64,000 bases of DNA, taken from positions 123,420 through 187,419 of the forward strand of contig NZDH01000004.1 of NCBI GenBank assembly GCA_002688775.1, given 5' to 3'. This DNA is from Candidatus Woesearchaeota archaeon. Its GTDB lineage: Archaea > Nanobdellota > Nanobdellia > Woesearchaeales > GW2011-AR4. Below the pieces are notes generated by a model. The model made no database searches, was not told the origin of the DNA, and saw nothing but the letters and a program-made list of their open reading frames with translations. How positions within the stretch are numbered: the first letter of the stretch is position 1; each line of letters starts with the position of its first letter. The translations under genes were made by a program, and so were the position numbers. Shown here one piece after another: positions 1-64,000 of the stretch.

Positions 1-11
1 ATATTTAAAGC

Positions 12-278
12 TTAATACCAGCTTCCACGCCAGGTTGAATGCCCGAACTGGATTAGCAAGTCAACACCCAGTCTTTCCACCTGCAAAGGCACATCGCAAG
101 CTCCAAAACAGGAGCCCATCCAAGTAATTACTTTTGCATCTGTTGCATGTTCTATTGCATGCTGTATCTCATTTGCTCTTGGCTTTAATCCGTCAGGAAG
201 CTGAACACAAACAAGTTTAGCATTATCTTTGTTTATTCTTTCAATTACTTTGTTTAGTTCAAGGTCATAGTTTGACAT
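12..278 (-). pseudogene. dph2: Dph2 (2-(3-amino-3-carboxypropyl)histidine synthase, diphthamide step 1), N-terminal 88 aa only, ending at an in-frame TAA
   Basis: N-terminus has the archaeal Dph2 layout (VQLPDGL...GACD...LIQFGHS). Full-length Dph2 is about 330 aa. The stop lies at 9-11, next to the window edge. Confidence 0.55.
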
Positions 279-319
279 GATAGAATAGAAAGTAATATGA
301 GTTTAAAAAATTATTGGGA

Positions 320-802
320 CTACCTTCCTTCAGCAGCATGGACAAGGTCTATCAAACGTGTCCCTTCTGAGTCAGGTGAAGCAATCTTTGGTACAGTTAC
401 AGTTTGACCTTTGCCTATATCAGAATCACCATCTGCAAGCCCATTTTGTGCAGCTATGTATCGTGTAATCAAATGTTCTGTTACAGGATCGCTTCCAGAA
501 GGACTGACAGTAATTTCCCCTGCAATTCTTCTAGGTGTAGTGTCATAATCAAATGTCCTTGGAATTCCATTATACTTTACAACGGATGTAGCCCCATATC
601 TTACAGATTTCCCTAAATCAACAACAGTATCCATTCCACTTCTTCCTAAATTCAAAACAGGCTCTCTGACTTGAGGCATAGCTGATGCTGCGATTAATGT
701 TGCTGCGGCAAGTCCCCATCCAAGTTTTCTACCTGTTATAATTTGCCCAGGTTCCCTAGAGTCAACGTTAATAAATTCTGGTTCTGGTCTTTGGTCGTTC
801 AT
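320..802 (-). CDS. Hypothetical membrane-anchored protein with a possible LysM-like C-terminus
   Basis: One hydrophobic segment (GWGLAAATLIAASAM). The C-terminal IAAQNGLADGDSDIGKGQTVTVP resembles the LysM tail pattern. Visibly GC-richer than its neighbours. Confidence 0.4.
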   Translation of the reverse strand: MNDQRPEPEFINVDSREPGQIITGRKLGWGLAAATLIAASAMPQVREPVLNLGRSGMDTVVDLGKSVRYGATSVVKYNGIPRTFDYDTTPRRIAGEITVSPSGSDPVTEHLITRYIAAQNGLADGDSDIGKGQTVTVPKIASPDSEGTRLIDLVHAAEGR

Positions 803-810
803 TTTATCCC

Positions 811-1026
811 CTACATAAACATCTCATCCAATTCAAAATCGGATAGATCTTTCTTATTAATAAGCTTAGCGAAATCTTCGTCTTTAAGTTTTTTTCTTGA
901 CTCTCTCATGTTTTCAATCTGTTCCATGTCTGCATCCAAGAATAATTCGTCTGAGTCCATTTTATTTGTAAGTGCCTGTGCTTTGGCATGAGCCGTATTC
1001 TGCATTACTTGAATAGTCTGGCTCAC
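811..1026 (-). CDS. Hypothetical small acidic protein
   Basis: ORF only, with a GTG start in the track. No recognisable motif. Confidence 0.25.
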   Translation of the reverse strand: MSQTIQVMQNTAHAKAQALTNKMDSDELFLDADMEQIENMRESRKKLKDEDFAKLINKKDLSDFELDEMFM

Positions 1027-1183
1027 CAGCTAATTCACTAACGGTTTTTCCTTCTGAAACTGCTTTACAGCCTAAACACATAGTAATACCCCACTTATTT
1101 GTTACTTAGTAGTGATAGAACTTATATTTAAAGTTTTCGCTTGATAGAGTAAAATGATTTATTTTCAATATAGAAATTAATTA

Positions 1184-1498
1184 TTATCTGACTGGATGCC
1201 TTATATAGTGCTTACAACTAAAGCAATAATAAATGATTTTGTGCCTGTGAATCCTGACCCTGCAATTAACACCTGGCACTAAGTACTGATAGCAATTCTT
1301 GCAGAATTTTTTCTTAAGTGAAGAAGGCAGCCTGATCTTGTACTTCATGGCAATTCTTCTTGCCAGCTTGACGTTTTTGTCAGAAAGTCTTTTATCTTTC
1401 TTGAATGATTCTTTAGCTTCGTTAAAGAGAAATCTAATGCGTTTTTTAGCTATCTGCTGCTGCTTTGCTGGTTTTTTATAGTATTTTTTGCGGGGCAT
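1184..1498 (-). CDS. rnp4: Ribonuclease P protein component 4 (Rpp21/Rnp4)
   Basis: Basic N-terminal helices followed by a zinc ribbon, CKNC...(18)...CFSC, typical of archaeal Rpp21. Size matches. Confidence 0.8.
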   Translation of the reverse strand: MPRKKYYKKPAKQQQIAKKRIRFLFNEAKESFKKDKRLSDKNVKLARRIAMKYKIRLPSSLKKKFCKNCYQYLVPGVNCRVRIHRHKIIYYCFSCKHYIRHPVR

Positions 1499-1567
1499 TG
1501 TTTAAATCAGATGATAAAACACATTAATTTGATTGATAAATATAAAATTATCCATAGAAATATTATT

Positions 1568-3532
1568 TTACAAGAATAATGGAACAAATACAAGCGAAAC
1601 AATGGACATTAATTTGATTAAAATATTTAATGATGGCCCTGAAGTGTCTTTACAAGGATCTCCAACTGTGTCTCCAACAACTGCTGCTTTGTGTGCATCG
1701 CTTCCTTTTCCCCCTAAATGACCCTCTTCAATGTATTTCTTTGCATTATCCCAAGCACCGCCTGAATTGCTCAAGAAAACTGCCATTAAAAATCCAGTTA
1801 CTGTAACTCCAGCCAATAAACCGCCAAGCGCCTCTGCTCCGAATAGATATCCGAATAATACCGGAGTTATTATTGCTATCAAACTTGGCAAAATCATTTC
1901 CTTTAATGCAGCGTGAGTGCTTATGGCTATGCATTTGTTGTAATCAGGCTTTGCTGTGCCTTTCATCAAACCTTTTATTTCTTTGAATTGCCTTCTGACT
2001 TCATTGATAATGTGGAAAGCTGCATTTCCAACAGATTTCATTGTTAAGCTGGAAAACAGGAATGGCATCAAAGCGCCGATAAATAAACCAACAATGACTA
2101 ATGGTTTTCCAATGTCAATTGAAGTTAATCCAGTAATTGTCATATAGCTTGCAAACAAAGCCAGTGCAGTCAAAGCAGCTGAGCCGATTGCAAATCCCTT
2201 TCCGATAGCAGCTGTTGTGTTTCCGACAGCATCCAATGCCTCTGCTCTTTTTCTAACTTCTTTGCCCATCCTACCCATTTCTGCAATTCCTGCTGCATTG
2301 TCAGCAACAGGGCCGTAAGTGTCGCTTGCTAATGTGATTCCCAAAGTGGAAAGCATTCCGACTCCGGCAATTGCAATTCCGAATAAACCTCCAAACTTAA
2401 AGGAGATTAAGATTGCAGCAGAAACAGCAATGACTGGAATTACTGTTGACATCATGCCGACTGACAGACCTTGGATAATGTTTGTTGCAGATCCTGTCTT
2501 AGAGGCTTCTGCTATTGAAATTGTGGGTTTTCTATGAGACGAAGTGAAGTATTCTGTTGATACGCCAATTATTATTCCTGCGATTAATCCAGCAACTGTT
2601 GCAAAGAAAATCCCAACGTCATTGACTAAGAATTTTACAATAAAAAATGAACCAATCAACATTATCACTGATGAAGCAAAGATTCCCTTGTTTAATGCAG
2701 TATGCAAATGCTTCTTTTTTGCAGCCTTTACAAAATATGTGCCTAAGATTGCTGAAACAATTCCGAAAGCTGCTAATGCCAAAGGCAATTTAATCCCCTG
2801 AACTGAGAAAGCAACTACACCAAGAACCATCGCAGCGATTATGTTGTCAACATAGCTTTCAAACAGATCAGCACCCATGCCTGCAACATCTCCGACATTA
2901 TCACCTACATTATCTGCGATTACAGCTGGATTTCTCGGATCATCTTCTGGGATGCCTTTTTCAACCTTGCCTACCAGATCAGCGCCTACATCAGCTGCTT
3001 TAGTGTAAATTCCGCCGCCAACTCTTGCAAACAATGCTATTGAGGAAGCGCCAAATCCAAATCCAAAGATTATGTTTGGATCATCAAAAATTAGATACAA
3101 AGCTGTTACACCCAGCAAACCAAGTCCAACAACACTTAAGCCCATTACAACTCCTGATGAAAATGCAATTTTTAGCCCTTTGCTGATGCTTTTCTTAGCT
3201 GCAACTGCCGTCCTTGAATTTGATTTTGTTGCAATTCTCATTCCAATATTTCCTGCCAAAGCAGATAAAATGCTCCCAGCAACAAATGAAACAGCAAGTT
3301 TTGGTCCAGTCTGAGGAATTGCAAACCATAGAACTAATGCGACAACAATGACAAAAATGACTAAAATTTTATATTCCTTGTGAAGAAATGTCATTGCTCC
3401 CTGATGTATAGCATCAGCTATTTCCTTAATTTTTTGATTGCCTGCATCCTGCTTTAGAATTCTAGAAGCTGTAAATGCTGCAAAAATTAATGCTAAGATG
3501 CTAATTATTATTACTGCTATCAACAACCCCAT
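1568..3532 (-). CDS. hppA: Membrane-bound ion-translocating pyrophosphatase, K+-dependent subfamily signature
   Basis: [28 protein letters not shown] and [18 protein letters not shown] motifs in a multi-TM protein of 654 aa. The Ala in GNTTAA marks the K+-dependent class. Confidence 0.95.
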
Positions 3533-3603
3533 CGTAGATATTGGAAAAAATTGTCCATTTATAAAGGTTTTGAAAAAATAATTTAGCCCTACAATGCGCT
3601 AAA

Positions 3604-3724
3604 ATTCCGCCAATTCTATGATTAAAAGTTATCTAGTGGCGGAATTCGCTGAGTCAAGAACCGCCACTAACTGTCAAGGTCAATAATTTCTTGCAATATC
3701 GGTCACTGACAGGTGGTTCTTGAC
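3604..3724 (+). promoter_or_regulatory. Four-segment set of mutually exclusive hairpins (attenuator-like) between the divergent hppA and coiled-coil genes
   Basis: ATTCCGCCA (3604) pairs with TGGCGGAAT (3637). TAGTGGCGG (3634) pairs with CCGCCACTA (3661). GTCAAGAACCGCC (3653) pairs with GGTGGTTCTTGAC (3712), with one G.U pair that only works on the + strand. Confidence 0.4.
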
Positions 3725-3765
3725 AATAGTAAAAATTATATGCATCAAAGCATATCTACGATAAA

Positions 3766-5043
3766 ATGCTTGAATTCCTCAAAAAAATCTTTCTGACAGA
3801 TGTGGAAGAAGAAGTTAAAAAACCATTAACAGAGATTAATCTGCAAAATCTGGAAGAATGGATAAATGAGAAGATAAAGCCGTTGACTGAGGAAATAAAC
3901 CAAAAATCAAAAGAAGTTCTAATGAAAGTAAATGAAGAAGTTCAAAGGACAAGATTTAATCTTGAAGTCCTTGAAAATTCTAAATTGCAGAACCCAAATA
4001 TCCCTTTCAGGGCAAAACAATACATGGAAGGCAACAGGAAGGCCTATATGAAATCAATTAATGGTTTTCTAGGCCGTATGGAGATAAACAACAATGATTA
4101 TTTTTATCTTGTTAATTTTTGCAAGGAATTTGATGAACTGATGGATGTGCTTAACAAATCTACCTTGAAAAGCTATACAATACTCCAGGAATTTTTTGCT
4201 AATGAGACGATCAAGATCGCACAGAACCTCAAGAATTTTGACACGCTTTTCAAAGAATTGAAATCTGCGCTTAATAATGATATGGTAGTAGCTGCCAACA
4301 AATCAAAAGAAAAAATCCAGAGGTTAATAGCAAAGACAAAGCAAAAAATAAATCTTGATGTTGACTTCAAAAGTCTGGAGGCTAATGTCAAGCTTGCAAA
4401 TGATGAAAAAAACAAAATAATGGAGGAAATTGATAAATTCAATGACAGCGAGGAGCATAAGAATTTTCTGAATCTACAGGAAGAGAAGAAAAATAAGGAA
4501 AACAGCTTTCAAAATGATGAAAATCAAATATTGCAGTCTTTTGCTGTACTGGACAGGCCTTTGAGAAAATACTCCCATGTTGTTTTTGAGCATGAAGAGA
4601 TTGTCCTGGATTACATAAAGCATCCGATTGAAGCACTGGCCAGCGATAAAGAGCTAAAGATCACAGAAGTTCTGAAAAATTTGGAGAAAAAGCTTAATGA
4701 GAACAAACTTCAGCTGGATGACAAGAAAAAAGAAAAGGCGCTGGATGAGGTAAAGAAGCTGAACAAGGAATTCATTGAGCAATTCTTGAAAAAATATTCC
4801 ACATTCAAGTCAGAAATTGAGAATTTGGACAATAAAATGAAAGTAACAAGAGTTGCAGATAAATTAAAAGAGCTTAACAAGAAGCTTGAGGAAGCCAATT
4901 CAACGATTGAAAAAAGCACCAAAGATTTCGAGCAGCTAAAGAATGAAACCGCCAAAGCAGAAACTGCTGTTTCAGAACTTAAGGATGAAGTCGAGGAATC
5001 TATAAAAAGAATATTTGCAGAAAGTATTAAGGTTGCAGTTTGA
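3766..5043 (+). CDS. Hypothetical coiled-coil protein
   Basis: 425 aa, Lys/Glu/Leu-rich with heptad-like composition throughout. No catalytic motif recognised. Confidence 0.5.
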   Translation: MLEFLKKIFLTDVEEEVKKPLTEINLQNLEEWINEKIKPLTEEINQKSKEVLMKVNEEVQRTRFNLEVLENSKLQNPNIPFRAKQYMEGNRKAYMKSINGFLGRMEINNNDYFYLVNFCKEFDELMDVLNKSTLKSYTILQEFFANETIKIAQNLKNFDTLFKELKSALNNDMVVAANKSKEKIQRLIAKTKQKINLDVDFKSLEANVKLANDEKNKIMEEIDKFNDSEEHKNFLNLQEEKKNKENSFQNDENQILQSFAVLDRPLRKYSHVVFEHEEIVLDYIKHPIEALASDKELKITEVLKNLEKKLNENKLQLDDKKKEKALDEVKKLNKEFIEQFLKKYSTFKSEIENLDNKMKVTRVADKLKELNKKLEEANSTIEKSTKDFEQLKNETAKAETAVSELKDEVEESIKRIFAESIKVAV

Positions 5044-6232
5044 ACTTCTTATAACTCTCTTCCAAAGCGACCAATGCAGGCAATCTGCCTTCTTTTTCTA
5101 TGAATTGCAAAGAAGCTCCGCCGCCGGTGCTTACATGGGTCATTTTTTCTGCAAAGCCAAACTTTTCAACAGCAGCTGCGCTGTCACCTCCGCCGATTAT
5201 AGTTGCTGCATTCAAAGAAGAAATAAATTCTGCAATTTGTTTTGTGCCATTGGCAAATTTATCAAATTCAAAGACCCCCAAAGGCCCGGCCCAGACTATT
5301 GTTTTTGCATCTTTTAATTTTTCTTTATATGTATTAATGGTTTTGCTTCCGATGTCCATTATCATCCATCCATCAGGAATTTCATTAAAATCGACTTCTT
5401 TGCTTTCAGCATCTTTTTCAAATTTATCTGCGATAACAGCATCAGCAGGCAACATAAGTTTTTTATTTCCGATGAATTCTCCTGCGTACTGCAAACTTTC
5501 TTCATCAAACTTAGAAGCCTTGATATCTGTGCCTTTTGCCTTTAAAAAAGTATCAGCTAATACACCTCCAAGAATCAAAAAATCAACTTTTGGAAGCAAG
5601 GACCTTATAACTCCGATTTTATCGGCTTTGGCACCGCCTATGATGGCTGCAAAAGGCTTTTCTGGATTTAATAATTTGTTCATATGCTTAATTTCATTTT
5701 CCACTGCAAATCCCACATAGCTTGGTAAAAATTTAGGAATTCCTGTCATTGATGCATGATTCCTATGGCAATTTGGAAAGGCTTCATTAACATAAATATC
5801 GCCTAAATCTGATAATTGTTTTGAAAACTCCAATCTTTTGCTTTCATCTTTTTCTTTTTCTGCTTCATTAAATCTTAAATTTTCTAAAACCACAACATCT
5901 TTTGGTTTCATGTTGCCCACAAATTGCTTGACTTCTTCACCAATGCAATCATCTAATTTTTTAACTTCAGTGTTTAGCAATTCACCCAGTCTTTTAGCAA
6001 CTTTATCCATCTTTAGTTTTGCTATAATCTTACCTTTTGGCCTTCCGTTATGGGAGATTACAATAATTTTAGAATTCTTTTCCAATAAATATTCCATAGT
6101 TGAAATTACGGCCTTGATTCTCTTGTCATCGACTATGTTTCCTCCTTCATCAAGAGGAATATCAAAACCCGCTCTAACAAGAACCCTTTTTCCTTCAACA
6201 TTCAAGTCATTTAAAGTTAAAAAATTTTGCAT
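5027..6232 (-). CDS. pgk: Phosphoglycerate kinase
   Basis: N-terminal RVLVRAGFDIPLD...ISHNGRPKG and C-terminal STGGGASLQFIEK motifs. 401 aa. Confidence 0.95.
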   Translation of the reverse strand: MQNFLTLNDLNVEGKRVLVRAGFDIPLDEGGNIVDDKRIKAVISTMEYLLEKNSKIIVISHNGRPKGKIIAKLKMDKVAKRLGELLNTEVKKLDDCIGEEVKQFVGNMKPKDVVVLENLRFNEAEKEKDESKRLEFSKQLSDLGDIYVNEAFPNCHRNHASMTGIPKFLPSYVGFAVENEIKHMNKLLNPEKPFAAIIGGAKADKIGVIRSLLPKVDFLILGGVLADTFLKAKGTDIKASKFDEESLQYAGEFIGNKKLMLPADAVIADKFEKDAESKEVDFNEIPDGWMIMDIGSKTINTYKEKLKDAKTIVWAGPLGVFEFDKFANGTKQIAEFISSLNAATIIGGGDSAAAVEKFGFAEKMTHVSTGGGASLQFIEKEGRLPALVALEESYKKFKLQP

Positions 6233-6399
6233 AGGTAAAGTTATTTGCTGGTTGTTTAAAAATTTTATTATTCAACTCCTTGCTTTAATCCATAAATAAA
6301 GGTAAACAAGAAATGCAACAATCAAGACAAAATTAATTATGTGCAGAATGATTGGAAGATTTTTAAGAATTTTCTTCTTGGTTTTTTTGTTCATTATGG

Positions 6400-7017
6400 T
6401 CAAGTTTTTGCCTTTATCCTCTTCATCCTGAAAATGTTCTCCCGTTCCATCTCTTCTAATCTTAGCTGGATGAATGCCTTAACATTATCTAATTTCGGTA
6501 TGACCACGAATTCAAGTGCATTGACCCTTCTTTTGGTTTTTTCAATTTCATTGAGCAGTTTTCTCATTGAAGTCTCAACTTCTGCTGCTATTATTATTTT
6601 TTCAACGACTTTTTCATAAGCTGCAGCTGCCTCGTCAATAGCAGAGGAACTGTAAACACTATAACCTCGCTCCATAAATGCCTTTTTTATTTCAGAAGAT
6701 TCTATTTTTGGGACTTTTACTCCCATAATATTTTTCGTTGTTAACTTGACATCTGGGATTTGGTGGATGGCCATTGCTATTGACTTGACTTTTAAGTCTC
6801 CTTCCAAAGTTCTTGCAATATTTATTTTTTCCAGTGCAATCTTATATTCATTGACCAGCTCTTCCCTGAGGGATTTTGCCTTCTTTAAAATTTCAAAAAA
6901 TTCAAGAATCAAGCCGTCTCTTTTCTTCTTCAATAAACTGTATCCTGATTTAGCCAGCTTTATCTGCTTCTTTAGCTTCAACAATTCGCTTCTTGTTGGC
7001 TTGATATCCTGCGCCAT
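6400..7017 (-). CDS. atpD: A/V-type ATP synthase subunit D
   Basis: MAQDIKPTRSELLKLKKQIKLAKSGYSLLKKKRDGL is the canonical subunit D N-terminus. 205 aa. Confidence 0.9.
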   Translation of the reverse strand: MAQDIKPTRSELLKLKKQIKLAKSGYSLLKKKRDGLILEFFEILKKAKSLREELVNEYKIALEKINIARTLEGDLKVKSIAMAIHQIPDVKLTTKNIMGVKVPKIESSEIKKAFMERGYSVYSSSAIDEAAAAYEKVVEKIIIAAEVETSMRKLLNEIEKTKRRVNALEFVVIPKLDNVKAFIQLRLEEMERENIFRMKRIKAKT

Positions 7018-8175
7018 TTACATATCCCTCATTGCCCATGATAGTAATGGAGGTGCTATGAAAGTTGTGAGCATTATAACTACTATTAATAATGCGTACA
7101 AACCAGAATCAATGACCCCACTTGTCAGTCCAACTGTAGCAAAAATAATCCCAACTTCCCCTCTTGGCATCATGCCCAACCCGATTACGAGTTTTTTTGC
7201 CTTTACCCCTATTGCAGCCCATCCGGAAACAATTTTTCCGATTATTGCTATTACAAACAAAATTGCTATTGGGGCAATTATTTTTACATCGAATAATGTC
7301 CTGACATCCATCAGCATGCCTGCATGAACAAAAAATATTGGAACAAAAACATCTGCCAAAGGCTTTATTTTTTCCCTTATATGGTCCTTGTCCTCCCTTG
7401 TTTCCAGGATTAAACCTGCTGCAAACGCCCCAACTATTGTTGCCAGTCCAATCCTGTTTGCGATATAAGCCAAACCAAATGCAAAAATGATTGCAGTTAT
7501 TGCATAAGTCCTTTTTATGTTAAGTTTTTTAGTAACTTTTAACAAGAATGGTGCAAATTTTATTCCAATAAAAATAGACCCAGCTAAAAATATTATAGAA
7601 AATAAGGATATTTTTCCTATATTAAACAATGAAACTTTGCCGAATTCTACAATTCCAACCAGAACAGACAAAATAATCAAACCGATTATATCGTCAATAA
7701 CAGCTGCACCTAAAATTATCTTTCCTTCATTGGAATCTATTTTTTTCTTCTCTGCAAATATACGCATTGTAATCCCAATACTTGTTGCAGTCAATGTTGC
7801 TCCGATGAACAAAGCAATAATGGTGCTAGAACCTAGAAATGTGTAATATAGATAGCCCAGCAAAAATGGGAATACCATTCCAACAGTTGCAACTAAAGTT
7901 GAAGCCACTCCAACCTTAAGTAATTTATAAATATTTGATTCAAGTCCTACCTCAAATAACAACAAAATAACTCCAAGCTCAGCTAAAAAAGTGAAAATGT
8001 CCGCTGTTTCTGGATGCACAAGATTTATCAAACTTGGGCCGAGGATTAATCCGACTAATAACTCCCCTAAAACAGCAGATTGCTTGAATTTATGGAACAG
8101 CCACCCGGCTATTTTCGCCAATATTATGATTATCAAGAATTCCAATAATATAGTTCCTAGAACTTCTGCTTCCAT
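7018..8175 (-). CDS. Cation/proton antiporter, CPA2 (Kef/NapA-like) family, membrane domain only
   Basis: About 11-12 predicted TM segments. The N-terminus (AKIAGWLFHKFKQSAVLGELLVGLILGPS) is typical of the Na_H_Exchanger family. Its stop TAA (7018-7020) abuts the atpD ATG (7015-7017). Confidence 0.85.
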   Translation of the reverse strand: MEAEVLGTILLEFLIIIILAKIAGWLFHKFKQSAVLGELLVGLILGPSLINLVHPETADIFTFLAELGVILLLFEVGLESNIYKLLKVGVASTLVATVGMVFPFLLGYLYYTFLGSSTIIALFIGATLTATSIGITMRIFAEKKKIDSNEGKIILGAAVIDDIIGLIILSVLVGIVEFGKVSLFNIGKISLFSIIFLAGSIFIGIKFAPFLLKVTKKLNIKRTYAITAIIFAFGLAYIANRIGLATIVGAFAAGLILETREDKDHIREKIKPLADVFVPIFFVHAGMLMDVRTLFDVKIIAPIAILFVIAIIGKIVSGWAAIGVKAKKLVIGLGMMPRGEVGIIFATVGLTSGVIDSGLYALLIVVIMLTTFIAPPLLSWAMRDM

Positions 8176-8187
8176 TGGTAAAAATTT

Positions 8188-9561
8188 TTATTTTCCTTGC
8201 TCTTTGTAATATTTTTTCTTCAAGTCAGGGCTTATTCTTGTCAACTGGTTTTCAGGCAATAAACCTAATAATTTCCAACCTAAATCCAGAGTCTCTGAAA
8301 TGCTCCGGTCCTCATCTTTTCTTTGCCTTACAAATTTGTCTTCAAATTCAGCTGCAAACTTAAGCAGTTTCTTATCACGATCGCTTAATGCTTCTTCCCC
8401 TACAATTGCAACTAATCCTCTTAAATCACGACCTTCTGCATAAGCTGCATACATCTGGTCAGAAACTTGTTTATGATCTTCTCTTGTTCTTGTCGGTCCT
8501 ATGCCGAGATTCATTAATCTTGATAAAGAAGGAAGCACATCAATGCTGGGATAAATTCCTTTTCTGTGCAATTCCCTTGCCAAAACTATCTGACCTTCAG
8601 TTATATATCCTGTCAAATCCGGAATTGGATGTGTGATATCATCACCAACCATCGTTAGAATTGGAATTTGTGTAATGCTTCCTTTTTTTCCTTTTATAAC
8701 GCCTGCCCTTTCATATATTGTTGCTAAGTCAGTATACATGTAGCCAGGATAACCCCTTCTTCCTGGGATTTCTTCACGGGCAGCACCTATTTCTCTTAAT
8801 GATTCGCAGTAATTTGTCATGTCTGTTAAAATAACAAGAACATGGGCATTTTGTTCATAAGCAAAATATTCAGCTGCTGTTAATGCCATTTTTGGAGTGA
8901 CAAGCCTTTCAACAGCAGGATCATTTGCAAGATTTAGAAAAACAACACTTCTCTCAAGTGCGCCAGTCTGCTTGAAATCATCAATGAAATACTGAGCTTC
9001 TTCGTTTGTGATCCCCATTGCTGCAAATATAACCACGAAATTTTCCTGCTTGCCGATAACTTTTGCCTGTCTTGCAATCTGCAAGGCAATTTCATTATGA
9101 GGCAGGCCTGAACCTGAAAATAACGGCAGTTTTTGACCTCTAACAAGTGTATTCATTGCATCAATTGTTGAAACACCGGTCTGAATAAAATCATGAGGGG
9201 AAGCTCTTGAGAACGGGTTTATTGCAGCTCCTCCAATATCCAGTCTTTTTTCAGGTATGACTTCCGGACCATTGTCAATGGGTTTGCCACTGCCACTTAA
9301 AACTCTGCCAAGCATATCTTTTGAAACATTCAGCTTTAAAGTGTCTCCCAAAAATTTAACTCTTGAATCAACATCAATGCCGGCAGTTCCTTCAAATACC
9401 TGAACTACAACAATATCATCGCTTGTATCAAGCACCTGGCCATTTTTTATATCCCCGTTTGGCATGGATATTTTTACTATATCTGAATAACCGATCGGCT
9501 CTGTCTTCTCTACAAAGATTAAAGGTCCTGCAACTCTGTTTATTGTTTTGTATTCCTTCAT
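8188..9561 (-). CDS. atpB: A/V-type ATP synthase subunit B
   Basis: 457 aa with strong whole-length resemblance to archaeal AtpB ([31 protein letters not shown]). Confidence 0.97.
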
Positions 9562-9562
9562 A

Positions 9563-11299
9563 TCAAATCTTTAACTCCTTTTCCATCTGGCTTGTTAATT
9601 CTCCAAGTAATTTCTCATAATCCTTTACAAATTTCACTTCGCTTAACCTGTCTTTTGCTTTTGTAGTTATTATCTGCTGCAACCTCATGCCGCCATCAAG
9701 GGCTGCATTTGCGAGTTTTGAAAAGTGAAGAATTGATTTCATCATTTGGTATGTTTTCTTTGGTTCACAAAATGTGTCTATCTCATGGAACGCATTCTGC
9801 TGCAGTAAAACTTCCCTGATCAATCTGGCTACAAGCAAAGTGATCTGCTGTTTCTCAGGCAATGCATCTGAACCGACCAATTGGACGATTTCAAGCAATT
9901 TTTCCTCTTCCTGCAGGATTGTCATCATCTGTTCAACAAAATCATGCCAATCAGGTGCAATATTTTTTGCGAACCAAGGGTCAAGTGTATTTAAGTATAG
10001 AGAATATGAAGTAAGCCAATTTATTGAAGGGAAATGTCTTCTCTGGGCAAGTTTTGCATCCAAAGCCCAAAATACTTTTGTAACTCTCAAAGTGCTTTGC
10101 GTTACGGGCTCTGAAAAATCCCCTCCTGGTGGAGAGACAGCTCCAATAACACTGACGCTGCCTTCCTGTTTTGTTCCTAATGGTATTACACGACCTGCCC
10201 TTTCATAAAATTGTGCTAATCTTGTTGAAAGATAAGCAGGATAACCTTCTTCGCCAGGCATTTCCTCCAATCTTGAGGAAATTTCCCTCATTGCTTCTGC
10301 CCATCTTGATGTTGAGTCTGCCATCAACGCAACAGAGTAACCCATATCCCTGTAATATTCTGCTATTGTAATTCCTGTGTAAATGCTTGCTTCTCGCGCT
10401 GCAACTGGCATGTTTGAGGTATTTGCAATGAGCACTGTCCTGTTCATCAAAGGCTTGCCGCTTCTTGGATCAGTAAGTTCCGGGAATTCTGAAAGAACTT
10501 CTGTCATCTCGTTTCCACGCTCGCCACAGCCAACATAAACAATAATCTGGGCATCAGACCATTTTGCAAGCTGCTGCTGTGAAACTGTTTTTCCAGCTCC
10601 AAACGGACCAGGGATTGCTGCAACTCCTCCTTTTGCCAGCGGAAATAGTGCATCAAAAATTCTCTGGCCTGTAATCAACGGCAATTCTGGTTTTAGTTTA
10701 GAACTGACAGGCCTTGGAATCCTGACAGGCCAATTTTGCTTTAATCTCAGCTCAAACCCATTATCGAGTTTTCCTATTGCATCATTAACTGTAAATTTTC
10801 CTGACTTGATTTCTGTAATTTTGCCTTGTTGGTCTGGAGGAACCAAAATTTTATGGATTATTCCGGGATTTTCCTCAACTTCACCGATAATCTGGCCCGG
10901 AGAAACTTTTTCTCCGTTCTTAACAATAGCTTTGAAGTCCCATTTTTTTGTATGATCGAGACCAGGCGCATCAACTCCTCTTTTGATAAAATCACCCATC
11001 TGTTTTATCAGAACAGGCAAAGGTCTTTGAATGCCATCATAAATACTACTAAGCATTCCTGGACCAAGCTCAACACTTAATGGCTGGCCGGTATTCACAA
11101 CCGGTTCACCAGGTTTTATACCAGAAGTGTCTTCGTAAACCTGAATAATTGTCTTTTCGCCTTCAATCTGGATTACTTCGCCCATCAAGTTTTCATTTCC
11201 TACTCTGCAAACATCATACATTCTAGGCTTTATTCCTTTGGCTACAACAACCGGGCCTGCAATTCTGTATAAAACGCCTTTATCCATTTTATTCTTCAA
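9563..11299 (-). CDS. atpA: A/V-type ATP synthase catalytic subunit A
   Basis: Walker [10 protein letters not shown] and [10 protein letters not shown] motifs. No intein-sized insertion. The track start is TTG, and an ATG (MDKGVLY) lies at 11287. Confidence 0.97.
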
Positions 11300-11332
11300 T
11301 TTTAATTTAGTTGCAATACACCTTTTTTATTT

Positions 11333-11400
11333 GTTGGGGTTGGCAACATCACATTAGTTGTGCACTAAGGGGAGGATCGATAAGCAACGAAGTTGCTTAT
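11333..11400 (-). promoter_or_regulatory. Copy 1 of a conserved C-rich intergenic element: stop-codon hairpin plus a 43-nt block, sense to the atp operon
   Basis: The sense strand reads ATAAGCAAC-TTC-GTTGCTTAT (containing the atpF TAA), then CCTCCCCTTAGTGCACAACTAATGTGATGTTGCCAACCCCAAC. About 85% identical to 51894-51936. Confidence 0.6.
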
Positions 11401-11696
11401 TTCCATAAATCCACACCCACTGATTTTTTGATTAGCCTCTTTAAACTATCCTGCTCAACTTTTGTTGAGACTGGTATAAAAACCGGATCCACTGAATCTT
11501 CTATTTCAAGTCTTTGATGGGACTCTAAGTTATCAATTATTTTTTCATCGATTACAACAATTCCAATGTCTTTTTGAGTTTTTAAGTTCTTAATTTCAGT
11601 AAAAGGGTTATCGCCTAATTCGATCGTGTCCCTTATTCCAGCTAATTGAAAACCCACGATAAATTCACTTGTTCCGGCAGCGACAATTTTTACCAT
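11397..11696 (-). CDS. atpF: A/V-type ATP synthase subunit F
   Basis: 99 aa. MVKIVAAGTSEFIVGFQLAGI matches the subunit F N-terminus. Position in the operon fits. Confidence 0.85.
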   Translation of the reverse strand: MVKIVAAGTSEFIVGFQLAGIRDTIELGDNPFTEIKNLKTQKDIGIVVIDEKIIDNLESHQRLEIEDSVDPVFIPVSTKVEQDSLKRLIKKSVGVDLWK

Positions 11697-11697
11697 G

Positions 11698-12780
11698 TTA
11701 GTGTATTAGTTGACTTTCCATAAATTCTTCTTTTAATCCAAGCTGTTTTCCTTTTATTATTATTTTCAAGTTCCTGACTTCGATGTCCTTTGAAAACATA
11801 TAGCCGAGTATCACATCAATAGATAAAGGATGCTGATGCATAAACAAAACAGCTTGTTTTAGCAAATACTTGTAAAGCTCTGTTTCAAGAGAGATCAATG
11901 AATCACTTTTTTTGAATTCTTCAATGCCACTTGCAATTAAATTCTTATATTCAGTTTTTTCCAGCGATTTTGAAAGTTGCTCAAGATCGTCTAGGCCAGC
12001 CATAGCCATCATTTTTGAATCTTTTAATTTATCTCCTGATGGAATTATGAAATCCTTTATAGATTCTTTGTCTGATTTTGCTTTTTTAAATCTTAACAAT
12101 GTCAAAATATTCAAAATCTCGACTTCTTTAAGTAGAAAATTTCTGAATAAATCCCCTTCTTTTGGTAAAATCTCAGAAAATTTTATTAAATGTCCATAAT
12201 AGTATTTGTCCAATGAATTTTCTATGCTGACTAGATTATTTTTTTCGTTAAAATCCTTTAAGCTGCCTTTTAATAATGAAAAGTCAATTAATCGATTTGC
12301 TTTTAGCACTTCCTCTATTGATTCTTTTTTCAAGAGAGAAACCAAGAAGTCGTAACTTAAAGTTCCTGCTCCGGTTAATGAACCAGTAATGTTTTTTTCA
12401 TCTGCATTTGTGAACTTGCCCCTTATGATTGTCTTCAAATCATCTATATCCTTTCTTTTTGCGTATTCCCTGATCAAAAATCCAAGTTCTTCTGATGAAA
12501 TCCTCATTAATTTTTTAAAAGAATCAGCAAGATTTTTGTTCAAAGCCAGCTCAAGCAGATCAGCTCCGGAATATTGGGTTGCTAATTCATTGATCTCTTT
12601 TTTGTAATGGGATTCCTGCAAAAATTTTGCAATTTCACTAAAACTCATCTTAAGCATCCTATGATAATCATCTTTCCTGAAGAGCAGAGATCTCATTACA
12701 ACAGTCCTTACATACGTGTAAGGATAATGCCCAAGCTTCAGCTTTTTTGTTTCTGTTATTGGTTCTTTTAGTTTTAGCAT
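11698..12780 (-). CDS. atpC: A/V-type ATP synthase subunit C (eukaryotic d homologue)
   Basis: 360 aa helical protein between atpE and atpF. The HYPYTYVRTVVMRSLL motif is typical. Confidence 0.85.
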   Translation of the reverse strand: MLKLKEPITETKKLKLGHYPYTYVRTVVMRSLLFRKDDYHRMLKMSFSEIAKFLQESHYKKEINELATQYSGADLLELALNKNLADSFKKLMRISSEELGFLIREYAKRKDIDDLKTIIRGKFTNADEKNITGSLTGAGTLSYDFLVSLLKKESIEEVLKANRLIDFSLLKGSLKDFNEKNNLVSIENSLDKYYYGHLIKFSEILPKEGDLFRNFLLKEVEILNILTLLRFKKAKSDKESIKDFIIPSGDKLKDSKMMAMAGLDDLEQLSKSLEKTEYKNLIASGIEEFKKSDSLISLETELYKYLLKQAVLFMHQHPLSIDVILGYMFSKDIEVRNLKIIIKGKQLGLKEEFMESQLIH

Positions 12781-12782
12781 TT

Positions 12783-13328
12783 TTAACCAAATAATAATTT
12801 GTTTATATTCTGCATTTCGTTTTCTTTTATGCCTTCCAGCATAGTCTCAAAACTATAATCAACTCTGATAGTTTTTTCTTTGTTTTCAGCAATCAAGCCA
12901 CCGATTATATCTATTGGTTCTGAAGTTAATTCCTTGAAGAATCTTGTATCTTTTTTGTTGCAATAGAAATGATCCACATCGACTTCTTTTTTTGCCTTCT
13001 CAATAAGTTTTTTTATATAACCTTCTTTCTTTTGATTATCTAGTGTCTTGATTTTTTTCTTTGCTTCTGCAAATACATTTTCAATAATCTGCTTTTTTGT
13101 CTCAAGAAGTAATTTTTTATTCTCAAGCTCGGCATTTGCTAGCGCCTGCCTTTTAATAAAATCCATCATTTTTTTTGTGTTTGATTCGTTTTTTGCTTTA
13201 ATCCCTTCAATTCTCTTTTCTGTTTCCTTCATAATTCTATTGGATTCCATTCTAGCTTCTGCTAACAGAGCAGTTTCCTGCTCCTTGGCCTGCCTAATTA
13301 CTTCTTCCTTTACTTCTTCCAAGCCCAT
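12783..13328 (-). CDS. atpE: A/V-type ATP synthase subunit E
   Basis: 181 aa. Long charged N-terminal helix with a globular C-terminus. Operon position fits. Confidence 0.8.
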   Translation of the reverse strand: MGLEEVKEEVIRQAKEQETALLAEARMESNRIMKETEKRIEGIKAKNESNTKKMMDFIKRQALANAELENKKLLLETKKQIIENVFAEAKKKIKTLDNQKKEGYIKKLIEKAKKEVDVDHFYCNKKDTRFFKELTSEPIDIIGGLIAENKEKTIRVDYSFETMLEGIKENEMQNINKLLFG

Positions 13329-13334
13329 TTTGGT

Positions 13335-13565
13335 CTATCCTGCTAAATTCAATATTAATATAGCCACAACCAACCCAAAGATTACAATGGTCTCCGGGAT
13401 AACTGTAAGCACAAGGCCTTTACCGAATAGCTCTTCTTTCTCTGCCATTGCACCTATTGCAGCTACGCCAATTTCTTTTTCAGCAATAGCTGCTGCAATT
13501 GCACTTAATCCTATAGCTAGTCCAGAACCCAGTGCTATTAACCCTGTTGATATATCCGCTACCAT
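13335..13565 (-). CDS. atpK: A/V-type ATP synthase proteolipid subunit K (c)
   Basis: 76 aa two-TM hairpin. Gly/Ala-rich helix 1, and helix 2 carries the carboxylate in IPETIVIFG. Confidence 0.85.
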   Translation of the reverse strand: MVADISTGLIALGSGLAIGLSAIAAAIAEKEIGVAAIGAMAEKEELFGKGLVLTVIPETIVIFGLVVAILILNLAG

Positions 13566-13592
13566 TTTTTACCTCCGAATTTTATCATATTC

Positions 13593-15458
13593 TTATTCTT
13601 CTTTTAATCCAAACGGTTCATATTTCTCAGCACCGCCGTGGAAAAATTTTGAAAAAAATTCAACATAGTGTAACCTTAGTGAATGCAAGAAGCTTCCAAA
13701 TAATCCTAGTATTATATTTAAAATATGGCCTAGTACAATTATTAAGACTCCAACCAAGACTAAAAAGCCCCCATTATGGAATAATTGCTCTGCTGATTCA
13801 TTTATTATAACAGCTAACGTGACTGAAGATAATCCAATGGCCATCAATCTGATATATGATAATATGTTAGTAAATATGCTTGGCAGTTCCATCAAACCTT
13901 TAACACCTTCTGCTTTGTAGATCATTATTACAGCTATTGCCATAAATCCTGCTCCAATAACCGGGTGAATAAAAATTTTATTTAGGAATGATAATGCAAG
14001 CAGCGCAACTCCAATTTCTAAAATAATCCAGCTGGCTTTTTCATAGATTGCCATTTTAAGGCCATGATCGTTGTAAATGTTGATAAATCCTATGATCAGC
14101 CCTATATTTACATGAATAACTCCAATTCCAAGCACAATATACATTAAAGTGAACATATCGTGCGATCTGCTCAATAAATGCCATAAATGGTAATGCCCGA
14201 TTTCTTCGAATCCAAAAATCTCTCCATACAAAAATCCGAATAAAATTGATACAAAAGATGCGAGCATTAAAATATTGAAAAAATTGCCAAATTTTGGAAG
14301 TTTTTTCTTTAAGAGCCAAAAGGATAGCAAGCTTACAAGTCCATATCCTATATCACCGAGCATAATTCCGAAGAAAATCGGAAATGTCAAAAATATAAAG
14401 AATGTTGGATCAATTTCCCTGTAATTAGGCATACTATACAAATTGATGAAAAATTCGAATGGTTTTGCAATTTTTGCGTTGTCAAGCTTAATAGGCACCT
14501 TGTCTTGTTTCTTTGGCGGTTCGAAATGAACAAATACCTTATTTTTAGTAACTTTGTTCAATCTTTCTATTGACTTGTGTAATTCCTCAGTTGGTACCCA
14601 TCCTTTTATAAGAAAACTGCTTGGAGTTGATGCAAATTTCAATGGAGCTTCTGCTTTCTCAAGTTGTTCACTTAGAAAACTATCAGCTGCTGTTAAAAAT
14701 CCCTGGCTTTCTTTTCCTATCAATTCGAGCCTCTTTTTATTATAATCGATTTTTTTCTTAAGATTATTGTTTGCTTCTTCCAGTTTTCTTAGGTTGCTTG
14801 AGGCACTTCCCTTTAGATCACTTAGATGATCATTTAGATTTGCAAAATTAACCGGAGAAAAATCACTTCGTTGCAACAAATTGTTTACTTGTTCTTTGTA
14901 TTTTACATCAACAAACAAAACTATAAAAGGTCCTTTTTTTTCTATTTTATAAAACAGCATAAATCTATCTGTTATTTTTGATAATTGCCCTCTCAAGGCA
15001 TTTTCTTCAGTTTTTACATAACCCTTAACATAAGATAGCGATTTATAGGCTGTAAAACATTCAAGCGGAACGTCGATTTCTTTTAAGAGATTAAGTTCCT
15101 GTATAAGAGAATCATTCTTAGCATGAATTTGTTGTATTTTTTTAAGCTCATCTTGATATATATTTACTTCGTCATTAAGGCGTTTTAGGTTTGATCCTAT
15201 GTTTGTCAGGCCTTTTTTGAGCTCGAATTCATTATCTTCAGTCTTGATATTCAAAGCAGAGATTAATGCCCTTACTTTAACGAGAATTTCCGAAAGTTTG
15301 TTTGCGCTTTCCAATGGAGTTCCTATATCTGCTAAATCATTCTTAGAATGATCTACGATATGCAATACTTGCAGATTATGGAGCTCTTTTATAACAGATT
15401 CTTGTACATTCTTAGGTCCTGTTACTATTACACTGCACATGTCATGTGGTCTTAGCAT
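13593..15458 (-). CDS. atpI: A/V-type ATP synthase subunit I (a)
   Basis: 621 aa. Soluble coiled N-terminal half and a multi-TM C-terminal half with the conserved SYIRLMAIGLSS (Arg) motif. Confidence 0.9.
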   Translation of the reverse strand: MLRPHDMCSVIVTGPKNVQESVIKELHNLQVLHIVDHSKNDLADIGTPLESANKLSEILVKVRALISALNIKTEDNEFELKKGLTNIGSNLKRLNDEVNIYQDELKKIQQIHAKNDSLIQELNLLKEIDVPLECFTAYKSLSYVKGYVKTEENALRGQLSKITDRFMLFYKIEKKGPFIVLFVDVKYKEQVNNLLQRSDFSPVNFANLNDHLSDLKGSASSNLRKLEEANNNLKKKIDYNKKRLELIGKESQGFLTAADSFLSEQLEKAEAPLKFASTPSSFLIKGWVPTEELHKSIERLNKVTKNKVFVHFEPPKKQDKVPIKLDNAKIAKPFEFFINLYSMPNYREIDPTFFIFLTFPIFFGIMLGDIGYGLVSLLSFWLLKKKLPKFGNFFNILMLASFVSILFGFLYGEIFGFEEIGHYHLWHLLSRSHDMFTLMYIVLGIGVIHVNIGLIIGFINIYNDHGLKMAIYEKASWIILEIGVALLALSFLNKIFIHPVIGAGFMAIAVIMIYKAEGVKGLMELPSIFTNILSYIRLMAIGLSSVTLAVIINESAEQLFHNGGFLVLVGVLIIVLGHILNIILGLFGSFLHSLRLHYVEFFSKFFHGGAEKYEPFGLKEE

Positions 15459-15459
15459 T

Positions 15460-15777
15460 TTATATCAATTTTTCAAATTTTTTAATCACAAAATCAACTG
15501 CTTTGGAAACATTTTTTTCTGATTTAGTCTTAACTTGTTTCGCGGTTTTTCTTCCTTCTCCAATTTTTTCTTCTGTTATTAATTTGGATTTTTCTCTGAA
15601 ATCAATGAGTTTTTTTTCTTGAGTTTTTTTTATCTCTTCTTCCTTTGCCCCAAATAACTTCGAAGAATTGATCTTTGCTTTGTGTATCATGGATTCTCTT
15701 TCTCGTTTAGTTCTTTCTATAATATCTTCAGCTATCTTCTCAGAATTTCTTATTTCAGTAAGTATATTGCCTTCCAT
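15460..15777 (-). CDS. atpH: A/V-type ATP synthase subunit H
   Basis: 105 aa charged helical protein at the head of the operon, which is the usual AtpH position. Confidence 0.6.
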   Translation of the reverse strand: MEGNILTEIRNSEKIAEDIIERTKRERESMIHKAKINSSKLFGAKEEEIKKTQEKKLIDFREKSKLITEEKIGEGRKTAKQVKTKSEKNVSKAVDFVIKKFEKLI

Positions 15778-15883
15778 TTTGCTGAATTTGTTTTATATTG
15801 GTTATATATAAATATTACTGGTGTTGTCGATAAAAGTTGTTAATAAAAGTTTATAAATGTTATTAATTATCCCAACTATAAAT

Positions 15884-15984
15884 GCGCCGGTAGCTCAGCT
15901 TGGATAGAGCGTCTGAATTCATTGACGAACCTCCTATTCTTGGGTGAGAGCAGAAGGTCGGGAGTTCGAATCTCCCCCGGCGCG
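15884..15984 (+). tRNA. Class-I tRNA with a 26-nt intervening sequence in the anticodon arm; anticodon unresolved (only TCA or TGA possible)
   Basis: Acceptor GCGCCGG/CCGGCGC, D arm GCTC-AGCTTGGATA-GAGC, variable AGGTC, T arm GGGAG-TTCGAAT-CTCCC. TATA-like TTTATAAA lies about 30 nt upstream. Confidence 0.8.
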
Positions 15985-16035
15985 TTATTTATTTTTGCAA
16001 GCAAGATAGATAGAAAATAAAATAATTCAAAGAAA

Positions 16036-16464
16036 TCATTGAAAAGGCAATTTCATCTGAACTGGTTCACTAACTGGAGTATATGGTTGGCGTATGATAA
16101 TTTGAGGACTTAATACTAAGTTAAATAGTTCGTCGGTAACGCCATATTGTGAAAAATACGATCTTGCTTCTCCCTCAGAACCAAAATGATTTCTGTGGCT
16201 GTCGCTTCTGAAAAATCCACCAAGTCCATATTCAAGAGCTCTAATATCCCCCATTCCTCCAGTACCTGGCCTAACCCATATTTCAGTTTTGTCCAGTCTA
16301 TTTCTCCTTTGTCCTATACATATGTAGCCCCACCCCTCTAAATCTCTGCCACTTGGACCATCACGTGGGTGTAAAAGTAAATCTAATGATGTATCTAAAA
16401 ACTCTAATGTTAATGAACCATTTAGATTACTAGGTTCGAAATAATCTAGATTAACTTCCCCCAT
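16036..16464 (-). CDS. Hypothetical protein (orphan)
   Basis: 142 aa ORF with no motif recognised. Lies directly beside a tRNA gene. Confidence 0.35.
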   Translation of the reverse strand: MGEVNLDYFEPSNLNGSLTLEFLDTSLDLLLHPRDGPSGRDLEGWGYICIGQRRNRLDKTEIWVRPGTGGMGDIRALEYGLGGFFRSDSHRNHFGSEGEARSYFSQYGVTDELFNLVLSPQIIIRQPYTPVSEPVQMKLPFQ

Positions 16465-16515
16465 AGATATTAGAAATTACTTTCAATATATAAATTTTTG
16501 TATAAAATTTAGAAT

Positions 16516-16749
16516 TCACATATGCTCCAGCGCCTTCTGCATCACTGGAATCGCTTTCTCAGCTTCGTCCTTGAACATCCTGCCGAGTTTCGCAAAGCTC
16601 CATTCACCGTTCTGGTTCATATTTTCCCGGGAAATCTGTAATTTTTTCTCGCCGTCATTATAAGAGAAAACACCTACAGTTATCCTTGTTGTCTCAAAGT
16701 TGATTGTTTCTGAAAATAAATTTTTGTCTAAGTTCTTGTCAAATGCCAT
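16516..16749 (-). CDS. Small protein, possibly PC4/YdbC-like ssDNA-binding fold
   Basis: 77 aa. The pattern RITVGVFSYNDGEKKLQISRE...GEWSFAKLGRM resembles YdbC/PC4-type proteins. From memory only. Confidence 0.3.
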   Translation of the reverse strand: MAFDKNLDKNLFSETINFETTRITVGVFSYNDGEKKLQISRENMNQNGEWSFAKLGRMFKDEAEKAIPVMQKALEHM

Positions 16750-16797
16750 TATACCACCAAATTAAAGAAAAAATTGATTATATTAATACTTTTGCAA

Positions 16798-18231
16798 TTA
16801 ATTTGAAGATTTTTTGAGAAGTTCCATGACTTTTTTGCCGTCTACCTTTCCACGGTGTTTTGCCATCACCAACCCCATATAAGCACCTGTGCTTAGGCCT
16901 GGCTTTTCCTTCATCATGGTCTTTATTTCTTCTTCCAGCTCTTCATCTGAAATAGATTCAAATTTTTTTAAGTCAATTTCTTCGCCTTTTAATTTTTTGA
17001 TCAATAATTCTATAATTGCCTCCTTGGTCACTATACTTTTACTTAAATATTCGAGAACTTCCTCAAAATCTTTTTGGGTTAATTTTGAAGAATCGATCTT
17101 AAATCTCGTCTTAATCTCTTTCGGAATGGTTATTATTGTATTTGCTATTGCCACTGGCTGGATCTTATCAAATTTTTTAACTAGTGATTCGAATATTTTG
17201 TTGTTTATTGCTTCTTTTGCTAAATTTGATGACAACTTATATTTTTTCTCAATTTCTTCAGTTTTTTCAGTCAGTAATTTTGGCAGCTGCTTTTTTAGTT
17301 TTTGAATATAGTCATTACTAATTCTGACTGGCAGGACGTCTGTCTCAGGATACATGCGTGAAGCACCAGGTAAGGGTCTTAAGAACGATGTTGTAAAATC
17401 TGGTTCAGCCTTTCTGACTTCTTTTTCGATTTTTTTATTTTCTTCAATTGATTTTTGCTGCCTTTTAATCTCGTAATCTATTACTTTTTGTATGCTTCTT
17501 AAGTCCTGAAATCCCTTTATTTCTGTTCTTGCACCATGTTTTATGGAAATATTTACATCCTGCCTTATTGTTCCAAGACCCCTTTTTACCCCTTCAATAC
17601 TCCTTAAAACCATACCGATATGACTTGCAACTTCTTTTGCATGATCTGCGCTTTTAATCTCAGTTCCTGTTGCTATTTCTATCAATGGTATGCCTAACCT
17701 GTCTAATTTGTACCTTACAAAATCTTTGTCGCCTTTTAGTTTTTGGGCAGCTTCTTCCTCTAAGCAGATAGTTGGTATAGTGACTTTGCCTTTTGAAGTT
17801 TCTACGAAGCCGTCCATTGCAATCAAAGCAGTTCTTTGAAATCCGCTTACATTGCTGCCATCAACTACAATTTTTCTCATAATCTGGATTTCGTCAACTA
17901 TTTTGGCATTTAACAGCAATGCTACTTTGATTGCTGTTTCCAGAGCTTGCTTGTTCAATTCATGCGGCGGTTCTTCATCATATTCCACCAAACAAGTGTC
18001 TTCTGAATTGCTTAAGTATAGAAATTTTTTGCCTTTTGACATTTCAAATGCAGCTGCTTGGTCTATTTCGCCTGTTTCACCGACAACAGCCCTTAGTCTT
18101 CTTTCAACTCTAGTATCAGGATCTTTGTCAGAATTCAAAGTAGGGCAATCACAGAATAGTTTTTTCCCTTCAAGCTGCTGGTGGATTTCCAAGCCGCATT
18201 TAAACCCTAGTTTTTCGTAGTTGAGTTGCAT
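16798..18231 (-). CDS. gatE: Glutamyl-tRNA(Gln) amidotransferase subunit E
   Basis: N-terminal GFKCGLEIHQQL...KLFCDCPT is the GatE signature. Adjacent to gatD. 477 aa is short for GatE. Confidence 0.85.
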   Translation of the reverse strand: MQLNYEKLGFKCGLEIHQQLEGKKLFCDCPTLNSDKDPDTRVERRLRAVVGETGEIDQAAAFEMSKGKKFLYLSNSEDTCLVEYDEEPPHELNKQALETAIKVALLLNAKIVDEIQIMRKIVVDGSNVSGFQRTALIAMDGFVETSKGKVTIPTICLEEEAAQKLKGDKDFVRYKLDRLGIPLIEIATGTEIKSADHAKEVASHIGMVLRSIEGVKRGLGTIRQDVNISIKHGARTEIKGFQDLRSIQKVIDYEIKRQQKSIEENKKIEKEVRKAEPDFTTSFLRPLPGASRMYPETDVLPVRISNDYIQKLKKQLPKLLTEKTEEIEKKYKLSSNLAKEAINNKIFESLVKKFDKIQPVAIANTIITIPKEIKTRFKIDSSKLTQKDFEEVLEYLSKSIVTKEAIIELLIKKLKGEEIDLKKFESISDEELEEEIKTMMKEKPGLSTGAYMGLVMAKHRGKVDGKKVMELLKKSSN

Positions 18232-18248
18232 TTTACTAATTGGTTATT

Positions 18249-19526
18249 TTAAATGAAATTTGTAATCCTTTCATTAATTTCTCCTCTAAGATTTTTGGTT
18301 AACAGGTCCCTTACTTCTTCTTTCTTATAATTACCAAGAAGCCAAGCTAATTTTATGAAAGCTGTTTCTGTGAGCATATCTTTGCAATAAATCACTCCGG
18401 CATCTGATAAATTAATGGCTGCTGTATATACATGGGGGTGTGTTCTTCCAAAAATGCACTGTGAAGTCATTGCTACTATTGTTCCTGATTTTATTAATGA
18501 TTTAATAGATTCTAAAATATCTATATTTAATTTTTGTGGAGGATCAACTGGAGCATGTCCTAATCCAGTACCTTCTATTATTAATCCTTCATATCCTTTA
18601 AAGAAATCAAATTGCTCCTTAAACATATTAGGATGACATTTTATTATACCAATCTTATCCCCAAAGGAATCTCTGATAACAAGTTTTTTATCTGATGATT
18701 TTTGATAATCTTTTTTCATAAATTTGATGCTCCTTGTATCGTAATTAATTACTGCAATAGGTTTATCATTAATTGCCTTAAATGCGTCCCTTCTGGAAGT
18801 GTGCATTTTCCTTGTTTTACAAGGAGGAAGTATAACTGAATTATTATCATCTGTTTTTTCATGCATACATATAGCAACACCAGTAAAGTCAGTCTTTGCA
18901 ATAAATTCAGCAGCACATATTAGATTCATTACAGCATCGCTTGAACCTCTATCTGATGATCTTTGAGCACCAACTAATATGACGGGTATATCTATATTCT
19001 CTAAGATAAAGGAAAGTGCTGCAGAAGTATATGCTAATGTGTCTGTTCCGTGAGTTATGATTATTCCATCGATATTTTTTTCTATTTCTTTCTTAATGGC
19101 GTGCGTTATTTTCTCGTAATGCACAAAACGCATATCCTCAGAAAACATCTGTTCAATAAGCCTGCTATCAAAATTTGCAATTTTCTTGAGCTCTGGGAAC
19201 ATTTCCAGTAACTCGGCCGGACTAAATTTTGATATCACTCCCCCAGTTTCATAGTTTACTTTACTGGCGATTGTTCCGCCAGTATGTAAAATTGTGATGG
19301 TTGGTTTTTTGTCATCTTTTTTTATATTATTTTTTAATTGATCTTCTTTCTCCTCAAATTTTTTTACCACTTTAATTTCCTTAATTTTTTTATCATCAAT
19401 ACCAATATTATAACCATTATCTAACTTAATCACAACAGAATCTGTCTCTTTATTCGGCATTAGAATTCCTTCAAAAGTCTCTTCTTTTGTATGTACCTTG
19501 ACAACATCTCCGTACTCTGGTTTCAT
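18249..19526 (-). CDS. gatD: Glutamyl-tRNA(Gln) amidotransferase subunit D
   Basis: Asparaginase-like core with ILHTGGTIAS and HGTDT motifs. 425 aa. Confidence 0.9.
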   Translation of the reverse strand: MKPEYGDVVKVHTKEETFEGILMPNKETDSVVIKLDNGYNIGIDDKKIKEIKVVKKFEEKEDQLKNNIKKDDKKPTITILHTGGTIASKVNYETGGVISKFSPAELLEMFPELKKIANFDSRLIEQMFSEDMRFVHYEKITHAIKKEIEKNIDGIIITHGTDTLAYTSAALSFILENIDIPVILVGAQRSSDRGSSDAVMNLICAAEFIAKTDFTGVAICMHEKTDDNNSVILPPCKTRKMHTSRRDAFKAINDKPIAVINYDTRSIKFMKKDYQKSSDKKLVIRDSFGDKIGIIKCHPNMFKEQFDFFKGYEGLIIEGTGLGHAPVDPPQKLNIDILESIKSLIKSGTIVAMTSQCIFGRTHPHVYTAAINLSDAGVIYCKDMLTETAFIKLAWLLGNYKKEEVRDLLTKNLRGEINERITNFI

Positions 19527-19572
19527 ATTAAGAAAGGTAGAATGAAGTTATATAAAGTTTTTGATGAAACTG

Positions 19573-22203
19573 TTATCCCATATAGCCTGGCTTTTCATCC
19601 AGCATTTGCTTTGCTCTTGCTGATGTTAATTGCTGCTGCAATTCTTGGTAATAACTTTCCACATCTTTTGTAACGCTTGGCCTGACTTTTTGAAGAGCCA
19701 GATCGAAATGCCTTCTAAGGATGACTTTTGAATTGATGTTCTCCCTTAGAGTAAGAATAGCAGCTTCTCTGCAAACTGCTTCAATATCAGCACCAACATA
19801 GCCTTCTGTTTTCTTAGCCAGTGACTTTAAGATTTCCTCTTTGCTCTTTATTTCCTTTTTATCTGAAATTGATGTAGTGGCGTTTTCAAATTCCATCCCA
19901 GTTGCAGGACTGCCACTTTTTGCTACAGTCTTTGTGGCTATCATTTTCTTTTGTTTTACCTTTTCTTCTTGTGCACTTATGCTAATTGGCATTCCTTTTG
20001 TATGGACCTTGAAAATCTCAAATCTTGATTTTTCATCAGGTATAGATGTTAAAATCATCCTATCAAACCTACCTGGCCTTAATAATGCAGTATCCACTAT
20101 GTCTGGCCTGTTGGTAGCAGCGATAACAATCACATCTTGCAGATCTTCCAAGCCATCAATTTCTGTAAGCAATTGATTTACAACCCTTTCACTTACATGA
20201 CTGTCCGAGCTTGCGCCTCGCTTTGGAGCTAATGAATCAAGTTCGTCAAAGAAAATAATACATGGGCTTACCTGCCTGGCTTTCTTGAAAACTTCCCGTA
20301 CAGCTTTTTCACTTTCACCAACCCATTTTGACAGAAGTTCAGGACCTTTAACGCTGATGAAATTCGCTTCGCTTTCATTTGCAACAGCCTTTGCCAGTAA
20401 TGTCTTTCCTGAACCAGGAGCACCATACAATAAAATACCTCTTGGTGGCCTTACACCCAATCTCTTGAAAGATTCTGGATGTTTCAAAGGCCATTCAACA
20501 GCCTCTATCAACTCTTGTTTTAAATTATCCAGGCCGCCGATGTCAAACCATTTTATATTAGGTATTTCAACAAGAACTTCCCTTAATGCACTTGGCCTTA
20601 CAACCTTCAAAGCCTCTTTAAAATCATGCTGCGTTAATATAAGTTTTTCAAGCAATTCCTTTGGCAATGGTTCATCTTCTTTTAATCTTAAATCAGGCAG
20701 GGCCTTACGCAGTACAATCATAGCAGCTTCTTTAGCTAATGAGGATAAGTCAGCTCCAACAAAACCATGTGTTACTTCAGATAGTTCCTTAAGAGAAACC
20801 AATTTTGTTTCATGGGACAATTTTTCCATATGTCTTTTTAGCTTTGATATATCAATTTTCTTGAATAGCTCATTTTTTTCAGGATTATCCACAAGATATT
20901 TGTTTATTGTTCTTTCTAAGTTTCTTGAATTGGTATCTTTGTATCTTAATAAATTGAAAACTGCCTCTTTGTATTCCTGCTCAAAATCACTGTCTTTTAC
21001 AATGTTTTCTTTTGTATACATTGGCATGTTTCTTGTGTGGATTTTAAGAATATTAAGCCTGCCCTCTGTACCTGGAACACCGATTTCTATTTCCCTATCA
21101 AATCGTCCTGGTCTTCTTAACGCAGGGTCAAGGATATTTGGCACGTTTGTTGCTGCAATGACAACAACTTTGCCTCTTGACTGCAGGCCATCCATCAAAG
21201 CAAGCATTTGAGCAACAACTCTTCTCTCAACTTCACCCCTTGTCTCTTCCCTTTTGGATGCAATTGCATCAATCTCATCAATAAAAATTATGGAAGGCGC
21301 ATTTTTCTCTGCTTCCTCAAATTTTTTTCTTAAGTTTTCTTCTGATTGGCCATAATATTTGCTCATAATCTCAGGCCCATTGATCAATAGAAAATGTGAA
21401 TTTGTCTCGTTTGCAACAGCCTTCGCCAGCAAAGTCTTTCCAGTTCCCGGAGGGCCGTGCAATAAAACACCTTTTGGAGCTTCGATTCCGAGTCTTTCGA
21501 ATATTTCAGGATGTTTTAATGGGAGTTCAACCATCTCTCTGACTTTTTTAATTTCATCCTGCAAGCCACCAACATCTTCGTAAGTTATATCGGGAACTCT
21601 TTCTTCATCAATTTCAACAGCTTCTGACCTGAATTCAATCTCTGTTTGATCTAAGATAATAACAGGCTGCTTTGGACTAGTGTCAACAACAACAAATTTT
21701 ATGTCTCCGAAACCAATGCCCATCATGCTTTCATCAAGAATACTAAAAATATCCTCATCAAAAAAAGGATTATTCATCATTGTTGATTTACGCCTTCTTG
21801 CACCACCTAATGAGACTATGTCACCTTTTACAACAGCCCTTCCAAGAAGTCCCTGCTTGAAAATTTCAGAAGAAGCCCTTATGACAATTCCCTTTCTTGC
21901 AGGAGCAATAATGATCTTTTTGGCCTCTTTTACAAGAGCTTTTCTTATCTTTACTATCTCTCCTATGCCTGTTTTGCCGTTCTTTCTTACGATGCCGTCC
22001 ATCCTTATGATGTTCAATCCAATATCGCCAGGGTAAGATCTGTCAGCAATAGCAACTGTTTTTCTTTCGCCTTCTATCTCAACTATGTCTCCTGGTTTTA
22101 TGTCTACCTCTGCCAAGTATCCCGAGTCAATCCTGACTATTCCCTTGTTTACGTCATCTTGAATAGCCTCTGCTACCTTTAGTTTGAGTTCCTTTTCTGG
22201 CAT
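19573..22203 (-). CDS. cdc48: CDC48/VCP-type AAA+ ATPase (two ATPase domains), with two lineage-specific insertions
   Basis: N-domain ([23 protein letters not shown]) and two Walker A sites ([16 protein letters not shown]). 876 aa, against about 730-750 as usual. Confidence 0.95.
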
Positions 22204-22265
22204 TTTATTACTTTCAGATAGATAACAGTTTTATAAATCTTTTGTTTCAATTTATGAGAAGAATC

Positions 22266-22694
22266 CTATCCAATATAATTCTTATCTGGAACTGCCACCT
22301 GCACTTTGGGCATTGGAATTGGCGGGGGTAAATTAACCTGCTGACTTAGTATCAACGCCTGTATATTGCATTTTGTAAGTATTGTATTAAGCATGCCTGC
22401 CATAATCTCTTTTGGTAATTTTTTGTCTTTTTTCCAAGAATTTAGTATTTCCTTATTCTTTTTTGGATCCTGCATATACAAAAGCTCTCCCTCAAATAAT
22501 ATTGTAGCGACAGATGGTTCATATTTTGATGTGAACTCAAATACAAATTTCAAGACGTTTTGCTTGTCCTTGCCTAAAGAAAAATTATCTTGTGTAACAT
22601 CCTTAATCTTTACATTGTTATTTATATCAATCTTGCCTTTTGCTTTTTCTTTCTTTTCAACACTTAGTTTTGTGAAACCGAATCCAACTATCAT
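22266..22694 (-). CDS. Hypothetical protein
   Basis: 142 aa ORF with a plausible start and coding-like composition. No motif recognised. Confidence 0.45.
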   Translation of the reverse strand: MIVGFGFTKLSVEKKEKAKGKIDINNNVKIKDVTQDNFSLGKDKQNVLKFVFEFTSKYEPSVATILFEGELLYMQDPKKNKEILNSWKKDKKLPKEIMAGMLNTILTKCNIQALILSQQVNLPPPIPMPKVQVAVPDKNYIG

Positions 22695-22738
22695 TTTAAT
22701 TTTAGGTTTATAATGATATATATAAATGTTATTGATGA

Positions 22739-24496
22739 TTAACTCTTTTTTTGAGAGGCATACAATTCTTTAACATACAGCAAATTAGAAGCATTTCTGG
22801 AGCCTTTGTCCTCTCTAACTTGGATGATCCTCGGAAATCTGAGCGAATATCCTGAGCTAGAAGTCGGAGATTTCTGTATTTCTTCATAACCTACCTCAAT
22901 GACGATTTTTGGCTTTATTTTGACTTCTTTTCCTTTTTCGCTTATGATTAACGGCTTGAGCAGCTTTGTCATTTCTTCAAAACTTAGTCCTTCTTCCTTT
23001 TTCTCCTTCAATCCAGTGCTTGCCTTGCCAATCTCAAGATATCCTCCCTGATCAACGCAAGCTATATGATAACTGCTCAACCATCTGGCCCTCTTGCCTT
23101 CCCCCCACTCAGCACCTACAATTACTAAATCAAGCGTGTCCATTATGTGCTTGAATTTAACCATATAACCGACTCTTGCGCCTGGTTTGTAAGGTGATTT
23201 AAGCGATTTAAACATCAAACCTTCATTTCCTGCGTTCACTGATTCCTTGAAAAATTTTTCAACATCGTGACTGTTGCTAGTTGTTTTATTTTTTGAACAA
23301 ACGATTTTTTTAGGTTCATGTTTGACTATTTTCTCAATCAACTTTCTCCTTTTTTCAAATTCCTCATTAAGCAAGTTCTTTCCCTGGTAATTAATGACAT
23401 CAAAAACATTTAACTCCACTGGAAAATCTTTTGACATTTTGTCAATGTCATATTTTCTCTTGATTCTTTGAGAAATGTTCTGGAAAGGTAAGTATTGTCC
23501 AGTCTTTTTGCTGTATCCAACTGCCTCAGAATCTATAATGAAACTCTTGCCCTTGACATATTTTTTGATGAATTCAACTGCATCTGGAAATTGTTTTGTG
23601 ACATCCTCTAATCTTCTGGTGAATAATCTTATATTTCCATGGTGGTCTTTGTGAGCCTGAATTCTAAAGCCGTCATACTTGAATTCAATTGCAGCTGGCT
23701 TTCCGACTGTCTCAAATCCCTCTTCTACAGTATCAACTTTCAAAGCCAGCATAACCTGAATTGGAATGCCTACTTTCATCTCTATGTTTTCAAGTCCTTT
23801 CAATCCATGTGTTTTTGCAGCTTTTACAACTACAGAAAATTCGTTTGTAACATCATATGCGCTTTGCACTGCATCTAAGTATTTGTTATAGACTTCTCTG
23901 TCTTCAACTTCAATGTCATTTTCCTCTTTTGTGTATTTTACTCCAATTTTATCGTTGAAGAAAGCCCATGTAATCGCATCACGCATTACCCCTTCTCCGA
24001 CACCGATGCGCATTACTCCAAGAATAGTCTTGACAATGTATTTTGCTTCCAAAGGTTTTGATGATGTCAGGAGTTCTGCTATCAACTGAGTTTTTCTATC
24101 AACAGTGCCTTGCCCTTCAAGTTCCGCAAGTTTTCTTATATTATCAAATACTTTCTTTAAGTTTAACTTTGTGGAGTGTAAAGTGGCTTGTTTTTTTGTC
24201 TTAATCAAAGATTCAGCAACCAAACCTAAGTCTCCTTTCTTTTTCCATTCTTTTTCTATTTTATCAACAGTTGTTCCGGTTGCAATATTGATTGCTTTCA
24301 GCATCAACCTGGATGCGACTCCAGTTTCTCTTGGATCATAATTTGGAAAAGCCCTGCCTTCTAAAAGGAGCATTACATGCTCTATATCATCCAGGTGCAC
24401 ATTTTTCAAGAATTCTGAGATTACATGAGTCTTTTCAAGCCTTTTTGTGGTCTTGTTTAAATCTTCGTAGATCTCGACTAATTTAGAGTATTCCAT
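22739..24496 (-). CDS. lig: ATP-dependent DNA ligase
   Basis: Motif I EFKYDGFRIQ (active-site Lys) and the C-terminal LRFPRI motif. 585 aa. Confidence 0.95.
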   Translation of the reverse strand: MEYSKLVEIYEDLNKTTKRLEKTHVISEFLKNVHLDDIEHVMLLLEGRAFPNYDPRETGVASRLMLKAINIATGTTVDKIEKEWKKKGDLGLVAESLIKTKKQATLHSTKLNLKKVFDNIRKLAELEGQGTVDRKTQLIAELLTSSKPLEAKYIVKTILGVMRIGVGEGVMRDAITWAFFNDKIGVKYTKEENDIEVEDREVYNKYLDAVQSAYDVTNEFSVVVKAAKTHGLKGLENIEMKVGIPIQVMLALKVDTVEEGFETVGKPAAIEFKYDGFRIQAHKDHHGNIRLFTRRLEDVTKQFPDAVEFIKKYVKGKSFIIDSEAVGYSKKTGQYLPFQNISQRIKRKYDIDKMSKDFPVELNVFDVINYQGKNLLNEEFEKRRKLIEKIVKHEPKKIVCSKNKTTSNSHDVEKFFKESVNAGNEGLMFKSLKSPYKPGARVGYMVKFKHIMDTLDLVIVGAEWGEGKRARWLSSYHIACVDQGGYLEIGKASTGLKEKKEEGLSFEEMTKLLKPLIISEKGKEVKIKPKIVIEVGYEEIQKSPTSSSGYSLRFPRIIQVREDKGSRNASNLLYVKELYASQKKS

Positions 24497-24588
24497 AGAA
24501 TAAATATGTATTATTGCGGGTTTATTAATTTTATTGGTGTTTACTATTTTCAGTTAACTATTTAAATATCCTTATACAAAAATACATT

Positions 24589-25248
24589 ATGGACGTTTTT
24601 GATTGCATAAGGACAAGAAGATCAATAAGGAAGTACAAAGACAAGCCTGTTCCGTGGGACAATATTGTGGAGATTATGCAGGCTGGCAAATATGCTCCTT
24701 TTGCCGGCAATATAATGAATTGCAAGTTCATTGTTGTAAAAGATGAAGCTAAAAGAAGGTCTATTGCTGAATGTTGCGCTCAACAATACTGGATGCAGGA
24801 TGCCCCCGTACACATCGTTGTTGTCGGTGAGCCTCAAAAAGCAGACAGGTATTATGGAACAAGAGGGGTAAGACTTTACACAATACAGGGAATAGCTGCT
24901 GCAGTTGAAAATATGCTGTTGACTGCGCATTCTCTTGGCTTAGGCGCTTGTTGGGTTGGAGCTTTTGATGAGGATGAAATAAGAAGGAATTGCAATCTTC
25001 CAGAGGATGTAAATGTGCAGGCAATTGTCACAATAGGGTATGCTGATGAATATCCTGAAATGCCGCCAAAATTAAGGATAGAGCATGCAATGTACTTTGA
25101 AAAATGGTGGGGCAGAATTGAAGGACCAAAAACAGGATTAGGGATGTGGAGTCCTGTAATCAAAAAGCAAGTCACAGAAACCCATAAGAACATAAAGAAA
25201 GCAATTGGGAGAGTTAAGAAGAAGTTGAAGAAAAAGAAAAAAGAATAG
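24589..25248 (+). CDS. Nitroreductase family protein
   Basis: The N-terminal RRSIRKY motif and the GLGACWVGAF segment are typical of the nitroreductase fold. Lys-rich tail. Confidence 0.85.
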   Translation: MDVFDCIRTRRSIRKYKDKPVPWDNIVEIMQAGKYAPFAGNIMNCKFIVVKDEAKRRSIAECCAQQYWMQDAPVHIVVVGEPQKADRYYGTRGVRLYTIQGIAAAVENMLLTAHSLGLGACWVGAFDEDEIRRNCNLPEDVNVQAIVTIGYADEYPEMPPKLRIEHAMYFEKWWGRIEGPKTGLGMWSPVIKKQVTETHKNIKKAIGRVKKKLKKKKKE

Positions 25249-25328
25249 AATTCTAATAAATAGGCGAGCCATTGAGCGAGCCTAACTTTTGCCGAAGGTG
25301 GGTTTAATAATTATTATCATTAATTATT

Positions 25329-25453
25329 GAAAATTAGTCGCATATACATTACTGATTTGTTCACAAACACTTAATGAATTATTTGTGCACTCATTTCTTC
25401 TGTATTGTACTGGGCCCCTAATAACAATGAAAAAATCAAAATTTTAAAAATAA
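25329..25453. repeat. Intergenic repeat family R1, copy A
   Basis: Shares AAATTAGYCRCATATACATTA, TTCACAAAC, TCATTTCTTCNGTATTGTACTGGGCYC and AATAACAATGAAAAA blocks with 36710-36887 and 42821-42986. Confidence 0.75.
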
Positions 25454-25469
25454 TAAAAAACCAAAAAGA

Positions 25470-25594
25470 AAAAAATGTGGCCCATTGCTGAGCCACCGCT
25501 TGCCTTCATATTAAAAACGTTGGGGGTGGTTTTCTTAATGAAGGCAAAGAAACAATCTCACCACAAAGACTAAAGGGGTGATCGTGAGTTTTGA
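25470..25594 (-). ncRNA. GC-rich, three-hairpin region directly downstream of the ftsZ stop, ending in an oligo-T tract (candidate sRNA or structured 3' UTR)
   Basis: Sense strand: CTCAC-GAT-CAC...GTG-GTGAG, then TGCCTTCAT...ATGAAGGCA, then GTGGC...GCCAC, followed by ATTTTTTTCTTTTT. Partial similarity to the element at 11333-11400. Confidence 0.35.
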
Positions 25595-26695
25595 TTATTG
25601 CCTAACTAATTCTATTCCCAGCTCTTCACTGACAGCAACTGCTTCCGGTGATGGTTTTGAGTAATCAACTTTGCCAAGTATCCAAGGGCTTTTTACTCCA
25701 GTCACAATGGTCATTACTGTTATCCTTCCTTTCATATCATCTTGGACTCTGGCACCCCAGATTACATTTGCATCCTGGTCTAAACTTTCAGTTACCATCT
25801 CTCCTGCCTTGTTGATATCTTCCAGTGTCATGTCAGGGCCGCCGACAATATGGATCAATGCGCCTGTTGCACCGGCATAATCTACTTCAAGCAGAGGATT
25901 TGCTAACGCTCCCTTTACAGCTTCCTCAACTTTGCTGTTAGTGTCAGAAGATCCAACTCCTATCGCTGCAACTCCTCCATTCTGCATGATTGCTTTTACA
26001 TCAGCGTAGTCCAGATTGACAAGTGATGGAACTGCGATTGTTTCCACAATTCCCTTGATCATTGTTGCAATTAATTCATTAGCAACTGCAAAAGCATGTT
26101 GTATTGGGAGATTTCCTGCAATTTGAACTAATCTATTGTTGTCAATTACAATAACTGTGTCTGTTACTTGCCTTAATTGCTGCAGTCCAAATTCTGCCTT
26201 GTCAACTCTAGCCCTTTCTATCTTGAAAGGCATTGTGACTGTTCCAATTACAATAGCTCCTGTGTCTTGTGCAAGATGCGCTACAATCGGTGCACTTCCA
26301 GTTCCTGTGCCACCGCCCATTCCAGCGCAAACAAAAACCATGTCAGCTCCTTTTAGAGATTCTTTTAACTCCGGCAATGATTCTTTTGCTGCTTCAGCCC
26401 CCTTTTCAGGAAAACCGCCGCATCCCAGACCGCGAGTTACACCTTTTCCAATCAAGAACTTACGATCAGCATCAATTATTGTAAGATGCTGCTTATCGGT
26501 GTTGCATGCTATTATTTCAGCGCCTTTTATACCTTTTTTGTAGAGCCATCCAACCATGTTGTTGCCAGCTCCACCAGCGCCTAAAACTTTTATATTTGCC
26601 CGGCCAACTTCAAATCCCAAGCTTGTATCCTTTAACTGATTTACCGCTCCTTCTACCAAAAAGTCCATTTTTATCTCCCCCTTTTCCCCAGCCAT
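25595..26695 (-). CDS. ftsZ: Cell division GTPase FtsZ
   Basis: GAGGAGNNMV and the tubulin signature GMGGGTGTGSAP. 366 aa. Confidence 0.96.
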   Translation of the reverse strand: MAGEKGEIKMDFLVEGAVNQLKDTSLGFEVGRANIKVLGAGGAGNNMVGWLYKKGIKGAEIIACNTDKQHLTIIDADRKFLIGKGVTRGLGCGGFPEKGAEAAKESLPELKESLKGADMVFVCAGMGGGTGTGSAPIVAHLAQDTGAIVIGTVTMPFKIERARVDKAEFGLQQLRQVTDTVIVIDNNRLVQIAGNLPIQHAFAVANELIATMIKGIVETIAVPSLVNLDYADVKAIMQNGGVAAIGVGSSDTNSKVEEAVKGALANPLLEVDYAGATGALIHIVGGPDMTLEDINKAGEMVTESLDQDANVIWGARVQDDMKGRITVMTIVTGVKSPWILGKVDYSKPSPEAVAVSEELGIELVRQ

Positions 26696-26814
26696 AGTGG
26701 TTTTTTATACAGTTTACAATATATTCTTTCGATTACCGAAATATTTATATTGCTCTTCGATGCTTATCCTTTTAGAATTAGTTTGTGCTAACAGGCTGAT
26801 TTGATACCGTTTTG

Positions 26815-26916
26815 TAGTTTTTTTCGTACTAAAAAACTAGAATTTACAAACCAAGATTATTTAATGTTGCTTTTCGCCAAAAAAGCACTTAAATTGAGTT
26901 TTTCGCCAAAAAAACT
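26815..26916. promoter_or_regulatory. Inverted repeat plus two direct TTTTCGCCAAAAAA boxes in the ftsZ/dph5 divergent intergenic region
   Basis: TAGTTTTTT-N7-AAAAAACTA at 26815-26839. CTTTTCGCCAAAAAAG at 26870 and GTTTTTCGCCAAAAAAAC at 26899. Confidence 0.35.
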
Positions 26917-27057
26917 CTTATTTAATCTTTCTTTTATTTTCATATTATATATAAAGTGATTTATATTTATTTCTGGGATTTAAAATATATGTTAGGGGAT
27001 ATAGTTTTTAATTCAAAAATAGGAATAAATTAAAATTGGATATAATTTCGATCAAAT

Positions 27058-27810
27058 ATGACACTCTACTTCATCGGTTTAGGCCTGAACAACGAGAAAG
27101 ACATCACAGTTGCTGGTCTAGAGGCAGTAAAAAAATGTGATGGTGTTTATTTAGAAAGCTATACTTCTGTTCTGAACTGTGCGAAAGGTGATTTAGAGAA
27201 ATTTTATGGTAAAAAAATCATATCTGCAAGAAGAAATTTGGTAGAAGGAGATGATAATGAAATCATAGAGAATGCCAAGACAAAAAATGTTGCCTTTTTG
27301 GTTATTGGTGATCCGATGGCTGCGACAACGCATATTGATTTATACTTAAGAGCTAAAAAAGAGGAAATTAAGTGTGAAGTGATTCATAATGCTTCCATCA
27401 TCAGCGCTGTAGGTGTTACTGGATTGCAGCTGTATAAGTTTGGTAAGGTGACTAGCATCCCATTGGAAAATGAAAATGTTGAAACTCCTTATGATGTCTT
27501 AAAAGATAACCTGAAATCGGGATTGCATACCTTATTTCTGCTTGACTTGAATCCTGACGAAGAAAAATACATGAGCGTGACTGACGCAATAAGATATTTG
27601 CTCAAAATTGAACTAAAAAGGAATGAAAGGGTTTTTTCTGAGAGGACTTTATGCGTTGGATGTGCAAGAATCGGAAGCAAAGATCAAGTAATAAAAGCCG
27701 GAAGTGCAGGAGCTTTATTGAAGCATGATTTTGGAAAGCCGGTTCACTGCCTGATTGTCCCTGGAAAAATGCATTTTATGGAGGAGGAAACTCTAAAACT
27801 TTATTCTTAA
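27058..27810 (+). CDS. dph5: Diphthine synthase
   Basis: MTLYFIGLGL...LESYTS... tetrapyrrole-methylase fold, typical of Dph5. 250 aa. Confidence 0.93.
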   Translation: MTLYFIGLGLNNEKDITVAGLEAVKKCDGVYLESYTSVLNCAKGDLEKFYGKKIISARRNLVEGDDNEIIENAKTKNVAFLVIGDPMAATTHIDLYLRAKKEEIKCEVIHNASIISAVGVTGLQLYKFGKVTSIPLENENVETPYDVLKDNLKSGLHTLFLLDLNPDEEKYMSVTDAIRYLLKIELKRNERVFSERTLCVGCARIGSKDQVIKAGSAGALLKHDFGKPVHCLIVPGKMHFMEEETLKLYS

Positions 27811-28178
27811 GTGCAGTGACCATCAACGCATCCACTTTTACAAAGGAAGTATTCGTTTTTTGGCTCTTCGTCTTCACAATAATATTCAGAAACGTGGTTT
27901 TTATCAACGCAGAAATCCTTTAACTCAAATCTTTCTGATTTATTTGTGAATCCAAGTACGGTACCATTTACCCATTTTATAGTTCCATTATCCGTGTCGT
28001 GGCAAAGCTTAACTGTGAGAATCTCTTCTTCTGGCTCAATTTCTGCTTCAACAGTTTCATCTTGCGTTTCTTCTGCAACAACTTCTCCAGTTATTTCTTC
28101 GGATTCAACCTCTTCTTTACCGCAACCAATAACTAGAATTAGTATAATAATGAATATAATGTATAGATATTGCTTCAT
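27807..28178 (-). CDS. Putative secreted/lipid-anchored Cys-rich protein
   Basis: Signal peptide ending in the lipobox-like LVIGC, an acidic linker, and a C-terminal domain with 7 Cys. Confidence 0.5.
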   Translation of the reverse strand: MKQYLYIIFIIILILVIGCGKEEVESEEITGEVVAEETQDETVEAEIEPEEEILTVKLCHDTDNGTIKWVNGTVLGFTNKSERFELKDFCVDKNHVSEYYCEDEEPKNEYFLCKSGCVDGHCT

Positions 28179-28224
28179 ATAGTTATCGGGAATCTTTTCC
28201 TATAAAAAATTTTGGGTTTTGAAT

Positions 28225-28875
28225 TTAATTTTTGCACAGATTATAAATCAAATCAAAAGCTTTGAGCAATTTTTCATCATCTATTATCAGGATATGCTCA
28301 TTAGATGATATTAAAGCATCTATTATGCTTATATTATGCTCTGCCAATTCATTGTAGATGGTGGCAAATACTCCTGGAGTTTTTTTCAAAATTCTCGGAT
28401 AAGTTATCTCTATCAAACCTACTTTCTTGTTTTCCTCCAATAAAAGGTCCTTTGGGAATATTGCTTTTATTTTGTCAAAATTTTTTTGGTCAATGACAAT
28501 TGTCAAAGCCTGAGACCCCTCAAGAACTCTTATGACATCGTGACCCTGGAAATCCATAAGCTTGTCTGGCCTTCCAAGCTTCGTCTTGACCAAATCAGTC
28601 CTTTTAAGAAGCAGAGTTGACATTTTCGTCCTTGTTGCAACCCTTGCCTGCCTTAAGACATTATGAACTGAATGTGTATCTTCACTTTTTTTTGTATTTA
28701 TTTCGTATCTTCTTATCGCGCTTATGACTGAGTCAATTGAAGTGTTTAATTTCTGTGTTGCAATAATATGCTTTGCCAAGCTTCTTACATTTATTATTTT
28801 TCTTGAAAGGGTTTTTTTTATTGAAATGTCTGTATCAATAAGTTTCCAAACCAACCCCCTTATATTATCCTGCAT
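28225..28875 (-). CDS. ACT-domain protein (predicted amino-acid-responsive regulator)
   Basis: The C-terminal ITYPRILKKTPGVFATIYNELAEHNISIID is ACT-like. Divergent from the serA-like gene. Confidence 0.45.
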   Translation of the reverse strand: MQDNIRGLVWKLIDTDISIKKTLSRKIINVRSLAKHIIATQKLNTSIDSVISAIRRYEINTKKSEDTHSVHNVLRQARVATRTKMSTLLLKRTDLVKTKLGRPDKLMDFQGHDVIRVLEGSQALTIVIDQKNFDKIKAIFPKDLLLEENKKVGLIEITYPRILKKTPGVFATIYNELAEHNISIIDALISSNEHILIIDDEKLLKAFDLIYNLCKN

Positions 28876-28993
28876 TTCTCTTGACAGAAATTTATGTCAA
28901 TTTATAAAGTTTTGTGCTAAATTTGTCATTTTTAGAAGAAAGTTAGCATATGTGTCAAAAGGGATTTAAAGGGAATATTACTCCAAAATTTAG

Positions 28994-30199
28994 ATGAAAG
29001 TTTTACTTAATGATGGATTAAACAAAGAGGGAATCCAATTATTTGAAGAGGCTGGAATACAAACTGACACCAGAAAAAGAAATTTAAGTTCACTTGTTCA
29101 AGAAGTTGAGGAGTTTGATGCACTGATTGTAAGAAGTGCTACACAAGTTACACCAGAAGTTATAAGGGCTGGTGCAGAAGGGAAATTAAAAATTATTGGC
29201 AGATCTGGAGTCGGTTATGAAAATGTTGATTTAGAGGCTGCAATTGAATATGGGGTTGTTGTTAAGAATGCTCCTTCTGGGAATACTAATGCAACTGCAG
29301 AACTTGCATTAGGGTTGATGTATAGTCTTTCAAGGAATATTGCTAGAGCTGATGCGTTATCAAGAAGTGGTTTTTGGAAGAAAAAGGATTTGAAAGGTGC
29401 AGAATTATCACACAAAACTCTTGGCATTATAGGATGTGGGAGGATTGGTCAGAGATTGAGTGAATTGGTCAATGCGTACATGACCGTTATAGGTTATGAT
29501 CCGGATTTGGAAAGAGTAATGGCTAGATTTCCAGAATCAAGAATAACCTACAAATCTAAAGACGAAGTTCTTGCTGAAGCAGATTATGTTAGCATACATA
29601 CTGCTGGAAATGGTGTAGTTGTAGGTGAAAGAGAGATTGCCCTCATGAAACCAAGTGCATATCTTATCAATGTTGCAAGGGGGGAGTATGTGGATGAGCG
29701 AGCTCTTTATGAAGCATTAAAAAATGGCAGATTAGCTGGAGCGGGCATAGATGTATATTCAAGAGAGCCTGAGAAGGATGCTACGGATACTCCCAATTTC
29801 AACAGCCCATTTGGAGATCTTCCTAATGTAGTATTGACTCAACATCAAGGTGCATCTACAGACCGCGCACAGCAAAAAACATCGGAAGAAATAGCTAATG
29901 TTGTGATAGACTATCTCTTGAGGGGTGATTTTTCAAATGCTGTCAATGCAGGTGAAACTATCCAAGCTGAAAGAAGGCAGGTATATCCACTGTTCGTGCA
30001 TCACAGCGATGTTCCTGGAGCTTTTGCAACCATAGATGGGGTTTTAGCTGCTAATAAAATAAATATAAGAGAAAACCCATCAAGACAAATTGGAAGAAAC
30101 GGTGAAGTTGTTACTGTATATCTTTTGCATCAGCAAGTCGGTGAAGGTGCCCTCACTCAGCTTAGGGGGCTTGATATGGTACATAGTGCAAAGATGTGA
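28994..30199 (+). CDS. serA: D-3-phosphoglycerate dehydrogenase-like 2-hydroxyacid dehydrogenase with a C-terminal ACT domain
   Basis: NAD-binding GIIGCGRIGQRL, catalytic region NVARGEYVDE...LTQHQG, and an ACT-like tail (HSDVPGAFATIDGVLA). Confidence 0.8.
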   Translation: MKVLLNDGLNKEGIQLFEEAGIQTDTRKRNLSSLVQEVEEFDALIVRSATQVTPEVIRAGAEGKLKIIGRSGVGYENVDLEAAIEYGVVVKNAPSGNTNATAELALGLMYSLSRNIARADALSRSGFWKKKDLKGAELSHKTLGIIGCGRIGQRLSELVNAYMTVIGYDPDLERVMARFPESRITYKSKDEVLAEADYVSIHTAGNGVVVGEREIALMKPSAYLINVARGEYVDERALYEALKNGRLAGAGIDVYSREPEKDATDTPNFNSPFGDLPNVVLTQHQGASTDRAQQKTSEEIANVVIDYLLRGDFSNAVNAGETIQAERRQVYPLFVHHSDVPGAFATIDGVLAANKINIRENPSRQIGRNGEVVTVYLLHQQVGEGALTQLRGLDMVHSAKM

Positions 30200-30299
30200 A
30201 TTTAGTATACTCATCCTAAAATTCAATATTACTCATTTAATATTTCCAGATTAATGCATTAAATTTAAATAGAAACAATCAGTTTAATTCTTATTCTAA

Positions 30300-30372
30300 A
30301 GCCCTGTAGTCTAGCGGTCAAGGATACGGCCCTTTGGAGGCTGAGACGGCAGTTCGAATCTGCCCGGGGCTA
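30300..30372 (+). tRNA. tRNA-Gln (anticodon TTG), no intron
   Basis: Acceptor AGCCCTG/CGGGGCT, anticodon arm CGGCC-CTTTGGA-GGCTG, T arm GGCAG-TTCGAAT-CTGCC, discriminator A. Confidence 0.9.
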
Positions 30373-30545
30373 TTTATTCTCCATTTTTTCCATAAGCTTT
30401 ATAAATTGCCCATTCTTCCCCCTTATTGAAAGATAACTCGGTGAAAGCTTGGTTATACTGGATGAAAACGTCTTTTTCTCCAGATAATTGTTATGTTCCG
30501 AGGCAAAAATTAGTGGCAAAACAATTTTTGCCGAGGCAAGATATT

Positions 30546-30567
30546 GAAAATTTGCTTGCAAATTTTC
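30546..30567. promoter_or_regulatory. Perfect 10-bp palindrome GAAAATTTGC-TT-GCAAATTTTC, 44 nt upstream of rps15
   Basis: Direct reading. Related GAAAAT...ATTTTC palindromes occur at 43701-43717, 60294-60314 and 60322-60338. Confidence 0.35.
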
Positions 30568-30610
30568 GGATTTAAAATAAAAATCAAGCAGCTTTAATAA
30601 TCAAAATAAA

Positions 30611-31066
30611 ATGGCAAGAATGCATTCAAGGAAGAGAGGAAAGCATGGCTCCAAGAAGCCTGCTAAGAAAACAGCACCTTCCTGGATTAGATACAAGGCC
30701 AAGGAAGTGGAATTGTTAATAGCAAAACTTTCTAAGGATGGAAAGTCAACATCACAGATTGGAATCTTATTAAGGGATACTTATGGAATTCCAAATGTTC
30801 ACGCTCTGTGTGGAAAATCAGTAAGTGCAATTCTAAAGGAAAAAAAGATTGTTCCAGAAGTGCCTGAAAACTTAACTGCAATGTTCAGGAGATTTGCAGC
30901 AATCAAAAAGCATCTTGAGACCAACAAACATGATGAAACAGCAGCAAGAGGTTTGCATCTTGCAGAATCAAAGATCAACAGACTGGTTAAATACTACAAA
31001 AGAACAGGCAGGCTTGAAGAAACCTGGAAGTTTGATCCTGACAGAATGGGATTTTTTGCAGAATAA
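30611..31066 (+). CDS. rps15: 30S ribosomal protein S15 (uS15)
   Basis: MARMHSRKRGKHGSKKP N-terminus and archaeal S15/S13e length (151 aa). Confidence 0.95.
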   Translation: MARMHSRKRGKHGSKKPAKKTAPSWIRYKAKEVELLIAKLSKDGKSTSQIGILLRDTYGIPNVHALCGKSVSAILKEKKIVPEVPENLTAMFRRFAAIKKHLETNKHDETAARGLHLAESKINRLVKYYKRTGRLEETWKFDPDRMGFFAE

Positions 31067-32005
31067 TCATGCAGCTAATTCTTTTATTTTATTCACAACT
31101 TCATCAATCAGATAATCTGGAGTTGAAGCTCCTGCTGTAACACCAACTTTATCTTTTTGATTGAACCAATCAGCCTGTAATTGCTCTGCTGATTGGATGA
31201 AATAGGACTCAACACCTAATTCTTTGCATTTAGTATAGAGTTCTTTTGAATTGCTTGAGTTTTTTCCGCCAATGACAATTACAATGTCGGATTCTTTGGC
31301 GATTTCCTCTGTTCCGCTCTGCCTTTGCTTGGTTGGGTTGCAGATTGTGTCTACATAACCATATTTTTCAGATAAATCCCTCAAGCTTAATTGAATTTGC
31401 CCGAATTTATTTCCGCTTAGGTTTGAATTTATGTTTTCTATCAATTTTTTGTATCCATAAACAGACATTGTTGTCTGGGAAATGATGGCAACTTTTTCTG
31501 AATTGTTATTTTTTATGAACTCAAGTACTTTTTGATATTCCTCAGGCTCCTCGACAATTATTGTATCGTTCCCTTTTAAATGGAACTTTGTCCCTATAGA
31601 TTCCGGATGATCTGCTTTGCCGAAAATGATAACTTCATATCCGTTTTCTTTTAATTTAATGCCTACATTGTGGACTAAAGTCACTAAGGGGCAAGTTGCA
31701 TCTGTCAAATTATTGTCTTTTGTAATGGATTTCTCATTTAAAGTTTTATAAGTAGAACCTGGCTCACCGTGAGCTCTTAAAACAGTTATAGCGCCATCCG
31801 GGATTTCAGCAAGATTTTCCACAAAGACTATACCTTTGTTCCCTAAGTCATTTATTACTTTCTCATTGTGAACTAATTGTCCATGGACATATGTTTTGCC
31901 TTTGTTATTTTTTGCTACCTCTTCCGCTACTTCTATAGCTTTCTTTACTCCAAAGCAAAAGCCTGAATTTTTGGCTATTTTAATTTCCAAAACAATCCAC
32001 CCCAA
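31067..32005 (-). CDS. ispH: 4-hydroxy-3-methylbut-2-enyl diphosphate reductase (MEP pathway, last step)
   Basis: GFCFGVKKAIE, VHGQLVHNE, ATCPLVTLVH and TICNPT place the conserved Cys residues as in IspH/LytB. Confidence 0.9.
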   Translation of the reverse strand: MGWIVLEIKIAKNSGFCFGVKKAIEVAEEVAKNNKGKTYVHGQLVHNEKVINDLGNKGIVFVENLAEIPDGAITVLRAHGEPGSTYKTLNEKSITKDNNLTDATCPLVTLVHNVGIKLKENGYEVIIFGKADHPESIGTKFHLKGNDTIIVEEPEEYQKVLEFIKNNNSEKVAIISQTTMSVYGYKKLIENINSNLSGNKFGQIQLSLRDLSEKYGYVDTICNPTKQRQSGTEEIAKESDIVIVIGGKNSSNSKELYTKCKELGVESYFIQSAEQLQADWFNQKDKVGVTAGASTPDYLIDEVVNKIKELAA

Positions 32006-32027
32006 ACTTAAGTATTACTTTTTCCTT

Positions 32028-32876
32028 TTATATGGTTTTTGTCAAAAAAACAAACGGATAATCATACTGTATCTTGAAAAAAGCCTCCCTTGCTTCATAA
32101 ATGCTGTTGAAAATCCCAAATACGGTCGGACCTGAGCCAGACACCAATGCATTCAGTGCGTCATTTCTAAGCAGATTGGTTTTTATGTCATTAATTACCT
32201 TGTATTTTTTCATGACAATCGGCTCGAAATCATTATGCAGGTTATCTGCTATCTGGCTTATGTCTTTTTTTTCTATTGCCTTCACTAAATCTTTGATATC
32301 TGCCTTTGTCTTTATCTTTGGTTTTTTCCTGTCAAATGTAGAATAAGCCCATTTTGTTGAAACTCGGAAGCCCGGATTGATCAATACAACATTTATACTG
32401 AAAGATTTTTTTATTCTTTTTATTTTTTCACCAATGCCTTCAACTAATGCCGCATTTTCTGCAACAAAAAAAGGGACATCTGAACCAATTTGCGATGCCA
32501 GATTAATTAATTGCTTTTCCTTAAGCTTTAATCTCCATAATCTGTTCAGGTTCATCAATGCAGTTGCTGCATTGCTGCTTCCGCCTCCCAAGCCTGCCTC
32601 TAATGGTATATTTTTTTGAATAAATATCTTGATACCATACTTAACCTTATATTTTTTCTTTAACACCGATGCTACCTTATAAACAAGATTTTCTTCATTC
32701 TCAATATCTTTATTAGTGGATTCTACTATTATTCTATCTTCATTTATAGGCTCAATAGACATATTGTCGCTTAATTCTATGTTCTGCATAACTGACTGCA
32801 GGTTATGGTAGCCAGAGCTTAGTTTCCTGCCTATCTTCAGGAACAGGTTTATCTTTGCATATGAACTGATAGCCAT
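32028..32876 (-). CDS. ispE: 4-diphosphocytidyl-2-C-methyl-D-erythritol kinase
   Basis: AKINLFLKI...GYHNLQSV and the GHMP kinase motif PLEAGLGGGSSNAA. Confidence 0.9.
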   Translation of the reverse strand: MAISSYAKINLFLKIGRKLSSGYHNLQSVMQNIELSDNMSIEPINEDRIIVESTNKDIENEENLVYKVASVLKKKYKVKYGIKIFIQKNIPLEAGLGGGSSNAATALMNLNRLWRLKLKEKQLINLASQIGSDVPFFVAENAALVEGIGEKIKRIKKSFSINVVLINPGFRVSTKWAYSTFDRKKPKIKTKADIKDLVKAIEKKDISQIADNLHNDFEPIVMKKYKVINDIKTNLLRNDALNALVSGSGPTVFGIFNSIYEAREAFFKIQYDYPFVFLTKTI

Positions 32877-32966
32877 GATAGAATTGATAATACTAATAAT
32901 ATATTAATATTGCTGAATTTGATACTAAAAGATAGGTATATAAATACCAGCCGCCCTCTTATTTAG

Positions 32967-33350
32967 TTGGGTGGTAATATGGACTTAGATCTTATTGCTG
33001 ATGATGGCAAGATAAGTGTATTCAATGCAAAAAGGTTCCTTTCTGAGAGAATGGCAGGGCTACGTTTAACGTTTTCAGGGTCATTGAATTCTGCTATAAT
33101 CCAATGTGTTGACCCAGATTCTGGAGAGGTGATAGACTATAAAGCAGTGCATAGTGGTATTAAAGGACCTGATCCAGAAAACTACAGTGGAGGTAAAACC
33201 AGAATAGATGCTATTGTTCAAAACATTGAAGAAGATCTGTGGTTACTTAATTTTGAATTTGATAGTGGCAGAAACATGTATGTGTTCAGACCTGAACCAG
33301 AGTCACAACCACGAAGCACTGCATCCCCTTACCTTGCCCAAAGGCAGTAA
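32967..33350 (+). CDS. Hypothetical protein (orphan, opposite strand inside the MEP cluster)
   Basis: 127 aa ORF, GC-richer than the flanking genes. Its 3' end overlaps the ispDF 3' end by 65 nt. No motif recognised. Confidence 0.3.
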   Translation: MGGNMDLDLIADDGKISVFNAKRFLSERMAGLRLTFSGSLNSAIIQCVDPDSGEVIDYKAVHSGIKGPDPENYSGGKTRIDAIVQNIEEDLWLLNFEFDSGRNMYVFRPEPESQPRSTASPYLAQRQ

Positions 33351-34449
33351 GATTCTCTCCAGAAGTGTAGGTAATTCCAATTTTTTCTTTTTCTAAATCC
33401 AGTATTTTTGACATTGATTCCTTGATTTTGTCTGTATGCGGCTCAAGTTTTGGCCTACTAGCCTCTATCATGACACCAACATTGTTTAATTTTTGATTCT
33501 TTTCATTTAATTTATCTAAAATAACTTTAATATATTCTTTACTATCAATTACTCCTTTCTTTAACATTGGATCTGCATAATAACCTAATGATTTTTCTCC
33601 AATGGCTTGGCTTATTGCATTGAACAAAGCATGCAAAATAACATCCCCATCAGAGTTTGCCTCAAAACCAGCTTCATTTAGGATTTTACAGCCACCCAGA
33701 GTTAATTCCTTATTTGATGAGAATTTATGGCTATCCTGGCCAATTCCTATCCTGGTGAATCTGCCTGTTCTCCTAACTAGGATTCCTTCTGCAATTTTTA
33801 GATCATCATCTGTAGTGATTTTTATGTTTTCGTAAGAGCAAGGCACCAGCTCTACTTTTTGACCAATCAATTCCACCAATGAAACATCATCGGTAACTGT
33901 CAAATTTTTCTTTTTTGCATTTTCAAATGCTTCAAGAAACAATTTATTTCTAACAGCTTGCGGTGTTTGAACTTGAAATATGTCTTTTCTGTCGATTGTT
34001 CTTTCAACAAAATTATTATTTATTTTTTTTATGGTGTCCTTTAACTGAAATCCGACAACAGCTGCACCATTATTTTTTGCAGCTTTAATACAATCATCTA
34101 TTTCCTTTTCCCTGACTAATGGGTTGCTTGCGTTATGAACTACTACAATATCATTGCTCTTATTGTTTTTTATAGAAGTTAATCCATTATATACTGAATC
34201 CTGTCTTTCTTTGCCTCCTTCAACAATTTTTTTTATTTTGTCAAAGTTATATTTCTTTTTTATATTTTCAAGTATTTCAAAATTTTCTTTCTGGGTTACT
34301 ATTATTATCTCGTCGATATTTTTGCATTCATTGAAAACTTTGATTGTATAATATATTATAGGTTTATTAAATAATGGAAGAAATACTTTATTTCCATTCT
34401 TATTCATTCTTTTGCTATTGCCAGCTGCAACTATAATTGCATAATTCAT
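33286..34449 (-). CDS. ispDF: Bifunctional IspD/IspF (MEP cytidylyltransferase / MEcPP synthase)
   Basis: N-terminal IIVAAGNSKRM (IspD) and C-terminal IGIGQDSHKF...DGDVILHAL (IspF). Confidence 0.9.
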   Translation of the reverse strand: MNYAIIVAAGNSKRMNKNGNKVFLPLFNKPIIYYTIKVFNECKNIDEIIIVTQKENFEILENIKKKYNFDKIKKIVEGGKERQDSVYNGLTSIKNNKSNDIVVVHNASNPLVREKEIDDCIKAAKNNGAAVVGFQLKDTIKKINNNFVERTIDRKDIFQVQTPQAVRNKLFLEAFENAKKKNLTVTDDVSLVELIGQKVELVPCSYENIKITTDDDLKIAEGILVRRTGRFTRIGIGQDSHKFSSNKELTLGGCKILNEAGFEANSDGDVILHALFNAISQAIGEKSLGYYADPMLKKGVIDSKEYIKVILDKLNEKNQKLNNVGVMIEASRPKLEPHTDKIKESMSKILDLEKEKIGITYTSGENLTAFGQGKGMQCFVVVTLVQV

Positions 34450-35618
34450 TTTATTATTGTAATTTCCTCTTCAATGATATTTTTTGTTTTTTCTTTGATA
34501 TTTTTATCAATTGAAAGAATATCATTTAAGCCTGGATTTTTAATTATATTATGCTCATCCATCATTTTTCTGATCAATCTTGGAATGTCCAGAAATCTTA
34601 TTTTATTGTCTAAAAAGGCATGGACTGCAGCTTCATTTGCAGCATTCATTACTGCCGGCAGTGTTCCGCCTTTGATTCCTGCTTCATATGCGTAGTTCAA
34701 GCATGGAAACATATCAAAATCAGGATCTTTGAAGTCGAGAGTCTTTATTTTTGCAAGATCCAGTGATGCCTGCATATTAGTAAATCTTCCTGGATATGTT
34801 AATGCATACTGGATGGGTATTCTCATGTTTGGCAATCCAAGCTGCGCTATGACTGACCTGTCATTAAATTCAACCAATGAATGTATGACGCTTTGGGGGT
34901 GAATGACAATTTTGATTTTTTTATAATCAATCCCGTAAAGCCAATGTGTTTCAAGAACCTCAAAACCCTTGTTCATGAGAGTTGCGCTATCAATTGTTAT
35001 CTTTGCACCCATATTCCATGTTGGGTGCTTGAGAGCATCACTTGCTGTGACATCTTCAAATTGTTCTCTTGAATGATTTCTAAAAGGTCCTCCTGAACAG
35101 GTTAATGTTATTTTATTGACATCGTTGATATTTTCTCCGTTTAAGCATTGGAAAATTGCACTGTGCTCGGAATCAATAGGCATCAATTTTACATCGTTTT
35201 TCTTTATCTCATTTATGATGGCGGAACCTGCTGCAACTAAAGTTTCTTTGTTTGCGAGCGCAATATTTTTTTTGTTTCTGGCAGCATTGTAAGTTGGTTC
35301 AATACCAACAGAACCGACCAGAGAATTTACAACAGTGTCTGCCTCATTTAAAGCTGCAATTTTGTTTAATCCTTGAATTCCAGAATAAACTTGTGTAGAA
35401 GTGAAATTCATCAATTCGTTTGCTTTTGTTTTATCCATTACAGCAACTGCTGCCGGCTTAAATTCGTTGATCTGCTGCCTTAATAAATCAATATTTTTAT
35501 TTGTAGTAAGGCCAACAACCTTGAATTCATCAGGAAATTGTTTTACTATGTCCAAAGTCTGCGTGCCGATACTGCCTGTCGATCCCAGAATTGATATGTT
35601 TTTCATTTTAATTGCCAT
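34446..35618 (-). CDS. dxr: 1-deoxy-D-xylulose 5-phosphate reductoisomerase
   Basis: ILGSTGSIGTQTLDIV, LANKETLV, PIDSEHSAIFQC and HPTWNMG motifs. Confidence 0.95.
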   Translation of the reverse strand: MAIKMKNISILGSTGSIGTQTLDIVKQFPDEFKVVGLTTNKNIDLLRQQINEFKPAAVAVMDKTKANELMNFTSTQVYSGIQGLNKIAALNEADTVVNSLVGSVGIEPTYNAARNKKNIALANKETLVAAGSAIINEIKKNDVKLMPIDSEHSAIFQCLNGENINDVNKITLTCSGGPFRNHSREQFEDVTASDALKHPTWNMGAKITIDSATLMNKGFEVLETHWLYGIDYKKIKIVIHPQSVIHSLVEFNDRSVIAQLGLPNMRIPIQYALTYPGRFTNMQASLDLAKIKTLDFKDPDFDMFPCLNYAYEAGIKGGTLPAVMNAANEAAVHAFLDNKIRFLDIPRLIRKMMDEHNIIKNPGLNDILSIDKNIKEKTKNIIEEEITIIK

Positions 35619-36669
35619 TGCTGGCTATTTCATTGATTTCTTTTAATAGAACCTCTTTTATCTCATTATCGTTAATTCTTTTGACAATTTTACCATCTCT
35701 ATATAGGAGATGATTTCCTGGAGCCCCTACAATCCCAATGTCTGATTTTTTGCTTTCCCCGGGGCCATTAACTGCGCATCCCATGACGGCAACCTTAATC
35801 GGTTTTTTTATTTTTTCCGTTTGGTTTTCAAGCTCTTCAACCAATTTGATCACATCTATTTCTGTTCTTGCACATGTTGGACAACTTGTAACTTGAACGC
35901 CATCATTTCTTAATCCAAGTGACCTTAAAATGTATTTTCCGACTTTTACTTCTTCTTTTGGATCTTCAGAAAGCGAGATTCTTATCGTATCGCCAATGCC
36001 TTCAGAAAGCAGCATTCCTATGCCCATTGAAGACTTTACAGTTCCAGGAATTTTTGATCCTGATTCTGTAACTCCTAGATGCAATGGGTAATCTGTTTTT
36101 TCAGCAAATGATCTATACGCTTCCACCATTCTCGGAACATCGGATGCTTTTAATGAAACAATTGTATCATAGAAATCCAAATCTTCCAGAATTTTAAGAT
36201 GGCGCATTGCACTTTCAACCATTGCTGCAGGCGAATAACCATGTTTCATGAACAAGTCCCTTTCAAGGGAGCCAAGATTTACACCGATTCTCATCGGAAT
36301 TCCATGATCTTTTACTGTCTTGACAACTTGCTGCACTTTATCCGGATTCCCTATGTTGCCGGGGTTGATTCTTAGTTTATCGACGTATTTTACTGCCTCC
36401 AAAGCAATCCTGTAATCAAAATGTATGTCAACAACAAGCGGAATCGTGATATTTTCTCTAATTTCCTTTAATGATTTCGCTGCTTCCATTGTCGGAGCGC
36501 TTACTCTTATTATTTCGCATCCCACATCTTCCAATCCGTGAATCTGGTCAATAGTTGCTTTAACATCTGTTGTATCTGTTGTTGTCATTGACTGAACAGT
36601 TATCGGTGCATCTCCTCCGATGAATAATTTTCCAACCTTGACTTTGCGTGATTTTCTTCTTTGTAGCAT
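35608..36669 (-). CDS. ispG: 4-hydroxy-3-methylbut-2-en-1-yl diphosphate synthase
   Basis: GGDAPITVQSMT, RINPGNIG, SCPTCART and VMGCAVNGPGE motifs of GcpE. Confidence 0.95.
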   Translation of the reverse strand: MLQRRKSRKVKVGKLFIGGDAPITVQSMTTTDTTDVKATIDQIHGLEDVGCEIIRVSAPTMEAAKSLKEIRENITIPLVVDIHFDYRIALEAVKYVDKLRINPGNIGNPDKVQQVVKTVKDHGIPMRIGVNLGSLERDLFMKHGYSPAAMVESAMRHLKILEDLDFYDTIVSLKASDVPRMVEAYRSFAEKTDYPLHLGVTESGSKIPGTVKSSMGIGMLLSEGIGDTIRISLSEDPKEEVKVGKYILRSLGLRNDGVQVTSCPTCARTEIDVIKLVEELENQTEKIKKPIKVAVMGCAVNGPGESKKSDIGIVGAPGNHLLYRDGKIVKRINDNEIKEVLLKEINEIASNGN

Positions 36670-36709
36670 TTTTTATTGGGTTTTTTGATTTGTTTTTATG
36701 AGTTTTTTT

Positions 36710-36887
36710 GATTTTAATAGTTTTTTATATTATTTTTATTATTTAATTTCTTTTAATTTTATTATTGGAGATTAGCCGCATATACATTAATTATTAATTC
36801 ACTAACAATTTAACAATATTTTTTAATTCGTTTCATCTGTAATGTACTGGGCTCTTAATAACAATGAAAAACTATTTTAAAAAATAA
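36710..36887. repeat. Intergenic repeat family R1, copy B (between the dxs stop and the ispG start)
   Basis: Same conserved blocks as copies A and C. Ends are inverted-repeat-like: GATTTTAATAGTTTTTTAT versus ATGAAAAACTATTTTAAAA. Confidence 0.75.
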
Positions 36888-36940
36888 ACCAACCCCTTTT
36901 TAATAATAAAAAATATTTCTAAAAAATTAAAATCTTAAAA

Positions 36941-38839
36941 TTATTCCTTCTTCAAAATTTCCACAATTGCTTTCTTTATACTTTCTTTATCGATTCCTGC
37001 AAGCTTTTTCTGTATGTCGGGCTTGCCATGATCTATAAACTTGTCAGGAATCCCTATTCTTTTTACATTAGCTTTTATTCCATTATCTTCCAGCAATTCC
37101 AATACTGCAGATCCAAATCCCCCATTAATTGTTCCTTCTTCCAATGTGATAATATTTTTTATTTTATTAGCATATTTTAATATCACTTTTTCATCAAGGG
37201 GCTTGACGAATCTTGCATTAACAATTGTTGCATTGCATTTGAGTTCTTCAACAGCATACATGGCATCATACAAAATAGGGCCTACGCCTAGAATCAATAA
37301 ATCACTGCCTTGTTCCAGTATTTCTGCTTTTCCGATTTCAAGCTCTCTTAATTCCGGATCTAAGCCAACACCAATACCTCCACCTCTGGGATATCTTAAG
37401 GTTGAAGGCCCTTGCAGTAAAGTAGCTGTGTAAAGCATATGCTGCAATTCGTTTTCGTCTTTTGGAACCATAATTGTAATATTTGGGACTAATCTGAAGT
37501 AAGCAATGTCAAATGGCCCATTATGGGTTGGGCCGTCATCTCCAACTAAGCCTGCCCTGTCCAAAGCAAATATCACTGGGAGATTTTGCAAGCATACATC
37601 GTGGATTATCATGTCAAACGATCTTTGCAAGAAAGTCGAGTATATAGCACAAACTGGTTTCATTCCGTTGATTGCTAGGCCAGCTGCAAATGTGACGGCA
37701 TGCTGCTCTGCTATCCCTACGTCAATTGTCCTGTCTGGAAAGTGTTTTTCAAATTTATTTAATCCAGTACCGGCCTTCATTGCTGCTGTTATGGCAACAA
37801 TTTTTTTATCTTCTTCTGCAATTCTTATCAAAGCATTGGCAAATGCGTCTGTATATGTAATGTTTGTGGATTTAACATATTTCTGGCCATTGATGGGGTC
37901 AAAGGGAGACATGCCATGGAATTTGTCCAGATCTTTTTCTGCAAATTCATATCCTTTGCCTTTTTCTGTTTTTACATGCAATAAAACCGGACCTTTCAAA
38001 TTTTTTACATTTTCCAGTGCAGTAATCAGCTCGTCAATGTTATGGCCGTCAATCGGTCCGAAGTATTGAAAGCCAAGGCTTTCAAAGAAAATTCCTTCGC
38101 TGTATATATTTCTCAGTCTTTCCTGTGCTTTGAAAACTTTTTCAAGTTCTTGTTCCCCAATTCCTGGGATTTTTTTTAATAAATTCCTTGTTCTTTTTCT
38201 TAATTGGAAATATTTTGGATTTAGAACAATCTTATTCAGATAATTAGAGATAGCACCGACATTTGGAGAGATGCTCATTCGGTTATCGTTTAAGATAACC
38301 AGCATGTTTGTTTTAGAAGCGCCTAGATTGTTTAATCCTTCAAAAGCCAGGCCAGCTGTCAATGCTCCATCTCCAACAATTACAACAACTTTATCATCTT
38401 CATTTTTGTAATCTCGGGCTTTTGCAATTCCCAGGGCTGCTGAAATTGAAGTTGCTGCATGACCTGCTCCAAAAACATCATATTCTGATTCTGAAATATT
38501 GCAAAAACCACATACGCCTTTGTACTGCCTTAAAGTGTGAAAATTATCCCTTCTTCCTGTAATAAGTTTGTGTGGGTAACTCTGATGTCCTGTGTCTATA
38601 ATGATTTTGTCTTTTGGTGCATCAAATATATAATGAACTGCCAGTGTCAGTTCAACTGCCCCTAATGGACTGCCCAAATGACCGCCTGTTTTTGAAACTA
38701 CATTCAGGATTTTACCTCTTATTTCCTGTGCAAGAACTTTAAGCTGGTCTTTGCCCAGTTTCTTAAGGTCATTTGGGAAATTAACTTTATCAAGAAAACT
38801 AGTCTTTTCTAGATGGTCCTGTTGTTGCATTAAACACAC
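36941..38839 (-). CDS. dxs: 1-deoxy-D-xylulose-5-phosphate synthase
   Basis: TGGHLGSPLG, the TPP motif GDGALTAG...NDN and the transketolase-like C-terminal domains. 632 aa. Confidence 0.95.
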   Translation of the reverse strand: MCLMQQQDHLEKTSFLDKVNFPNDLKKLGKDQLKVLAQEIRGKILNVVSKTGGHLGSPLGAVELTLAVHYIFDAPKDKIIIDTGHQSYPHKLITGRRDNFHTLRQYKGVCGFCNISESEYDVFGAGHAATSISAALGIAKARDYKNEDDKVVVIVGDGALTAGLAFEGLNNLGASKTNMLVILNDNRMSISPNVGAISNYLNKIVLNPKYFQLRKRTRNLLKKIPGIGEQELEKVFKAQERLRNIYSEGIFFESLGFQYFGPIDGHNIDELITALENVKNLKGPVLLHVKTEKGKGYEFAEKDLDKFHGMSPFDPINGQKYVKSTNITYTDAFANALIRIAEEDKKIVAITAAMKAGTGLNKFEKHFPDRTIDVGIAEQHAVTFAAGLAINGMKPVCAIYSTFLQRSFDMIIHDVCLQNLPVIFALDRAGLVGDDGPTHNGPFDIAYFRLVPNITIMVPKDENELQHMLYTATLLQGPSTLRYPRGGGIGVGLDPELRELEIGKAEILEQGSDLLILGVGPILYDAMYAVEELKCNATIVNARFVKPLDEKVILKYANKIKNIITLEEGTINGGFGSAVLELLEDNGIKANVKRIGIPDKFIDHGKPDIQKKLAGIDKESIKKAIVEILKKE

Positions 38840-39137
38840 CCCTTAAAAATTGAAGTTTTTCAAGGTTTATAAAACTTTTCAATGTATATATAGAAAATAA
38901 AGAATAAGTGCATGTCAAAAACCAACAGACAATTTTGTCCCGTTTCATCGAAAATATAACATAATTGACAACAACATTGGACTTATGTCCATCAATCAAA
39001 GACTGATGGTATATTTTCGACATATAAAAAGAAAATGTTCGAAAATCCTACTGCTTTAGAAGATTTCCGTCACACTTCTTAGCATGTTTCGCATTTGTCT
39101 CCGCCTTTCATGAATTCCACCTCCATATGATTAAAAT

Positions 39138-39202
39138 ATTGGGGGTGAAGGACTTTTCCGGGAAAAGAGGGTTCAAACCCAGAGTTCCTTCAAATTCCCA
39201 AT
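39138..39202 (+). ncRNA. Candidate structured RNA (long closing stem with two inner hairpins) in the 550-nt gap upstream of rpl1
   Basis: ATTGGG/CCCAAT plus TGAAGGA-C/G-TTCCTTCA enclose CTTTTC-CGG-GAAAAG and GGGT-TCAA-ACCC. Locally GC-rich. Strand not established. Confidence 0.3.
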
Positions 39203-39388
39203 AATACTAGAAAGAGTATATTTGCTTTATATTCTATCTACAAGTGTTAAAGCATGGTTTGAAGGTTTAAATTAAGTGGATTAATAAACGGTGTTTATGA
39301 TTAAAAGGGAGTTTGTCATAGTTAACTTTAAAAACTCCATAATATTTCCTTATCTATTACCCGTTGTACTACCTAGGTAGGAGGGCAG

Positions 39389-40069
39389 ATGAACAAAGAA
39401 CAAATACAAGCTGCATTAGCAAAAGCAAAGGATATTTCTAGCAAAAGGAATTTCAAGCAAAGCTATGATCTAATCATAAATTTAAAGGGAATTGATAAAA
39501 AGAAGCAAGAGCATCAGATTGACGCGTTCATAACATTGCCGCATTCCAGAGGAAAAAAATTAAAGATATGTGCCATAGTCGGGCCAGAGCTTGAAGAACA
39601 AGCTAAAGGCATTTATGATTCTGTTATTTTACCTACTAATTTTCAAAAATACAAGGAAAAGAAAGATGTGAAGAAGGTTGCAAATGAATTTAATTTCTTT
39701 ATTGCGCAGGCAAATATAATGCCGAAGATTGCAACAACATTCGGTAGAGTTTTTGGGCCAAGAGGAAAGATGCCAAACCCAAAATTCGGAGGGGTTGTGC
39801 CGCCAAACGCCAATATTAAGCCATTGTATGAAAAGCTGCAAAGGACCATTAGAGTAAACACAAAGACTGCTCCGATGATCCAGTCCAGTATAGGAACTGA
39901 AGACATGGACAAAGAAGAGATAACCGATAATGCGCTTGCTATTTACGACTCACTTTTACACCTGTTGCCAAATGAAAAACACAACATAAAAGATGTTCAC
40001 ATTAAGCTAACTATGGGTAAGCCTGTCAAAGTCGGAGAAAAACTTAAGGTAGTAAAAGAGACTAAGTAA
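39389..40069 (+). CDS. rpl1: 50S ribosomal protein L1 (uL1)
   Basis: Typical uL1 sequence and length (226 aa). GGAGGG Shine-Dalgarno-like sequence upstream. Heads the L1-P0-P1 cluster. Confidence 0.95.
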   Translation: MNKEQIQAALAKAKDISSKRNFKQSYDLIINLKGIDKKKQEHQIDAFITLPHSRGKKLKICAIVGPELEEQAKGIYDSVILPTNFQKYKEKKDVKKVANEFNFFIAQANIMPKIATTFGRVFGPRGKMPNPKFGGVVPPNANIKPLYEKLQRTIRVNTKTAPMIQSSIGTEDMDKEEITDNALAIYDSLLHLLPNEKHNIKDVHIKLTMGKPVKVGEKLKVVKETK

Positions 40070-40070
40070 A

Positions 40071-41336
40071 ATGACCCAGATACAAGCGCACGTAGCAGAA
40101 TACAAAAAGAAAATTGTAGGTAATTTGGTTAATCTGATTAGCAAAAATCCTATTGTCGGTGTTGTGAATATGGAGAATTTGCCAGCGCCTCAGCTGCAGA
40201 AAATGAGGGCCCAGCTAAGAGGCAAATTTTACATTACAATGACCAAGAGAAGGCTGATCAAACTAGCTTTTGAGAAAAGCAAATCCAAGACTAAAGGAAT
40301 TGAAGAGCTAGAATCACATCTTGGTGGAATGCCTGCTTTGATATTCACGAAAGAAAATCCCTTCAAATTAAGCAAGACACTGCAGAAAAGCAAAAGTCCA
40401 GCGCCTGCAAAAGCAGGACAAACAGCACCAAGAGACATTGTTGTGAACAAAGGAGCAACTCCTTTTGCACCTGGACCAATCATTGGAGAATTGGCTGTTG
40501 CAGGCATAAAATCAGGAGTTGAGGGCGGAAAAGTAGCGATAAAAGAAGACACTGTTGTTGTAAAAGCCGGAGAAAAGATAAAGCCAAAAGTTGCTGAGAT
40601 CTTAACAAGATTAGGAGTAGAACCAATGGAAGTTGGCTTGGATTTAGTGGCTGTTCTTGAAAATGGCCTTATCTATAAGAGGGACATATTATCCATTGAT
40701 GAAAGTGAATATATAAACAGATTATCAAATGCATCAAGATGGGCGTTTAATCTTGCAAATTTCGTAAGCTATCCAACAAAAGAAACAATAAAATTACTAA
40801 TTGGAAAGGCTTTCAATGATGCAAAATCACTTGGAATTGCTCAGGAAATATTTGATAAAGTGATTATTGATTCACTATTGGGAAAAGCAGAGCAGCAAAT
40901 GCTTAGCCTGAAAGCAGAAGCAAACATCCAGGTTGTTGAGAAAAAGGTTGAAGAACCAACTAAGGAAAAAGTTGGATCAAAGCCAGAGGTAAAAAAAGAG
41001 GAAGCTAAACCTGAACCAAAAAAGGAAGTCGCAAAATCGGAAGAGAAAAAAGAAAAAATTGAGGCAAAGCCTGAAGTCAAAAAGGAAGAGTCCAAACCTA
41101 AGACCGAAGAAAAACAGAAAGAAGAGCCAAAACCAGAGAAAAAGATAGAAGAAGTAAAGCCTAAAACTCAAGATCCAAAGCAAAAAGCAGAATCAACTGA
41201 AATTAAGGCCCCTACAAGAGAGGAATTAGAAGCAAACATAAGGATGAGGGAAAAAGAAAAAGAGATTAAGGATGTTGAGAAAATAGCTCAGGATCTTCAA
41301 AGAAAAGCAATTAAAGATCAAGAAAAGAAAAAATAA
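40071..41336 (+). CDS. rpl10: 50S ribosomal stalk protein P0 (uL10) with a long Lys/Glu/Pro-rich C-terminal extension
   Basis: The N-terminal 280 aa are P0-like (ENLPAPQLQKMRAQLRG). The C-terminal 130 aa or so are KPEVKKEE-type repeats. No GLxxLF terminal motif. Confidence 0.9.
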   Translation: MTQIQAHVAEYKKKIVGNLVNLISKNPIVGVVNMENLPAPQLQKMRAQLRGKFYITMTKRRLIKLAFEKSKSKTKGIEELESHLGGMPALIFTKENPFKLSKTLQKSKSPAPAKAGQTAPRDIVVNKGATPFAPGPIIGELAVAGIKSGVEGGKVAIKEDTVVVKAGEKIKPKVAEILTRLGVEPMEVGLDLVAVLENGLIYKRDILSIDESEYINRLSNASRWAFNLANFVSYPTKETIKLLIGKAFNDAKSLGIAQEIFDKVIIDSLLGKAEQQMLSLKAEANIQVVEKKVEEPTKEKVGSKPEVKKEEAKPEPKKEVAKSEEKKEKIEAKPEVKKEESKPKTEEKQKEEPKPEKKIEEVKPKTQDPKQKAESTEIKAPTREELEANIRMREKEKEIKDVEKIAQDLQRKAIKDQEKKK

Positions 41337-41352
41337 AAATAATAAATAAAGT

Positions 41353-41682
41353 ATGGAGGCAAAAATGGAATATGTATATGCAGCAATGTTGCTTCACAAA
41401 GCAGGTCAAAAAGTCGATGAAGCTGGCGTCAAGAAAGTTCTTGAAGCAGCTGGCGTCAAGGTAGACGATGCAAGGGCTAAGGCACTTGTAGCAGCTTTGG
41501 AAGGAGTAAACATAGACGAAGCAATAGAAAAGGCAGCAGTTGCACAAGTCGCAGCAGCACCAGCAGCGGCTCCATCAGGAGACGGAAAGGCTGAGGCAAA
41601 AGTTGACGAAAAGAAGAAGGCAGCTGAAGAGAAGAAAAGCGAAGAATCTGCAGCGGCAGGTCTAGGCGCTTTATTCGGCTAA
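41353..41682 (+). CDS. rpl12: 50S ribosomal stalk protein P1 (L12e)
   Basis: [11 protein letters not shown]..., an Ala/Pro hinge and the terminal AAGLGALFG. The likely true start is the MEYVY Met at 41365. Confidence 0.93.
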
Positions 41683-41705
41683 AATGTTGTTGTTGAATCA
41701 AATTC

Positions 41706-42593
41706 ATGACATCACAGCAAAGCCAAAAGGAGCTAGTTGAGGAACTAAAGAAACATAAGTTAGAGGTATCTAAACTCAAGACTGCTTTAAATGACTTAGA
41801 TAAGGAAAAAGAAAAATGGTTCAGCAGAGGATCAGGATACTCTAAAAAAATAAAAGATGGAATAGCAGAAATAAGGGCGAGTAAATCAAAAAGGGATTCA
41901 TTCACAAAAGAAGTAAAGGATCTTAAGGAAAAGAGAGACAAGCTTAATAAGCTATCTTCCAGTATTTCTGATGATATAATTGATTTGAGAAAGGAGAAAA
42001 CTGGCTTAGCTAAATTTCTAAAAATAAAAGATTCGCCTTCTCAGATAAAGGACACTATTGAAAAGCTGGAATTTACAATAGAAACGCAGCCGATGGCTTT
42101 TGACAAAGAGCAGAGTTTAATGAAAAAGATCAAGGCAATGAAAAAATTGTTTAAATCAGCCGCCGTTTTACAAGAATCCAGTAAAAAAATAAGGGATTCC
42201 AGTCATGAGATGAAAGATAAGAAAAATGATGCCAATGAATTCCATCTTTTGATCCAGGTTAAGGCAAAAAGAAGCCAAGAAATGCATAAAAAAATTTTAA
42301 ATGTATCTGACGAGATTAAAAAGATTAAATTTGACGAACAGGAAGCTTTTAAGAAATTCTATGAATTCAAAAAGAAATTTAATGAAGTTAACAGCCAGTT
42401 GAAGGAAAGATTAAAGATTATGAATGGCGTTAGAGAAGAACTAGACAAAATATATGCTGCCATAAAGGAAAAGAAAAAGGCAGAGCAAGACGCCTTATTG
42501 AAATCCAAGGAAGAAGAAGTAAATCAAAAAATCAAGAAAAAGCAGAAATTGACTACTGAAGATTTGCTGGTTTTTCAGAAGGCAGGTAAATAA
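41706..42593 (+). CDS. Archaeal coiled-coil protein (COG1340-like)
   Basis: 295 aa, continuous coiled-coil composition. This location, downstream of the L12e gene, is common in archaea. Confidence 0.45.
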   Translation: MTSQQSQKELVEELKKHKLEVSKLKTALNDLDKEKEKWFSRGSGYSKKIKDGIAEIRASKSKRDSFTKEVKDLKEKRDKLNKLSSSISDDIIDLRKEKTGLAKFLKIKDSPSQIKDTIEKLEFTIETQPMAFDKEQSLMKKIKAMKKLFKSAAVLQESSKKIRDSSHEMKDKKNDANEFHLLIQVKAKRSQEMHKKILNVSDEIKKIKFDEQEAFKKFYEFKKKFNEVNSQLKERLKIMNGVREELDKIYAAIKEKKKAEQDALLKSKEEEVNQKIKKKQKLTTEDLLVFQKAGK

Positions 42594-42614
42594 TAATCAC
42601 TAAATTCTAAAGAA

Positions 42615-42803
42615 TTACTTAGATTGGGTATTAAAAGTGGTGTATCTGCAAGATCCACATGTTTCCCTATTACCATGCTTTGCCATGAAAGTTCCAGAGC
42701 CGCATTTTGGGCATGACTTGTTTTTTCTTTCAAGCTTATCGCCGGTTTTATTATACATATTCCATCTTCCTGATACTTTTTTCTTTTCTTGAGGTTTTGC
42801 CAT
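42615..42803 (-). CDS. rps27ae: 30S ribosomal protein S27ae (eS31)
   Basis: 62 aa zinc ribbon, CPKCGSG...CGSC, with a basic N-terminus. Confidence 0.9.
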   Translation of the reverse strand: MAKPQEKKKVSGRWNMYNKTGDKLERKNKSCPKCGSGTFMAKHGNRETCGSCRYTTFNTQSK

Positions 42804-42820
42804 TTTTATTTATTTTTTTT

Positions 42821-42986
42821 ATTTTAATGGTTTTTTATCTTTATTTAATGAGTTTTTCGTCAATGGAAATTAGCCACATATACATTAATTATTTCTTCAC
42901 AACCACATACACAATCGTTTGTGTACTCATTTCTTCAGTATTGTACTGGGCTCCAAATATCAAATAAAAACTATTTTTTAAAAATA
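42821..42986. repeat. Intergenic repeat family R1, copy C (between the rps24e stop and the rps27ae start)
   Basis: Same conserved blocks as copies A and B. It splits the normally adjacent rps24e-rps27ae pair. Confidence 0.75.
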
Positions 42987-42987
42987 A

Positions 42988-43470
42988 TTATTTCTTATCC
43001 CCTTTCTTTTGTTCTTTTGCTTCCTTCTTGACTTCAGTCTTTTTTGGCGCTTCTTTCTTTTCAGCTGCTGATTTTTCTTGTTTTGGTGCTGGTTTAGCGT
43101 CTTTAGTCTCTTTCTTTTCCTCTTTTGGCTTTTCTTCTGTTTTCTTAGTTTCAGCCGGCTTTTGCCCTTCTTTTTTCTCTTCTGAAGGTTTTGATTCTTT
43201 TTGCTTCTTTATTTTCGGCTCAATCAATATTTTTTTCTTTTCATCAGTATAAACATAGGCTATAACATTAGCCTTTTTATTTCCAAAAGAAGTGTAAATA
43301 TGCCTAACTGATATTAATTTCTCGTCTTTTTTAAGGTTTGATGCTATCAGGGAAATAGTTTCCTTGTTAGAAGGAGTTGCATTATCAAATTCCAATGTAG
43401 CATTAATCAGTTTTCTTGACAATAATGGCTCTTCCTGTTGTTTTGTAATATTTAATTGCAAAGAAATCAC
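42988..43470 (-). CDS. rps24e: 30S ribosomal protein S24e with a Lys/Glu/Pro-rich C-terminal tail
   Basis: The N-terminal 95 aa or so are S24e-like (EPLLSRKLINATLEF...HIYTSFG). The tail has about 65 aa of KKEEK/PKEEKK repeats. Confidence 0.9.
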   Translation of the reverse strand: MISLQLNITKQQEEPLLSRKLINATLEFDNATPSNKETISLIASNLKKDEKLISVRHIYTSFGNKKANVIAYVYTDEKKKILIEPKIKKQKESKPSEEKKEGQKPAETKKTEEKPKEEKKETKDAKPAPKQEKSAAEKKEAPKKTEVKKEAKEQKKGDKK

Positions 43471-43664
43471 CTTACTTTAATGGCATAATCTCCTTTTGTT
43501 TTTATATCAATTTTTTCAGCAATCACTGATTTGTTTGCGTCAATAACTGAGAGTCTGCCCTGCCAGTTAGTTGAAAATTGATTAGTCTTGCATATGGGGC
43601 ATTCACTGCCTTCAACAAACATTTTACATCTCTTACAAACTTTTTTTTTCATGTTAAAAATCAC
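43467..43664 (-). CDS. spt4: Transcription elongation factor Spt4 / RNA polymerase subunit E''
   Basis: Zinc ribbon CKRC...CPIC followed by WQGRLSVID. The likely start is MKKKVCKRC at 43652. Confidence 0.85.
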   Translation of the reverse strand: MIFNMKKKVCKRCKMFVEGSECPICKTNQFSTNWQGRLSVIDANKSVIAEKIDIKTKGDYAIKVR

Positions 43665-43723
43665 TCATTGTCACTGGATATCCAGTGATTTTTAATATTT
43701 GAAAATCTTTGATTTTCATTATT

Positions 43724-44335
43724 TTATTTTTTACCCTTCTTCTTATCTTTAGGTTCTTTTTCTTTGGTCTCTTTCTTCTCTTCTTTTTTAGGAGCTTTTT
43801 CCTGTCCTTCCTCCTTTATCCAGTCTAATCTTCCCAGACCTTGCTGTCTCATTGTTAAACCAAGTTTTGGGTTTAAAATATCCTTGAATGACACAGCTAT
43901 TATTCTTGCCCTGCAGACATCGCTAACCTTCAATACTCTTTTTGATTCCTTTCCTGCAAGTGTCTTGTCTTTACTGAAGCTGACAAAATCATCCATCGTC
44001 TGGCTTATGTGAATCATGCCATCAATCGGCCCAATATTGATAAAAGCGCCGAATTCAGCTATGTCCTTGATCTTGCCAATGACTATTTCCTGCATTTCCG
44101 GCTTGAATGTAAGCAATTCAAATGATACATCATAGTAAGATGCCCCATCTCCTGGTATTATGATGCCTTCTCCAATCTCCTTCATTCCTGAAACATCTAT
44201 TACAATGCCCAGGTCCTTTGAAATGAAACCATTATACTTGGTTTTTATTCTCTTAATTACTGCCTCTTCCAAAGGGAGGTCGAATAGATTAGGAGGAACC
44301 CTGATATGGTCTTTTAATTCTACTTTATAGAACAT
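43724..44335 (-). CDS. rpoE1: DNA-directed RNA polymerase subunit E' (Rpo7) with a Lys/Glu-rich tail
   Basis: N-terminal Rpb7-like domain plus an S1 domain (GKIKDIAEFGAFINIG). Tail is KKEEKKETKEKEPKDKKKGKK. Confidence 0.92.
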   Translation of the reverse strand: MFYKVELKDHIRVPPNLFDLPLEEAVIKRIKTKYNGFISKDLGIVIDVSGMKEIGEGIIIPGDGASYYDVSFELLTFKPEMQEIVIGKIKDIAEFGAFINIGPIDGMIHISQTMDDFVSFSKDKTLAGKESKRVLKVSDVCRARIIAVSFKDILNPKLGLTMRQQGLGRLDWIKEEGQEKAPKKEEKKETKEKEPKDKKKGKK

Positions 44336-44388
44336 TTTAAACCTGTATTTTATGACTTCAACTAGTCAATACTTATAGTAGAATTGGT

Positions 44389-44787
44389 TCATTTATAAAG
44401 CTTTCTTTCAACCAATTTGAGGTATTTTTTCTGCCTTAGTATAATAACCGAAGAGCCCTTGTCAAGCACTTTGTTTTTAAGTTCCATATCCTGAGTTGCA
44501 ATAATAGTATCTTTATCTAGGTTTTCCAATATCAATGAATCAACATATTGTTCATCGGATCTGATCATGCCTATATTTTTTGATTTGATCAGTTTAAGCG
44601 CTATCTGAGCTGCTTTTTTGTTTTTTCCCTTTTGGTTTGAGATTATTTTTTTTAATTCATTGATTGATGATTCAAAAACAAATAGTTTGTAATTGAAATT
44701 GCAGATTCTATTGAATTCTGAGAATATATCTACTTTGAATTGCATGGGGATTAATAGGAAGTTTGTGTCTAAGATTATTTTTTTCAT
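44389..44787 (-). CDS. PIN-domain nuclease (Fcf1/Utp24-like, COG1412-type)
   Basis: MKKIILDTNFLL...ATQDMELK carries the PIN acidic residues. I start at Met63 of the track ORF because the upstream part overlaps a structured RNA. Confidence 0.75.
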   Translation of the reverse strand: MKKIILDTNFLLIPMQFKVDIFSEFNRICNFNYKLFVFESSINELKKIISNQKGKNKKAAQIALKLIKSKNIGMIRSDEQYVDSLILENLDKDTIIATQDMELKNKVLDKGSSVIILRQKKYLKLVERKLYK

Positions 44788-44860
44788 TAAGATTGAGATT
44801 AAAGCTGTGGATATAAATATTTCTATTCTGTAAAATAAAATTGTAAAATATACATTTGTC

Positions 44861-44992
44861 AGAAAAATTCCAACAACAAAGGGTTCAAATACGGGTTTTC
44901 TTCGTGAAAACCCTATTCGCAAAGGAAAAATCCGAACTATGTAACGGATTTTCCCTCTGCACTCAATTTTCACCCATTGTTGGAATTTTTCT
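44861..44992 (+). ncRNA. Three-way-junction RNA, copy 1 (unclassified family; second copy at 63414-63546)
   Basis: Closing stem GAAAAATTCCAACAA/TTGTTGGAATTTTTC and hairpins GGGTTTTC/GAAAACCC and GGAAAAATCCG/CGGATTTTCC. Junction strands match copy 2 while the helices covary. 3' T-tract. Confidence 0.65.
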
Positions 44993-45059
44993 TTAATAAA
45001 GTGGATAGTTAGAAAGTGTACTTAACATATTAAAAACGTTTTTAAATAAAGTTAGTTGC

Positions 45060-46199
45060 TTGCAATATATGAAAGGTCTAGCCATCACATCAAAGGGTAT
45101 TGAGGAAACTGCCTGTACAGAGATAAAGGAACTGATAAATTCCAGATGCAAGGCAGAGGAAGGCTGTGTTAGTTTTGATTTCAAAAAATTTGAGGATTTG
45201 TGTTTGTTATGCTACAAATCACAGTCTGTTGACAGGGTATTGTATTTGATTGACAGTCTTGAGTTTAAGGATTTTTTTGACGAGTTTGAAACTTTCATTG
45301 AAAAATTAGATATAGATAAATGGCTCAGTAAAGACAAAAAATTCAAAGTTGAATGTATCAGGTTAGGCAAGCATGACTTTAAAAGCGTGGATGTTGAAAA
45401 GAAAGCTGCAGACTTGATCGTAAAAAAATATAAGGAGGATAATATTAAAGTGGGTCTGAAGAATAATGACCTCATCTTTTTTGTTTACATAATCAATGAT
45501 AAATGTTATTTTGGGATAGATTTTTCAGGATTTGAGCTGAATAAAAGACCCTATAAGATTTTTTTGCATCCCAATTCTTTAAGAGGGACTGTTGCTTATT
45601 CATTAATAAGAGAAAGCGGATTTAAGAAAAACAAGGTTATGCTTGATCCATTTTCAAGGGATGGGGTCATTTCGATAGAAACTGCGGTTTATGCAACTGG
45701 ATTTCCAACTAATTATTTCAAAAAGGACAGGTTTGCATTTTTGAGATTAGATCTTGGTATTGATTCTGAAAAATTCTTTGATAAAATTGATAAAAAGATA
45801 AAAAAATCAAAATTAGGAATTTATAGCTATGATTATTTGTTTAAGTTTGTTGATTATTCTAAAAAAAATGCCAAAATTGCCGGTGTTGACAAACAAATCA
45901 ATTTCAGCAGAGTTGAGCTGGAATGGCTTGATATAAAATTTAAGGAAAATAGCGTTGATGTAATAATAACAAACCCCCCAACTTCAAAAAATACAAATTT
46001 GGATAAGATCTACAATGAGTTTTTTTATCAATGTGAATACATATTAAAGAAAGATGGATTGATTGCAATAATTTCCAGAGTTACTGATTTTGCCAAGGAA
46101 AAGGCTTCAAAACACAATTTTATTGTTTCAAAAGAGAAAGATGTATGGAGCGGCGGGCAATTGCTTAAAATCGTAGTTTTTAAAAAGAAAAGTATATAA
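45060..46199 (+). CDS. THUMP-domain RNA (guanine-N2) methyltransferase, Trm14/RlmL-like
   Basis: N-terminal THUMP-like region and a C-terminal Rossmann methyltransferase with the VIITNPP motif. The likely start is MKGLAITS at 45069. Confidence 0.6.
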   Translation: MQYMKGLAITSKGIEETACTEIKELINSRCKAEEGCVSFDFKKFEDLCLLCYKSQSVDRVLYLIDSLEFKDFFDEFETFIEKLDIDKWLSKDKKFKVECIRLGKHDFKSVDVEKKAADLIVKKYKEDNIKVGLKNNDLIFFVYIINDKCYFGIDFSGFELNKRPYKIFLHPNSLRGTVAYSLIRESGFKKNKVMLDPFSRDGVISIETAVYATGFPTNYFKKDRFAFLRLDLGIDSEKFFDKIDKKIKKSKLGIYSYDYLFKFVDYSKKNAKIAGVDKQINFSRVELEWLDIKFKENSVDVIITNPPTSKNTNLDKIYNEFFYQCEYILKKDGLIAIISRVTDFAKEKASKHNFIVSKEKDVWSGGQLLKIVVFKKKSI

Positions 46200-46234
46200 A
46201 GATAAATATTCAAATTGACCCATAGTTAGGTAAC

Positions 46235-46510
46235 ATGCAAAAAAAGAGGAGTACTAGTATTTTTGAGAAGCTACTGTTAGTAGTAGGATTTTTAGTTCTA
46301 ATAATGGGCTATTTCTTTATCAATAGGGTTTTTGCAGCAGAAGGGTTCCAAGTAAGCTGGGGCTTTTTGCAGACAGTTTTCCTGTGGCTTTTGATGGTCA
46401 TATTCATCATACTTCTGGCTATTGGTGAGGATATAAAAGAGGGGATTTTGCTTGAGCAGCTTGATGAGATTAGGGGCCTTAAAGATGCTATTTTGAGAAG
46501 GAAAAAATAG
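46235..46510 (+). CDS. Small membrane protein, hypothetical
   Basis: 91 aa with two clear hydrophobic helices. Confidence 0.45.
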   Translation: MQKKRSTSIFEKLLLVVGFLVLIMGYFFINRVFAAEGFQVSWGFLQTVFLWLLMVIFIILLAIGEDIKEGILLEQLDEIRGLKDAILRRKK

Positions 46511-46565
46511 TCAATTTACGATAAAAACAGATAATTTTATATATCCACTTTTCTTACTATTATAT

Positions 46566-46944
46566 GGCAAGGGTTAGTACTTAGCTTCGGCAATGTGATT
46601 GCTGAGGAAAGTCCGCCCACTACAACCGCAAAATCGGTTGACGCTTTGCGGGACATTCGCTATCGCGAAGTCCCGAGTAGCCACTCACGGAAGTGAGCTC
46701 TAGAAAATAGAGGGCAACCACTCAGAAACGAGACCGCCTTAAAGGAGCATGATGTGGAGAAGGATTTGGTGACAAATCTGAGATAACCCACTGACATTCT
46801 TTTAGGAATGGGTGAAACGGTGAGTCCTGGCTGGTGCAAGTCAATGGTCTAGTACCAGACGCTTAGTTTAATGCTAAGACAGGCTATCGCAATGCAAATA
46901 TTGCACTTAGGGCCTGACAAAAGGCGGCTTACTCTAACCCTGCC
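46566..46944 (+). ncRNA. rnpB: RNase P RNA (archaeal type A-like)
   Basis: P1 GGCAAGGGTTAG.../...CTAACCCTGCC, CR-I GAGGAAAGTCCGCCC and the CR-V-like ACAAAAGGCGGCTTAC. GC-rich island with a TATA-like box about 30 nt upstream. Confidence 0.9.
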
Positions 46945-46966
46945 ACTTTAATTTATTACTGAAACA

Positions 46967-47143
46967 ATGGCACAAGACAGAATTTCAATGCCCAGCGGAA
47001 TGGGGGGATTAGTAAGGTATTTTGATGAGTACAAAAGCAAGATAAAATTCAAGCCAGGCCATATAATCGTGCTTTCTATCGTGGTTATGCTAATCATGTT
47101 TTTTCTTTATAATTACGGCAACAGGCTGCTTGGGATAAGGTGA
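46967..47143 (+). CDS. secG: Preprotein translocase subunit Sec61 beta (not in the ORF track, 58 aa)
   Basis: My translation is MAQDRISMPSGMGGLVRYFDEYKSKIKFKPGHIIVLSIVVMLIMFFLYNYGNRLLGIR. It has the GLVRYFDE motif and a C-terminal TM anchor. Confidence 0.8.
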   Translation: MAQDRISMPSGMGGLVRYFDEYKSKIKFKPGHIIVLSIVVMLIMFFLYNYGNRLLGIR

Positions 47144-47147
47144 GAAT

Positions 47148-47489
47148 ATGTTTCCAGGAATGAATCCGAGAGAGATGCAGAAAGCAATGAAAAGGCTTGG
47201 CATAAAACAAGAAGAGATTGATGCCGAGGTAGTGATCATTAAAACAGCTGATAAAGACCTGATAATCAATAATCCTCAGGTAAGCAAAGTAAATATGATG
47301 GGCCAGGAAACCTTCCAGGTAGTCGGTGAGATTAGCGAAGCTGCAAAAGACAGCAAGGTTGAGATTAACGAAGATGATATGGAGACTGTTATGAAACAGA
47401 CAAATTGCAGCAAAGAAGAAGCTTTAGAGGCTCTGCAAAACAGCAATGGAAATTTAGCCGAAGCTATATTAAAATTGCAAAAGAAATAA
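47148..47489 (+). CDS. nac: Nascent polypeptide-associated complex protein (NAC, with UBA tail)
   Basis: MNPREMQKAMKRLGI, a NAC beta-barrel region, and a C-terminal UBA-like EEALEALQNSNGNLAEAI. Confidence 0.9.
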   Translation: MFPGMNPREMQKAMKRLGIKQEEIDAEVVIIKTADKDLIINNPQVSKVNMMGQETFQVVGEISEAAKDSKVEINEDDMETVMKQTNCSKEEALEALQNSNGNLAEAILKLQKK

Positions 47490-47502
47490 TTCTCGGGAAA
47501 AT

Positions 47503-47973
47503 ATGAAAGAATCCTTTGATGATGCAGTTCAGGAATTGAAGAGGGTAGACCATTTATTCTGGGTAAGCTTAAAGTATACCAGGACTGTTGATGTTATAAA
47601 GCATACAATTGACAGATTAATAAACTGCATTGGTTTTGGATTGGAAGCGCTGCTCAAGTATGCAAAAGAAAAAAAACTGATAACAGCGATACCTGCAAAT
47701 GCCGGACTTAGATGCGATCTGCTGAAGAAAACTTATCCAGACAACCAAGAGCTGATTGATTATATCAATTTTTATTTAAGGTTGAGAAAACTAAGCAAAG
47801 CAGAATTTACAAGAAGGGAAGAATTTAGAAGGCATGTCACAATGATTGCAACAATTGATAAAGGTGAAGTTGTCGAGGTTACCATTGATTCTTTAAAAGA
47901 AGATTTTGAAAAAACAAAGGAATTTGTAAGATTTGTGAAAAAGATAATTAATGAAGAAAAGGAAGAGCAGTGA
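47503..47973 (+). CDS. Hypothetical helical protein
   Basis: 156 aa ORF with coding-like composition. No motif recognised. Confidence 0.45.
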   Translation: MKESFDDAVQELKRVDHLFWVSLKYTRTVDVIKHTIDRLINCIGFGLEALLKYAKEKKLITAIPANAGLRCDLLKKTYPDNQELIDYINFYLRLRKLSKAEFTRREEFRRHVTMIATIDKGEVVEVTIDSLKEDFEKTKEFVRFVKKIINEEKEEQ

Positions 47974-48518
47974 CATGCAGGCTTTGCCTGCTCGCGTTCA
48001 ATATGGAAAACCTAGTCAAAAGGCTTGGAAAAAGGGGATGGGGCCAAAAAGAAATTAACAAGGCAGTTGATGTAATAAAAAATGCTAAGCAGAACAAAAC
48101 AAAGGATAACATATTTCTTGAAAAAAGGATATACTGGATTTTATTAGCTGTTATAATTGTTGGAAATTTTGCTATTGCCATCTCGTTAATACCGTTATTG
48201 ATGGCTTTGAAAGGAGCTTTTCTGTATATCATAGTGATTACATTAGGAATTGTTTTTGGCCTGATATTTGAACTTGTAATAAGGAGCATTGAACACTTAG
48301 AAGCAAAGCACCATTTTATCCTGGCGTTTTTGATTCCGCTGATTGCCTTGGTCAATGTTTTTATCATAACAAGGATATCAAACAATTTAGCATCAACATT
48401 AAGTTTGGGAAATTTTAATTCACCTATGATTGTTTCAATAGTTTATGCTGCTTCTTTTGTACTGCCCTACATACTTTATAGATTTGTCTTAAAAATGGGA
48501 TATTATGCGAAAGAATGA
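47970..48518 (+). CDS. Hypothetical membrane protein
   Basis: Four hydrophobic segments after a basic N-terminus. The start is possibly MENLVKRLG at 48003. Confidence 0.45.
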   Translation: MTCRLCLLAFNMENLVKRLGKRGWGQKEINKAVDVIKNAKQNKTKDNIFLEKRIYWILLAVIIVGNFAIAISLIPLLMALKGAFLYIIVITLGIVFGLIFELVIRSIEHLEAKHHFILAFLIPLIALVNVFIITRISNNLASTLSLGNFNSPMIVSIVYAASFVLPYILYRFVLKMGYYAKE

Positions 48519-48911
48519 TTATTTTTTCTTGAAATTTAATGATGCAGAGTTGATGCAAAAACGTTTTCCAGTTGGTTTAGGTCCGTCGTTAAAGACATGA
48601 CCAAGATGGCCTTTGCATTTGCTGCACATTACCTCTGTCCTTTTCATCAGGAAGCTGAAATCTGATTTTGATTCTATTTTATCCTTTGCTGTTGGTGCAT
48701 AAAAACTGGGCCACCCCGATCTGGAATCAAACTTTGAATCTGAAGAAAACAGCTTTTCTCCGCAGCCGGCGCAGACGTACATTCCCTTTTCTTTGCTATC
48801 GTGATATTTTCCTGTGAATGCCTGTTCAGTGCCTTTTTCCCGCAGAATGTGATACTGTTCTTTTGTTAGTTTCTTTTTCCAGTCTTGCTCTGATTTTGGG
48901 GTTGAGGGCAT
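48519..48911 (-). CDS. msrB: Peptide-methionine (R)-S-oxide reductase
   Basis: Two CxxC pairs ([17 protein letters not shown]) and the RSGWPSF motif. Confidence 0.92.
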
Positions 48912-49008
48912 TTTATCTCCGAAATATTATAATATCTCATATTAAAATTCAGTTAACATTATAAATGGAGATATGTTCATATATTTAAATATAAGTTAAA
49001 CGATTCTA

Positions 49009-50052
49009 ATGAATATAAAAAAACTTTACAATAAAGAGGATATTAAAAATTTTCGGAATATTATCAAATATTTTGAAACTTTGTACGAAGAGAAGTGGAT
49101 TCTAGATAAATTGAAGAAAGACGTTTTGAGTCTTAAAAGGGGCCATGTTAAAAAAAAGGATAATTTCCAAAGAGCTAAAATTGCTAGGCATTTTACCGAA
49201 AATTCTCAACTTTTGATTTATGCTTTACTGAAATACAATAAAGATAAAAAGTATGATAATATTATTAACAAATTATTGAAAATCAAGAATTCTGGGGAAC
49301 TGGTACTAAGAGAAAATCCTATTTTGATGACGAAGCCACCTGTCGATGTTCTTAAGTGGGAAGATATGCCAGTCAGATACGCACTTAATATAGATGGAAG
49401 GAAAGAATTAAGAAAGGGGTTTGGATTGCATACAAACCCATTTAATGAGGCGGGGCTTTCGATAACAATCGCATTTACGCCAGCCAATTATGCCCAATTA
49501 TTTCATCATCATTCCGTAAGTGAATTCTCCTTCAATCTAGACGTAGGAATAATTGGATTTTACAGAAATAATACTACAGAAAAACATTTCAAAATAAACA
49601 AAGAAGAGGTAGCTTATTACAAAGCAGATACTATCCATAAGTTAGTTAATCGGAGCAACATCATTAATAGAAATATAAGTGTGAAATCTGACCAGGCCAT
49701 ATTAAAATGGAAACCATATTACCTTAACAATAGTGTCATAAAAGGCTACGGTAAATCCATTAAGCATTATGCTACAAAAAAATACAAAAATTATTTGATC
49801 AAAATATACAAGGTTAAGGACAAATTCTATAATTATGTGATCAATATTTTAAAAATCAATCCAGATAAAAGTGTAAATCTGATAAATAAATCCGCACTTT
49901 ATATGTATGTTATTGATGGAAAACTTAAAGTTTATTCAAATGGTAAAAACTTTTGGTGTGGTAAAAATGATTTGATAGTTGTTGATCCTGGAATAAGGTT
50001 TACCATCAAAAGCATTACAAAGTCAAGAATTTATTATGTCACTCCGAATTAA
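49009..50052 (+). CDS. Hypothetical protein with cupin-like segments
   Basis: Extremely Lys/Asn/Ile-rich. FHHHSVSEFSF and YMYVIDGKLKV resemble cupin strands. Weak call. Confidence 0.35.
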   Translation: MNIKKLYNKEDIKNFRNIIKYFETLYEEKWILDKLKKDVLSLKRGHVKKKDNFQRAKIARHFTENSQLLIYALLKYNKDKKYDNIINKLLKIKNSGELVLRENPILMTKPPVDVLKWEDMPVRYALNIDGRKELRKGFGLHTNPFNEAGLSITIAFTPANYAQLFHHHSVSEFSFNLDVGIIGFYRNNTTEKHFKINKEEVAYYKADTIHKLVNRSNIINRNISVKSDQAILKWKPYYLNNSVIKGYGKSIKHYATKKYKNYLIKIYKVKDKFYNYVINILKINPDKSVNLINKSALYMYVIDGKLKVYSNGKNFWCGKNDLIVVDPGIRFTIKSITKSRIYYVTPN

Positions 50053-50088
50053 CATTGGTTTAACAGCCTTATTAATTTGACTAGAAAG

Positions 50089-50199
50089 GACCGCGGGCGA
50101 GAATCGAACTCGCGCCAAGCGGATTTCAAAGCAAGATGACAACCCTAAGTTGCAACCAGCTACCACAACCGCTTATTCTACCATTAAACTACCGCAGTC
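50089..50199 (-). tRNA. tRNA-His (anticodon GTG) with encoded G-1 and a 39-nt intron after position 37
   Basis: Sense strand: G-1, ACTGCGG/CCGCGGT acceptor, anticodon stem AGCGG/CCGCT, loop TTGTGG|intron, T arm GCGAG-TTCGATT-CTCGC, discriminator C. Confidence 0.85.
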
Positions 50200-50258
50200 A
50201 CAGAAATAAGGATATAAAATCAGATTATAAATGTTATGGATTTGAAATATATCAGTAA

Positions 50259-50382
50259 CCTTTATAAACGGACCATACCTTCCTTTCTCTACGCCCGAGT
50301 TCAAGATAGAGCGTTTTTAGGGTTAGCTGGTGATTCTATAGTTAATCACATTCAATAACGCTTTATTCTGGGTTATTTTATT
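50259..50382 (+). promoter_or_regulatory. Promoter-like box and structured leader upstream of the rps13-rps4-rps11 operon
   Basis: CCTTTATAAAC box, then nested stems AGCGTT/AACGCT enclosing GTGATT/AATCAC in the roughly 110 nt before the rps13 ATG. Confidence 0.35.
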
Positions 50383-50868
50383 ATGGCAGAAGAACAAAAA
50401 CAAGAACTGAAATATTTTGTAAGAATCGCTAATACTGACTTAAATGGGAATAAACCTATTTTCCAGTCTTTGACAAAAATTAAGGGCATAAGTTTCATGT
50501 TTTCTAATGCAATTTGCAGAACTGCAGGCATTGAAACTACAAAAAAGACTGGTTATTTGACAGACAATGAAGCAGCAAAGATTGATGACATAATAAAAGA
50601 TCCTTTGAAGTTTAAATTGCCGTCATGGCTGCTTAACAGGAAGAGGGATCCTGAAAATAACTTGGACAAGCATTTGATCGGCCCAACATTGACATTTACC
50701 CAGGATAATGACATCAAGATGATGAAGAAAATCAAGTCTTACAAAGGTGTAAGGCATTCTTTTGGCCAGCCTGTCAGAGGTCAAAGGACAAGATCAAATT
50801 TCAGAAGAAACAAGGGGAAAGTTTTAGGAGTCAAGAGAAAAGAAGGGGCAAAAGCCGGAAGACCATAA
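50383..50868 (+). CDS. rps13: 30S ribosomal protein S13 (uS13)
   Basis: RIANTDLNGNKPI...LTKIKGIS and a basic C-terminus. 161 aa. Confidence 0.95.
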   Translation: MAEEQKQELKYFVRIANTDLNGNKPIFQSLTKIKGISFMFSNAICRTAGIETTKKTGYLTDNEAAKIDDIIKDPLKFKLPSWLLNRKRDPENNLDKHLIGPTLTFTQDNDIKMMKKIKSYKGVRHSFGQPVRGQRTRSNFRRNKGKVLGVKRKEGAKAGRP

Positions 50869-50869
50869 G

Positions 50870-51475
50870 ATGGGAGACCCAAGAAAACACAGGAAGAAGT
50901 ATTCAACGCCAGGACATCCATGGCAGAAAGAAAGGATTGATGCAGAGAAGGAACTGCTTAAGCAGTATGGCTTACGGAGAAAGTATGAAATATGGAAAGT
51001 GGACTCTTTCCTGAGGAAATTTTTGAACAGAGCCAAAACAATAATCAGGGAAAGGACTTTACAATCAGATATTGAAAAAAAGCAATTGCTAACCAGACTT
51101 AGTTCATTGGGACTGCTGAAAAAAGATTCAAAAGTCGAGGATGTCTTGAACTTAAATCTAAAGGATGTTTTGGAGAGAAGACTGCAAACATTATTGTGCA
51201 GAAAACAAATTGCGAAGAATATGCTTCAGGCAAGGCAGTTCATAACGCACGAGCATGTAGCTGTCGGGACAAAAAAAATCACAACTCCATCTTATCTAGT
51301 TTCAATAGAAGAAGAACCTAATATCAGATTAGTGCATGCTATAAAAATGCCAGAAAATACGGATGTGAAAAAGGAGGAAGCTAAACCTGAAGTAAAAGAA
51401 GAAGCTGCAAAATCGCAGGTGAAAAAAGAAAAAACCGGGGCAAAGCCAGAGGTAAAGAAGGAGGAAGCTAAATAA
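50870..51475 (+). CDS. rps4: 30S ribosomal protein S4 (uS4) with a Lys/Glu/Pro-rich tail
   Basis: MGDPRKHRKKYSTPGHPW N-terminus and an S4 domain. The tail is DVKKEEAKPEVKEEAAKSQVKKEKTGAKPEVKKEEAK. Confidence 0.93.
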   Translation: MGDPRKHRKKYSTPGHPWQKERIDAEKELLKQYGLRRKYEIWKVDSFLRKFLNRAKTIIRERTLQSDIEKKQLLTRLSSLGLLKKDSKVEDVLNLNLKDVLERRLQTLLCRKQIAKNMLQARQFITHEHVAVGTKKITTPSYLVSIEEEPNIRLVHAIKMPENTDVKKEEAKPEVKEEAAKSQVKKEKTGAKPEVKKEEAK

Positions 51476-51874
51476 ATGGAGCAAAGACAATTCAGATGGG
51501 GAATTGCGCATATTTATGCATCATATAACAATACGATTATCCATATCACCGATATAACAGGCACAGAAACTTTGGCTGTTGGATCTGGCGGGATGGTTGT
51601 CAAGAGCGACAGAATGGAAGGAAGCCCTACAGCTGCGATGATTGCTGCAAAAAAAGCAGCTGAAACTGCAAGAGACAAGGGAATTACAGGAATTCATGTA
51701 AGAATAAAAGCACCAGGCGGCCACAATGGCCCAACAAGTCCAGGACCAGGCGCACAAGCTGCAATCAGGGCATTATCAAGAATGGGATTAAAGATTGGGA
51801 TTATTGAAGAAGTAACTCCTTTACCGCATGACGGCTGCAGAAAGAAGGGCGGAAGAAGAGGAAGACGAGTTTAG
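51476..51874 (+). CDS. rps11: 30S ribosomal protein S11 (uS11)
   Basis: [18 protein letters not shown]...[12 protein letters not shown], typical of uS11. 132 aa. Confidence 0.95.
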
Positions 51875-51936
51875 CTTCGCTAAAACTCTTTAACCTCCCC
51901 ACTAGCGCACAACTAAGGTGATGTGCCCACCCCGAC
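51870..51936 (+). promoter_or_regulatory. Copy 2 of the conserved C-rich intergenic element (stop-codon hairpin plus 43-nt block), sense to the operon
   Basis: TTTAGC-TTC-GCTAAA contains the rps11 TAG, followed by CCTCCCCACTAGCGCACAACTAAGGTGATGTGCCCACCCCGAC. Confidence 0.6.
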
Positions 51937-51982
51937 ACTTATGATTAAAGTTCACAACTAACATAATAAACTGGAGGGAAAA

Positions 51983-52780
51983 ATGGAAGTAAGAGTTTTA
52001 GAGAACAATAAAGATCAAGGCAAACTTTCTTTTATTTTGAAAGGCTCAAATCCTGTATTTGTAAATACGCTAAGAAGACTTATGATAGACCAAGTGCCAA
52101 CAATGGCTATTGAGGAAGTTGAATTTGCCAAGAACAATTCAATCCTGTATGATGAGATAATTGCACATAGACTTAGTCTTGTTCCATTAAAAACTGATTT
52201 AAAATCTTATAATCTTCCTGACAAATGCAAGTGCGAAGGCAAAGGCTGCAACAGATGCCAATTAAAACTTGTGCTTAAAGCCACAAAAGGTTCAGGTGTT
52301 GTTTATGCTTCTGAAATAAAAAGCAAGGATCCTGCTGTAAAGCCGGTTTTTGGTGATATGCCCATTGTAAAACTTCTGAAAGGACAAAATTTGGAGTTGG
52401 AAGCAACTGCAGTCTTAGGCCGAGGCAAGCAACATATGAAATGGAGTCCTTGTCATGCTTACTATAAGTATAAACCGATTGTGGAAATTACAGGGGATGT
52501 GAAAAATCCAGAAGCTATTATTGAAGTTGACCACAACAATATATTCGAAATAAAAGACAGAAAATTAGTCATAAATAAGGATAAGGTGCTAGAAAGTGAT
52601 TTATCAATGGATTTTACCGATATAGACAAAAATGTCAAAGTTTCTGCAAGCGACACGGATTTTGTTTTTTATGTTGAATCATTCAAGCAGTTAAGTTGTA
52701 AGGAAATTGTCAACAAAGCGATTAATATTTTAGATGAACAGCTTGATGAATTTGTAGAAGAGCTCAAGAAGGCAAAATAA
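51983..52780 (+). CDS. rpoD: DNA-directed RNA polymerase subunit D (Rpo3)
   Basis: FVNTLRRLMIDQVPTMAIEEV...YDEIIAHRLSLVPL and a Cys cluster CKCEGKGCNRC. Confidence 0.93.
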   Translation: MEVRVLENNKDQGKLSFILKGSNPVFVNTLRRLMIDQVPTMAIEEVEFAKNNSILYDEIIAHRLSLVPLKTDLKSYNLPDKCKCEGKGCNRCQLKLVLKATKGSGVVYASEIKSKDPAVKPVFGDMPIVKLLKGQNLELEATAVLGRGKQHMKWSPCHAYYKYKPIVEITGDVKNPEAIIEVDHNNIFEIKDRKLVINKDKVLESDLSMDFTDIDKNVKVSASDTDFVFYVESFKQLSCKEIVNKAINILDEQLDEFVEELKKAK

Positions 52781-52801
52781 TTGTTTGCAAATCCCGATCA
52801 C

Positions 52802-52909
52802 GCGGGGGTGGCAGAGCCTGGCCAAATGCGCAAATTCATGATAAATGGAGTGGATGGTTGAGGGCCTTGTCCCTTAGTGGGTGCGAGGGTTCGAATCCCT
52901 TCCCCCGCA
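52802..52909 (+). tRNA. tRNA-Leu (anticodon GAG) with a 22-nt intron at non-canonical position 29/30
   Basis: Class II tRNA. Acceptor GCGGGGG/CCCCCGC, variable arm TCCCTTAGTGGGTGC. Removing 52834-52855 yields CAAGG-TTGAGGG-CCTTG. Confidence 0.85.
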
Positions 52910-52930
52910 TTGATAATCAATAACAATAAA

Positions 52931-53293
52931 ATGAAAAGAACAGGACCGACAAATCCAATTTTATTCGGGATTATTGCGGAATTGAAGAAGAGAAGCAACT
53001 CTCAAAATGTGAACATATGGAAGAGGGTTGCAAAAGATCTAGAGAGATCTACAAGACAAAGAAGGGTTGTCAATCTTTCGAGCATAAACAGGTATACGAA
53101 GGAAGACGAAGTCATTGTTGTTCCTGGAAAAGTGCTTGGTGCTGGTGATTTGAAGCACAAGTTAACGATTTCAGCATTCCAATTTTCATCAGGAGCAAAA
53201 GAAAAAATAGAGAAAAACGGATCAAAGATTGTTCCATTACTGGAATTAAGCAAAGACAAGCCAAATGGGAAAAAAATTAAAATAATTGGTTAG
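52931..53293 (+). CDS. rpl18e: 50S ribosomal protein L18e (eL18)
   Basis: MKRTGPTNPIL...VVPGKVLGAG. Start moved to Met19 of the track ORF because its upstream part overlaps the tRNA-Leu gene. Confidence 0.9.
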   Translation: MKRTGPTNPILFGIIAELKKRSNSQNVNIWKRVAKDLERSTRQRRVVNLSSINRYTKEDEVIVVPGKVLGAGDLKHKLTISAFQFSSGAKEKIEKNGSKIVPLLELSKDKPNGKKIKIIG

Positions 53294-53714
53294 TACTATG
53301 ATAATAGACGCAAAAGATGCAATTTTGGGAAGATTAAGCACCTATGCTGCAAAACAGGTTTTGCTAGGGGGCAAGGTAGATGTGATAAACTGCGAGGAAT
53401 GCGTCATCAGCGGGAAAAGACATTCAACATTGAGAGAATACATACACAGGCTTTCTAGAAAAGCCCCTACAAAAGGACCATATTTTTACAGAAGGCCTGA
53501 CATGTTCGTTAAGAGAACCATAAGGGGAATGCTACCACATAAGAGAACGCGCGGAAGAGATGCTTTTCAAAATATAAAATGCCACATCGGAGTCCCTGAA
53601 GAGCTAAAGAACGAAAAAGCACAATCCATAGAAAGTTCAAGTGTCGAAGGATTAAGGGCGGATTACTTGAAAGTAAAAGATGTCTGCAAAGCGGTAGGTT
53701 GGAAGGAGCAATGA
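53286..53714 (+). CDS. rpl13: 50S ribosomal protein L13 (uL13)
   Basis: IIDAKDAILGRLSTYAAKQ...VKRTIRGMLP. The likely start is MIIDAKD at 53298. Confidence 0.93.
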   Translation: MVSTMIIDAKDAILGRLSTYAAKQVLLGGKVDVINCEECVISGKRHSTLREYIHRLSRKAPTKGPYFYRRPDMFVKRTIRGMLPHKRTRGRDAFQNIKCHIGVPEELKNEKAQSIESSSVEGLRADYLKVKDVCKAVGWKEQ

Positions 53715-54112
53715 AGAACATTCACGCATCTGGAAAAAGAAAGACGGCAATTGCAAGAGCCACATTAAAGCAGGGAAGCGGCTTGGTAAGAGTCAATAGT
53801 GTCCCGATAGACCTTGTAGAGCCAAAAATGTCAAGGCTAAAATTAAGGGAGCCATTGATATTAGCAGGAGATGTTGCCAACAAAGTAAATATCGATGTCA
53901 CAGTTTTTGGAGGCGGAGCAACAAGCCAGGCAGATGCATCAAGGCTTGCAATTGCAAAAGCACTTGTTGATTTCACAAAAAATGATAAATTAAAAGAGAT
54001 TTTTTTAAGTTATGACAGAAACCTGCTTGTTGCTGATGTCAGAAGAAAAGAAGCTGCAAAACCAAACAGGCATGGAAAAGCAAGATCAAAAATTCAGAAG
54101 TCTTATCGTTAG
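53699..54112 (+). CDS. rps9: 30S ribosomal protein S9 (uS9)
   Basis: ASGKRKTAIARATL...GGGATSQADA...KSYR terminus. The likely start is MKNIH at 53711. Confidence 0.93.
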   Translation: MEGAMKNIHASGKRKTAIARATLKQGSGLVRVNSVPIDLVEPKMSRLKLREPLILAGDVANKVNIDVTVFGGGATSQADASRLAIAKALVDFTKNDKLKEIFLSYDRNLLVADVRRKEAAKPNRHGKARSKIQKSYR

Positions 54113-54348
54113 AAAGTAACAAATATCTTTTTAATTCTTTTTTCTAATATATAGTTTAGTGTAGCACTGGACAAAAAAGGCCACTGGACATAGTCACGTG
54201 AACTATTTAAACTACAAATCCTTCTAAATTTTTGATTAACTCGTGTTTTAATCACCTTAAACGATGTTTCAACTACCAAATTAAGTCTTTTGATTAACAT
54301 CGAAATACTTTTACACAGTCTCAACCAAATAAAAATCGGTGATTCAAA

Positions 54349-55278
54349 ATGAACTCGTATAGAAATCAAAAAATTTGTTTGAAAGAATTGTATTGGAATA
54401 AACATATGTCAACATCACAAATTGGAAGAATATATAATTGTAACGCTGAAACAATTCGCAGATATATGATTAAATTTGGAATTGATAGAAGAAAGTTACA
54501 TGAAAGAAAATATAAAATATCAAAGAAACAGTTAGAAAATTTGTATCTTAAAAAAAGATTATCTATTATAGAAATTGCTAGGAAATATGGCTGTTCTCAA
54601 TGGGTAATTTGGTCTCTACTTAGATACCATAGGATAAGAGCAAGAGGCACTAATGATTATCATTCATGGAAGGCCCCTGCTAATCAAATTAAGCCATCTT
54701 TAGAGGTTACTTCAACTCTTGCGTACGTTATAGGTGTTATTTTAGGAGATGGTTGGGTTTACAAAAGAGGCTATTGGTATACTATAGGTTTAGAAGCATT
54801 AGATAAAAAATTTTGTGAAAGTTTTTACCATGCGTTAAAGCAATTGAAAATTAATCCTTCAATTTTTCATAGTAGAAACTATTGGAGAGTTGTATGTTCC
54901 TCAAAATTATTTTATATATGGTTCAAATCTTTAGATTTTAATAAAATAAAGGAAATTTCCGAAAAATATCCTATAGATTTCTTAAGAGGTTTCTATGAAA
55001 GCGAAGGAAATTTCTCTACTTATAAAAGTAAGAAATATTTTTTTATAACATACAAAATAACTATTGTGAATACTGATAAAAAACTTATCGATTTAGTAAA
55101 ATTTTTATTAGATAGATTAGGTTTCCATCCTACATATCATAAGAGAAATCAGTTAAAATCAAATTGGAAGCCACTTTGGGCTTTAACTTTGTGTAGAAAA
55201 TTGGAGGTTAAGCAATTCATTCAATTGATAAAACCCTGTATCAAAACTGGAGAGAGAAGGCGCAGTAGAAACATTTAA
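54349..55278 (+). mobile_element. Free-standing LAGLIDADG homing-endonuclease-like gene with two N-terminal HTH repeats
   Basis: Two LAGLIDADG motifs (LAYVIGVILGDGW and FLRGFYESEGNF). Duplicated N-terminal HTH units of about 45 aa. Inserted between rps9 and rpoN. Confidence 0.8.
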
Positions 55279-55321
55279 AAATCAGGCATTTTTCTTATAT
55301 ATGTTTAAATAGGTATTAAAA

Positions 55322-55519
55322 ATGATTATACCAATTCGTTGTTGGTCATGTGGATTCCCAATAGCGCACCTCTGGGAGCGCTACAATGAAAGAGTCAACA
55401 AAGGCGAAGAGAGAAAGAAAGCATTAGATGATCTTGGATTGGATAGATATTGCTGCAGAGCAATGTTACTTGGTCATGTTGATCTGATCGACACAGCAGC
55501 GCAATTCAAGAAATTTTAG
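55322..55519 (+). CDS. rpoN: DNA-directed RNA polymerase subunit N (Rpo10)
   Basis: MIIPIRCWSCGFPI...RYCCRAML zinc motif. 65 aa. Confidence 0.93.
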   Translation: MIIPIRCWSCGFPIAHLWERYNERVNKGEERKKALDDLGLDRYCCRAMLLGHVDLIDTAAQFKKF

Positions 55520-55623
55520 GTAATTTTTTAATTTCTTATTATTATATGATTTTAAAATAATTAAATCCGTTGCTTCGCAACAATATTTACTCTGGCCGGC
55601 ATTGGCCAGACATCTATTAACAA

Positions 55624-56199
55624 ATGAAATTCATTATTGAACACCTGGAAAAAGAACTTTATGATTGGTGCTTGATTGAATATGAACATATTTCTAAGAT
55701 TGTTGGCAAGGAAAATCTTATTTTTACGAATGTTAGTAGTAAAGACGTGTGGAAATTGGATAAATATGGCATAGTTCATGTGGAAAGTTTTTCAGACCTG
55801 GATTTTGACAAAATTTGTGTGTTGAGCCAATATGCAGAAGGAGGATTAAGTCAAGAAGATGCAGCTAAGTTTGACTATTTTCTTTTTGGGGGCATCTTGG
55901 GGGATAATCCGGCCAAAAAAAGGACTAATGAACTTATTGACAAATTAAAAAAGTCGGGAAAACATTATGGTACAAGGAATTTAACTGATAAGCAGATGCC
56001 AACTGATGTTGCAGTTTTTGCTGCAAAAAAAGTTCTTGAAGGCGCCAAAATCAGTGATTTGAAATTTGTTGATGAAGTGGAGATCCAGATAAAAGAAGGT
56101 GAGAGCACTGTTTTGCCGTTTAGGTATGTTGTCGATGGAAAGAAGGCAGTCATTTCTGAAAAGATGGTTGAGTATCTGAGGAAGAAGAAGGGGTTTTGA
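55624..56199 (+). CDS. Predicted SPOUT-type methyltransferase, Sfm1/YOR021C (PF04252-like) family
   Basis: MKFIIEHLE..., KFDYFLFGGILGDNP, KQMPTDVAV and LPFRYV resemble my memory of this family. Not verified by a search. Confidence 0.5.
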   Translation: MKFIIEHLEKELYDWCLIEYEHISKIVGKENLIFTNVSSKDVWKLDKYGIVHVESFSDLDFDKICVLSQYAEGGLSQEDAAKFDYFLFGGILGDNPAKKRTNELIDKLKKSGKHYGTRNLTDKQMPTDVAVFAAKKVLEGAKISDLKFVDEVEIQIKEGESTVLPFRYVVDGKKAVISEKMVEYLRKKKGF

Positions 56200-56258
56200 T
56201 TTCTAAAAGAAAATATTTAAATATTCAAATTATAATTAATAATAAAAAAGAGGTATTG

Positions 56259-56897
56259 ATGACAGGTAAAATAGAGAAGCGATTAAAAGAAATTTTCTCA
56301 AAATCGTCTCAATCAGCATTAGAATTTCTAACAACATATGGTTGGGCCTTTATTGTTATTTTGATTATGATAGCTACATTATCTTATTTTGGTATTTTGC
56401 AGCCAAGTAAACTGTTGCCAAATAGGTGTAATCTAGGTTCTGAGTTTGGGTGTGTGGATTATTTAATAGCCGAGAATGGATTACAACTAAAGTTAAAAAA
56501 TAATGTCGGATCACCTATTATAATTGATTCATTTACTGTTTCCCATCAAAATATAAATCTAGATTGCAGTTCATCAACAATTGGGGCTTCATGGAATTCC
56601 GGCCATTTAAGAGATGTACCAATAATCTGCAATTTTTCCAACACAAGAATAATATCCGGAAATAAAGAAAAAATTAACTTGATGATATCATACTATGGGG
56701 TCGATAGTGGCAGTAATTACATAAGCTCTGTTCAAGGTGAGATTCTTGCTCCTGTAATTAATGCTACAATTACAGTATCGGATAATAATATATGCCAAAA
56801 TGCAGAAGATAATGGTCTGTGCGATGGCTTGGATATTGTATTTGGCCTAGGTTATAAAACTGCATGTTGCAGTGAATATAATTTATGCTGCTCATAA
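56259..56897 (+). CDS. Archaeal type IV pilin-like protein (class III signal peptide) with a Cys-rich C-terminus
   Basis: KSSQSALEFLTTYGWAFIVILIMIATL is a class III signal/prepilin-type N-terminus. Start taken at Met22 of the track ORF. Confidence 0.6.
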   Translation: MTGKIEKRLKEIFSKSSQSALEFLTTYGWAFIVILIMIATLSYFGILQPSKLLPNRCNLGSEFGCVDYLIAENGLQLKLKNNVGSPIIIDSFTVSHQNINLDCSSSTIGASWNSGHLRDVPIICNFSNTRIISGNKEKINLMISYYGVDSGSNYISSVQGEILAPVINATITVSDNNICQNAEDNGLCDGLDIVFGLGYKTACCSEYNLCCS

Positions 56898-56937
56898 AAA
56901 CAAGATTTAAAAACAAAATTACAAAACTAGTTCTGAA

Positions 56938-59646
56938 ATGGTAGATTTTAACAAAATAGCCCATAAATGGCAGAAGAAATGGGAAGAGAAGAAAATCTTC
57001 AATGTGAAAGAAGATTTGAAGAAAAAAAAATTCTATTGCCTGGAGATGTATCCCTATCCTTCTGAAAGACTTCACATGGGGCATCTAAGGAATTATTCCA
57101 TAGGAGATGCGCTTGCCCGTTACAAGAGAATGCAGGGCTTTAATGTTTTATATCCGATGGGTTATGATTCATTTGGGTTGCCGGCTGAGAATGCTGCCAT
57201 AAAGCACGGAATCGATCCTGAGAAATGGACATTGGCGAATATCGATGCGATCAGGCAGCAGCAAAAAGACATGGGTTTTTCTTATGACTGGAACAGGGAG
57301 ATTGCAAGCCTGCACGAGGATTATTACAAATGGAACCAGTGGATATTCCTAAAATTTTATGAAAAAGAATTGGCTTACAAGAAAAAAGCTGCTGTCAATT
57401 GGTGTCCAAGCTGCAATACAGTGCTTGCGAATGAGCAAGTTGTGGAAGGCAAATGCTGGCGATGTAGCAGTGAAGTTAATGAGAAAATGCTGGATCAATG
57501 GTTCTTTAAAATTACTAAATATGCTGATGAATTACTAGACGACATTAAAAAACTGAATAATTGGCCTGAAAGAGTCAGGGTCATGCAAAAAAATTGGATT
57601 GACAGAAAAGAATGGATTGATATTGATTATGAAATCGAAGGAACTGACAAGAAAGTAACTGTTGCAACAACAAGACCAGATACAAACTTTGGTGCAACTT
57701 TTATTGTAATAGCGGCAGAACACCCATTATTATCAAAAGAAAGCAATCTAATCCCGGATAAATACAGAAAAACTGTCGATAGTTACATAGAAAAAGCAAA
57801 GAAAAAAACAGTTGATGAAAGAATTAATGAGGGTATCAAGAAAACTGGTGTTTTTACGGGTTTATACTGCATCAATAATTTAACTAAAACAAAAATGCCT
57901 GTATGGGTCGCTGACTTTGTTCTGATGTCTGTTGGAACTGGTGTTGTAGTTGGAGTTCCCGGGCATGATATAAGAGATTTTGATTTTGCAAAAGAATTTA
58001 ACTTGCCAATAATAAGGGTTGTGGTTGGGCCTGATGGCGACAAAACTGGGATAACAAGAAGGGAACAAGTCCAGGAAGAAGCAGGAACTATGGTTAATTC
58101 TGATTTTTTGAATGGAATGGATATTCACAAAGCGAAGAAAAGGATAATGGATTATTTTGAAGAAAAAAAATGGGGAAGGAGATCCATACGTTACAAACTA
58201 AGAGACTGGCTTATATCACGTCAAAGATATTGGGGCACACCAATTCCAATAATTTATTGTGAAAAATGCGGCATTGTTCCTGTTCCTTATGAAGATCTTC
58301 CTGTTAGATTGCCAAAGCATGACAAATGCAAATTTACTGGAAAAGGAAATCCATTGGCAACCTGCAATGAGTTTGTTGAAACAAAATGTCCGAAATGCAA
58401 AGGAAATGCAAAAAGAGATACTGATACAATGGACACTTTTGTTGACAGCTCGTGGTATTTCATAAGATACTGCTCACCTAAATTTGAAAAAGGGCCTTTT
58501 GACAAGAAAGCAGCAGAGTATTGGATGCCTGTTGATCAATATATTGGGGGGATAGAGCATGCAATATTGCACCTGCTTTATGCTAGATTCTTTACAAAGG
58601 CATTAAGAGATATTGGATTAGCTGCTGTTGACGAGCCTTTTTCAAGATTGCTGACCCAGGGAATGGTGATAAAAGACGGCGCAAAGATGAGCAAAAGCCT
58701 TGGCAATGTTGTTGACCCTGCTGAAATAAGCGACAAATACGGACCTGACACAGCAAGGTTGTTCATTTTATTTACTGCTTTGCCTGAAAAAGAATTGGAG
58801 TGGAGTGATAGGGGAGTTAATGGTTCATTTAGATTCTTAAATAGAATTTACAATTTAATTAATGATAATCTGGATAATATTTCCTTGAAGCATTATGACG
58901 AGCGTAAATTGGACAATAATGACAAGTATGTCTTGAGTAGGATGCACCTAACAATAAAAAATGTGACTGAGCATATTGAAGATTTTGAATTTAGCCTGGC
59001 AATTGGAAAAATAATGGAATATGTCGATGTTTTACAGAGATACAAAGAGAAGAATGAGGGAGTTTTTGGCGAAGCTGCTAAAAATCTTGTGTTGTTGATG
59101 CTGCCTTTCATACCTCATTTAAGCGAAGAGTTTTGGCACATGATCAAAGGCAATGGTTTTGCATCATTACAGAAATGGCCTAGCTATGATGAAAATAAAA
59201 TAGATAAAAGAGCAGAAGCAGTCGCTATGTTTATTGAATATACAAGAAAAGACATAATTGAAATTTTAAGATTGACAAAAATAGAGAAACCAGAGAAAAT
59301 TAAGTTATTTGTGGCTGATAAATGGAAATATGATTTTATCTCCAAATTGAAAGAAGAGATGAAAAAAACACGGAATGCCGGAGAGATAATCAAAACAATC
59401 ATGTCCTCTGATTTGAAAAGATATGGGCAGGAAATAACAAAACTAATTCCAAAATTAGTGAATGATGAAACTAAAATAACCCAAATTGTTTTGGATCAAG
59501 AAACAGAATTTGATGCTTTAAACAATGCTTCTAAGGATTATAAAGAAGAGCTTAATTGCAGTATTGAGGTTATAGCAGCTGACAAATCAAAAGAGAGCAA
59601 GGCAAAACAGGCATTTCCAGGCAAAGCGGCTATTTTGGTTGGGTGA
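56938..59646 (+). CDS. leuS: Leucyl-tRNA synthetase, bacterial-type architecture
   Basis: The HMGH (HIGH) and KMSKS motifs. [15 protein letters not shown] and [20 protein letters not shown] are bacterial LeuRS hallmarks. Confidence 0.93.
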
Positions 59647-59647
59647 A

Positions 59648-60097
59648 TTATTTTTCCGTATTAGAGCGTTTATGATTACTTTGCGAGGGCTTTTTATTCA
59701 CATTTAAATATTTTAATTTTTGCCAAAATGTGGATGTGTGTGACCTGATTTTTATTGTGCTTAATCTTTCTATCCAGAAGTGCTCTCTAATCCCAACAAA
59801 GAAAGAGGCAAAAATATAAAGTCCGTACAGCACAACCCCCACACCTAAAAGTATGTAAAATATTGTAAATATCTTTCCTGCATCAGTTTGTGGCGTAATA
59901 TCACCATAGCCAATTGTAGTAAGTGTGAAGGTGGAGAAATAGAGCGCATCAATGAATCTCCAGTTCTCTACATAATAGTAAAAAATAGAACCAGTTAACA
60001 GGATTATTACAATCAGCAAGAATATAAATACTAACCTTGCTCGGTATTTGGTCTTTTCGCTTTCTTCAATGCTTTCTAGTTGTTCCTGATCTATCAT
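59648..60097 (-). CDS. Two-TM potassium channel
   Basis: The selectivity filter TLTTIGYGD lies between two TM helices. 149 aa. Confidence 0.85.
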   Translation of the reverse strand: MIDQEQLESIEESEKTKYRARLVFIFLLIVIILLTGSIFYYYVENWRFIDALYFSTFTLTTIGYGDITPQTDAGKIFTIFYILLGVGVVLYGLYIFASFFVGIREHFWIERLSTIKIRSHTSTFWQKLKYLNVNKKPSQSNHKRSNTEK

Positions 60098-60184
60098 CTG
60101 TGAGTTTAGCGGTGTATTTCAGCACTGGTTTATATTCTTTTCTGAATTTTATATAAGAAAATGAAAATTATTGTATTCTTCCAT

Positions 60185-60340
60185 ATGTCAAAAACCACCA
60201 ATCATAGATAGGTGGCACAATTTCATCAGCCTAAATTTCAGGTGGTTTTTGATACTCAAAATTCCAATTTTTATGACTGGTTTTTGAGCATCATGAAAAT
60301 GCTATGCATTTTCAGGATCCCGAAAATCTTTGATTTTCGC
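60185..60340. repeat. Cluster of four hairpins between the CPA2 antiporter and K+ channel genes
   Basis: GTCAAAAACCACC (60187)/GGTGGTTTTTGA (60241). CTCAAAATTCCA (60255)/CTGGTTTTTGAG (60277). TGAAAATGC-TAT-GCATTTTCA (60294). GAAAATC-TTT-GATTTTC (60322). Confidence 0.55.
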
Positions 60341-60381
60341 GACACAAAATCCCATGCTATGTTTAGCTACACATAAACTAC

Positions 60382-62163
60382 TTATCTTAGACGAGTGGAA
60401 TTTTGTTGTTTTAGCTGCTTCTTGAACAATAGTTTATATCTTTTGCTAAAATTGTTGATTACTTGACCACGTTTTTTTATGATATTCTGTATCAAGCTTG
60501 AGCATCTGAAAGCGTGTATCAAAATCCCCAATATCAATATCGGCACAACTATATGGAAAACTGGGTTTATCCTGATAAGCAAGGATATTCCGGGGAAAAT
60601 CAAAAGAAACAGGAAAAAGACTATTATAAAGATGAAACTGGTGAATATCTTCCTTTCACTGAGCTTTTCTTTTGGAGACAGCCTTGTAAAGAATGTTAAA
60701 ATGTCACCCAGAAGATGCTTTACATTCCTTACTATGTTCAATGCAGGTAAAAATATTGCGATTGCTGTCAAAAAAATGATTATATTCAGGATAAACCTGC
60801 TTTTCAGGAATTCCACCAGTATTTCACTATAAAGATTCCAGATAAAAAATCCTGCTGTCAGGATTATGAACAAAGAAAAAATATTGTTCAGAATTGTTTT
60901 CCATTCCTGTGCAATTCTTCTTGCATTGACTTTGTTTGTAACCATGCTTAAGGAAATGCTGTTCAGAAAGTTGGAGGTATATTTGACACTCTTAACTAAC
61001 TTTGCAGGGATTATGGCATCCAAAGAACTGTGAATTTTTTTATAATTGGCTATTGAAACGGACATAGCAAATGAAGAAAGCAAAATGATCCCTGCGGTTA
61101 TGCTCACTAAGTCAATTCCAGCCAGAGAACCCGCTTCTTTTGCAATCAACAGCGAAAATTCCCCTACTGAAAGCATCGCTACACCAGCAAATACAGCCTG
61201 CTTGCCTGTGTAGTTTGAAAACAAATAACTTCCAAATCCAATTGTAAAGAATTTAGACAGGATATTCACGATGAACAGAGCCAGTATAAGAAAGATGCTG
61301 CTGAAAATAACTGAAAAATCAACAATTGTACCTATCGAAAAGAAGAATAAGGCTGTAAATGTCAATATGAATGGGTGTATAGATTTCTCAAAATTCTTTG
61401 CCTCTGGCAGCGACGCTACTATATTGCCTGCCAAGAATGCGCCTACTGATGGAGAAAGCTTGAGCACTATTGCAATATAGGTCATAATGCCCAACAGACC
61501 TAATGATACAAAAGTAAATGTATCTTCTGTCCTGTATTTTATAAGCCAGTTGATTATGGGTTTTAAGATTCTCAGCAGAACTAAATAAGCTACGAGCAGT
61601 ATTACCAATGAGATGAGCAAGCTAGTTAAAATGTTCAATGGCTCCAGCACCCCATTTGCTTTAAGGCTTGAGAAAAAGGTCAATGCAAAAATTCCAAAAA
61701 TATCTTCGATTATGAGAATTGCTATCAATAAGGGTATTTCATCCCTGCCAGCAAAACCTTTTTGGTCCAAAATCTTGAGAAAGATTACTGTACTTGTTAT
61801 TGATATGATCACCCCTATAAATAACGCTGTGACAAAACCAAAGCCGAATAATAATGCAGTGTAATATGACAAAAGAAAGACCAAGCCGAGCTTCAGTACG
61901 GCTATGACAATAGACCTTAATCCCAGATTAAACAAACGCTTTAAACTAAATTCTATTCCGATCGTGAAAAGCAAAAGAACAGCCCCTATCTCTATCGCTG
62001 CGTTGATCAGGGAAGTATCGGATATAAGGCCTAAAGCGTTTGGACCCACGATTGCTCCGACTATTATGAGCCCCAGGACAGATGGCTGCTTAAATCTTAC
62101 AGCCAGCACGCCACCTACAATTGAAAACAGCAGAATGATCAATAATTCTATATTAAACGCCAT
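60382..62163 (-). CDS. Cation/proton antiporter, CPA2 family, with an extra C-terminal membrane domain
   Basis: N-terminal RFKQPSVLGLIIVGAIVGPNALG, typical of Na_H_Exchanger. About 13 or more TM segments. 593 aa. Confidence 0.85.
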   Translation of the reverse strand: MAFNIELLIILLFSIVGGVLAVRFKQPSVLGLIIVGAIVGPNALGLISDTSLINAAIEIGAVLLLFTIGIEFSLKRLFNLGLRSIVIAVLKLGLVFLLSYYTALLFGFGFVTALFIGVIISITSTVIFLKILDQKGFAGRDEIPLLIAILIIEDIFGIFALTFFSSLKANGVLEPLNILTSLLISLVILLVAYLVLLRILKPIINWLIKYRTEDTFTFVSLGLLGIMTYIAIVLKLSPSVGAFLAGNIVASLPEAKNFEKSIHPFILTFTALFFFSIGTIVDFSVIFSSIFLILALFIVNILSKFFTIGFGSYLFSNYTGKQAVFAGVAMLSVGEFSLLIAKEAGSLAGIDLVSITAGIILLSSFAMSVSIANYKKIHSSLDAIIPAKLVKSVKYTSNFLNSISLSMVTNKVNARRIAQEWKTILNNIFSLFIILTAGFFIWNLYSEILVEFLKSRFILNIIIFLTAIAIFLPALNIVRNVKHLLGDILTFFTRLSPKEKLSERKIFTSFIFIIVFFLFLLIFPGISLLIRINPVFHIVVPILILGILIHAFRCSSLIQNIIKKRGQVINNFSKRYKLLFKKQLKQQNSTRLR

Positions 62164-62250
62164 AGCATCAATTAAAAGTAAAGGATATATAAAATTATTG
62201 AAAACAAAAACAATATAAATAAGATATTAACTTTAGATTTAAAATTCTAA

Positions 62251-63381
62251 ATGAAATACAAAATCGCTGTTTTTGCAGGAGATGGTGTAGGGCCTGAGCT
62301 GATAGATGAAGGCATCAAGGTAATTGAAAAAGCAGCTGAGCTTGACAAGTTTGAGATTGAATGGGTGAAATATCCACATGGTGCAGAGCATTTCAGTGAA
62401 ACAAAGGAATCGCTGTCGAATAAAGCCTTGAAGGAGATAAAAGATTCATGCAAATCAGTTTATTGCGGCACATTCGATAATTCTAAAAACGGAAATGCTG
62501 CTGAAAATAATGTCTCATCTGCCATAAAAAATTATTTCGACCAGTTTGTGAGCCTGAGACCTATAAGACTACTTCCAAATGTGCAAAGCCCGCTTAACGG
62601 CAAAACAGACAAGGAGATTGATTTTACTGTAATCAGGGAGAATACAGAGGATTTCTATAGCGGGATCAACGGCAGAGTGAAGAACGGCAAGAATAAGCAT
62701 CAGTTTGATTTGAACAATAGCACATTGAAAGCTAAATTCGGGCTGAATGTGGAGGCAAAAGGCGGCGAGATGGCCTATCAGATAGGTGTTTTGAGTAAAA
62801 AGGGGTGTGAAAGGGTCATCAAGTTCGCTTTCGAATATGCAAAAAGCAAGAACAAGAAAAAAATTGCGGCTGTCGACAAGGCAAATATGATCGAATGCTA
62901 CGATTTTTGGAGGGAAAATGTCAATAAAGTTTCAAAAGGCTATGGCGACATCAAATGTGAATTTGAGTTTATTGATGCAGCTGTGATGAATTTCATAAGG
63001 CAGCCCGAGAAATATGAAGTCATAATCGCCCCTAACATGTTCGGGGATATTTTAGGTGATTTAGGGACAGTGATGCAGGGAAGTCTGGCTGTTGCAGCAA
63101 GAGGAAATATCAATCCAGGGGGAATTTCAATGTTCGAGCCTGTCCATGGGAGCGCTCCCGGACTAAAAGAAAAAGGTGTTGTAAATCCGATCGCAACTAT
63201 CTGGGCAGGGGCGATGATGCTCGACAACATAGGGCAGCAAAAATCAGCTGACCTGATGATAAAGTCCATTGAATATGTGCTAAAGGGAGGCAAAACGATG
63301 ACTCTGGATCTGGGCGGCAACAACTCGACATCTGAGATGGGAGATGCAATCAAAGATAAATTTATTGAATTGCACGATTGA
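62251..63381 (+). CDS. Isocitrate/isopropylmalate/tartrate dehydrogenase family protein
   Basis: KIAVFAGDGVGPE, IRENTEDFYSG, APNMFGDILGDL and EPVHGSAP motifs. Substrate not assignable from sequence alone. Confidence 0.85.
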   Translation: MKYKIAVFAGDGVGPELIDEGIKVIEKAAELDKFEIEWVKYPHGAEHFSETKESLSNKALKEIKDSCKSVYCGTFDNSKNGNAAENNVSSAIKNYFDQFVSLRPIRLLPNVQSPLNGKTDKEIDFTVIRENTEDFYSGINGRVKNGKNKHQFDLNNSTLKAKFGLNVEAKGGEMAYQIGVLSKKGCERVIKFAFEYAKSKNKKKIAAVDKANMIECYDFWRENVNKVSKGYGDIKCEFEFIDAAVMNFIRQPEKYEVIIAPNMFGDILGDLGTVMQGSLAVAARGNINPGGISMFEPVHGSAPGLKEKGVVNPIATIWAGAMMLDNIGQQKSADLMIKSIEYVLKGGKTMTLDLGGNNSTSEMGDAIKDKFIELHD

Positions 63382-63413
63382 AAAAGAGTTGTTTTGATAA
63401 TTATATCCTATTT

Positions 63414-63546
63414 AGAAAGATAATAACAACAAGGGATTCAAACACGGCTTTTCTTGGTGAAAAGCCTATTCGCAAAGTAAATTTCCACACTGTGTATGGA
63501 AATTTACTCTGCACTCAATTTTCATCCAGGTTGTTACCTTTTCTTC
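63414..63546 (+). ncRNA. Three-way-junction RNA, copy 2 (same family as 44861-44992)
   Basis: Hairpins GGCTTTTC/GAAAAGCC and GTAAATTTCCA/TGGAAATTTAC with stem TAACAAC/GTTGTTA. The junction strands TATTCGCAAAG and CTCTGCACTCAATTTTCA match copy 1 exactly. Confidence 0.65.
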
Positions 63547-63607
63547 GAAGTCTAAAACAAATGCGAAGATACATATATTTAAATACGAAATTTGATTCTA
63601 TTTCTAT

Positions 63608-64000
63608 ATGAAACTTGATAAAATCCTGGTTGTGTATACCAATCCAACAACCAATGAGTACAGATTGACACTGGGTAAAGTCAAGAAAGTACTGAAAAAA
63701 TACAGGGCTAAGTATAATCTTGCTAATAGGGACAAGCTTAAAGATATCCAGTTTGAAAACCATGACCTGGTGATTGCTGTTGGGGGAGATGGGACTTTCT
63801 TAAGAGCTGCCCAGTTTGTCAAAAATCAGCTTATATTAGGAGTGAATGCAGATGTCAAGAACAAAGAAGGCTTTTTTATGCAGAGCGATAAAAAAAATTT
63901 TGAAGCCAGATTAAGAAAGATAATCAAGAACAAATTCAAGATAAAAAAGCTGCATAGGCTGGAAGCTTACATAAACAATAAGAAAATCGAGAATCCTGCG
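63608..64000 (+). CDS. nadK: NAD kinase (5' part, runs off the window; not in the ORF track)
   Basis: My translation is MKLDKILVVYTNP...HDLVIAVGGDGTFLRAAQF, with the GGDGT motif. A TATA-like box lies about 25 nt upstream. Confidence 0.8.
   Translation, partial: MKLDKILVVYTNPTTNEYRLTLGKVKKVLKKYRAKYNLANRDKLKDIQFENHDLVIAVGGDGTFLRAAQFVKNQLILGVNADVKNKEGFFMQSDKKNFEARLRKIIKNKFKIKKLHRLEAYINNKKIENPA

What the first reader, a model, noticed from the sequence alone, without database searches (positions are those of the whole stretch)
7018..8175. CPA2 cation/proton antiporter translationally coupled inside the A1Ao ATPase operon
The operon order on the minus strand is atpH-I-K-E-C-F-A-B-[antiporter]-D. 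The antiporter starts 12 nt after the atpB stop. Its TAA stop is directly adjacent to the atpD ATG (TAAATG at 7015-7020). atpB and atpD are normally adjacent, so a secondary transporter has been placed inside the operon and should be made in a fixed ratio with the ATPase. This suggests obligatory coupling of Na+(K+)/H+ exchange to the ATPase ion cycle. The window also holds a K+-dependent-type PPase, a second CPA2 antiporter and a K+ channel.
Basis: partly seen in the sequence, partly recalled or inferred. Interest (0 to 1): 0.6.

Follow-up and report, generated by a model that had tools for sequence, protein, structure and literature searches.

The report
Sodium-proton antiporter inside archaeal ATPase operon
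A tiny DPANN (Woesearchaeota-type) archaeon carries an intact NapA-type sodium/proton exchanger gene between two core genes of its rotary ATPase, in a slot that related archaea repeatedly fill with carbonic anhydrases or the same exchanger, which suggests but does not prove helpers for the pump's proton and pH balance.

Summary
The minus-strand operon reads atpH-I-K-E-C-F-A-B-[385-aa antiporter, 7018-8175]-D. There are 12 nt after the atpB stop, and the antiporter's TAA abuts the atpD ATG.

The protein is a full-length relative of Thermus NapA, an electrogenic CPA2 Na+/H+ antiporter. Every ion-site residue is kept and there is no regulatory tail.

"Obligatory coupling" is not supported. All 42 other species of the genus lack the insert, although their AtpB and AtpD are about 90% identical to the window's. 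The tight stop-start junction is not conserved in the closest orthologous arrangements.

The atpB-atpD junction is a variable accessory slot across the order. Of 134 operons, 28 carry cargo of 400 nt or more:
- 17 carry carbonic-anhydrase-fold genes;
- 4 carry NapA-type antiporters, from three separate antiporter clades;
- 7 carry other or no recognisable genes.

The same antiporter subfamily also sits after atpD, just upstream of atpH, or beside the membrane pyrophosphatase. In the order sample 5 of 16 copies lie in an atp operon, against about 1% expected.

I read it as a co-expressed but dispensable ion and pH accessory of an ATP-driven pump. No transcript data were available, and the coupling ions of both pumps are unresolved.

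The parts
7018..8175 (-). NapA-type (CPA2) electrogenic Na+/H+ antiporter gene, 385 aa, occupying the atpB-atpD slot
   Evidence: PF00999, E 7.4e-73. Full-length match to Thermus thermophilus NapA, 4bwz/5bz2/5bz3, E 1e-66. T131, S132, D161, D162, K314, R338 and E340 are conserved.
8176..8187 (-). 12-nt spacer between the atpB stop and the antiporter ATG; no Shine-Dalgarno motif
   Evidence: Sequence read.
7015..7020 (-). TAAATG junction: the antiporter stop directly abuts the atpD start. A GAGGG motif lies 9 nt upstream, inside the antiporter's 3' end.
   Evidence: The junction is not conserved in orthologous arrangements.
6400..7017 (-). atpD (central-stalk subunit D)
   Evidence: PF01813, E 1.5e-56.
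8188..9561 (-). atpB
   Evidence: PF00006, PF22919 and PF02874.
9563..11299 (-). atpA
   Evidence: PF00006, PF16886, PF22919 and PF02874.
11397..11696 (-). atpF
   Evidence: PF01990.
11698..12780 (-). atpC
   Evidence: PF01992.
12783..13328 (-). atpE
   Evidence: PF01991.
13335..13565 (-). atpK (proteolipid c subunit, one hairpin, ...AIAEKEIG...VIPETIVIFGL...)
   Evidence: PF00137. Alignment to the Thermus V/A-ATPase subunit K.
13593..15458 (-). atpI (a-subunit homologue)
   Evidence: PF01496.
15460..15777 (-). atpH (peripheral-stalk subunit)
   Evidence: Weak PF16999 match, E 4e-5. 45% identical to the atpH of L064.
15805..15812 (-). TATA-like box TTTATATA, 28-35 nt upstream of the atpH ATG; candidate operon promoter
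   Evidence: Sequence read. This is an inference; no transcript data exist.
1568..3532 (-). K+-dependent-type membrane pyrophosphatase, a second primary ion pump 2.9 kb downstream of atpD (context only)
   Evidence: PF03030, E 4e-277. [10 protein letters not shown]. Alignment to 4a01. Antiporter orthologues lie next to a PPase in L067, G128 and G284.

Best explanation
The atpB-atpD junction of A-type ATPase operons in this archaeal order (Woesearchaeales-type DPANN) is an accessory-gene slot. In this genome it holds a NapA-type electrogenic Na+/H+ antiporter.

Shown:
- The gene is intact and under strong purifying selection.
- It keeps every ion-site residue of Thermus NapA.
- It is packed into the operon with the same very short spacers as the ATPase genes.
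- The same antiporter subfamily has become linked to atp operons repeatedly, at three different positions, and also to the membrane pyrophosphatase.

Inferred:
- It is transcribed with the ATPase from the promoter upstream of atpH.
- The assembly shows no complex-I/Mrp-type module and no haem-copper oxidase, so the ATPase probably runs as an ATP-driven outward ion pump.
- If the pump exports H+, the antiporter lets 2 H+ back in per Na+ expelled. The pair would then act as an ATP-driven Na+ extrusion system that also limits alkalinisation of the cytoplasm.
- The carbonic anhydrases found in the same slot in relatives would serve the same proton economy, by making H+ and HCO3- from CO2.

The antiporter is a co-regulated, lineage-specific helper. 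It is not a subunit and the ATPase does not need it.
For: - Anatomy and family.
- Operon layout: spacers of 0-12 nt, like the other cistrons; only three cistrons have a Shine-Dalgarno-like motif; the density of T-runs (6.9 per kb) matches the other membrane gene, atpI (5.9 per kb); a TATA-like box lies upstream of atpH.
- No bracketing repeats. GC content is like the neighbours.
- Slot orthologues at 80-85% identity occur in three independent metagenome or MAG contigs. Non-synonymous difference is 0.08-0.14 while synonymous difference is 0.69-0.79, that is, saturated.
- Order-wide survey: 28 of 134 operons carry cargo of 400 nt or more in the slot. NapA-type antiporters occur in G000, G077, G087 and G202, which fall in three separate clades of the antiporter tree.
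- G166 has the antiporter directly after atpD.
- L064, L065 and L244 have it two genes upstream of atpH.
- L067, G128 and G284 have it beside the PPase.
- In the order sample 5 of 16 orthologues lie in an atp operon, against about 0.9% expected (binomial P = 2e-7; P = 4e-6 when counted by genus).
- No PF00361 or PF00115 in the assembly.
- Seventeen of the 28 slot cargoes belong to the beta-carbonic-anhydrase superfamily.
Against:
- The coupling ion of the ATPase cannot be read from AtpK. The H+-coupled Thermus c subunit has the same PET motif.
- The PPase signature is ambiguous. The direction of net ion flow is therefore an inference.
- The insert is absent from all 42 sampled congeners, so any benefit is conditional.
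- Junctions of the same operon also carry seemingly unrelated cargo in congeners: a HepT/MNT toxin-antitoxin pair and a glutamine amidotransferase between atpA and atpB. The operon therefore tolerates passengers.
- The assembly is only 73% complete, so the absences of a respiratory chain and of carbonic anhydrase are provisional.
Confidence: 0.6

Rival explanations
1. Neutral passenger. The atp operon junctions are permissive landing sites in these streamlined genomes. The antiporter merely borrows a strong constitutive promoter, and its function (general Na+ and pH homeostasis) has no specific relation to the ATPase.
For: - Slot contents turn over fast within one genus: empty, 165-373 nt of non-coding sequence, or at least six unrelated gene families.
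- The atpA-atpB junction holds a toxin-antitoxin pair in G056 and a glutamine amidotransferase in G001.
- All 42 sampled congeners lack the antiporter.
- Precedent: ntpJ (KtrB) of the Enterococcus hirae ntp operon is co-transcribed, yet it was reported as functionally independent of the Na+-ATPase (PMC12604602, citing Murata et al. 1996).
Against: - The same antiporter subfamily is linked to atp operons in at least four lineages and at three different positions. It is also linked to the other primary pump, the PPase. That is 5 of 16 copies against about 1% expected.
- Slot cargo is not random: 21 of 28 are proton-handling genes, either carbonic-anhydrase fold or NapA.
- Retention is long and under purifying selection.
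Confidence: 0.22
2. Obligatory, stoichiometric or physical coupling. The antiporter is made in a fixed ratio with the ATPase and is required for its ion cycle, perhaps as a docked partner.
For: The TAAATG junction and the 12-nt spacer in the window. An overlapping TAATG junction in L062 and spacers of 3-4 nt in G087 and G202.
Against: - Near-identical ATPases (AtpB about 92% identical, AtpD about 90%) work without it in 42 congeners.
- The spacer to atpD is 52 nt in L061, 154 nt in L243 and about 55 nt in G077.
- Orthologues are encoded away from the operon in many lineages.
- The protein has no extra domain beyond the NapA core that could serve as a docking module (385 aa, PF00999 over residues 18-382).
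Confidence: 0.05
3. The antiporter, or atpD, is transcribed from an internal promoter, so its expression is uncoupled from the upstream ATPase genes.
For: AT-rich archaeal coding sequence can hide TATA-like boxes. Some orthologous arrangements have spacers of 52-154 nt before atpD that could hold a promoter.
Against: In the window, the 40 nt upstream of the antiporter and of atpD show no TTTATATA-like box. With spacers of 12 nt and 0 nt, any promoter would have to lie inside coding sequence. The consensus scan found no enrichment of sites (44 found against 37.9 +/- 6.3 expected), though that scan models bacterial promoters only.
Confidence: 0.1

Closest known systems
Thermus thermophilus NapA (CPA2 family; PDB 4BWZ, 5BZ2, 5BZ3)
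   Same: Same length class (385 aa against 386). Alignable end to end, E 1e-66. Conserved T-S in TM4, D-D in TM5 (window D161/D162 = NapA D156/D157), the TM10 lysine (K314 = K305) and R-x-E (R338/E340). No KTN/RCK tail.
   Different: An archaeal DPANN protein, about 45% identical by eye from the alignment. It is encoded inside a rotary-ATPase operon. Its activity and ion specificity are untested.
Enterococcus hirae ntp operon (ntpFIKECGABDHJ), with ntpJ = KtrB K+ transporter
   Same: A secondary cation transporter gene lies within a V/A-type ATPase operon and is co-transcribed with it (PMC12604602, citing Takase 1994 and Murata 1996).
   Different: The transporter family differs (Trk/Ktr K+ uptake, not a CPA2 antiporter). 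It sits at the 3' end, not between B and D. It is bacterial. It was reported as functionally independent of the ATPase.
Carbonic-anhydrase genes in the atpB-atpD slot of Woesearchaeota A-ATPase operons
   Same: Exactly the same slot, the same order of archaea, the same tight packing. I found 17 such cases in 134 operons.
   Different: The cargo here is a membrane antiporter, not a soluble beta-CA-fold enzyme. The window's assembly has no detectable homologue of any of those CA families.
KefB/KefC glutathione-gated K+ efflux systems (CPA2; PDB 8BXG)
   Same: The same Pfam domain, PF00999.
   Different: A much weaker match (E 3e-18, residues 29-319). KefC has a C-terminal KTN/RCK domain, which is absent here. 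The 'Kef-type' names that JGI gives to homologues are generic.

Membership tests
CPA2 / NapA-type electrogenic Na+/H+ antiporter | Na_H_Exchanger (PF00999) transmembrane domain over the whole protein | tested here: met
   E 7.4e-73, residues 18-382 of 385, profile positions 2-373 of 375.
CPA2 / NapA-type electrogenic Na+/H+ antiporter | End-to-end homology to structurally solved NapA, closer than to KefC | tested here: met
   4bwz/5bz2/5bz3, E 1e-66, query residues 10-384. KefC scores only E 3e-18.
CPA2 / NapA-type electrogenic Na+/H+ antiporter | Two adjacent aspartates in TM5 (NapA D156/D157), the hallmark of electrogenic CPA2. CPA1 has N-D. The residue roles are from my own knowledge of Lee et al. 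2013. | tested here: met
   AAVIDDIIGL with D161 and D162. The offset to NapA numbering was verified from the alignment. Invariant in 124 of 124 homologues.
CPA2 / NapA-type electrogenic Na+/H+ antiporter | TM10 lysine (NapA K305), proposed second proton carrier (from my own knowledge of Uzdavinys et al. 2017) | tested here: met
   K314 in IIGKIVSG aligns with K305. Invariant in 124 of 124.
CPA2 / NapA-type electrogenic Na+/H+ antiporter | No C-terminal KTN/RCK regulatory domain (distinguishes it from KefB/KefC) | tested here: met
   The protein ends 3 residues after the PF00999 match.
CPA2 / NapA-type electrogenic Na+/H+ antiporter | Na+(Li+)/H+ exchange activity with 2 H+ : 1 Na+ stoichiometry | not testable with these tools
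   Needs vesicle or proteoliposome assays.
Archaeal A1Ao (A-type) ATPase operon | Nine subunit genes H, I, K, E, C, F, A, B, D in one co-directional cluster | tested here: met
   Pfam matches for all nine. Spacers of 0-27 nt, except 97 nt between F and A.
Archaeal A1Ao (A-type) ATPase operon | One polycistronic transcript that includes the antiporter | not testable with these tools
There is only indirect sequence evidence.
atpB-atpD accessory slot of Woesearchaeales-type ATPase operons | Extra gene or genes on the operon strand exactly between atpB and atpD, recurring across families of the order | tested here: met
   28 of 134 operons have 400 nt or more in the slot. NapA-type cargo occurs in G000, G077, G087 and G202.
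Enterococcus-type ntp operon with transporter (ntpJ) | Trk/Ktr-family K+ transporter at the 3' end of the operon | tested here: not met
   The cargo here is PF00999 and lies between B and D. Only the principle is shared: a co-transcribed secondary transporter.

The most novel reading that the evidence does not exclude
The atpB-atpD slot encodes interchangeable 'proton-return' modules: beta-carbonic anhydrases in most lineages and NapA-type antiporters in others. Respiration-less DPANN archaea would need these to run their A-type ATPase as an outward pump without alkalinising a very small cytoplasm. On this reading NapA and carbonic anhydrase are functional alternatives selected by habitat (Na+ and pH against CO2). 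The rotary ATPase plus its slot gene would then form a previously unrecognised minimal ion-homeostasis unit, possibly with physical association.
Probability: 0.2. Interest if true: 0.75.

Novelty: new variant of a known kind. Interest (0 to 1): 0.5.

Why it matters
DPANN archaea have minimal genomes and mostly no respiratory chain, and what their rotary ATPases do is an open question. A slot inside the operon that evolution keeps refilling with proton-handling genes gives a concrete, testable hint. The cargoes are carbonic anhydrases of several lineages and, as shown here, NapA-type Na+/H+ antiporters from three separate clades. The hint is that the enzyme works as an ATP-driven pump whose proton and sodium balance needs a co-expressed helper.

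The pattern also supplies natural comparison sets for experiments and for environmental correlation. Closely related operons exist with an empty slot, a carbonic anhydrase or an antiporter.

The single instance in this window is a modest finding on its own. Its value lies in adding a second functional class to the slot pattern.

Tried and rejected
1. The search for related loci with the antiporter, on genome contigs and metagenome contigs. Both scans were swamped by bacterial homologues at 47% identity or less, picked up through the conserved GMMPRGEV pattern. They told me nothing about context, and both caps are spent.
3. The sigma-70 promoter and intrinsic-terminator scan does not apply to archaea and showed no enrichment.
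4. A tree of atpD plus the 3' end of atpB, meant to decide between a single insertion and several within the genus. It is poorly resolved, and an AU test cannot reject monophyly of the antiporter-bearing operons (p = 0.29). This is undecided.
5. Reading the coupling ion from AtpK. I rejected this because the H+-coupled Thermus c subunit shares the PET motif.
6. Reading Na+ against H+ from the PPase. It has Glu at the position that, from memory, corresponds to E246 of the Thermotoga Na+-PPase (that alignment was not printed), and it has Asp where Vigna has E301. This is ambiguous.
7. A phylum-level sample of 301 genomes found no orthologue outside the order.
8. A search for integration scars found no repeats bracketing the gene.
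9. Literature searches for a published description found none. One search failed on syntax. One search for the c-subunit Na+ motif gave nothing usable.
10. Pfam and PDB sequence searches for three slot cargo families (203, 268 and 277 aa) found nothing convincing.

Full report
**1. The observation**

The ORF list and the sequence itself confirm the coordinates.
- A 385-codon ORF lies at 7018-8175 on the minus strand.
- It starts 12 nt (AAATTTTTACCA) after the TAA stop of the gene at 8188-9561.
- It ends with a TAA that directly abuts the ATG of the gene at 6400-7017 (TAAATG).

Pfam identifies the flanking genes as atpB and atpD and the insert as a Na_H_Exchanger domain protein (PF00999, E 7.4e-73, residues 18-382). 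Upstream lie atpA, F, C, E, K, I and H in the canonical archaeal order.

Beyond the operon lie pgk and a membrane pyrophosphatase downstream, and gatE, gatD and cdc48 upstream.

The genome is a 1.04-Mb assembly in 19 contigs, 73% complete. Source names on homologues and an earlier follow-up note place it among Woesearchaeota/Nanoarchaeota, that is, DPANN.

**2. What the protein is**

Against all PDB sequences, the best matches are the three Thermus thermophilus NapA entries (4bwz, 5bz2, 5bz3). They score E 1e-66 and align from residue 10 to 384. KefC is far behind at E 3e-18.

I tracked the alignment gaps to convert numbering. Window D161/D162 equal NapA D156/D157, and K314 equals K305. T131/S132 and R338/E340 are also conserved. 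These seven positions are invariant or nearly so in 124 homologues. There is no KTN/RCK tail.

It is therefore a NapA-type CPA2 antiporter. By homology it is an electrogenic exchanger of 2 H+ for 1 Na+. The activity itself is untested.

**3. Integration into the operon**

Spacers between the ATPase cistrons are 1-6 nt, except 27 nt between I and K and 97 nt between F and A. The antiporter's 12-nt and 0-nt spacers fit that layout.

Only atpK, atpB and atpD have a Shine-Dalgarno-like motif. The motif for atpD (GAGGG) lies inside the antiporter's 3' end.

T5+ runs in the antiporter (6.9 per kb) match those in atpI, the other membrane-protein gene (5.9 per kb).

A TTTATATA box sits 28-35 nt before the atpH ATG. 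Nothing similar precedes the antiporter or atpD.

GC content is like the neighbours, and no repeats bracket the gene.

**4. Relatives in the same genus**

GTDB holds 43 species of the genus.
- AtpD is 82-92% identical to the window's, and AtpB is about 90-94% identical.
- The best antiporter homologue in any congener is 40% identical or less, and none is flanked by atpB or atpD.

The insert is thus unique to this species among the species representatives.

The junction itself varies strikingly:
- 0-69 nt in 14 congeners;
- 165-373 nt without a credible ORF in 9;
- in the rest, genes: a Pro_CA beta-carbonic anhydrase (G019); an extra proteolipid plus an LCIB-type carbonic anhydrase (G001; PF18599, E 4e-53); a family of about 270 aa (G042, G047, G053); and unknown proteins of 203 aa and 277 aa (G009, G015).

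The atpA-atpB junction also carries passengers. G056 has a HepT/MNT toxin-antitoxin pair and G001 has a class-I glutamine amidotransferase.

**5. Closest orthologues in metagenomes**

A search of 5.8 billion proteins found orthologues at 64-85% identity. I looked up their contigs, with these results.

| Protein | Identity | Context |
|---|---|---|
| P0002 | 85% | between atpB and atpD |
| P0004 | 84% | between atpB and atpD |
| P0007 | 80% | between atpB and atpD |
| P0016 | 75% | two genes upstream of atpH, same strand |
| P0010 | 74% | two genes upstream of atpH, same strand |
| P0017 | 72% | two genes upstream of atpH, same strand |
| P0019 | 70% | next to a membrane PPase |
| P0009 | 75% | elsewhere |
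| P0015 | 74% | elsewhere |
| P0024 | 68% | elsewhere |
| P0025 | 65% | elsewhere |

In the three upstream-of-atpH cases, a conserved 289-294-aa protein without Pfam hits lies between the antiporter and atpH.

In an ML tree, the slot copies form one weakly supported group (bootstrap 54-57). That group is sister (bootstrap 89) to a well-supported clade (99) that holds the upstream-of-atpH and PPase-adjacent copies.

Among the four slot arrangements, the antiporter-to-atpD spacer is 0 nt, a 1-nt overlap, 52 nt and 154 nt. The tight junction is therefore not a conserved feature.

Non-synonymous difference among the four is 0.08-0.14, while synonymous sites are saturated at 0.69-0.79. The arrangement is old and the gene is under strong purifying selection.

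**6. Order-wide survey**

I located AtpD and AtpB in 401 genomes drawn evenly from the order and paired them by contig and strand. This gave 134 operons.

| atpB-atpD gap | Operons |
|---|---|
| 100 nt or less | 75 |
| 101-400 nt | 31 |
| 401-1000 nt | 16 |
| 1001-2500 nt | 12 |

I fetched all gaps of 400 nt or more and classified their ORFs. Counting the window, the 28 cargoes are:
- 17 of the beta-carbonic-anhydrase superfamily: 7 Pro_CA alone, 3 Pro_CA plus the 270-aa family, 4 LCIB-type, 1 of the 270-aa family alone, and 2 of a 309-339-aa family;
- 4 NapA-type antiporters: the window, G077, and G087 and G202 (same genus);
- 1 each of the 277-aa family, the 203-aa family, a 268-aa protein and a hexapeptide-repeat protein;
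- 3 without a sense ORF.

By hhalign, the 270-aa family links to LCIB at 94% probability (E 1.6e-7), and the 309-aa family links to Pro_CA at 92% probability.

A search with the antiporter over the same 401 genomes found 16 orthologues:
- 4 are in the slot;
- 1 (G166) lies directly after atpD;
- 2 (G128, G284) lie about 2.5 kb from the PPase gene.

In a FastTree of 124 homologues, the slot copies fall in three separate clades interspersed with copies located elsewhere. If genes were placed at random, about 0.9% would fall in or next to the operon. Five of 16 gives P = 2e-7, and 4 of 13 genera gives P = 4e-6.

A phylum-level sample found no orthologue outside the order.

**7. Mechanism**

The assembly has no complex-I/Mrp-type subunit (PF00361) and no haem-copper oxidase (PF00115), although the same searches hit 13 and 9 of 14 control genomes. 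To my knowledge, published Woesearchaeota genomes are fermentative. Together these points make an ATP-hydrolysing, outward-pumping role for the ATPase the likelier mode.

Paired with an H+ pump, a NapA-type exchanger would bring 2 H+ back per Na+ expelled. That would build a Na+ gradient and limit cytoplasmic alkalinisation. Carbonic anhydrase would also supply cytoplasmic H+, which gives a common rationale for the two dominant slot cargoes. This is inference.

The coupling ion is undetermined.
- AtpK has ...AIAEKEIG...VIPETIVIFGL..., but the H+-coupled Thermus c subunit has the same PET motif.
- The PPase is of the K+-dependent type ([10 protein letters not shown]).
- The PPase also has Glu where the Vigna H+-PPase has Gly, and Asp where Vigna has E301. 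That signature is ambiguous.

The window's assembly has no detectable homologue of any slot carbonic-anhydrase family. That fits NapA substituting for carbonic anhydrase, but the assembly is incomplete.

**8. Comparison with what is known**

Full-text searches found no description of an antiporter in an archaeal A-ATPase operon.

The nearest published precedent is ntpJ (KtrB) at the 3' end of the Enterococcus hirae Na+-ATPase operon. It is co-transcribed, yet it was reported as functionally independent of the ATPase (PMC12604602, citing Takase 1994 and Murata 1996). That precedent argues for caution about 'obligatory coupling'.

Earlier unchecked notes of this scan had already reported carbonic anhydrases in the same slot. 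My survey reproduces that independently and adds the antiporter as a second recurrent cargo class.

**9. Verdict**

- This is a new variant of a known kind, namely a secondary transporter co-encoded with a rotary ATPase and a new cargo class of the Woesearchaeal B-D slot.
- Interest is moderate at 0.5. Most of that comes from the slot-wide pattern rather than from this single gene.

Noticed in passing
L073 1350-2191 (G056) and L082 3346-4063 (G001): The atpA-atpB junction of congeners also carries passengers. G056 has a HepT-like RNase plus an MNT nucleotidyltransferase (a toxin-antitoxin pair). G001 has a class-I glutamine amidotransferase.
   Followed up: partly
L044 / L082 (G001), between atpB and atpD: A second proteolipid gene (83 aa, PF00137) and an LCIB-type carbonic anhydrase (PF18599, E 4e-53) sit together in the slot.
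   Followed up: partly
L064 5361-6230, L065 2868-3737, L244 2791-3675: A conserved 289-294-aa protein without Pfam hits lies between the antiporter and atpH in the sister clade. Its N-terminus looks AbrB/SpoVT-like by eye, so it may be a regulator. It has no homologue in the window's genome.
   Followed up: partly
window 1568-3532 (-): The membrane pyrophosphatase has the K+-dependent signature [10 protein letters not shown]. In ADLFESYVD it has Glu where the Vigna H+-PPase has Gly, and Asp where Vigna has E301. The coupling ion (Na+, H+ or both) is ambiguous.
   Followed up: partly
G367:C7:66593-69411 (L271): The AtpB match stops at residue 321 inside a 929-aa open frame, which may indicate an intein or a fusion. 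The 1.8-kb gap before atpD holds only short, arginine-rich ORFs.
   Followed up: no
L077 3586-4096 (G041): atpD is split over two frames, after about residue 130. This is either a frameshift or an assembly error.
   Followed up: no
window 11300-11396 (-): An unusually long 97-nt spacer separates atpF from the TTG start called for atpA. I did not examine it.
   Followed up: no
L040, L045, L050, L052, L055, L060, L068, L072, L076 (atpB-atpD gaps of 165-373 nt): Nine operons (eight congeners plus G025 from another family) have mid-sized atpB-atpD gaps without a credible ORF. At the order level, 31 of 134 operons have gaps of 101-400 nt. These may be decayed cargo, small genes or RNA elements.
   Followed up: no

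Follow-up and report, generated by a model that had tools for sequence, protein, structure and literature searches.

A family of intercistronic elements with a stop-codon hairpin and a C-rich tail at operon junctions of Woesearchaeales-type archaea

Results

Two operon spacers in the window hold related C-rich inserts

The window, a 64,000-nt stretch of a Candidatus Woesearchaeota genome (assembly of 1.04 Mb in 19 contigs, 73% complete; G000), includes the junction between atpF and atpA on its minus strand and the junction between the genes for ribosomal protein S11 and RNA polymerase subunit D (rpoD) on its plus strand. Pfam matches identified the flanking genes as ATP-synt_F and ATP-synt_ab (the A-type ATPase catalytic subunit) for the former (copy 1) and as Ribosomal_S11 and an RNA_pol Rpb3-type protein (subunit D) for the latter (copy 2). 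Both copies were found where a sequence-only reading had placed them, each with a hairpin whose 5′ arm holds the upstream stop codon, and the stem sequences differ between the two as described there. Their features, which were read from the sequence unless another basis is given, are as follows.

Copy 1, atpF–atpA junction
11307-11406, minus strand: match to covariance model R1 (see below), 80.2 bits
11307-11396, minus strand: whole inserted element, 90 nt, from the first base past the atpF stop codon to the terminal GCAACTAA
11397-11399, minus strand: atpF stop codon TAA, in the 5′ arm of the hairpin
11380-11400, minus strand: hairpin ATAAGCAAC-TTC-GTTGCTTAT (sequence, fold and family covariation)
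11369-11375, minus strand: C-box 1, CCTCCCC, containing CCUCC, the sequence of the 16S 3′ tail
11354-11363, minus strand: first GCACAACTAA motif
11336-11344, minus strand: C-box 2, GCCAACCCC, then AAC (family consensus GTCCCRCCCC)
11307-11314, minus strand: terminal motif GCAACTAA, the 3′ end of the element (family consensus CACAACTAA)
11285-11306, minus strand: presumed native spacer and atpA start (ATG 11285-11287), from comparison with relatives

Copy 2, S11–rpoD junction
51861-51961, plus strand: match to covariance model R1, 99.1 bits
51875-51961, plus strand: whole inserted element, 87 nt, from the first base past the S11 stop codon to the terminal CACAACTAA
51872-51874, plus strand: S11 stop codon TAG, in the 5′ arm of the hairpin
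51867-51888, plus strand: hairpin GAGTTTAGC-TTC-GCTAAA(A)CTC, extending the core TTTAGC-TTC-GCTAAA
51894-51900, plus strand: C-box 1, CCTCCCC
51907-51916, plus strand: first GCACAACTAA motif
51925-51936, plus strand: C-box 2, GCCCACCCC, plus GAC; the conserved block ends at 51936
51953-51961, plus strand: terminal CACAACTAA motif, the 3′ end of the element
51962-51985, plus strand: presumed native spacer with the rpoD ribosome-binding site GGAGGG (51973-51978) and ATG (51983-51985)

The C-rich blocks of the two spacers, for which an identity of about 85% had been claimed, matched at 37 of 44 positions (84%), and the 18-mer GCACAACTAAKGTGATGT was common to both copies (two matches versus 0.04 expected). 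The similarity originally delimited as a 43-nt block, ending at 11333 on the minus strand in copy 1, was real but too narrowly drawn, as the homology extends through the whole insert to a second (G)CACAACTAA (11307-11314 and 51953-51961). Since it spans the base after the stop codon to this second motif, the element measures 87-90 nt. CCUCC was confirmed to be identical to the 3′ end of the organism's own 16S rRNA (...GGATCACCTCC); the only stretch of this rRNA found to be complementary to the motifs was a GGGGAGG within one of its helices. The element is not a copy of the 16S 3′ end and trailer, because the 16S gene is followed by a T-run and not by element sequence.

Both junctions were compared with their counterparts in about 30 congeneric species. 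The atpF–atpA spacer, 109 nt in G000, ranged from −1 to 31 nt in 26 of the 28 congeners examined, and the S11–rpoD spacer, 108 nt in G000, was at most 26 nt in 18 of 29; the copy 2 sequence was absent from this junction in all 29 congeners compared. The relatives' S11–rpoD spacers of 10-26 nt have the form ..ggagg(c/a)aaaATGGAAGTA, and atpA in relatives begins with ATGGA(T/A)AAA behind spacers of up to about 30 nt. In the window, the last ~21 nt before each start codon look like such a native spacer with its ribosome-binding site, and the 5′ arm of the copy 2 hairpin is the native end of S11 (R-V-stop). By this comparison, both spacers are inserts into junctions that are tight in relatives.

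The inserts belong to an undescribed family

Searches of G000 by blastn-short and by nhmmer with whole- and half-element profiles detected neither further copies nor an autonomous partner. A whole-genome search for the block, as had been suggested, thus returned only the two copies in their own genome, whereas about 80 more in other genomes provide the statistical support. A first pattern search for near-matches of the shared 18-mer in relatives gave only chance hits within genes. BLAST of the genus revealed one clear relative (E = 2e-16) between S13 and S4 in genome G023, in a 107-nt spacer at a junction that measures 0-32 nt in most relatives; its match to copy 2 stops at insert position 87. 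The G023 hairpin is the same as that of copy 2 because S13 and S11 both end in ..AGAGTTTAR. The GGUGAUGU of the window copies is replaced by CGCAAUUGU in the G023 copy. The sequence-only reading took GGUGAU for a Shine-Dalgarno-like component, but the family does not conserve it, this closest relative having CGCAAU in its place, and that interpretation is not supported.

The exact 20-nt pattern CCTCCCC-N2-3-AGYGCACAACTAA occurred at nine loci in species-representative genomes, up to three per metagenome-assembled genome (MAG) and mostly in MAGs titled Woesearchaeota or Nanoarchaeota, as well as in 12 metagenome contigs. Judging by their record titles, the MAGs come from trench and deep-sea samples. 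A covariance model (R1) built from 14 long copies had matches in 21 of the order's 401 genomes, spread over 17 of its 257 genera; the order affiliation of the matching MAGs was taken from record titles. Up to eight matches were found per genome, these counts being lower bounds as ten candidates per genome were scored. Within the genus, matches were present in 5 of 43 species. We aligned 85 matches from genomes and metagenomes, 82 of them distinct, a sample that leans to copies keeping the conserved boxes since the model was built from those boxes.

The consensus of the element body is CCUCCCCA..UAGYGCACAACUAA..GUCCCRCCCC-GAC..N16..CACAACUAA. From its 5′ end, the element consists of the variable hairpin, a short and often T-rich linker, CCTCCCCA(Y), TAG(Y)GCACAACTAA, about 9 variable nt, GTCCC(A/G)CCCC, (G/T/A)AC, about 16 variable nt and CACAACTAA. 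The C-box columns were 80-98% conserved (94-98% in C-box 1) and never G, and the motif CACAAC was conserved twice in the element. Short forms of the family stop at the first CACAACTAA, and a few copies have an extra hairpin between the element halves. No Rfam 15 family matched either copy, with nothing credible at E values of up to 10; the only matches in the window at gathering score were RNase P and four tRNAs. Our literature search found no relevant description of the element. As judged from these alignments, both spacers are copies of an undescribed family of non-coding elements of about 90-100 nt in Woesearchaeales-type DPANN archaea.

The hairpin is conserved in structure and the tail in sequence

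The proposed arrangement of a hairpin around the stop codon followed by a C-rich block, in the sense orientation, held across about 80 copies, with overwhelming covariation in the hairpin and a strong orientation bias. In the model-fitted alignment, which leans towards structure, 95.9% of hairpin cells were paired versus 49.8% in shuffles, and an independent per-copy fold and stem search agreed. Sliding the partner column by 1-3 positions reduced the paired cells to 27-53%, and 168 cells were changed on both sides of the stem, compared with 41 in shuffles. Covariance modelling, which had been put forward as a check, thus strongly supported the hairpin. The per-copy stem search gave a median stem of 10 bp, and the stem pairs comprised 736 Watson-Crick pairs, 21 G-U pairs, 11 A-C pairs and 13 other mismatches. 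The loop was TTC in 33 of 75 copies, C-UUC-G being its usual form; other loops included TAC and TGC, the three reading GAA, GTA and GCA on the opposite strand. Stems hold up to nine coding nucleotides of unrelated genes and yet pair almost perfectly, which suggests either continuing selection for pairing or correction of one arm with the other as template.

The hairpin, with its variable sequence, was the only conserved structure. A second helix, GGUG/CACC around C-box 2, was rejected, since 51% of its cells were paired, as in shuffles. General folds of the element predicted a simple local stem-loop with the element ends unpaired with each other, which bears on a possible bulge-helix-bulge intron. 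In these models, the element body is best described as single-stranded, with an unpaired, C-rich and G-free tail of about 70 nt that starts 13-30 nt past the stop codon. Its two boxes, CCUCCCC and CCCRCCCC, imitate the anti-Shine-Dalgarno tail of 16S rRNA.

Copies lie in the sense orientation behind stop codons of diverse genes

Copies scattered at random orientations and locations, as expected of a plain repeat, were not what we observed, both orientation and position being strongly biased. Upstream genes were in the sense orientation relative to the element in 55 cases and antisense in 9, and downstream genes in 62 and 10 cases, respectively. A same-strand ORF of at least 60 codons ended within 70 nt in 56 of the 75 copies with a recognisable C-box, and the distance from stop codon to C-box clustered at 13-32 nt. 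The hairpin enclosed the stop codon in 46 of these 56 copies, with the codon located in the 5′ arm in 37, the loop in 3 and the 3′ arm in 6; the stop codons of the remaining 10 preceded the hairpin by 0-29 nt. In G000 generally, stop-codon hairpins were not enriched, occurring at 11 of 1562 ORF ends versus 5-7 at control positions, so the association with stop codons belongs to the element. About 17 copies had no upstream sense gene and about 12 no downstream sense gene; therefore, neither neighbour is obligatory. In most copies, the downstream start codon followed 3-26 nt past the last CACAACTAA, sometimes leaving no room for a ribosome-binding site, and in several the Shine-Dalgarno sequence of the next gene, or even its ATG, lay within the 3′ part of the element.

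The upstream genes were diverse housekeeping genes, among which translation genes were noticeably frequent (S8, S11, S13, L18e, EF-1 beta and GluRS); others encoded SufB/D, an Rnf subunit, thymidylate kinase, NrdR and UDP-glucose dehydrogenase.

Possible pairing partners of the C boxes lay on both sides of the element. In the predicted folds of both window copies, CCUCC pairs with G-rich coding sequence 5′ of the hairpin, and in the minimum-energy folds this pairing closes the hairpin. Across the family, 48% of copies had a 4-mer complementary to CCUCCCC in the 25 nt preceding the hairpin, about twice the 25% of control windows; the corresponding frequency at ORF ends of G000 generally was 22-24%. 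On the downstream side, CCUCC could pair with the rpoD GGAGGG as suggested, but this pairing would have no counterpart in the atpA copy, which has no GGAGG. A G-run was present in the variable segment in only 27 of 79 copies. By these counts, the family does not conserve an ability of the C boxes to pair with the ribosome-binding site that follows.

Copies are patchily distributed and conserved where orthologous

The presence or absence of the element differed among congeners. The same junctions were found occupied in different families, most congeners being empty there: S11–rpoD, S13–S4, L18e, Rnf, Bud32–HAD and a junction next to what is likely L39e, a neighbour named from its sequence without a Pfam match. 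For 43 of 58 copies the nearest relative lay in another genome, often of another family; copies were 60-80% alike and rarely closest to a copy in the same genome. No recent intragenomic bursts were detected except in genome G252, where a copy had been captured in a 270-nt MITE with 17-bp terminal inverted repeats (TIRs) and amplified along with it. At S13–S4 of genome G024 only the hairpin was present, apparently as a remnant, and several contigs end at element copies. The same GC-TTC-GC hairpin recurs in other repeat families of these genomes. From this distribution, we infer that the family spreads horizontally between junctions and lineages.

Hallmarks of common mobile elements were absent from the copies examined. 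No terminal inverted repeats were found, since the CACAACTAA end is not complementary to the opposite end, which is formed by the hairpin or by host sequence, and a comparison of filled with empty junctions revealed no target-site duplication. The Y1 transposase domain PF01797 was not associated with the element (9 of 21 carriers versus 131 of 401 genomes overall) and was absent from G000; mobilisation by IS200/IS605 or RAYT transposases was therefore rejected.

Four orthologous copies at the Bud32–HAD junction allowed their conservation to be compared with that of the flanking genes. Identity among the copies was 0.73 overall and 0.76-0.84 within the genus, versus 0.47-0.51 at third codon positions and 0.77-0.81 at first and second positions of the flanking genes. 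A compensatory stem change, AGC/GCT to AAC/GTT, was present in one congener. Between G023 and G024, the 3′ arm likewise tracks an Arg/Lys (AGA/AAA) codon difference in the 5′ arm. On the four copies of this one junction, the orthologous elements appear to be under purifying selection.

Discussion

The element resembles REP/BIME sequences in being small, non-coding and dispersed, in its stem-loop of variable sequence and in its location after stop codons and between operon genes. REP/BIME sequences are transcribed with their operons and mobilised by RAYT Y1 transposases; REP elements stabilise upstream cistrons and interfere with ribosomes terminating nearby. Unlike these bacterial repeats, it is archaeal and combines a single short hairpin with a long conserved unpaired C-rich tail; it is low-copy (1-8 per genome) and one-sided in orientation, has the stop codon in its stem, and shows neither GT(A/G)G at the 5′ foot, where the flanks are unrelated coding sequences, nor a Y1/RAYT link. 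With MITEs and PATEs it shares a short, non-coding sequence that is patchily distributed and polymorphic between close relatives, and with PATEs also the subterminal hairpin and the lack of inverted ends and of target duplication. The same absence of terminal inverted repeats and duplications rules out MITEs. In contrast to IS200/IS605 PATEs, the element has a hairpin, of unconserved sequence, at just one of its ends, and no TnpA link was seen; nor is there a fixed target tetranucleotide beyond a stop-like TAR, the contexts varying among TAA, TAG and TGA. Furthermore, the copies appear old and under selection, unlike the recent and decaying copies of MITEs and PATEs.

The C-rich, G-free single-stranded boxes, which could pair with GGAGG or GGUGG, recall translational-coupling and anti-Shine-Dalgarno sequestering structures of polycistronic mRNAs and C-rich small RNAs such as RsaE and RoxS, by which ribosome-binding sites are masked, and the location between a stop codon and the next start is that of coupling structures. 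The boxes would, however, act in cis, if at all, unlike those of RsaE and RoxS, and the element is a dispersed, portable module that did not evolve in place and whose downstream pairing is not conserved, unlike coupling structures. Integron attC sites similarly have a hairpin of conserved structure and variable sequence, in one orientation, after or overlapping the preceding stop codon. Unlike attC sites, the 82 aligned copies contain no RYYYAAC/GTTRRRY core sites on inspection; they flank core housekeeping genes instead of cassettes, their C-rich tail has no attC counterpart, and no integrase context was seen.

Considering orientation, position, covariation and the conservation of orthologous copies together, we think there is an even chance that the element is a constrained, horizontally spreading intercistronic RNA module. 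Carried within the operon mRNA, it would act there between the cistrons. A ribosome terminating on the upstream gene would have to open the whole stem; the re-formed hairpin may then cap the upstream cistron, and the C boxes could pair either with a G-run just upstream of the hairpin or with the GGAGG/GGUGG ribosome-binding site of the next gene. The module would thereby swap direct termination-reinitiation coupling for a structured, tunable junction. As to the specific mechanism, the idea that the C boxes mask a ribosome-binding site is tentative, and we would sooner expect it to fail than to hold. A bolder form, which we regard as unlikely, is a portable termination-reading device, in which the ribosome, on reaching the stop codon in the hairpin, would switch the partners of the C boxes, linked with re-templating of the 3′ arm, that is, copying of this arm on the host coding sequence when or after the element arrives. 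We know of no description of such a mode of insertion or palindrome correction for prokaryotic repeats. If true, such a device would constitute a transferable setting of the expression ratio of neighbouring cistrons in DPANN archaea.

The element breaks normally coupled junctions in core operons (ribosomal proteins, RNA polymerase and ATP synthase), so that either expression ratios change or these operons prove to tolerate insertions. A regulatory module of this kind would be new and transferable; were it only a selfish repeat, it would be the first well-described REP-like family of this group, and one without the usual transposase partner. Either way, the covariance model can serve annotators, and the element offers a target for metatranscriptome end mapping. 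DPANN archaea cannot be grown alone, and, to our knowledge, almost nothing is known of their post-transcriptional signals.

Of the competing explanations, a purely selfish, non-autonomous mobile element of the REP, MITE or PATE kind, mobilised in trans and without host function, is possible, although we doubt it. The sense orientation and post-stop position would then merely mark where insertions are tolerated, antisense ones being poorly tolerated because they would place GGGGAGG/GGGGUGGG, strong sites resembling ribosome-binding sites, inside operon mRNAs. The variation among congeners and the patchy occurrence in 21 of 401 genomes fit this explanation, as do the contigs ending at copies, the solo hairpin in G024, the MITE capture in G252, the recurrence of the GC-TTC-GC hairpin in other repeat families and the nearly pure Watson-Crick stems. 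It is less easily reconciled with the lack of terminal inverted repeats, target duplication and Y1 transposase association (with none in G000) and of recent bursts outside G252, or with the compensatory stem changes of orthologous copies and their conservation, which clearly exceeds that of synonymous sites. An mRNA 3′-end formation or processing site, at which the hairpin stabilises the upstream cistron and the C/CA-rich tract is cut or loaded by a ribonuclease or termination factor, seems to us quite improbable. The enzyme could be aCPSF1/FttA, for example, which prefers CA dinucleotides, and once cut, the downstream cistron would retain a short leader. The unpaired tail beginning shortly past the stop codon, the twice-conserved CACAAC, the downstream start close behind the element, the T-rich linkers after many hairpins and the dozen or so copies without a co-directional downstream gene are all consistent with such a site. 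Nevertheless, the element lies inside essential operons (S13-S4-S11-rpoD and atp), where full termination would be harmful. With regard to the U-tract of an intrinsic terminator, TTTT(A) follows the stem in many copies and CTTTAA in copy 2, whereas copy 1 has CGAT and no T-run. Rho is absent as well: the composition of the tail would suit a Rho-loading (rut) site, yet Rho_RNA_bind was missing from 23 of 23 genomes while control genomes were positive, and this candidate was rejected.

A signal at the DNA level, with the single-stranded hairpin and C-rich boxes bound by a recombinase, replication or nucleoid protein, or a terminator-promoter cassette, is very unlikely in our view. The near-exclusive Watson-Crick pairing fits a DNA hairpin or templated copying as well as it fits RNA. 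The TTC, TAC and TGC loops (GAA, GTA and GCA on the other strand) and the hairpin centre common to unrelated repeats also agree with it; GCGAAGC, the hairpin centre read in antisense, is an unusually stable DNA mini-hairpin. Conversely, a strong orientation bias relative to transcription is unexpected for a simple protein-binding site, and no co-occurring recombinase was detected. The first CACAAC is preceded, at a distance of 20-25 nt, by a TTTTA(T/A) linker, but this linker matches the TTTAWAWA promoter boxes of G000 poorly and is missing in copy 1, and an internal promoter was rejected on these grounds. That the element is a small RNA of known type, whether a C/D-box sRNA or an L7Ae K-turn centred on GUGAUGU, or that the two spacers resemble each other by chance, has a probability close to nil. 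GUGAUGU in both window copies does resemble the C box RUGAUGA, but the closest relative has CGCAAUUGU instead and the motif varies across the family alignment, which refuted the C/D-box and K-turn readings; moreover, there is no D box (CUGA), and the Rfam search up to E = 10 yielded no match. Chance is excluded by the two occurrences of the shared 18-mer against an expected 0.04 and by the approximately 80 further copies.

Variants of the element in relatives

At the S13–S4 junction of G024, a relative of the same genus, the S13 stop codon lies inside a solo hairpin, AAAGTTTAGC-TTC-GCTAAACTTT, that lacks the C-rich body (locus L033). The 3′ arm of this hairpin fits the AAA codon of G024 itself; the congener G023, which carries the full element at this junction, has AGA/TCT there. 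At the Bud32–HAD junction of a metagenome copy (L109), an ATG within the element appears to start the downstream ORF. Given this apparent internal start, the terminal CACAACTAA of the element is then read as the codons AAC ACA ACT AAG.

We also found one element copy inside a 270-nt MITE in the genome of the relative G252 (loci L135, L171, L172, L176, and L178). This element-bearing MITE has perfect inverted ends of 17 bp (GGCTTCATCCATAAAAT ... ATTTTATGGATGAAGCC) and is present in at least five near-identical copies.

Inserts at the S11–rpoD junction

The S11–rpoD junction is an insertion hotspot. The corresponding spacers of other congeners (loci L010, L032, and L035; L012 and L013; L023, L029, and L036) were found to hold unrelated inserts, as listed below.

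Insert types in the S11–rpoD spacers of congeners
Type 1: 190-320-nt family with the common sequence ..ttccg..gaaactttttgcgaaaaagtttcatcaaaa
Type 2: insert of ~40 nt with TAA..TAA at its flanks
Type 3: small ORFs, 440-670 nt

Other hairpin repeats

Outside the window, the element's own genome contains a repeat of ~100 nt in six copies (contigs C2, C4, C6, C8, C10, and C19), which reads caatccGTTGCCTTCGGCAAC-aataattagtctcggcgaaatttgttttgccactaaatttcgcctcgg..ttgcaat and forms two hairpins; the C-TTC-G centre of the element recurs in the first of them. Another repeat family of this genome, ttccgatcatgc-TCAAAAATC-TTC-GATTTTTGA-cac, has five copies (C1, C10, C12, and two on C3 outside the window); here too, the centre of its 9-bp hairpin is C-TTC-G.

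A further repeat, distinct from the element, was detected in three relatives of one genus (G221, G128, and G284; loci L200-L213), with at least eight copies in G221. It consists of three successive hairpins with GCTTCGC centres (..TTTTGCTTCGCAAC AAAC-TTTAGCTTCGCTAAA-GTTT ..GTCTCGCTTCGCTCGAC..), a hairpin type common to several repeat families of the same order.

Other features of the window

Cumulative GC skew is lowest at ~38000-40000 of the window, with genes mostly on the minus strand to the left and mostly on the plus strand to the right. This skew minimum and strand switch match the pattern expected around a replication origin. In addition, ARAGORN left uncalled three stretches of 100-110 nt that match tRNA in Rfam and probably represent intron-bearing tRNA genes:

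Window 15884-15984, Rfam tRNA match
Window 50089-50198, Rfam tRNA match
Window 52802-52909, Rfam tRNA match

Follow-up and report, generated by a model that had tools for sequence, protein, structure and literature searches.

A probable tRNA-Arg(CCU) gene with an anticodon arm split by two tiny introns in a Woesearchaeota archaeon

The locus at positions 15884-15984 (+) of the window, the 64,000-nt stretch of Candidatus Woesearchaeota DNA analysed here, raises the question of which codon is read by the tRNA encoded there. The tRNA gene itself is real. It matched the Rfam model RF00005 over model positions 1-71 with 50 bits (gathering score, 29; E = 1e-7), and its anticodon loop region has 35 nt compared with the 9 expected by the model. 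The sequence reads GCGCCGG TA GCTC AGCTTGGATA GAGC G, followed by 43 nt and then by AGGTC GGGAG TTCGAAT CTCCC CCGGCGC G, a class I body with acceptor and T stems of 7 and 5 bp and a 5-nt variable loop (AGGTC). As an earlier note on this DNA had counted, G26 and the variable loop are separated by 43 nt, 26 nt more than in a mature arm. The note concluded that splicing could produce only the anticodon UCA or UGA. All single 26-nt excisions were enumerated, and the products with U33 indeed carried only TCA (loops ATTCAGA, ATTCATA, and ATTCATT) or TGA (loop ATTGAGA); the A31.G39 mismatch that the note had pointed out stayed in every one of them, leaving at most four of the five stem pairs. ARAGORN did not detect the gene without its intron mode, and with the intron mode it repeated the UCA reading, as 'tRNA-SeC (tca) i(39,26)'.

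The restriction to UCA or UGA holds if there is one intron, but it fails overall, because orthologs reject the single-intron assumption. From sequence comparison, the locus very probably encodes tRNA-Arg(CCU), not a suppressor, with an anticodon arm split by two tiny introns of 14 and 12 nt, which together make up the 26 nt counted earlier. Two introns had been one of the fallback options of the earlier note, and this option proved correct, the exon structure being set by relatives in which one or both introns are absent. The features of the locus are as follows; a slash in a bulge marks the predicted cut.

15850-15858 (+): TATA-box-like sequence TTTATAAAT, with its centre about 30 nt before the mature 5' end (sequence reading).
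15884-15984 (+): predicted tRNA-Arg(CCU) with three exons and two introns; 101-nt precursor, 75 nt when spliced (Rfam, fold, ARAGORN).
15884-15915 (+): exon 1, with acceptor strand GCGCCGG, D arm GCTC/GAGC with loop AGCTTGGATA, G26, and nt 27-30 TCTG (sequence reading).
15910-15913 (+): 5' strand of the central splice helix of intron 1, C25 G26 T27 C28, pairing with GACG at 15924-15927.
15914-15916 (+): 5' bulge of intron 1, TG/A.
15916-15929 (+): intron 1, 14 nt, AATTCATTGACGAA, at the non-canonical position 30/31 (relatives; relaxed bulge-helix-loop motif).
15924-15930 (+): 3' strand of the central helix of intron 1, GACG (15924-15927), then the 3' bulge A-A/C31 (15928-15930).
15930-15936 (+): exon 2, C31 and loop nt 32-37 CTCCTA, with the anticodon CCT at 15933-15935 (intronless orthologs).
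15937-15948 (+): intron 2, 12 nt, TTCTTGGGTGAG, at the canonical position 37/38 (ARAGORN once intron 1 is removed; relatives).
15931-15934 and 15943-15946 (+): helix of intron 2, C32-C35 with GGTG, containing a U33.U mismatch; 3' bulge AG/A38 at 15947-15949.
15949-15984 (+): exon 3, with A38, GCAGA, AGGTC, GGGAG TTCGAAT CTCCC, CCGGCGC, and the discriminator G73.
15985-15996 (+): T-rich tract TTATTTATTTTT directly 3' of the gene (sequence reading).

The D loop in exon 1 carries G18, G19, and A20, and CCA is not encoded at the 3' end of the gene. TTTATAAAT is a putative archaeal promoter element and TTATTTATTTTT a putative oligo-T terminator. A scan for sigma-70 promoters and terminators was discarded, the model being inapplicable to an archaeon.

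The layout of the arm is thus TCTG, AATTCATTGACGAA, C CTCCTA, TTCTTGGGTGAG, A GCAGA. Removal of both introns gives TCTGC-CTCCTAA-GCAGA, with a perfect 5-bp stem, U33, A37, and the anticodon CCT. The minimum free energy (MFE) fold of the spliced 75-mer is a cloverleaf of -32.6 kcal/mol in which all four stems (7, 4, 5, and 5 bp) are perfect, with a 7-nt anticodon loop carrying U33 and R37 and the 5-nt variable loop. ARAGORN called the spliced sequence tRNA-Arg(cct) with every stem paired, and with only intron 1 removed it reported 'tRNA-Arg(cct), intron ttcttgggtgag', 12 nt at the canonical site. When two excisions were allowed, the enumeration returned dozens of arms that had U33 and a 5-bp stem, among them Ser, Trp, Asn, Lys, and Gly forms as well as UCA again. 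Because this enumeration alone permits many products, the assignment rests on relatives.

In G012, of the same genus (L005/L051), TCTGCCTCCTA is uninterrupted, that is, intron 1 is absent, and the arm reads GAGCG TCTGC CTCCTA, a 66-nt intron, A GCAGA, with an anticodon stem identical to that of the window gene. G094, of the same order (L053), has a single 14-nt intron at 37/38 (ACTGC CTCCTA, TATGGTATGGTGAG, A GCAGT), which ends in GGTGAG, as intron 2 of the window gene does. Two genes of the same family, in G069 and G068 (L031 and L032), are intronless (ATTGC CTCCTAA GCAAT) and are 88% and 87% identical, respectively, to the spliced sequence of the window gene over 75 nt. Both introns are found in G004 of the same genus (ACTG, 21 nt, C CTCCTA, 11 nt, A GCAGT, plus a D-loop intron) and in G392 of the same order (GTAG, 15 nt, C CTCCTA, 14 nt, A GCTAA). 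The relatives thus set an exon structure different from that of a single excision and give the sense anticodon CCU, on which the tRNA inventory and the syntenic orthologs agree. An alternative pair of introns at 31/32 and 39/40 (TCTGA...TCAGA) was rejected; TCTGC is contiguous in G012, and G002 fits only 30/31.

The first 28 nt of the gene are identical to those of tRNA-Arg(CCT) genes of same-genus genomes, and exact copies of this 28-nt 5' half are present in 16 public contigs. Most of these are labelled Candidatus Woesearchaeota or Nanoarchaeota MAGs and six 'uncultured Methanosarcinales' (an automatic label). The acceptor GCGCCGG, the D arm with A20, and G73 match those of the same-genus Arg(CCT) genes and resemble those of the genome's own Arg(UCU) gene at C1:28252-28354. 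An order-wide search with the pattern AGAGCR N12-42 RAACCTYCTA gave matches barely commoner than its reversed control, and only those inside tRNA bodies were retained (G063, G262, G286, G392, and G060).

The gene lies in a conserved slot with the order GatE, 77-aa ORF, tRNA, 105-aa ORF, V-ATPase subunit I. When the neighbours were searched by tblastn, about 17 related genomes, with G012, G004, G069, and G060 among them, proved to have a tRNA-Arg(CCT) in the GatE / V-ATPase slot, and the occupants include many same-genus CCT genes with the identical acceptor stem GCGCCGG. These orthologs (L004, L005, L007-L012, L031, L035, and others) share with the window gene the position, the anticodon, the same or nearly the same acceptor stem, the D arm, and G73. 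On the other hand, they differ from it in introns, having none, one in the T arm, one at 37/38 of 12-66 nt, or the combination of D-loop, 30/31, and 37/38 introns; many of the same-genus CCU genes also have the anticodon stem AAAGG/CCTTT, unlike that of the window gene.

Intron content at this one orthologous CCU locus varies widely within the genus (L007-L012, L015, L018, L024, and L035). The syntenic CCU genes of G013 and G018 are intronless, several others have a 31-nt T-arm intron, and those of G027 and G029 have extra anticodon-arm introns; the anticodon stems of same-genus CCU genes are AAAGG/CCTTT, TCTGC/GCAGA, or ACTGC/GCAGT. Three introns are present in Arg(CCU) of G004 (L004, G004:C19), including the extra D-loop intron of 31 nt, and in Arg(UCU) of G010 (L006, G010:C3), whose third intron, at 42/43, has a textbook hBHBh' motif, AAGC [TG/A] GAAGC...GCTTC GCTT [AA/T].

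The orthologs also bear on the possibility that the gene encodes a suppressor-like tRNA with one 26-nt intron and the anticodon UCA, reading UGA, or UGA, a serine anticodon, with the A31.G39 mismatch retained. Such a tRNA is the sole outcome of a single excision, and it is what the intron mode of ARAGORN reports with its SeC (tca) call. However, the TCA at 15918-15920 lies inside intron 1 and is missing in the G012, G094, and G069 orthologs; the whole ATTCAT segment is absent from the syntenic orthologs, which read CCT. Besides having at best four of five stem pairs, the products of single excision commonly carry R32 or Y37, and no bulge-helix-bulge motif fits them: by hand, helix 32-35 (ATTC against GGTG) pairs at two of four positions. 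The class I body with 7/5 acceptor and T stems and without a long variable arm is not that of a tRNA-Sec. The statement of the earlier note that TGA is a stop codon here was borne out genome-wide, TGA ending 144 of the 504 ORFs of at least 250 aa (29%); within the window it ends a serA-like ORF (28994-30199) and the V-ATPase A ORF (9563-11299). In addition, the assembly contains no uninterrupted TCA anticodon arm beside a T arm, and the other 'SeC tca' call of ARAGORN, at C11:29722-29807 (CTTCGG, 13 nt, A), is an Arg(UCG). The suppressor reading, which the earlier note had offered among its explanations, is thus unsupported, and its probability appears negligible.

The inventory of arginine tRNAs fits Arg(CCU): the UCU paralog is present, and no other CCT tRNA and no other plausible CCT anticodon arm was found in the assembly, which is about 73% complete. 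The assembly comprises 1.04 Mb at 36% G+C. AGG occurs at 13.8 per 1000 codons, accounts for about a third of the arginine codons, and is second to AGA. The arginine tRNA family to which the window gene belongs has exactly two members in the assembly, the UCU gene on C1 and the window gene itself. The arginine identity elements in E. coli and yeast are A20 and C35, and both can be read in the window tRNA.

The UCU gene, at C1:28252-28354 (-) of the genome (G000), was called 'tRNA-Pyl (cta)' by ARAGORN in intron mode, but by hand it reads Arg(UCU), with the arm ATA, 28-nt intron, GC CTTCTAA GCTAT. It is a paralog of the window gene with the same D arm, a near-identical acceptor, and discriminator G, and its intron is at 29/30. 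The two-intron reading of 15884-15984 was first suggested by this paralog, whose intron lies inside the 5' strand of the anticodon stem. After several other calls had been read by hand, ARAGORN was judged unreliable for this genome. Its second 'tRNA-SeC (tca)', at C11:29722-29807 (-), has the arm CTAGG CTTCGG, TTATTTAGATGAA, A CCTGG, with a 13-nt intron at 37/38, and the 'Arg tcg' at C4:10184-10280 has the loop TTTTCGA of Glu(UUC).

Other tRNA genes of the genome are interrupted as well. The tRNA at 50089-50198 (-) of the window (Rfam, 49.2 bits) is a His(GUG) whose intron at 37/38 has about 39 nt, and a second, intronless His(GUG) is located at C11:360-430. The tRNA at 52802-52909 (+) (Rfam, 35.6 bits) has an insert in the 5' strand of its anticodon stem, and its ARAGORN call, Met(cat), is probably wrong. 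Of the four tRNAs in the window, only one is uninterrupted. At 46571-46940 (+) the window also encodes an archaeal RNase P RNA (RF00373, 99.4 bits) with two large insertions relative to the model. Identical tRNA-like fragments with their flanks occur on different contigs (C2:35187-35250 and C18:3689-3752; C8:74158-74246 and C9:44827-44915) and are probably assembly repeats or contig-end overlaps; one of them resembles the 5' portion of a Leu(UAA) tRNA and either lacks a T arm or has an interrupted one.

In the standard bulge-helix-bulge (BHB) motif, a 4-bp central helix has a 3-nt bulge on each strand, and the cut is made after the second bulge nucleotide. At intron 1, CGUC (nt 25-28) and GACG (intron nt -6 to -3) form a perfect 4-bp helix with the 3' bulge AA/C31 and an outer helix of G22-A23-G24 with C32-U33-C34. 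[quoted passage not shown] The helix of nt 25-28 was compared among the 12 genes that have a 30/31 intron: 47 of 48 cells are paired, and all 12 genes have the 3' bulge AA/C. Pair 27 is U-A, A-U, G-C, or C-G, and pair 26 is G-C, G-U, or A-U, demonstrating covariation. In longer 30/31 introns the interior adds an inner helix and the motif becomes a full hBHBh', whereas the interior in the window gene has only 7 nt. Both the unconstrained MFE fold and the centroid fold of the precursor contain the intron 1 hairpin and the AAC bulge.

The motif of intron 2 is formed by C32-C35 with GGUG, in which three of the four positions are paired (U33.U being the exception), and has the 3' bulge AG/A38. Its 5' bulge, U36-A37/U, is part of a 5-nt loop, and an inner helix is again missing; this motif, too, is relaxed and short of a strict BHB. 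In the table of 11 genes compiled for intron 2, the helix usually has three of four pairs; of the 10 genes that were parsed correctly (the G004 row being left out), 9 retain both C32-G and C35-G. The intron 2 of G004, parsed by hand, is TCTTATGAGCA, with the helix CTCC/TGAG. Pair 34, which changes from C-G to U-A in G002 and G035, is the only covarying pair, a weaker pattern than that of intron 1. The genome's own Arg(UCG) at C11:29722-29807 has a CUUC/GAUG helix with the same U33.U mismatch.

The exact site of intron 2 allows one variant of the same Arg(CCU), in which the cut is made at 38/39 (intron TCTTGGGTGAGA) and the loop becomes CUCCUAU, with U38 in place of A38. The sequence alone permits both CUCCUAA (37/38) and CUCCUAU (38/39), and most of the intron-containing genes conserve CTCCTAT with C or T as the next letter. 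However, intronless relatives have A38 (CTCCTAA and CTTCTAA), and G012 has no T after A37. Furthermore, the 2+1 bulge with helix 32-35 fits 37/38, whereas the helix for 38/39 pairs poorly by hand (TCCT against GTGA); ARAGORN also sets the intron at 37/38. A cut at 38/39 is consequently improbable.

The relaxed motifs, with no inner helices and with the U.U mismatch, would also suit a decaying or unprocessed copy, as the earlier note had proposed; AGG would then fall to tRNA-Arg(UCU) or to a CCU gene located in the 27% that is unassembled, the assembly being 72.8% complete. Nevertheless, the gene occupies the conserved CCU slot, its four stems are perfect after splicing, the universal tRNA residues are intact, and a TATA-like box and an oligo-T tract flank it. 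The intron 1 helix is perfect here, compensatory changes keep the motif across the 12 genes, and the same relaxed motifs are found in the sole Arg genes of relatives. The window gene is also the only CCU gene found in the assembly. Decay is therefore unsupported and very improbable.

For the tRNA-Arg(CCU) with two introns, the following processing is proposed. The TATA-like box at 15850-15858 probably drives transcription of the precursor, which the splicing endonuclease EndA would cut at the two relaxed BHB motifs; RtcB would then join the exons. Removal of intron 1 would require refolding, in which C25-G26-U27-C28 pair with the intron GACG, two intron A's and C31 form the 3' bulge, U29-G30 and the first intron A form the 5' bulge leading into the 7-nt loop, and the outer helix of G22-A23-G24 with C32-U33-C34 unwinds the D stem. 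For intron 2, C32-C35 would pair with GGUG (including U33.U), A-G and A38 would form the 3' bulge, and the anticodon stem would serve as the outer helix. Splicing must be stepwise because both motifs use C32-C34 and cannot form together. Intron 1 is probably removed first because its loss completes the 5-bp anticodon stem flanking intron 2. We infer both the cleavage itself and this order from the sequence. The predicted product is a 75-nt class I tRNA with the arm UCUGC-CUCCUAA-GCAGA, reading AGG.

Both enzymes are encoded in the genome. The assembly contains one EndA copy of 190 aa with N and C domains (PF01974, 96.5 bits; PF02778, 60.4 bits), and a tblastn search of this assembly (about 73% complete) revealed no second EndA subunit. 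The RtcB ligase was identified with PF01139 (484 bits). Its match, at C18:40122-42944 (+), is split into profile positions 1-56 (40122-40298) and 45-426 (41760-42944), both in one 992-aa frame, with an in-frame insert of about 1.46 kb between them that is intein-sized. The EndA gene, at C6:59939-60508 of the genome, divergently adjoins a 311-aa ORF with a metallo-beta-lactamase fold; in L076, a stretch of C6, the EndA gene is at 1216-1788 (+) and the ORF at 204-1139 (-). This ORF looks like RNase Z, and if it is, two tRNA-processing enzymes share one intergenic region.

The intron pair is not confined to the CCU slot. It is present in the UCU genes of G002, G035, G010, G003, and G063, at another locus, and in the CCU slot genes of the window, G004, and G392, and its ends are alike in CCU and UCU genes (AA...GNCGAA/C and T...G/A). 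The UCU genes with the same pair in G002 and G035 (L002 and L003) lie outside the GatE / V-ATPase slot. Most same-genus CCU slot orthologs have a different anticodon stem and lack the 30/31 and 37/38 pair. It is conceivable, though doubtful, that the pair is inherited as a unit and was transferred from one arginine isoacceptor gene to another, perhaps by gene conversion of the complete anticodon arm, with its introns, from the UCU paralog into the CCU gene; ancient shared ancestry of the pair followed by repeated loss is the alternative. If conversion of the anticodon arm did occur, recombination between isoacceptors would be a route of tRNA intron spread in DPANN archaea.

These observations have consequences for annotation. 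ARAGORN by default misses the gene, and in intron mode labels it as a selenocysteine or suppressor tRNA; the 'Pyl', 'SeC', and 'Arg tcg' calls in this genome are really Arg-UCU, Arg-UCG, and Glu-UUC, and taken at face value they would imply stop-codon recoding in a DPANN archaeon that has none. The locus is also a clear case of how fast tRNA introns turn over at a single orthologous position in one genus, and its two mutually exclusive minimal splice motifs provide a natural pair for probing the substrate range of the DPANN alpha-type EndA.

The only resemblance of the window gene to tRNA-Sec and UGA suppressors is a TCA preceded by a U, in the 5' part of intron 1. A tRNA-Sec has a long variable arm and 9/4 or 8/5 acceptor and T stems, whereas the window gene has neither, and in contrast to the situation of a UGA suppressor, UGA is a normal stop in this genome. 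Archaeal tRNA genes with multiple, non-canonical introns were reportedly described by Marck and Grosjean in 2003 and by Sugahara and coworkers in 2007/2008. The known non-canonical intron positions include 30/31, and introns of this type are often found alongside a canonical one (Yoshihisa 2014, PMC4090602). A survey of DPANN genomes that included a Woesearchaeota genome found heavily disrupted tRNA genes together with an alpha4-type EndA with the L3 loop (Kaneta et al. 2018, PMC5829648). In PMC4090602 and PMC5829648 we found no description of this gene or of the 30/31 intron family of the Woesearchaeales CCU and UCU arginine tRNAs. Like the window gene, the multi-intron tRNAs of Thermoproteales, Nanoarchaeota, and ARMAN/DPANN archaea combine a canonical 37/38 intron with a non-canonical one, and their introns are short, have relaxed BHB motifs (HBh' or BHL), and are missed or mislabelled by standard predictors. 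Multi-intron tRNAs with relaxed motifs are thus already documented in DPANN archaea, and the window gene is another such case. It does not differ from them in kind; what marks it is that nt 32-34 belong to both of its motifs, so that splicing has to be stepwise.

Follow-up and report, generated by a model that had tools for sequence, protein, structure and literature searches.

All seven steps of the MEP/DOXP pathway are encoded by six minus-strand genes (dxs, ispG, dxr, an ispD-ispF fusion, ispE and ispH) lying between positions 31067 and 38839 of the analysed stretch of DNA, which is 64 kb long and is referred to here as the window (Table 1). Gene identities were assigned by comparing NCBIfam equivalog HMM scores with their curated cut-offs, with Pfam as a second check; every one of the seven activities exceeded its equivalog cut-off, as an initial sequence-only reading of the region had proposed in calling this a full MEP set, and the Pfam domain matches agreed with these calls. 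That reading also described the six genes as adjacent: they do share a strand and occupy the positions it gave, but are not strictly contiguous, ispDF and ispE being separated by a 409 nt gap that contains a small plus-strand open reading frame (ORF). The overlaps it noted are present, comprising 11 nt between ispG and dxr (35608-35618) and 4 nt between dxr and ispDF (34446-34449); an alternative dxr start at 35606 may abolish the first of these. AT-rich spacers are found ahead of ispG (271 nt) and dxs (about 550 nt), GC content is flat along the cluster, and the stop codons of ispH and the convergent rpS15 gene abut.

Table 1. Features of the MEP locus and its flanks. HMM scores (bits) are followed by the curated cut-off.
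Feature	Coordinates	Strand	Basis or description
rpS15	30611-31066	+	Pfam Ribosomal_S13_N and Ribosomal_S15; archaeal/eukaryal-type, S13/S15 N-terminal domain
ispH (lytB), HMBPP reductase, step 7	31067-32005	-	TIGR00216 267 vs 188; Pfam LYTB
ispE, CDP-ME kinase, step 4	32028-32876	-	TIGR00154 259 vs 139; GHMP kinase N and C domains
Region upstream of ispE	32877-32978	-	AT-rich; TATA-like TTTATATA and ATATTAATATATT
Small antisense ORF	32979-33350	+	123 aa from ATG 32979; 127 aa from TTG 32967
ispDF fusion, steps 3 and 5	33286-34449	-	TIGR00453 227 vs 181; TIGR00151 156 vs 116; Pfam IspD, YgbB
dxr (ispC), DXP reductoisomerase, step 2	34446-35618	-	NF009114 538 vs 461; TIGR00243 507 vs 316
ispG (gcpE), HMBPP synthase, step 6	35608-36669	-	NF001540 496 vs 345; TIGR00612 433 vs 280
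dxs-ispG spacer, 271 nt	36670-36940	-	AT-rich; T-runs, TATA-like stretches
dxs	36941-38839	-	TIGR00204 853 vs 466; Pfam DXP_synthase_N, Transket_pyr, Transketolase_C
rpL1-P0-P1 ribosomal stalk operon	39389-41682	+	Pfam Ribosomal_L1, Ribosomal_L10, RL10P_insert; divergent from dxs
L1	39389-40069	+	Pfam
P0	40071-41336	+	Pfam
P1	41353-41682	+	Position, sequence, matches in relatives

In this pathway, Dxs forms DXP from pyruvate and glyceraldehyde-3-phosphate, and the product of Dxr is MEP. The IspD domain yields CDP-ME, which is phosphorylated by IspE, and the IspF domain cyclises the IspE product to MEcPP. Two [4Fe-4S] enzymes act thereafter: IspG converts MEcPP to HMBPP, and IspH converts HMBPP to IPP and DMAPP. 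The dxs product matches Dxs entries in the PDB with scores of up to 617 bits, and its translation is likely to start at ATG 38830, giving 629 aa, instead of at 38839: an SD-like AGGGGTG lies just 5' of this codon, and the gene is called at 629 aa in three public assemblies. Long-type IspG models (NF001912 and NF002534) match just in part, indicating the short bacterial two-domain type, and the cluster ligands CPTC…GC…GE are kept in alignment to 3noy, which we take to be A. aeolicus IspG. Similarly, alignment to 3dnf, presumably A. aeolicus IspH, reveals that the three cluster cysteines (GFCFGV, DATCP, TICN) and the HN…HPE residues of IspH are kept; the start of this gene is either 32005 or 31990. 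Dxr has the three Dxr Pfam domains, and its closest PDB match is Staphylococcus schleiferi DXR (6mh4; 408 bits, the next scoring 328). The fusion protein comprises a MEP cytidylyltransferase (residues ~1-226) and a MEcPP synthase (residues ~233-385), aligns over its full length to the bifunctional IspD/IspF structures 1w55 and 8xhu, and carries the IspF Zn-ligand motifs GIGQDSH and DGDVILHA in its translation. Mevalonate kinase models score far under their cut-offs against IspE. The cluster products are predicted to be enzymatically active.

The AT-rich spacers suggest three or so transcription units, namely dxs, ispG-dxr-ispDF and ispE-ispH. The dxs-ispG spacer may act as a terminator/promoter region parting two of these, and the region upstream of ispE may be the promoter of an ispE-ispH unit. 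The spacers before ispG, ispE and dxs would appear to have less in common with bacterial operon junctions than with AT-rich promoter regions of archaeal type. The small ORF is convergent with ispDF, whose 3' end it overlaps by 65 nt, and is annotated as a gene in public assemblies. Positional homologues, 24-30% identical (alignment A1), are found antisense right after ispDF in four related loci (L001, L017, L022 and L028). It matched no Pfam family, a search of 5.8 billion proteins returned only its own sequence, and its AF2 model was unusable (pLDDT 42); its product is a fast-evolving small protein embedded in the cluster.

The remainder of the window is archaeal, as had been claimed. It contains an RNase P RNA of archaeal type (99 bits), three over-length tRNAs, which presumably carry introns, and genes for A-type ATPase subunits, GatD/GatE, CDC48, an ATP-dependent DNA ligase, diphthine synthase, Spt4, RpoE, and S24e and S27-family proteins, as well as a S13-S4-S11-RpoD-L18e-L13-S9 cluster. 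The window's LeuRS is apparently a hybrid. The archaeal character of the immediate flanks, likewise asserted from the outset, is confirmed by Pfam for rpS15, L1 and P0, with P1 recognised by its position, sequence and counterparts in relatives. A 100% identical Dxr has been deposited as 'Candidatus Woesearchaeota archaeon', and the host is a marine member of the Woesearchaeota (DPANN; GTDB Nanoarchaeota/Woesearchaeales).

As MEP is otherwise a bacterial or plastid pathway, such a locus might arise as an assembly or binning artefact, with a bacterial fragment mis-joined into an archaeal contig. One short contig (L051) matches the window identically just from 33392 to 36856, a breakpoint inside the dxs-ispG spacer, such that it retains identical ispG-dxr-ispDF but has other sequence upstream of ispG. 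However, three independent assemblies, originating from Tara/ENA (L048), JGI (L049) and NCBI (L050; GCA_030745935.1), are 99.995-100% identical to window positions 25608-46669, a stretch of ~21 kb that covers both cluster junctions. In the collection, 27 blocks list an identical IspG protein, and for 15 of these blocks the contigs are 50-200 kb long; the same rpS15 and L1/P0 junctions are found in many species-level genomes at 60-89% protein identity, and the codon usage of the cluster is host-like. Chimerism at the flanks, raised as a concern by the sequence-only reading, is thereby excluded, and the chance that the locus is an artefact is negligible.

The cluster is not peculiar to this genome. 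Many other species-level genomes of Woesearchaeota share the order L1-P0-P1 / dxs-ispG-dxr-ispDF-ispE-ispH / rpS15: rpS15 directly follows ispH in many related loci, and L1/P0 lies upstream of dxs in eight (L001, L008, L014, L020, L026, L028, L029 and L030). In relatives the cluster is interrupted by insertions (methyltransferase, FabD-like, NTase/HEPN, RadC or DNA-methylase). IspDF is found at 58-71% identity in 30 Woesearchaeota/Nanoarchaeia species-level genomes, the best 120 Dxr homologues all come from the Woesearchaeota clade, and the Dxr of this clade is monophyletic in 100/100 neighbour-joining (NJ) bootstraps, such that the proteins fall within a sampled archaeal clade with orthologues in ~30 genomes. 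Among six complete loci, the mean divergence of the MEP proteins is 0.21, against 0.23 for L1, P0 and S15 combined. Across 18 genomes MEP distances follow those of rpS15 (r = 0.68, Mantel p ≈ 0.0008), a correlation that owes part of its strength to one divergent genome (Spearman 0.37). Purifying selection on the MEP genes thus appears to be as strong as that on the adjoining ribosomal proteins and, together with Dxr monophyly, these data argue for an old acquisition. The novelty implied by the sequence-only reading is therefore not upheld: this is a real, vertically inherited clade trait with a conserved site, and it is already known. MEP in Woesearchaeota was first reported by Castelle & Banfield in 2018, with several papers since. 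Hoshino & Gaucher (2018; PMC6107057) also described the trait, Castelle et al. (2021; PMC8204110) found co-located MEP genes in a 52-genome clade, and Huang et al. (2021; PMC8421398) reported the ispD/F fusion, bacterial donors and a subgroup J. Later marine and Micrarchaeota papers have extended the record (PMC10936187, PMC12892359), the latter including Micrarchaeota orders with MEP genes (PMC12892359).

The age of the transfer is also reflected in composition. GC content, GC3 and codon usage of the cluster are indistinguishable from those of 28 host genes (p = 0.19-0.34), matching the host-like, AT-rich character remarked on earlier and indicating that the cluster is ameliorated and the transfer old. 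A recent, genome-specific acquisition from a contemporary bacterium might be entertained on the grounds that the proteins are bacterial-type and that the Dxr subfamily model and best structure suggest Firmicutes-like sequences. Yet it is barely credible in view of the complete amelioration, the clade-wide insertion site, the Dxr monophyly and the Dxr identities, which reach 49-57% for the best representatives outside the clade against 72-80% inside it; all representatives from elsewhere stay at about 60% identity or less to every clade member.

By contrast, it is possible, if somewhat doubtful, that the cluster came together piecemeal in the ancestor of the Woesearchaeota, with genes contributed by several bacterial donors, rather than arriving as one block. 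Firmicutes-like dxr and ispG and a CPR-like ispDF, as proposed within this joint reading, are similarly tentative. Huang et al. found that the nearest bacterial relatives differ by gene (PMC8421398), Hoshino & Gaucher suggested a FCB/CPR affinity for one enzyme (PMC6107057), gene orders differ in other DPANN (L027, L031, L032 and L034), and the IspD half of the fusion is nearer to a monofunctional IspD, with 168 bits for 5ddt against 118 bits for known IspDF fusions. Against this, the two cluster halves co-diverge tightly in the sampled Woesearchaeota (r = 0.99, in the same distance analysis), such that any piecemeal assembly would be older than their radiation. The named sequences closest to Dxr come from mixed taxa and are about 50% identical, making nearest-neighbour donor calls weak, and in the NJ tree the sister of Woesearchaeota Dxr is other DPANN (57-67% bootstrap) and not a bacterium.

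Regarding function, HMG-CoA synthase/reductase, mevalonate kinase and IPK were not found within the 64 kb window, and Woesearchaeota genomes have been stated to have MEP alone (PMC8421398); this literature, rather than the window, suggests that IPP is supplied by MEP alone, in place of the mevalonate route. Prenyl-diphosphate synthase, GGGP/DGGGP synthase, UbiA and IDI genes are likewise absent from the window, so downstream use is not visible there, and we infer, rather than observe, the fate of isoprenoids made from the MEP products. No expression or enzyme assays for archaeal MEP enzymes were found in the literature searched. The lack of downstream genes in the window, and the reported absence of GGGPS and DGGGPS from these genomes (PMC8421398), would fit retention of the cluster for a purpose other than IPP/DMAPP supply, whether DXP for thiamine/pyridoxal, MEcPP as a stress metabolite, or as a decaying relic. 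This is nevertheless very unlikely: all seven steps are intact, including the terminal Fe-S reductases, with catalytic residues kept, the cluster is as conserved as ribosomal proteins, a partial role would not maintain both ispG and ispH, and UbiA prenyltransferases lie near the cluster in relatives (Castelle et al., PMC8204110). The favoured reading, to which we assign a probability of roughly 0.93, is that the locus encodes a complete, functional MEP/DOXP pathway acquired from bacteria long ago and vertically inherited since. The genes would have been taken up ahead of the radiation of the Woesearchaeota clade, at a site with rpS15 on one side and the L1-P0-P1 operon on the other; they would then have adapted fully to host composition and later descended vertically under purifying selection like that on ribosomal proteins.

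MEP genes are scattered in most bacteria, whereas here the host is archaeal and the six genes form one locus. Homology to the bacterial structures 3dnf, 3noy, 6mh4, 2o1s/2o1x and 1w55 is nonetheless full-length, with Fe-S ligands and catalytic residues kept, and Dxr is clearly nearest the Firmicute enzyme. The closest resemblance is to the Woesearchaeota MEP clade (PMC8204110, PMC8421398), with which the locus shares lineage, the seven activities, co-location, the ispD-ispF fusion and bacterial ancestry, as well as gene order and ribosomal flanks; some 25 genomes of this clade have proteins 64-89% identical to its own, and its Dxr falls inside the clade. Nothing essential differs, although the window version is the most compact, and it is without the UbiA or G3P-dehydrogenase gene found near the cluster in some relatives (PMC8204110). 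Other DPANN (Micrarchaeota, Iainarchaeum-like and unclassified archaeal MAGs) also harbour bacterial-type MEP genes, but at 39-57% protein identity only and in other arrangements: dxr-ispDF-dxs in L027, inverted ispE and ispH followed by dxr-ispDF-dxs-ispG in L031, and unfused ispF, ispE and ispD in L034, and the ribosomal flanks were not seen in the examined DNA of these loci. The archaeal mevalonate pathways (archaea-, haloarchaea-, Thermoplasma- and eukaryote-type) lead to the same end products, IPP and DMAPP, by a non-homologous route, in which mevalonate kinase is a distant relative, through weak sub-threshold matches, of the GHMP kinase IspE.

A complete MEP pathway is encoded on the minus strand of the window between 31067 and 38839. 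ORF translation recovered dxs, ispG, dxr, the ispDF fusion, ispE and ispH exactly where the sequence-only reading had placed them, and all seven activities assigned to them (Dxs, Dxr, IspD, IspE, IspF, IspG and IspH) score above the curated NCBIfam equivalog cut-offs, with a concordant Pfam architecture for each of the six ORFs; the possibility that the proteins might fail to match MEP enzyme models was therefore not borne out. Residue-level alignments show that IspH keeps all three cysteines of its cluster, together with His/His/Glu (against the IspH structure 3dnf), and that IspG keeps the CPTC…GC…GE ligands, three Cys and a Glu (against the IspG structure 3noy), while the Asp/His/His zinc site of IspF is represented by the motifs GIGQDSH and DGDVILHA, seen by inspection of the translation rather than in a tool alignment. 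The overlaps of 11 nt between ispG and dxr, and of 4 nt between dxr and ispDF, are as originally described. The portrayal of the six genes as adjacent holds for their order and strand, but contiguity is broken by a 409 nt gap between ispDF and ispE, occupied by a small ORF on the plus strand, and ispG and dxs each have an AT-rich spacer 5' of them. Judging by the spacers, the cluster would form three transcription units, dxs, ispG-dxr-ispDF and ispE-ispH, the second of which may be translationally coupled through its overlaps. The true start of dxs is probably the ATG at 38830, since an SD-like AGGGGTG is found just 5' of it and three public gene calls give a protein of 629 aa; for both ispH and dxr, alternative starts a few codons apart are possible. 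The divergent spacer separating dxs from rpL1 (about 550 nt) is non-coding and unusually long for an otherwise compact genome; it gives no match in Rfam, and its AT-richness is not uniform.

Features of the window and of related MEP loci, with profile scores in bits and the corresponding cut-offs
Feature	Sequence	Position	Strand	Model or remark	Bits (cut-off)
Dxs	window		-	TIGR00204	853 (466)
IspG	window		-	TIGR00612	433 (280)
Dxr	window		-	TIGR00243	507 (316)
IspD domain of 387-aa IspDF	window		-	TIGR00453	227 (181)
IspF domain of 387-aa IspDF	window		-	TIGR00151	156 (116)
IspE	window		-	TIGR00154	259 (139)
IspH	window		-	TIGR00216	267 (188)
Small ORF, 123 aa	window	32979-33350	+	between ispDF and ispE; convergent with ispDF, 65-nt overlap of its 3' end	
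dxs-rpL1 spacer	window	38831-39388			
Accessory insert	L001	7830-8836			
Accessory inserts	L008	7720-8726, 11164-12006			
Accessory insert	L003	9433-10368			
Accessory insert	L005	4020-5030			
Accessory insert	L018	11140-12240			
Accessory insert	L011	2146-3018			
Accessory insert	L017	975-1814			
Accessory insert	L028	4943-9998			
Accessory insert	L013	5574-9989			
Accessory insert	L019	7937-8614			
Membrane pyrophosphatase	window	1568-3532	-	sodium-translocating PPase equivalog	986 (546)
PGK	window	5027-6232	-	bacterial bifunctional PGK/TIM	480 (883)
tRNA, over-length	window	15884-15984	+	Rfam	
tRNA-Gln	window	30300-30372			
tRNA, over-length	window	50089-50198	-	Rfam	
tRNA, over-length	window	52802-52909	+	Rfam	
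HTH + LAGLIDADG_3 ORF	window	54349-55278	+		
LeuRS	window	56938-59646	+	leuS_bact TIGR00396	983 (548)
LeuRS	window	56938-59646	+	leuS_arch	279 (648)

Bacterial-type genes lying between archaeal ones might be the product of a chimeric assembly, as had been recognised from the outset. This explanation is ruled out: three independent contigs, from Tara Oceans (L048, ENA), JGI (L049) and the MAG GCA_030745935.1 (L050), match window 25608-46669, a stretch that takes in both junctions between the cluster and the ribosomal genes, at 99.995-100% identity; the public assembly collection lists an identical IspG protein in 27 of its blocks, and in 15 of these the contigs measure 50-200 kb; and the junctions are kept in relatives. 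One contig departs from this arrangement (L051, ENA ERZ27286378 k119_469768), sharing only window 33392-36856 and encoding identical ispG, dxr and ispDF. Its breakpoint, at window 36856, falls inside the AT-rich dxs-ispG spacer, and the sequence upstream (1-9813) contains no dxs, encoding instead an unrelated KaiC-like ATPase and a 1468 aa hypothetical protein. The join is due either to rearrangement in a strain or to local mis-assembly giving a chimeric contig, and leaves the verdict on the window unaffected.

The host is a Woesearchaeota archaeon of the DPANN. As first described, the flanks are archaeal, with rps15 and the L1/P0/P1 genes directly beside the MEP genes, and so is the rest of the window, which includes an archaeal RNase P RNA (99 bits), the ribosomal and RNA polymerase cluster S13-S4-S11-RpoD-L18e-L13-S9, Spt4, RpoE, S24e and S27-family proteins, A-type ATP synthase subunits, GatD/GatE, CDC48, an ATP-dependent DNA ligase and diphthine synthase. 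The Dxr protein is 100% identical to an NCBI protein deposited as 'Candidatus Woesearchaeota archaeon', under which name the product of the small ORF is also deposited, and the nearest loci in a scan of one genome per species are those of Woesearchaeota MAGs. A CPR bacterium as host is ruled out by the archaeal RNase P and the archaeal ribosomal and transcription proteins.

Several other loci in the window merit description. Three tRNA matches of 101-110 nt, detected with Rfam and missed by ARAGORN, presumably contain introns, the tRNA-Gln being the only one of standard length, and a free-standing ORF with HTH and LAGLIDADG_3 domains, similar to homing endonucleases, is located just 3' of the L18e-L13-S9 genes. 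The membrane pyrophosphatase scores above the sodium-translocating equivalog cut-off. The sole NCBIfam match of the PGK, to a bacterial bifunctional model, is below its cut-off and hints at a bacterial-type enzyme. The body of the LeuRS is bacterial in type, with the editing domain PF13603 at the bacterial position, while for the final ~130 residues the sole match is to the C-terminal domain of the archaeal Pyrococcus horikoshii LeuRS (1wz2 844-966, E 8.8e-7), suggesting a hybrid, perhaps a bacterial enzyme adapted to archaeal tRNA-Leu.

The position of the cluster is conserved across the clade. A scan with IspDF, using one genome per GTDB species, identified 30 Woesearchaeota/Nanoarchaeia genomes with proteins of 58-71% identity, and wherever contigs were long enough tblastn recovered the order (coiled-coil protein)-P1-P0-L1, dxs-ispG-dxr-ispDF-ispE-ispH, rpS15, with identities of 64-89% for the MEP proteins and 69-84% for their ribosomal neighbours. 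At the six loci with all genes, mean pairwise divergence is 0.21 for the MEP proteins against 0.23 for L1, P0 and S15, and the MEP enzymes are therefore as strongly constrained as ribosomal proteins. Distances based on the MEP proteins and on rpS15 are correlated over 18 genomes (r=0.68, Mantel p≈0.0008), a test that replaced a version on the six complete loci (r=0.39, p=0.14) in which nearly equidistant taxa left no power; the cluster's upstream half and its downstream half co-diverge, with r=0.99. The early impression that host-like composition marks any transfer as old is upheld, the six MEP genes being indistinguishable from 28 host genes in GC, GC3 and codon usage, and amelioration is complete. 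Together, synteny, co-divergence, ribosomal-level conservation and host-like composition imply a single insertion before the radiation of the clade, followed by vertical descent. Many TPA MAGs with the Woesearchaeota-type cluster and flanks (L002, L004, L006, L009, L010, L012, L013, L015, L021 and L023-L026) bear the record title 'uncultured Methanosarcinales archaeon', a name that is almost certainly a taxonomic error.

The small antisense ORF has positional homologues at four related loci (L001, L017, L022 and L028), with 24-30% identity and a common GPD…LDA.V.NI.D.L motif. It matches no Pfam family, a large protein search returned only its own sequence, and a single-sequence AlphaFold (AF2) model was unusable (pLDDT 42). 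In relatives, accessory genes split the MEP cluster at differing places, the window having the most compact form; these inserts include an NTase and HEPN pair, SAM methyltransferases, a TRM13-like methyltransferase, RadC, a 906 aa DNA methylase and several ORFs without a family. A FabD-like acyltransferase (PF00698) lies inside the cluster at L003, L005 and L018.

The origin of the genes was considered chiefly through Dxr. Its best 120 homologues are 72-80% identical, besides a 100% self match, and every named one is from Woesearchaeota or Nanoarchaeota, so saturating the list that it carries no outgroup information. Among 1.84 billion representatives clustered at 50% identity, the best are 49-57% identical and none exceeds ~60% identity to any clade member. 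Five of the 20 nearest are named, as Micrarchaeia, Nitrospirota, Lachnospiraceae, Fibrobacterota and an unclassified 'bacterium' (~50-57% identity), and with relatives so mixed similarity alone does not single out a donor. The best solved structure is that of the Firmicute Staphylococcus schleiferi DXR (6mh4), which scores 408 bits where the second-best structure reaches 328, in agreement with the attribution to Firmicutes by Castelle & Banfield and by Huang et al. (PMC8421398). According to Huang et al. 2021, the nearest bacterial relatives differ gene by gene. The window IspG is of the short two-domain type, long-type models matching it only in part. FCB bacteria carry long-type IspG, and an FCB-group donor for ispG is accordingly unlikely.

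In a bootstrapped neighbour-joining tree of 121 Dxr sequences, the 23 from Woesearchaeota, including that of the window, are monophyletic (100/100). The phylogenetic check proposed at the outset placed the protein without identifying a donor lineage, and, with the protein grouping inside a well-sampled archaeal clade, the cluster is the known vertical trait that the sequence-only reading had named as its refutation; the tree covers Dxr, while the grouping of the other five genes rests on synteny and identity. The sister group consists of other DPANN copies (L027 from Micrarchaeota, L031, L034 and P0123, a protein from outside the clade) at 57-67% bootstrap and contains no named bacterium, a placement that, coming from neighbour-joining on one gene, is a lead rather than a result. 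Together with the DPANN monophyly of one MEP enzyme described by Hoshino & Gaucher (PMC6107057), it forms the modest basis for a wider history, given perhaps one chance in four, in which all DPANN MEP genes (those of Woesearchaeales, several Micrarchaeota orders, Iainarchaeum-like and unclassified MAGs) stem from one ancient transfer from a bacterium to DPANN and were later reshuffled. Subsequent spread might have been vertical or between DPANN lineages, making the acquisition not specific to Woesearchaeota; in the ancestor of Woesearchaeales the set would have settled permanently at the site flanked by rpS15 and the L1-P0-P1 operon, gaining a lineage-specific small antisense gene there before the cluster became a hot spot for accessory insertions. 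At four loci from Micrarchaeota, Iainarchaeum and unclassified 'archaeon' MAGs (L027, L031, L032 and L034), the MEP genes are 39-55% identical and differ in order, with ispF, ispE and ispD unfused at L034.

The MEP pathway converts pyruvate and glyceraldehyde-3-phosphate to IPP and DMAPP. IspH gives both products, so an isomerase is not strictly needed. IspG and IspH require a low-potential electron donor, none being visible in the 64 kb window, which likewise encodes no HMG-CoA synthase or reductase, mevalonate kinase or IPK. A literature search found no complementation, enzymology or labelling addressing flux from pyruvate and GAP to IPP and DMAPP in this system. Huang et al. (PMC8421398) found only the MEP pathway in Woesearchaeota genomes and report GGGPS and DGGGPS as missing from them. 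The making of isoprenoid precursors by a bacterial route in an archaeal lineage is relevant to the 'lipid divide' and to the way in which DPANN archaea use bacterial genes to patch reduced metabolisms.

The observation made from the sequence is confirmed and its interpretation factually right, the finding itself being already known: publications on MEP in archaea go back to 2018, with at least five elaborations, and the exact genome is deposited with the MEP genes annotated. Hoshino & Gaucher 2018 (PMC6107057) described a few DPANN with MEP enzymes acquired through HGT; Castelle et al. (PMC8204110) described the Woesearchaeota MEP clade, citing Castelle & Banfield 2018; Huang et al. 2021 (PMC8421398) confined the pathway to Woesearchaeota subgroups F and J, with an ispD/F fusion in most members of J; and MEP-bearing Woesearchaeota MAGs from marine oxygen-deficient zones followed (mBio 2024, PMC10936187). 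The confirmatory additions made here are independent proof that the locus is non-chimeric, an insertion site between two ribosomal operons fixed across the clade, and conservation at the level of ribosomal proteins with complete amelioration. UbiA genes close to the cluster in relatives (Castelle et al., PMC8204110), or fatty-acid and G3P-dehydrogenase neighbours, are reported for the clade although not strictly defining, whereas the 64 kb window contains no UbiA or other prenyltransferase, lipid, bacterial fatty-acid or G3P-dehydrogenase genes. By contrast, host lineage, co-located genes, the ispD-ispF fusion and the Dxr grouping are all shared with the published clade (Castelle 2021; subgroup J of Huang), and the window cluster is a member of this already described system.
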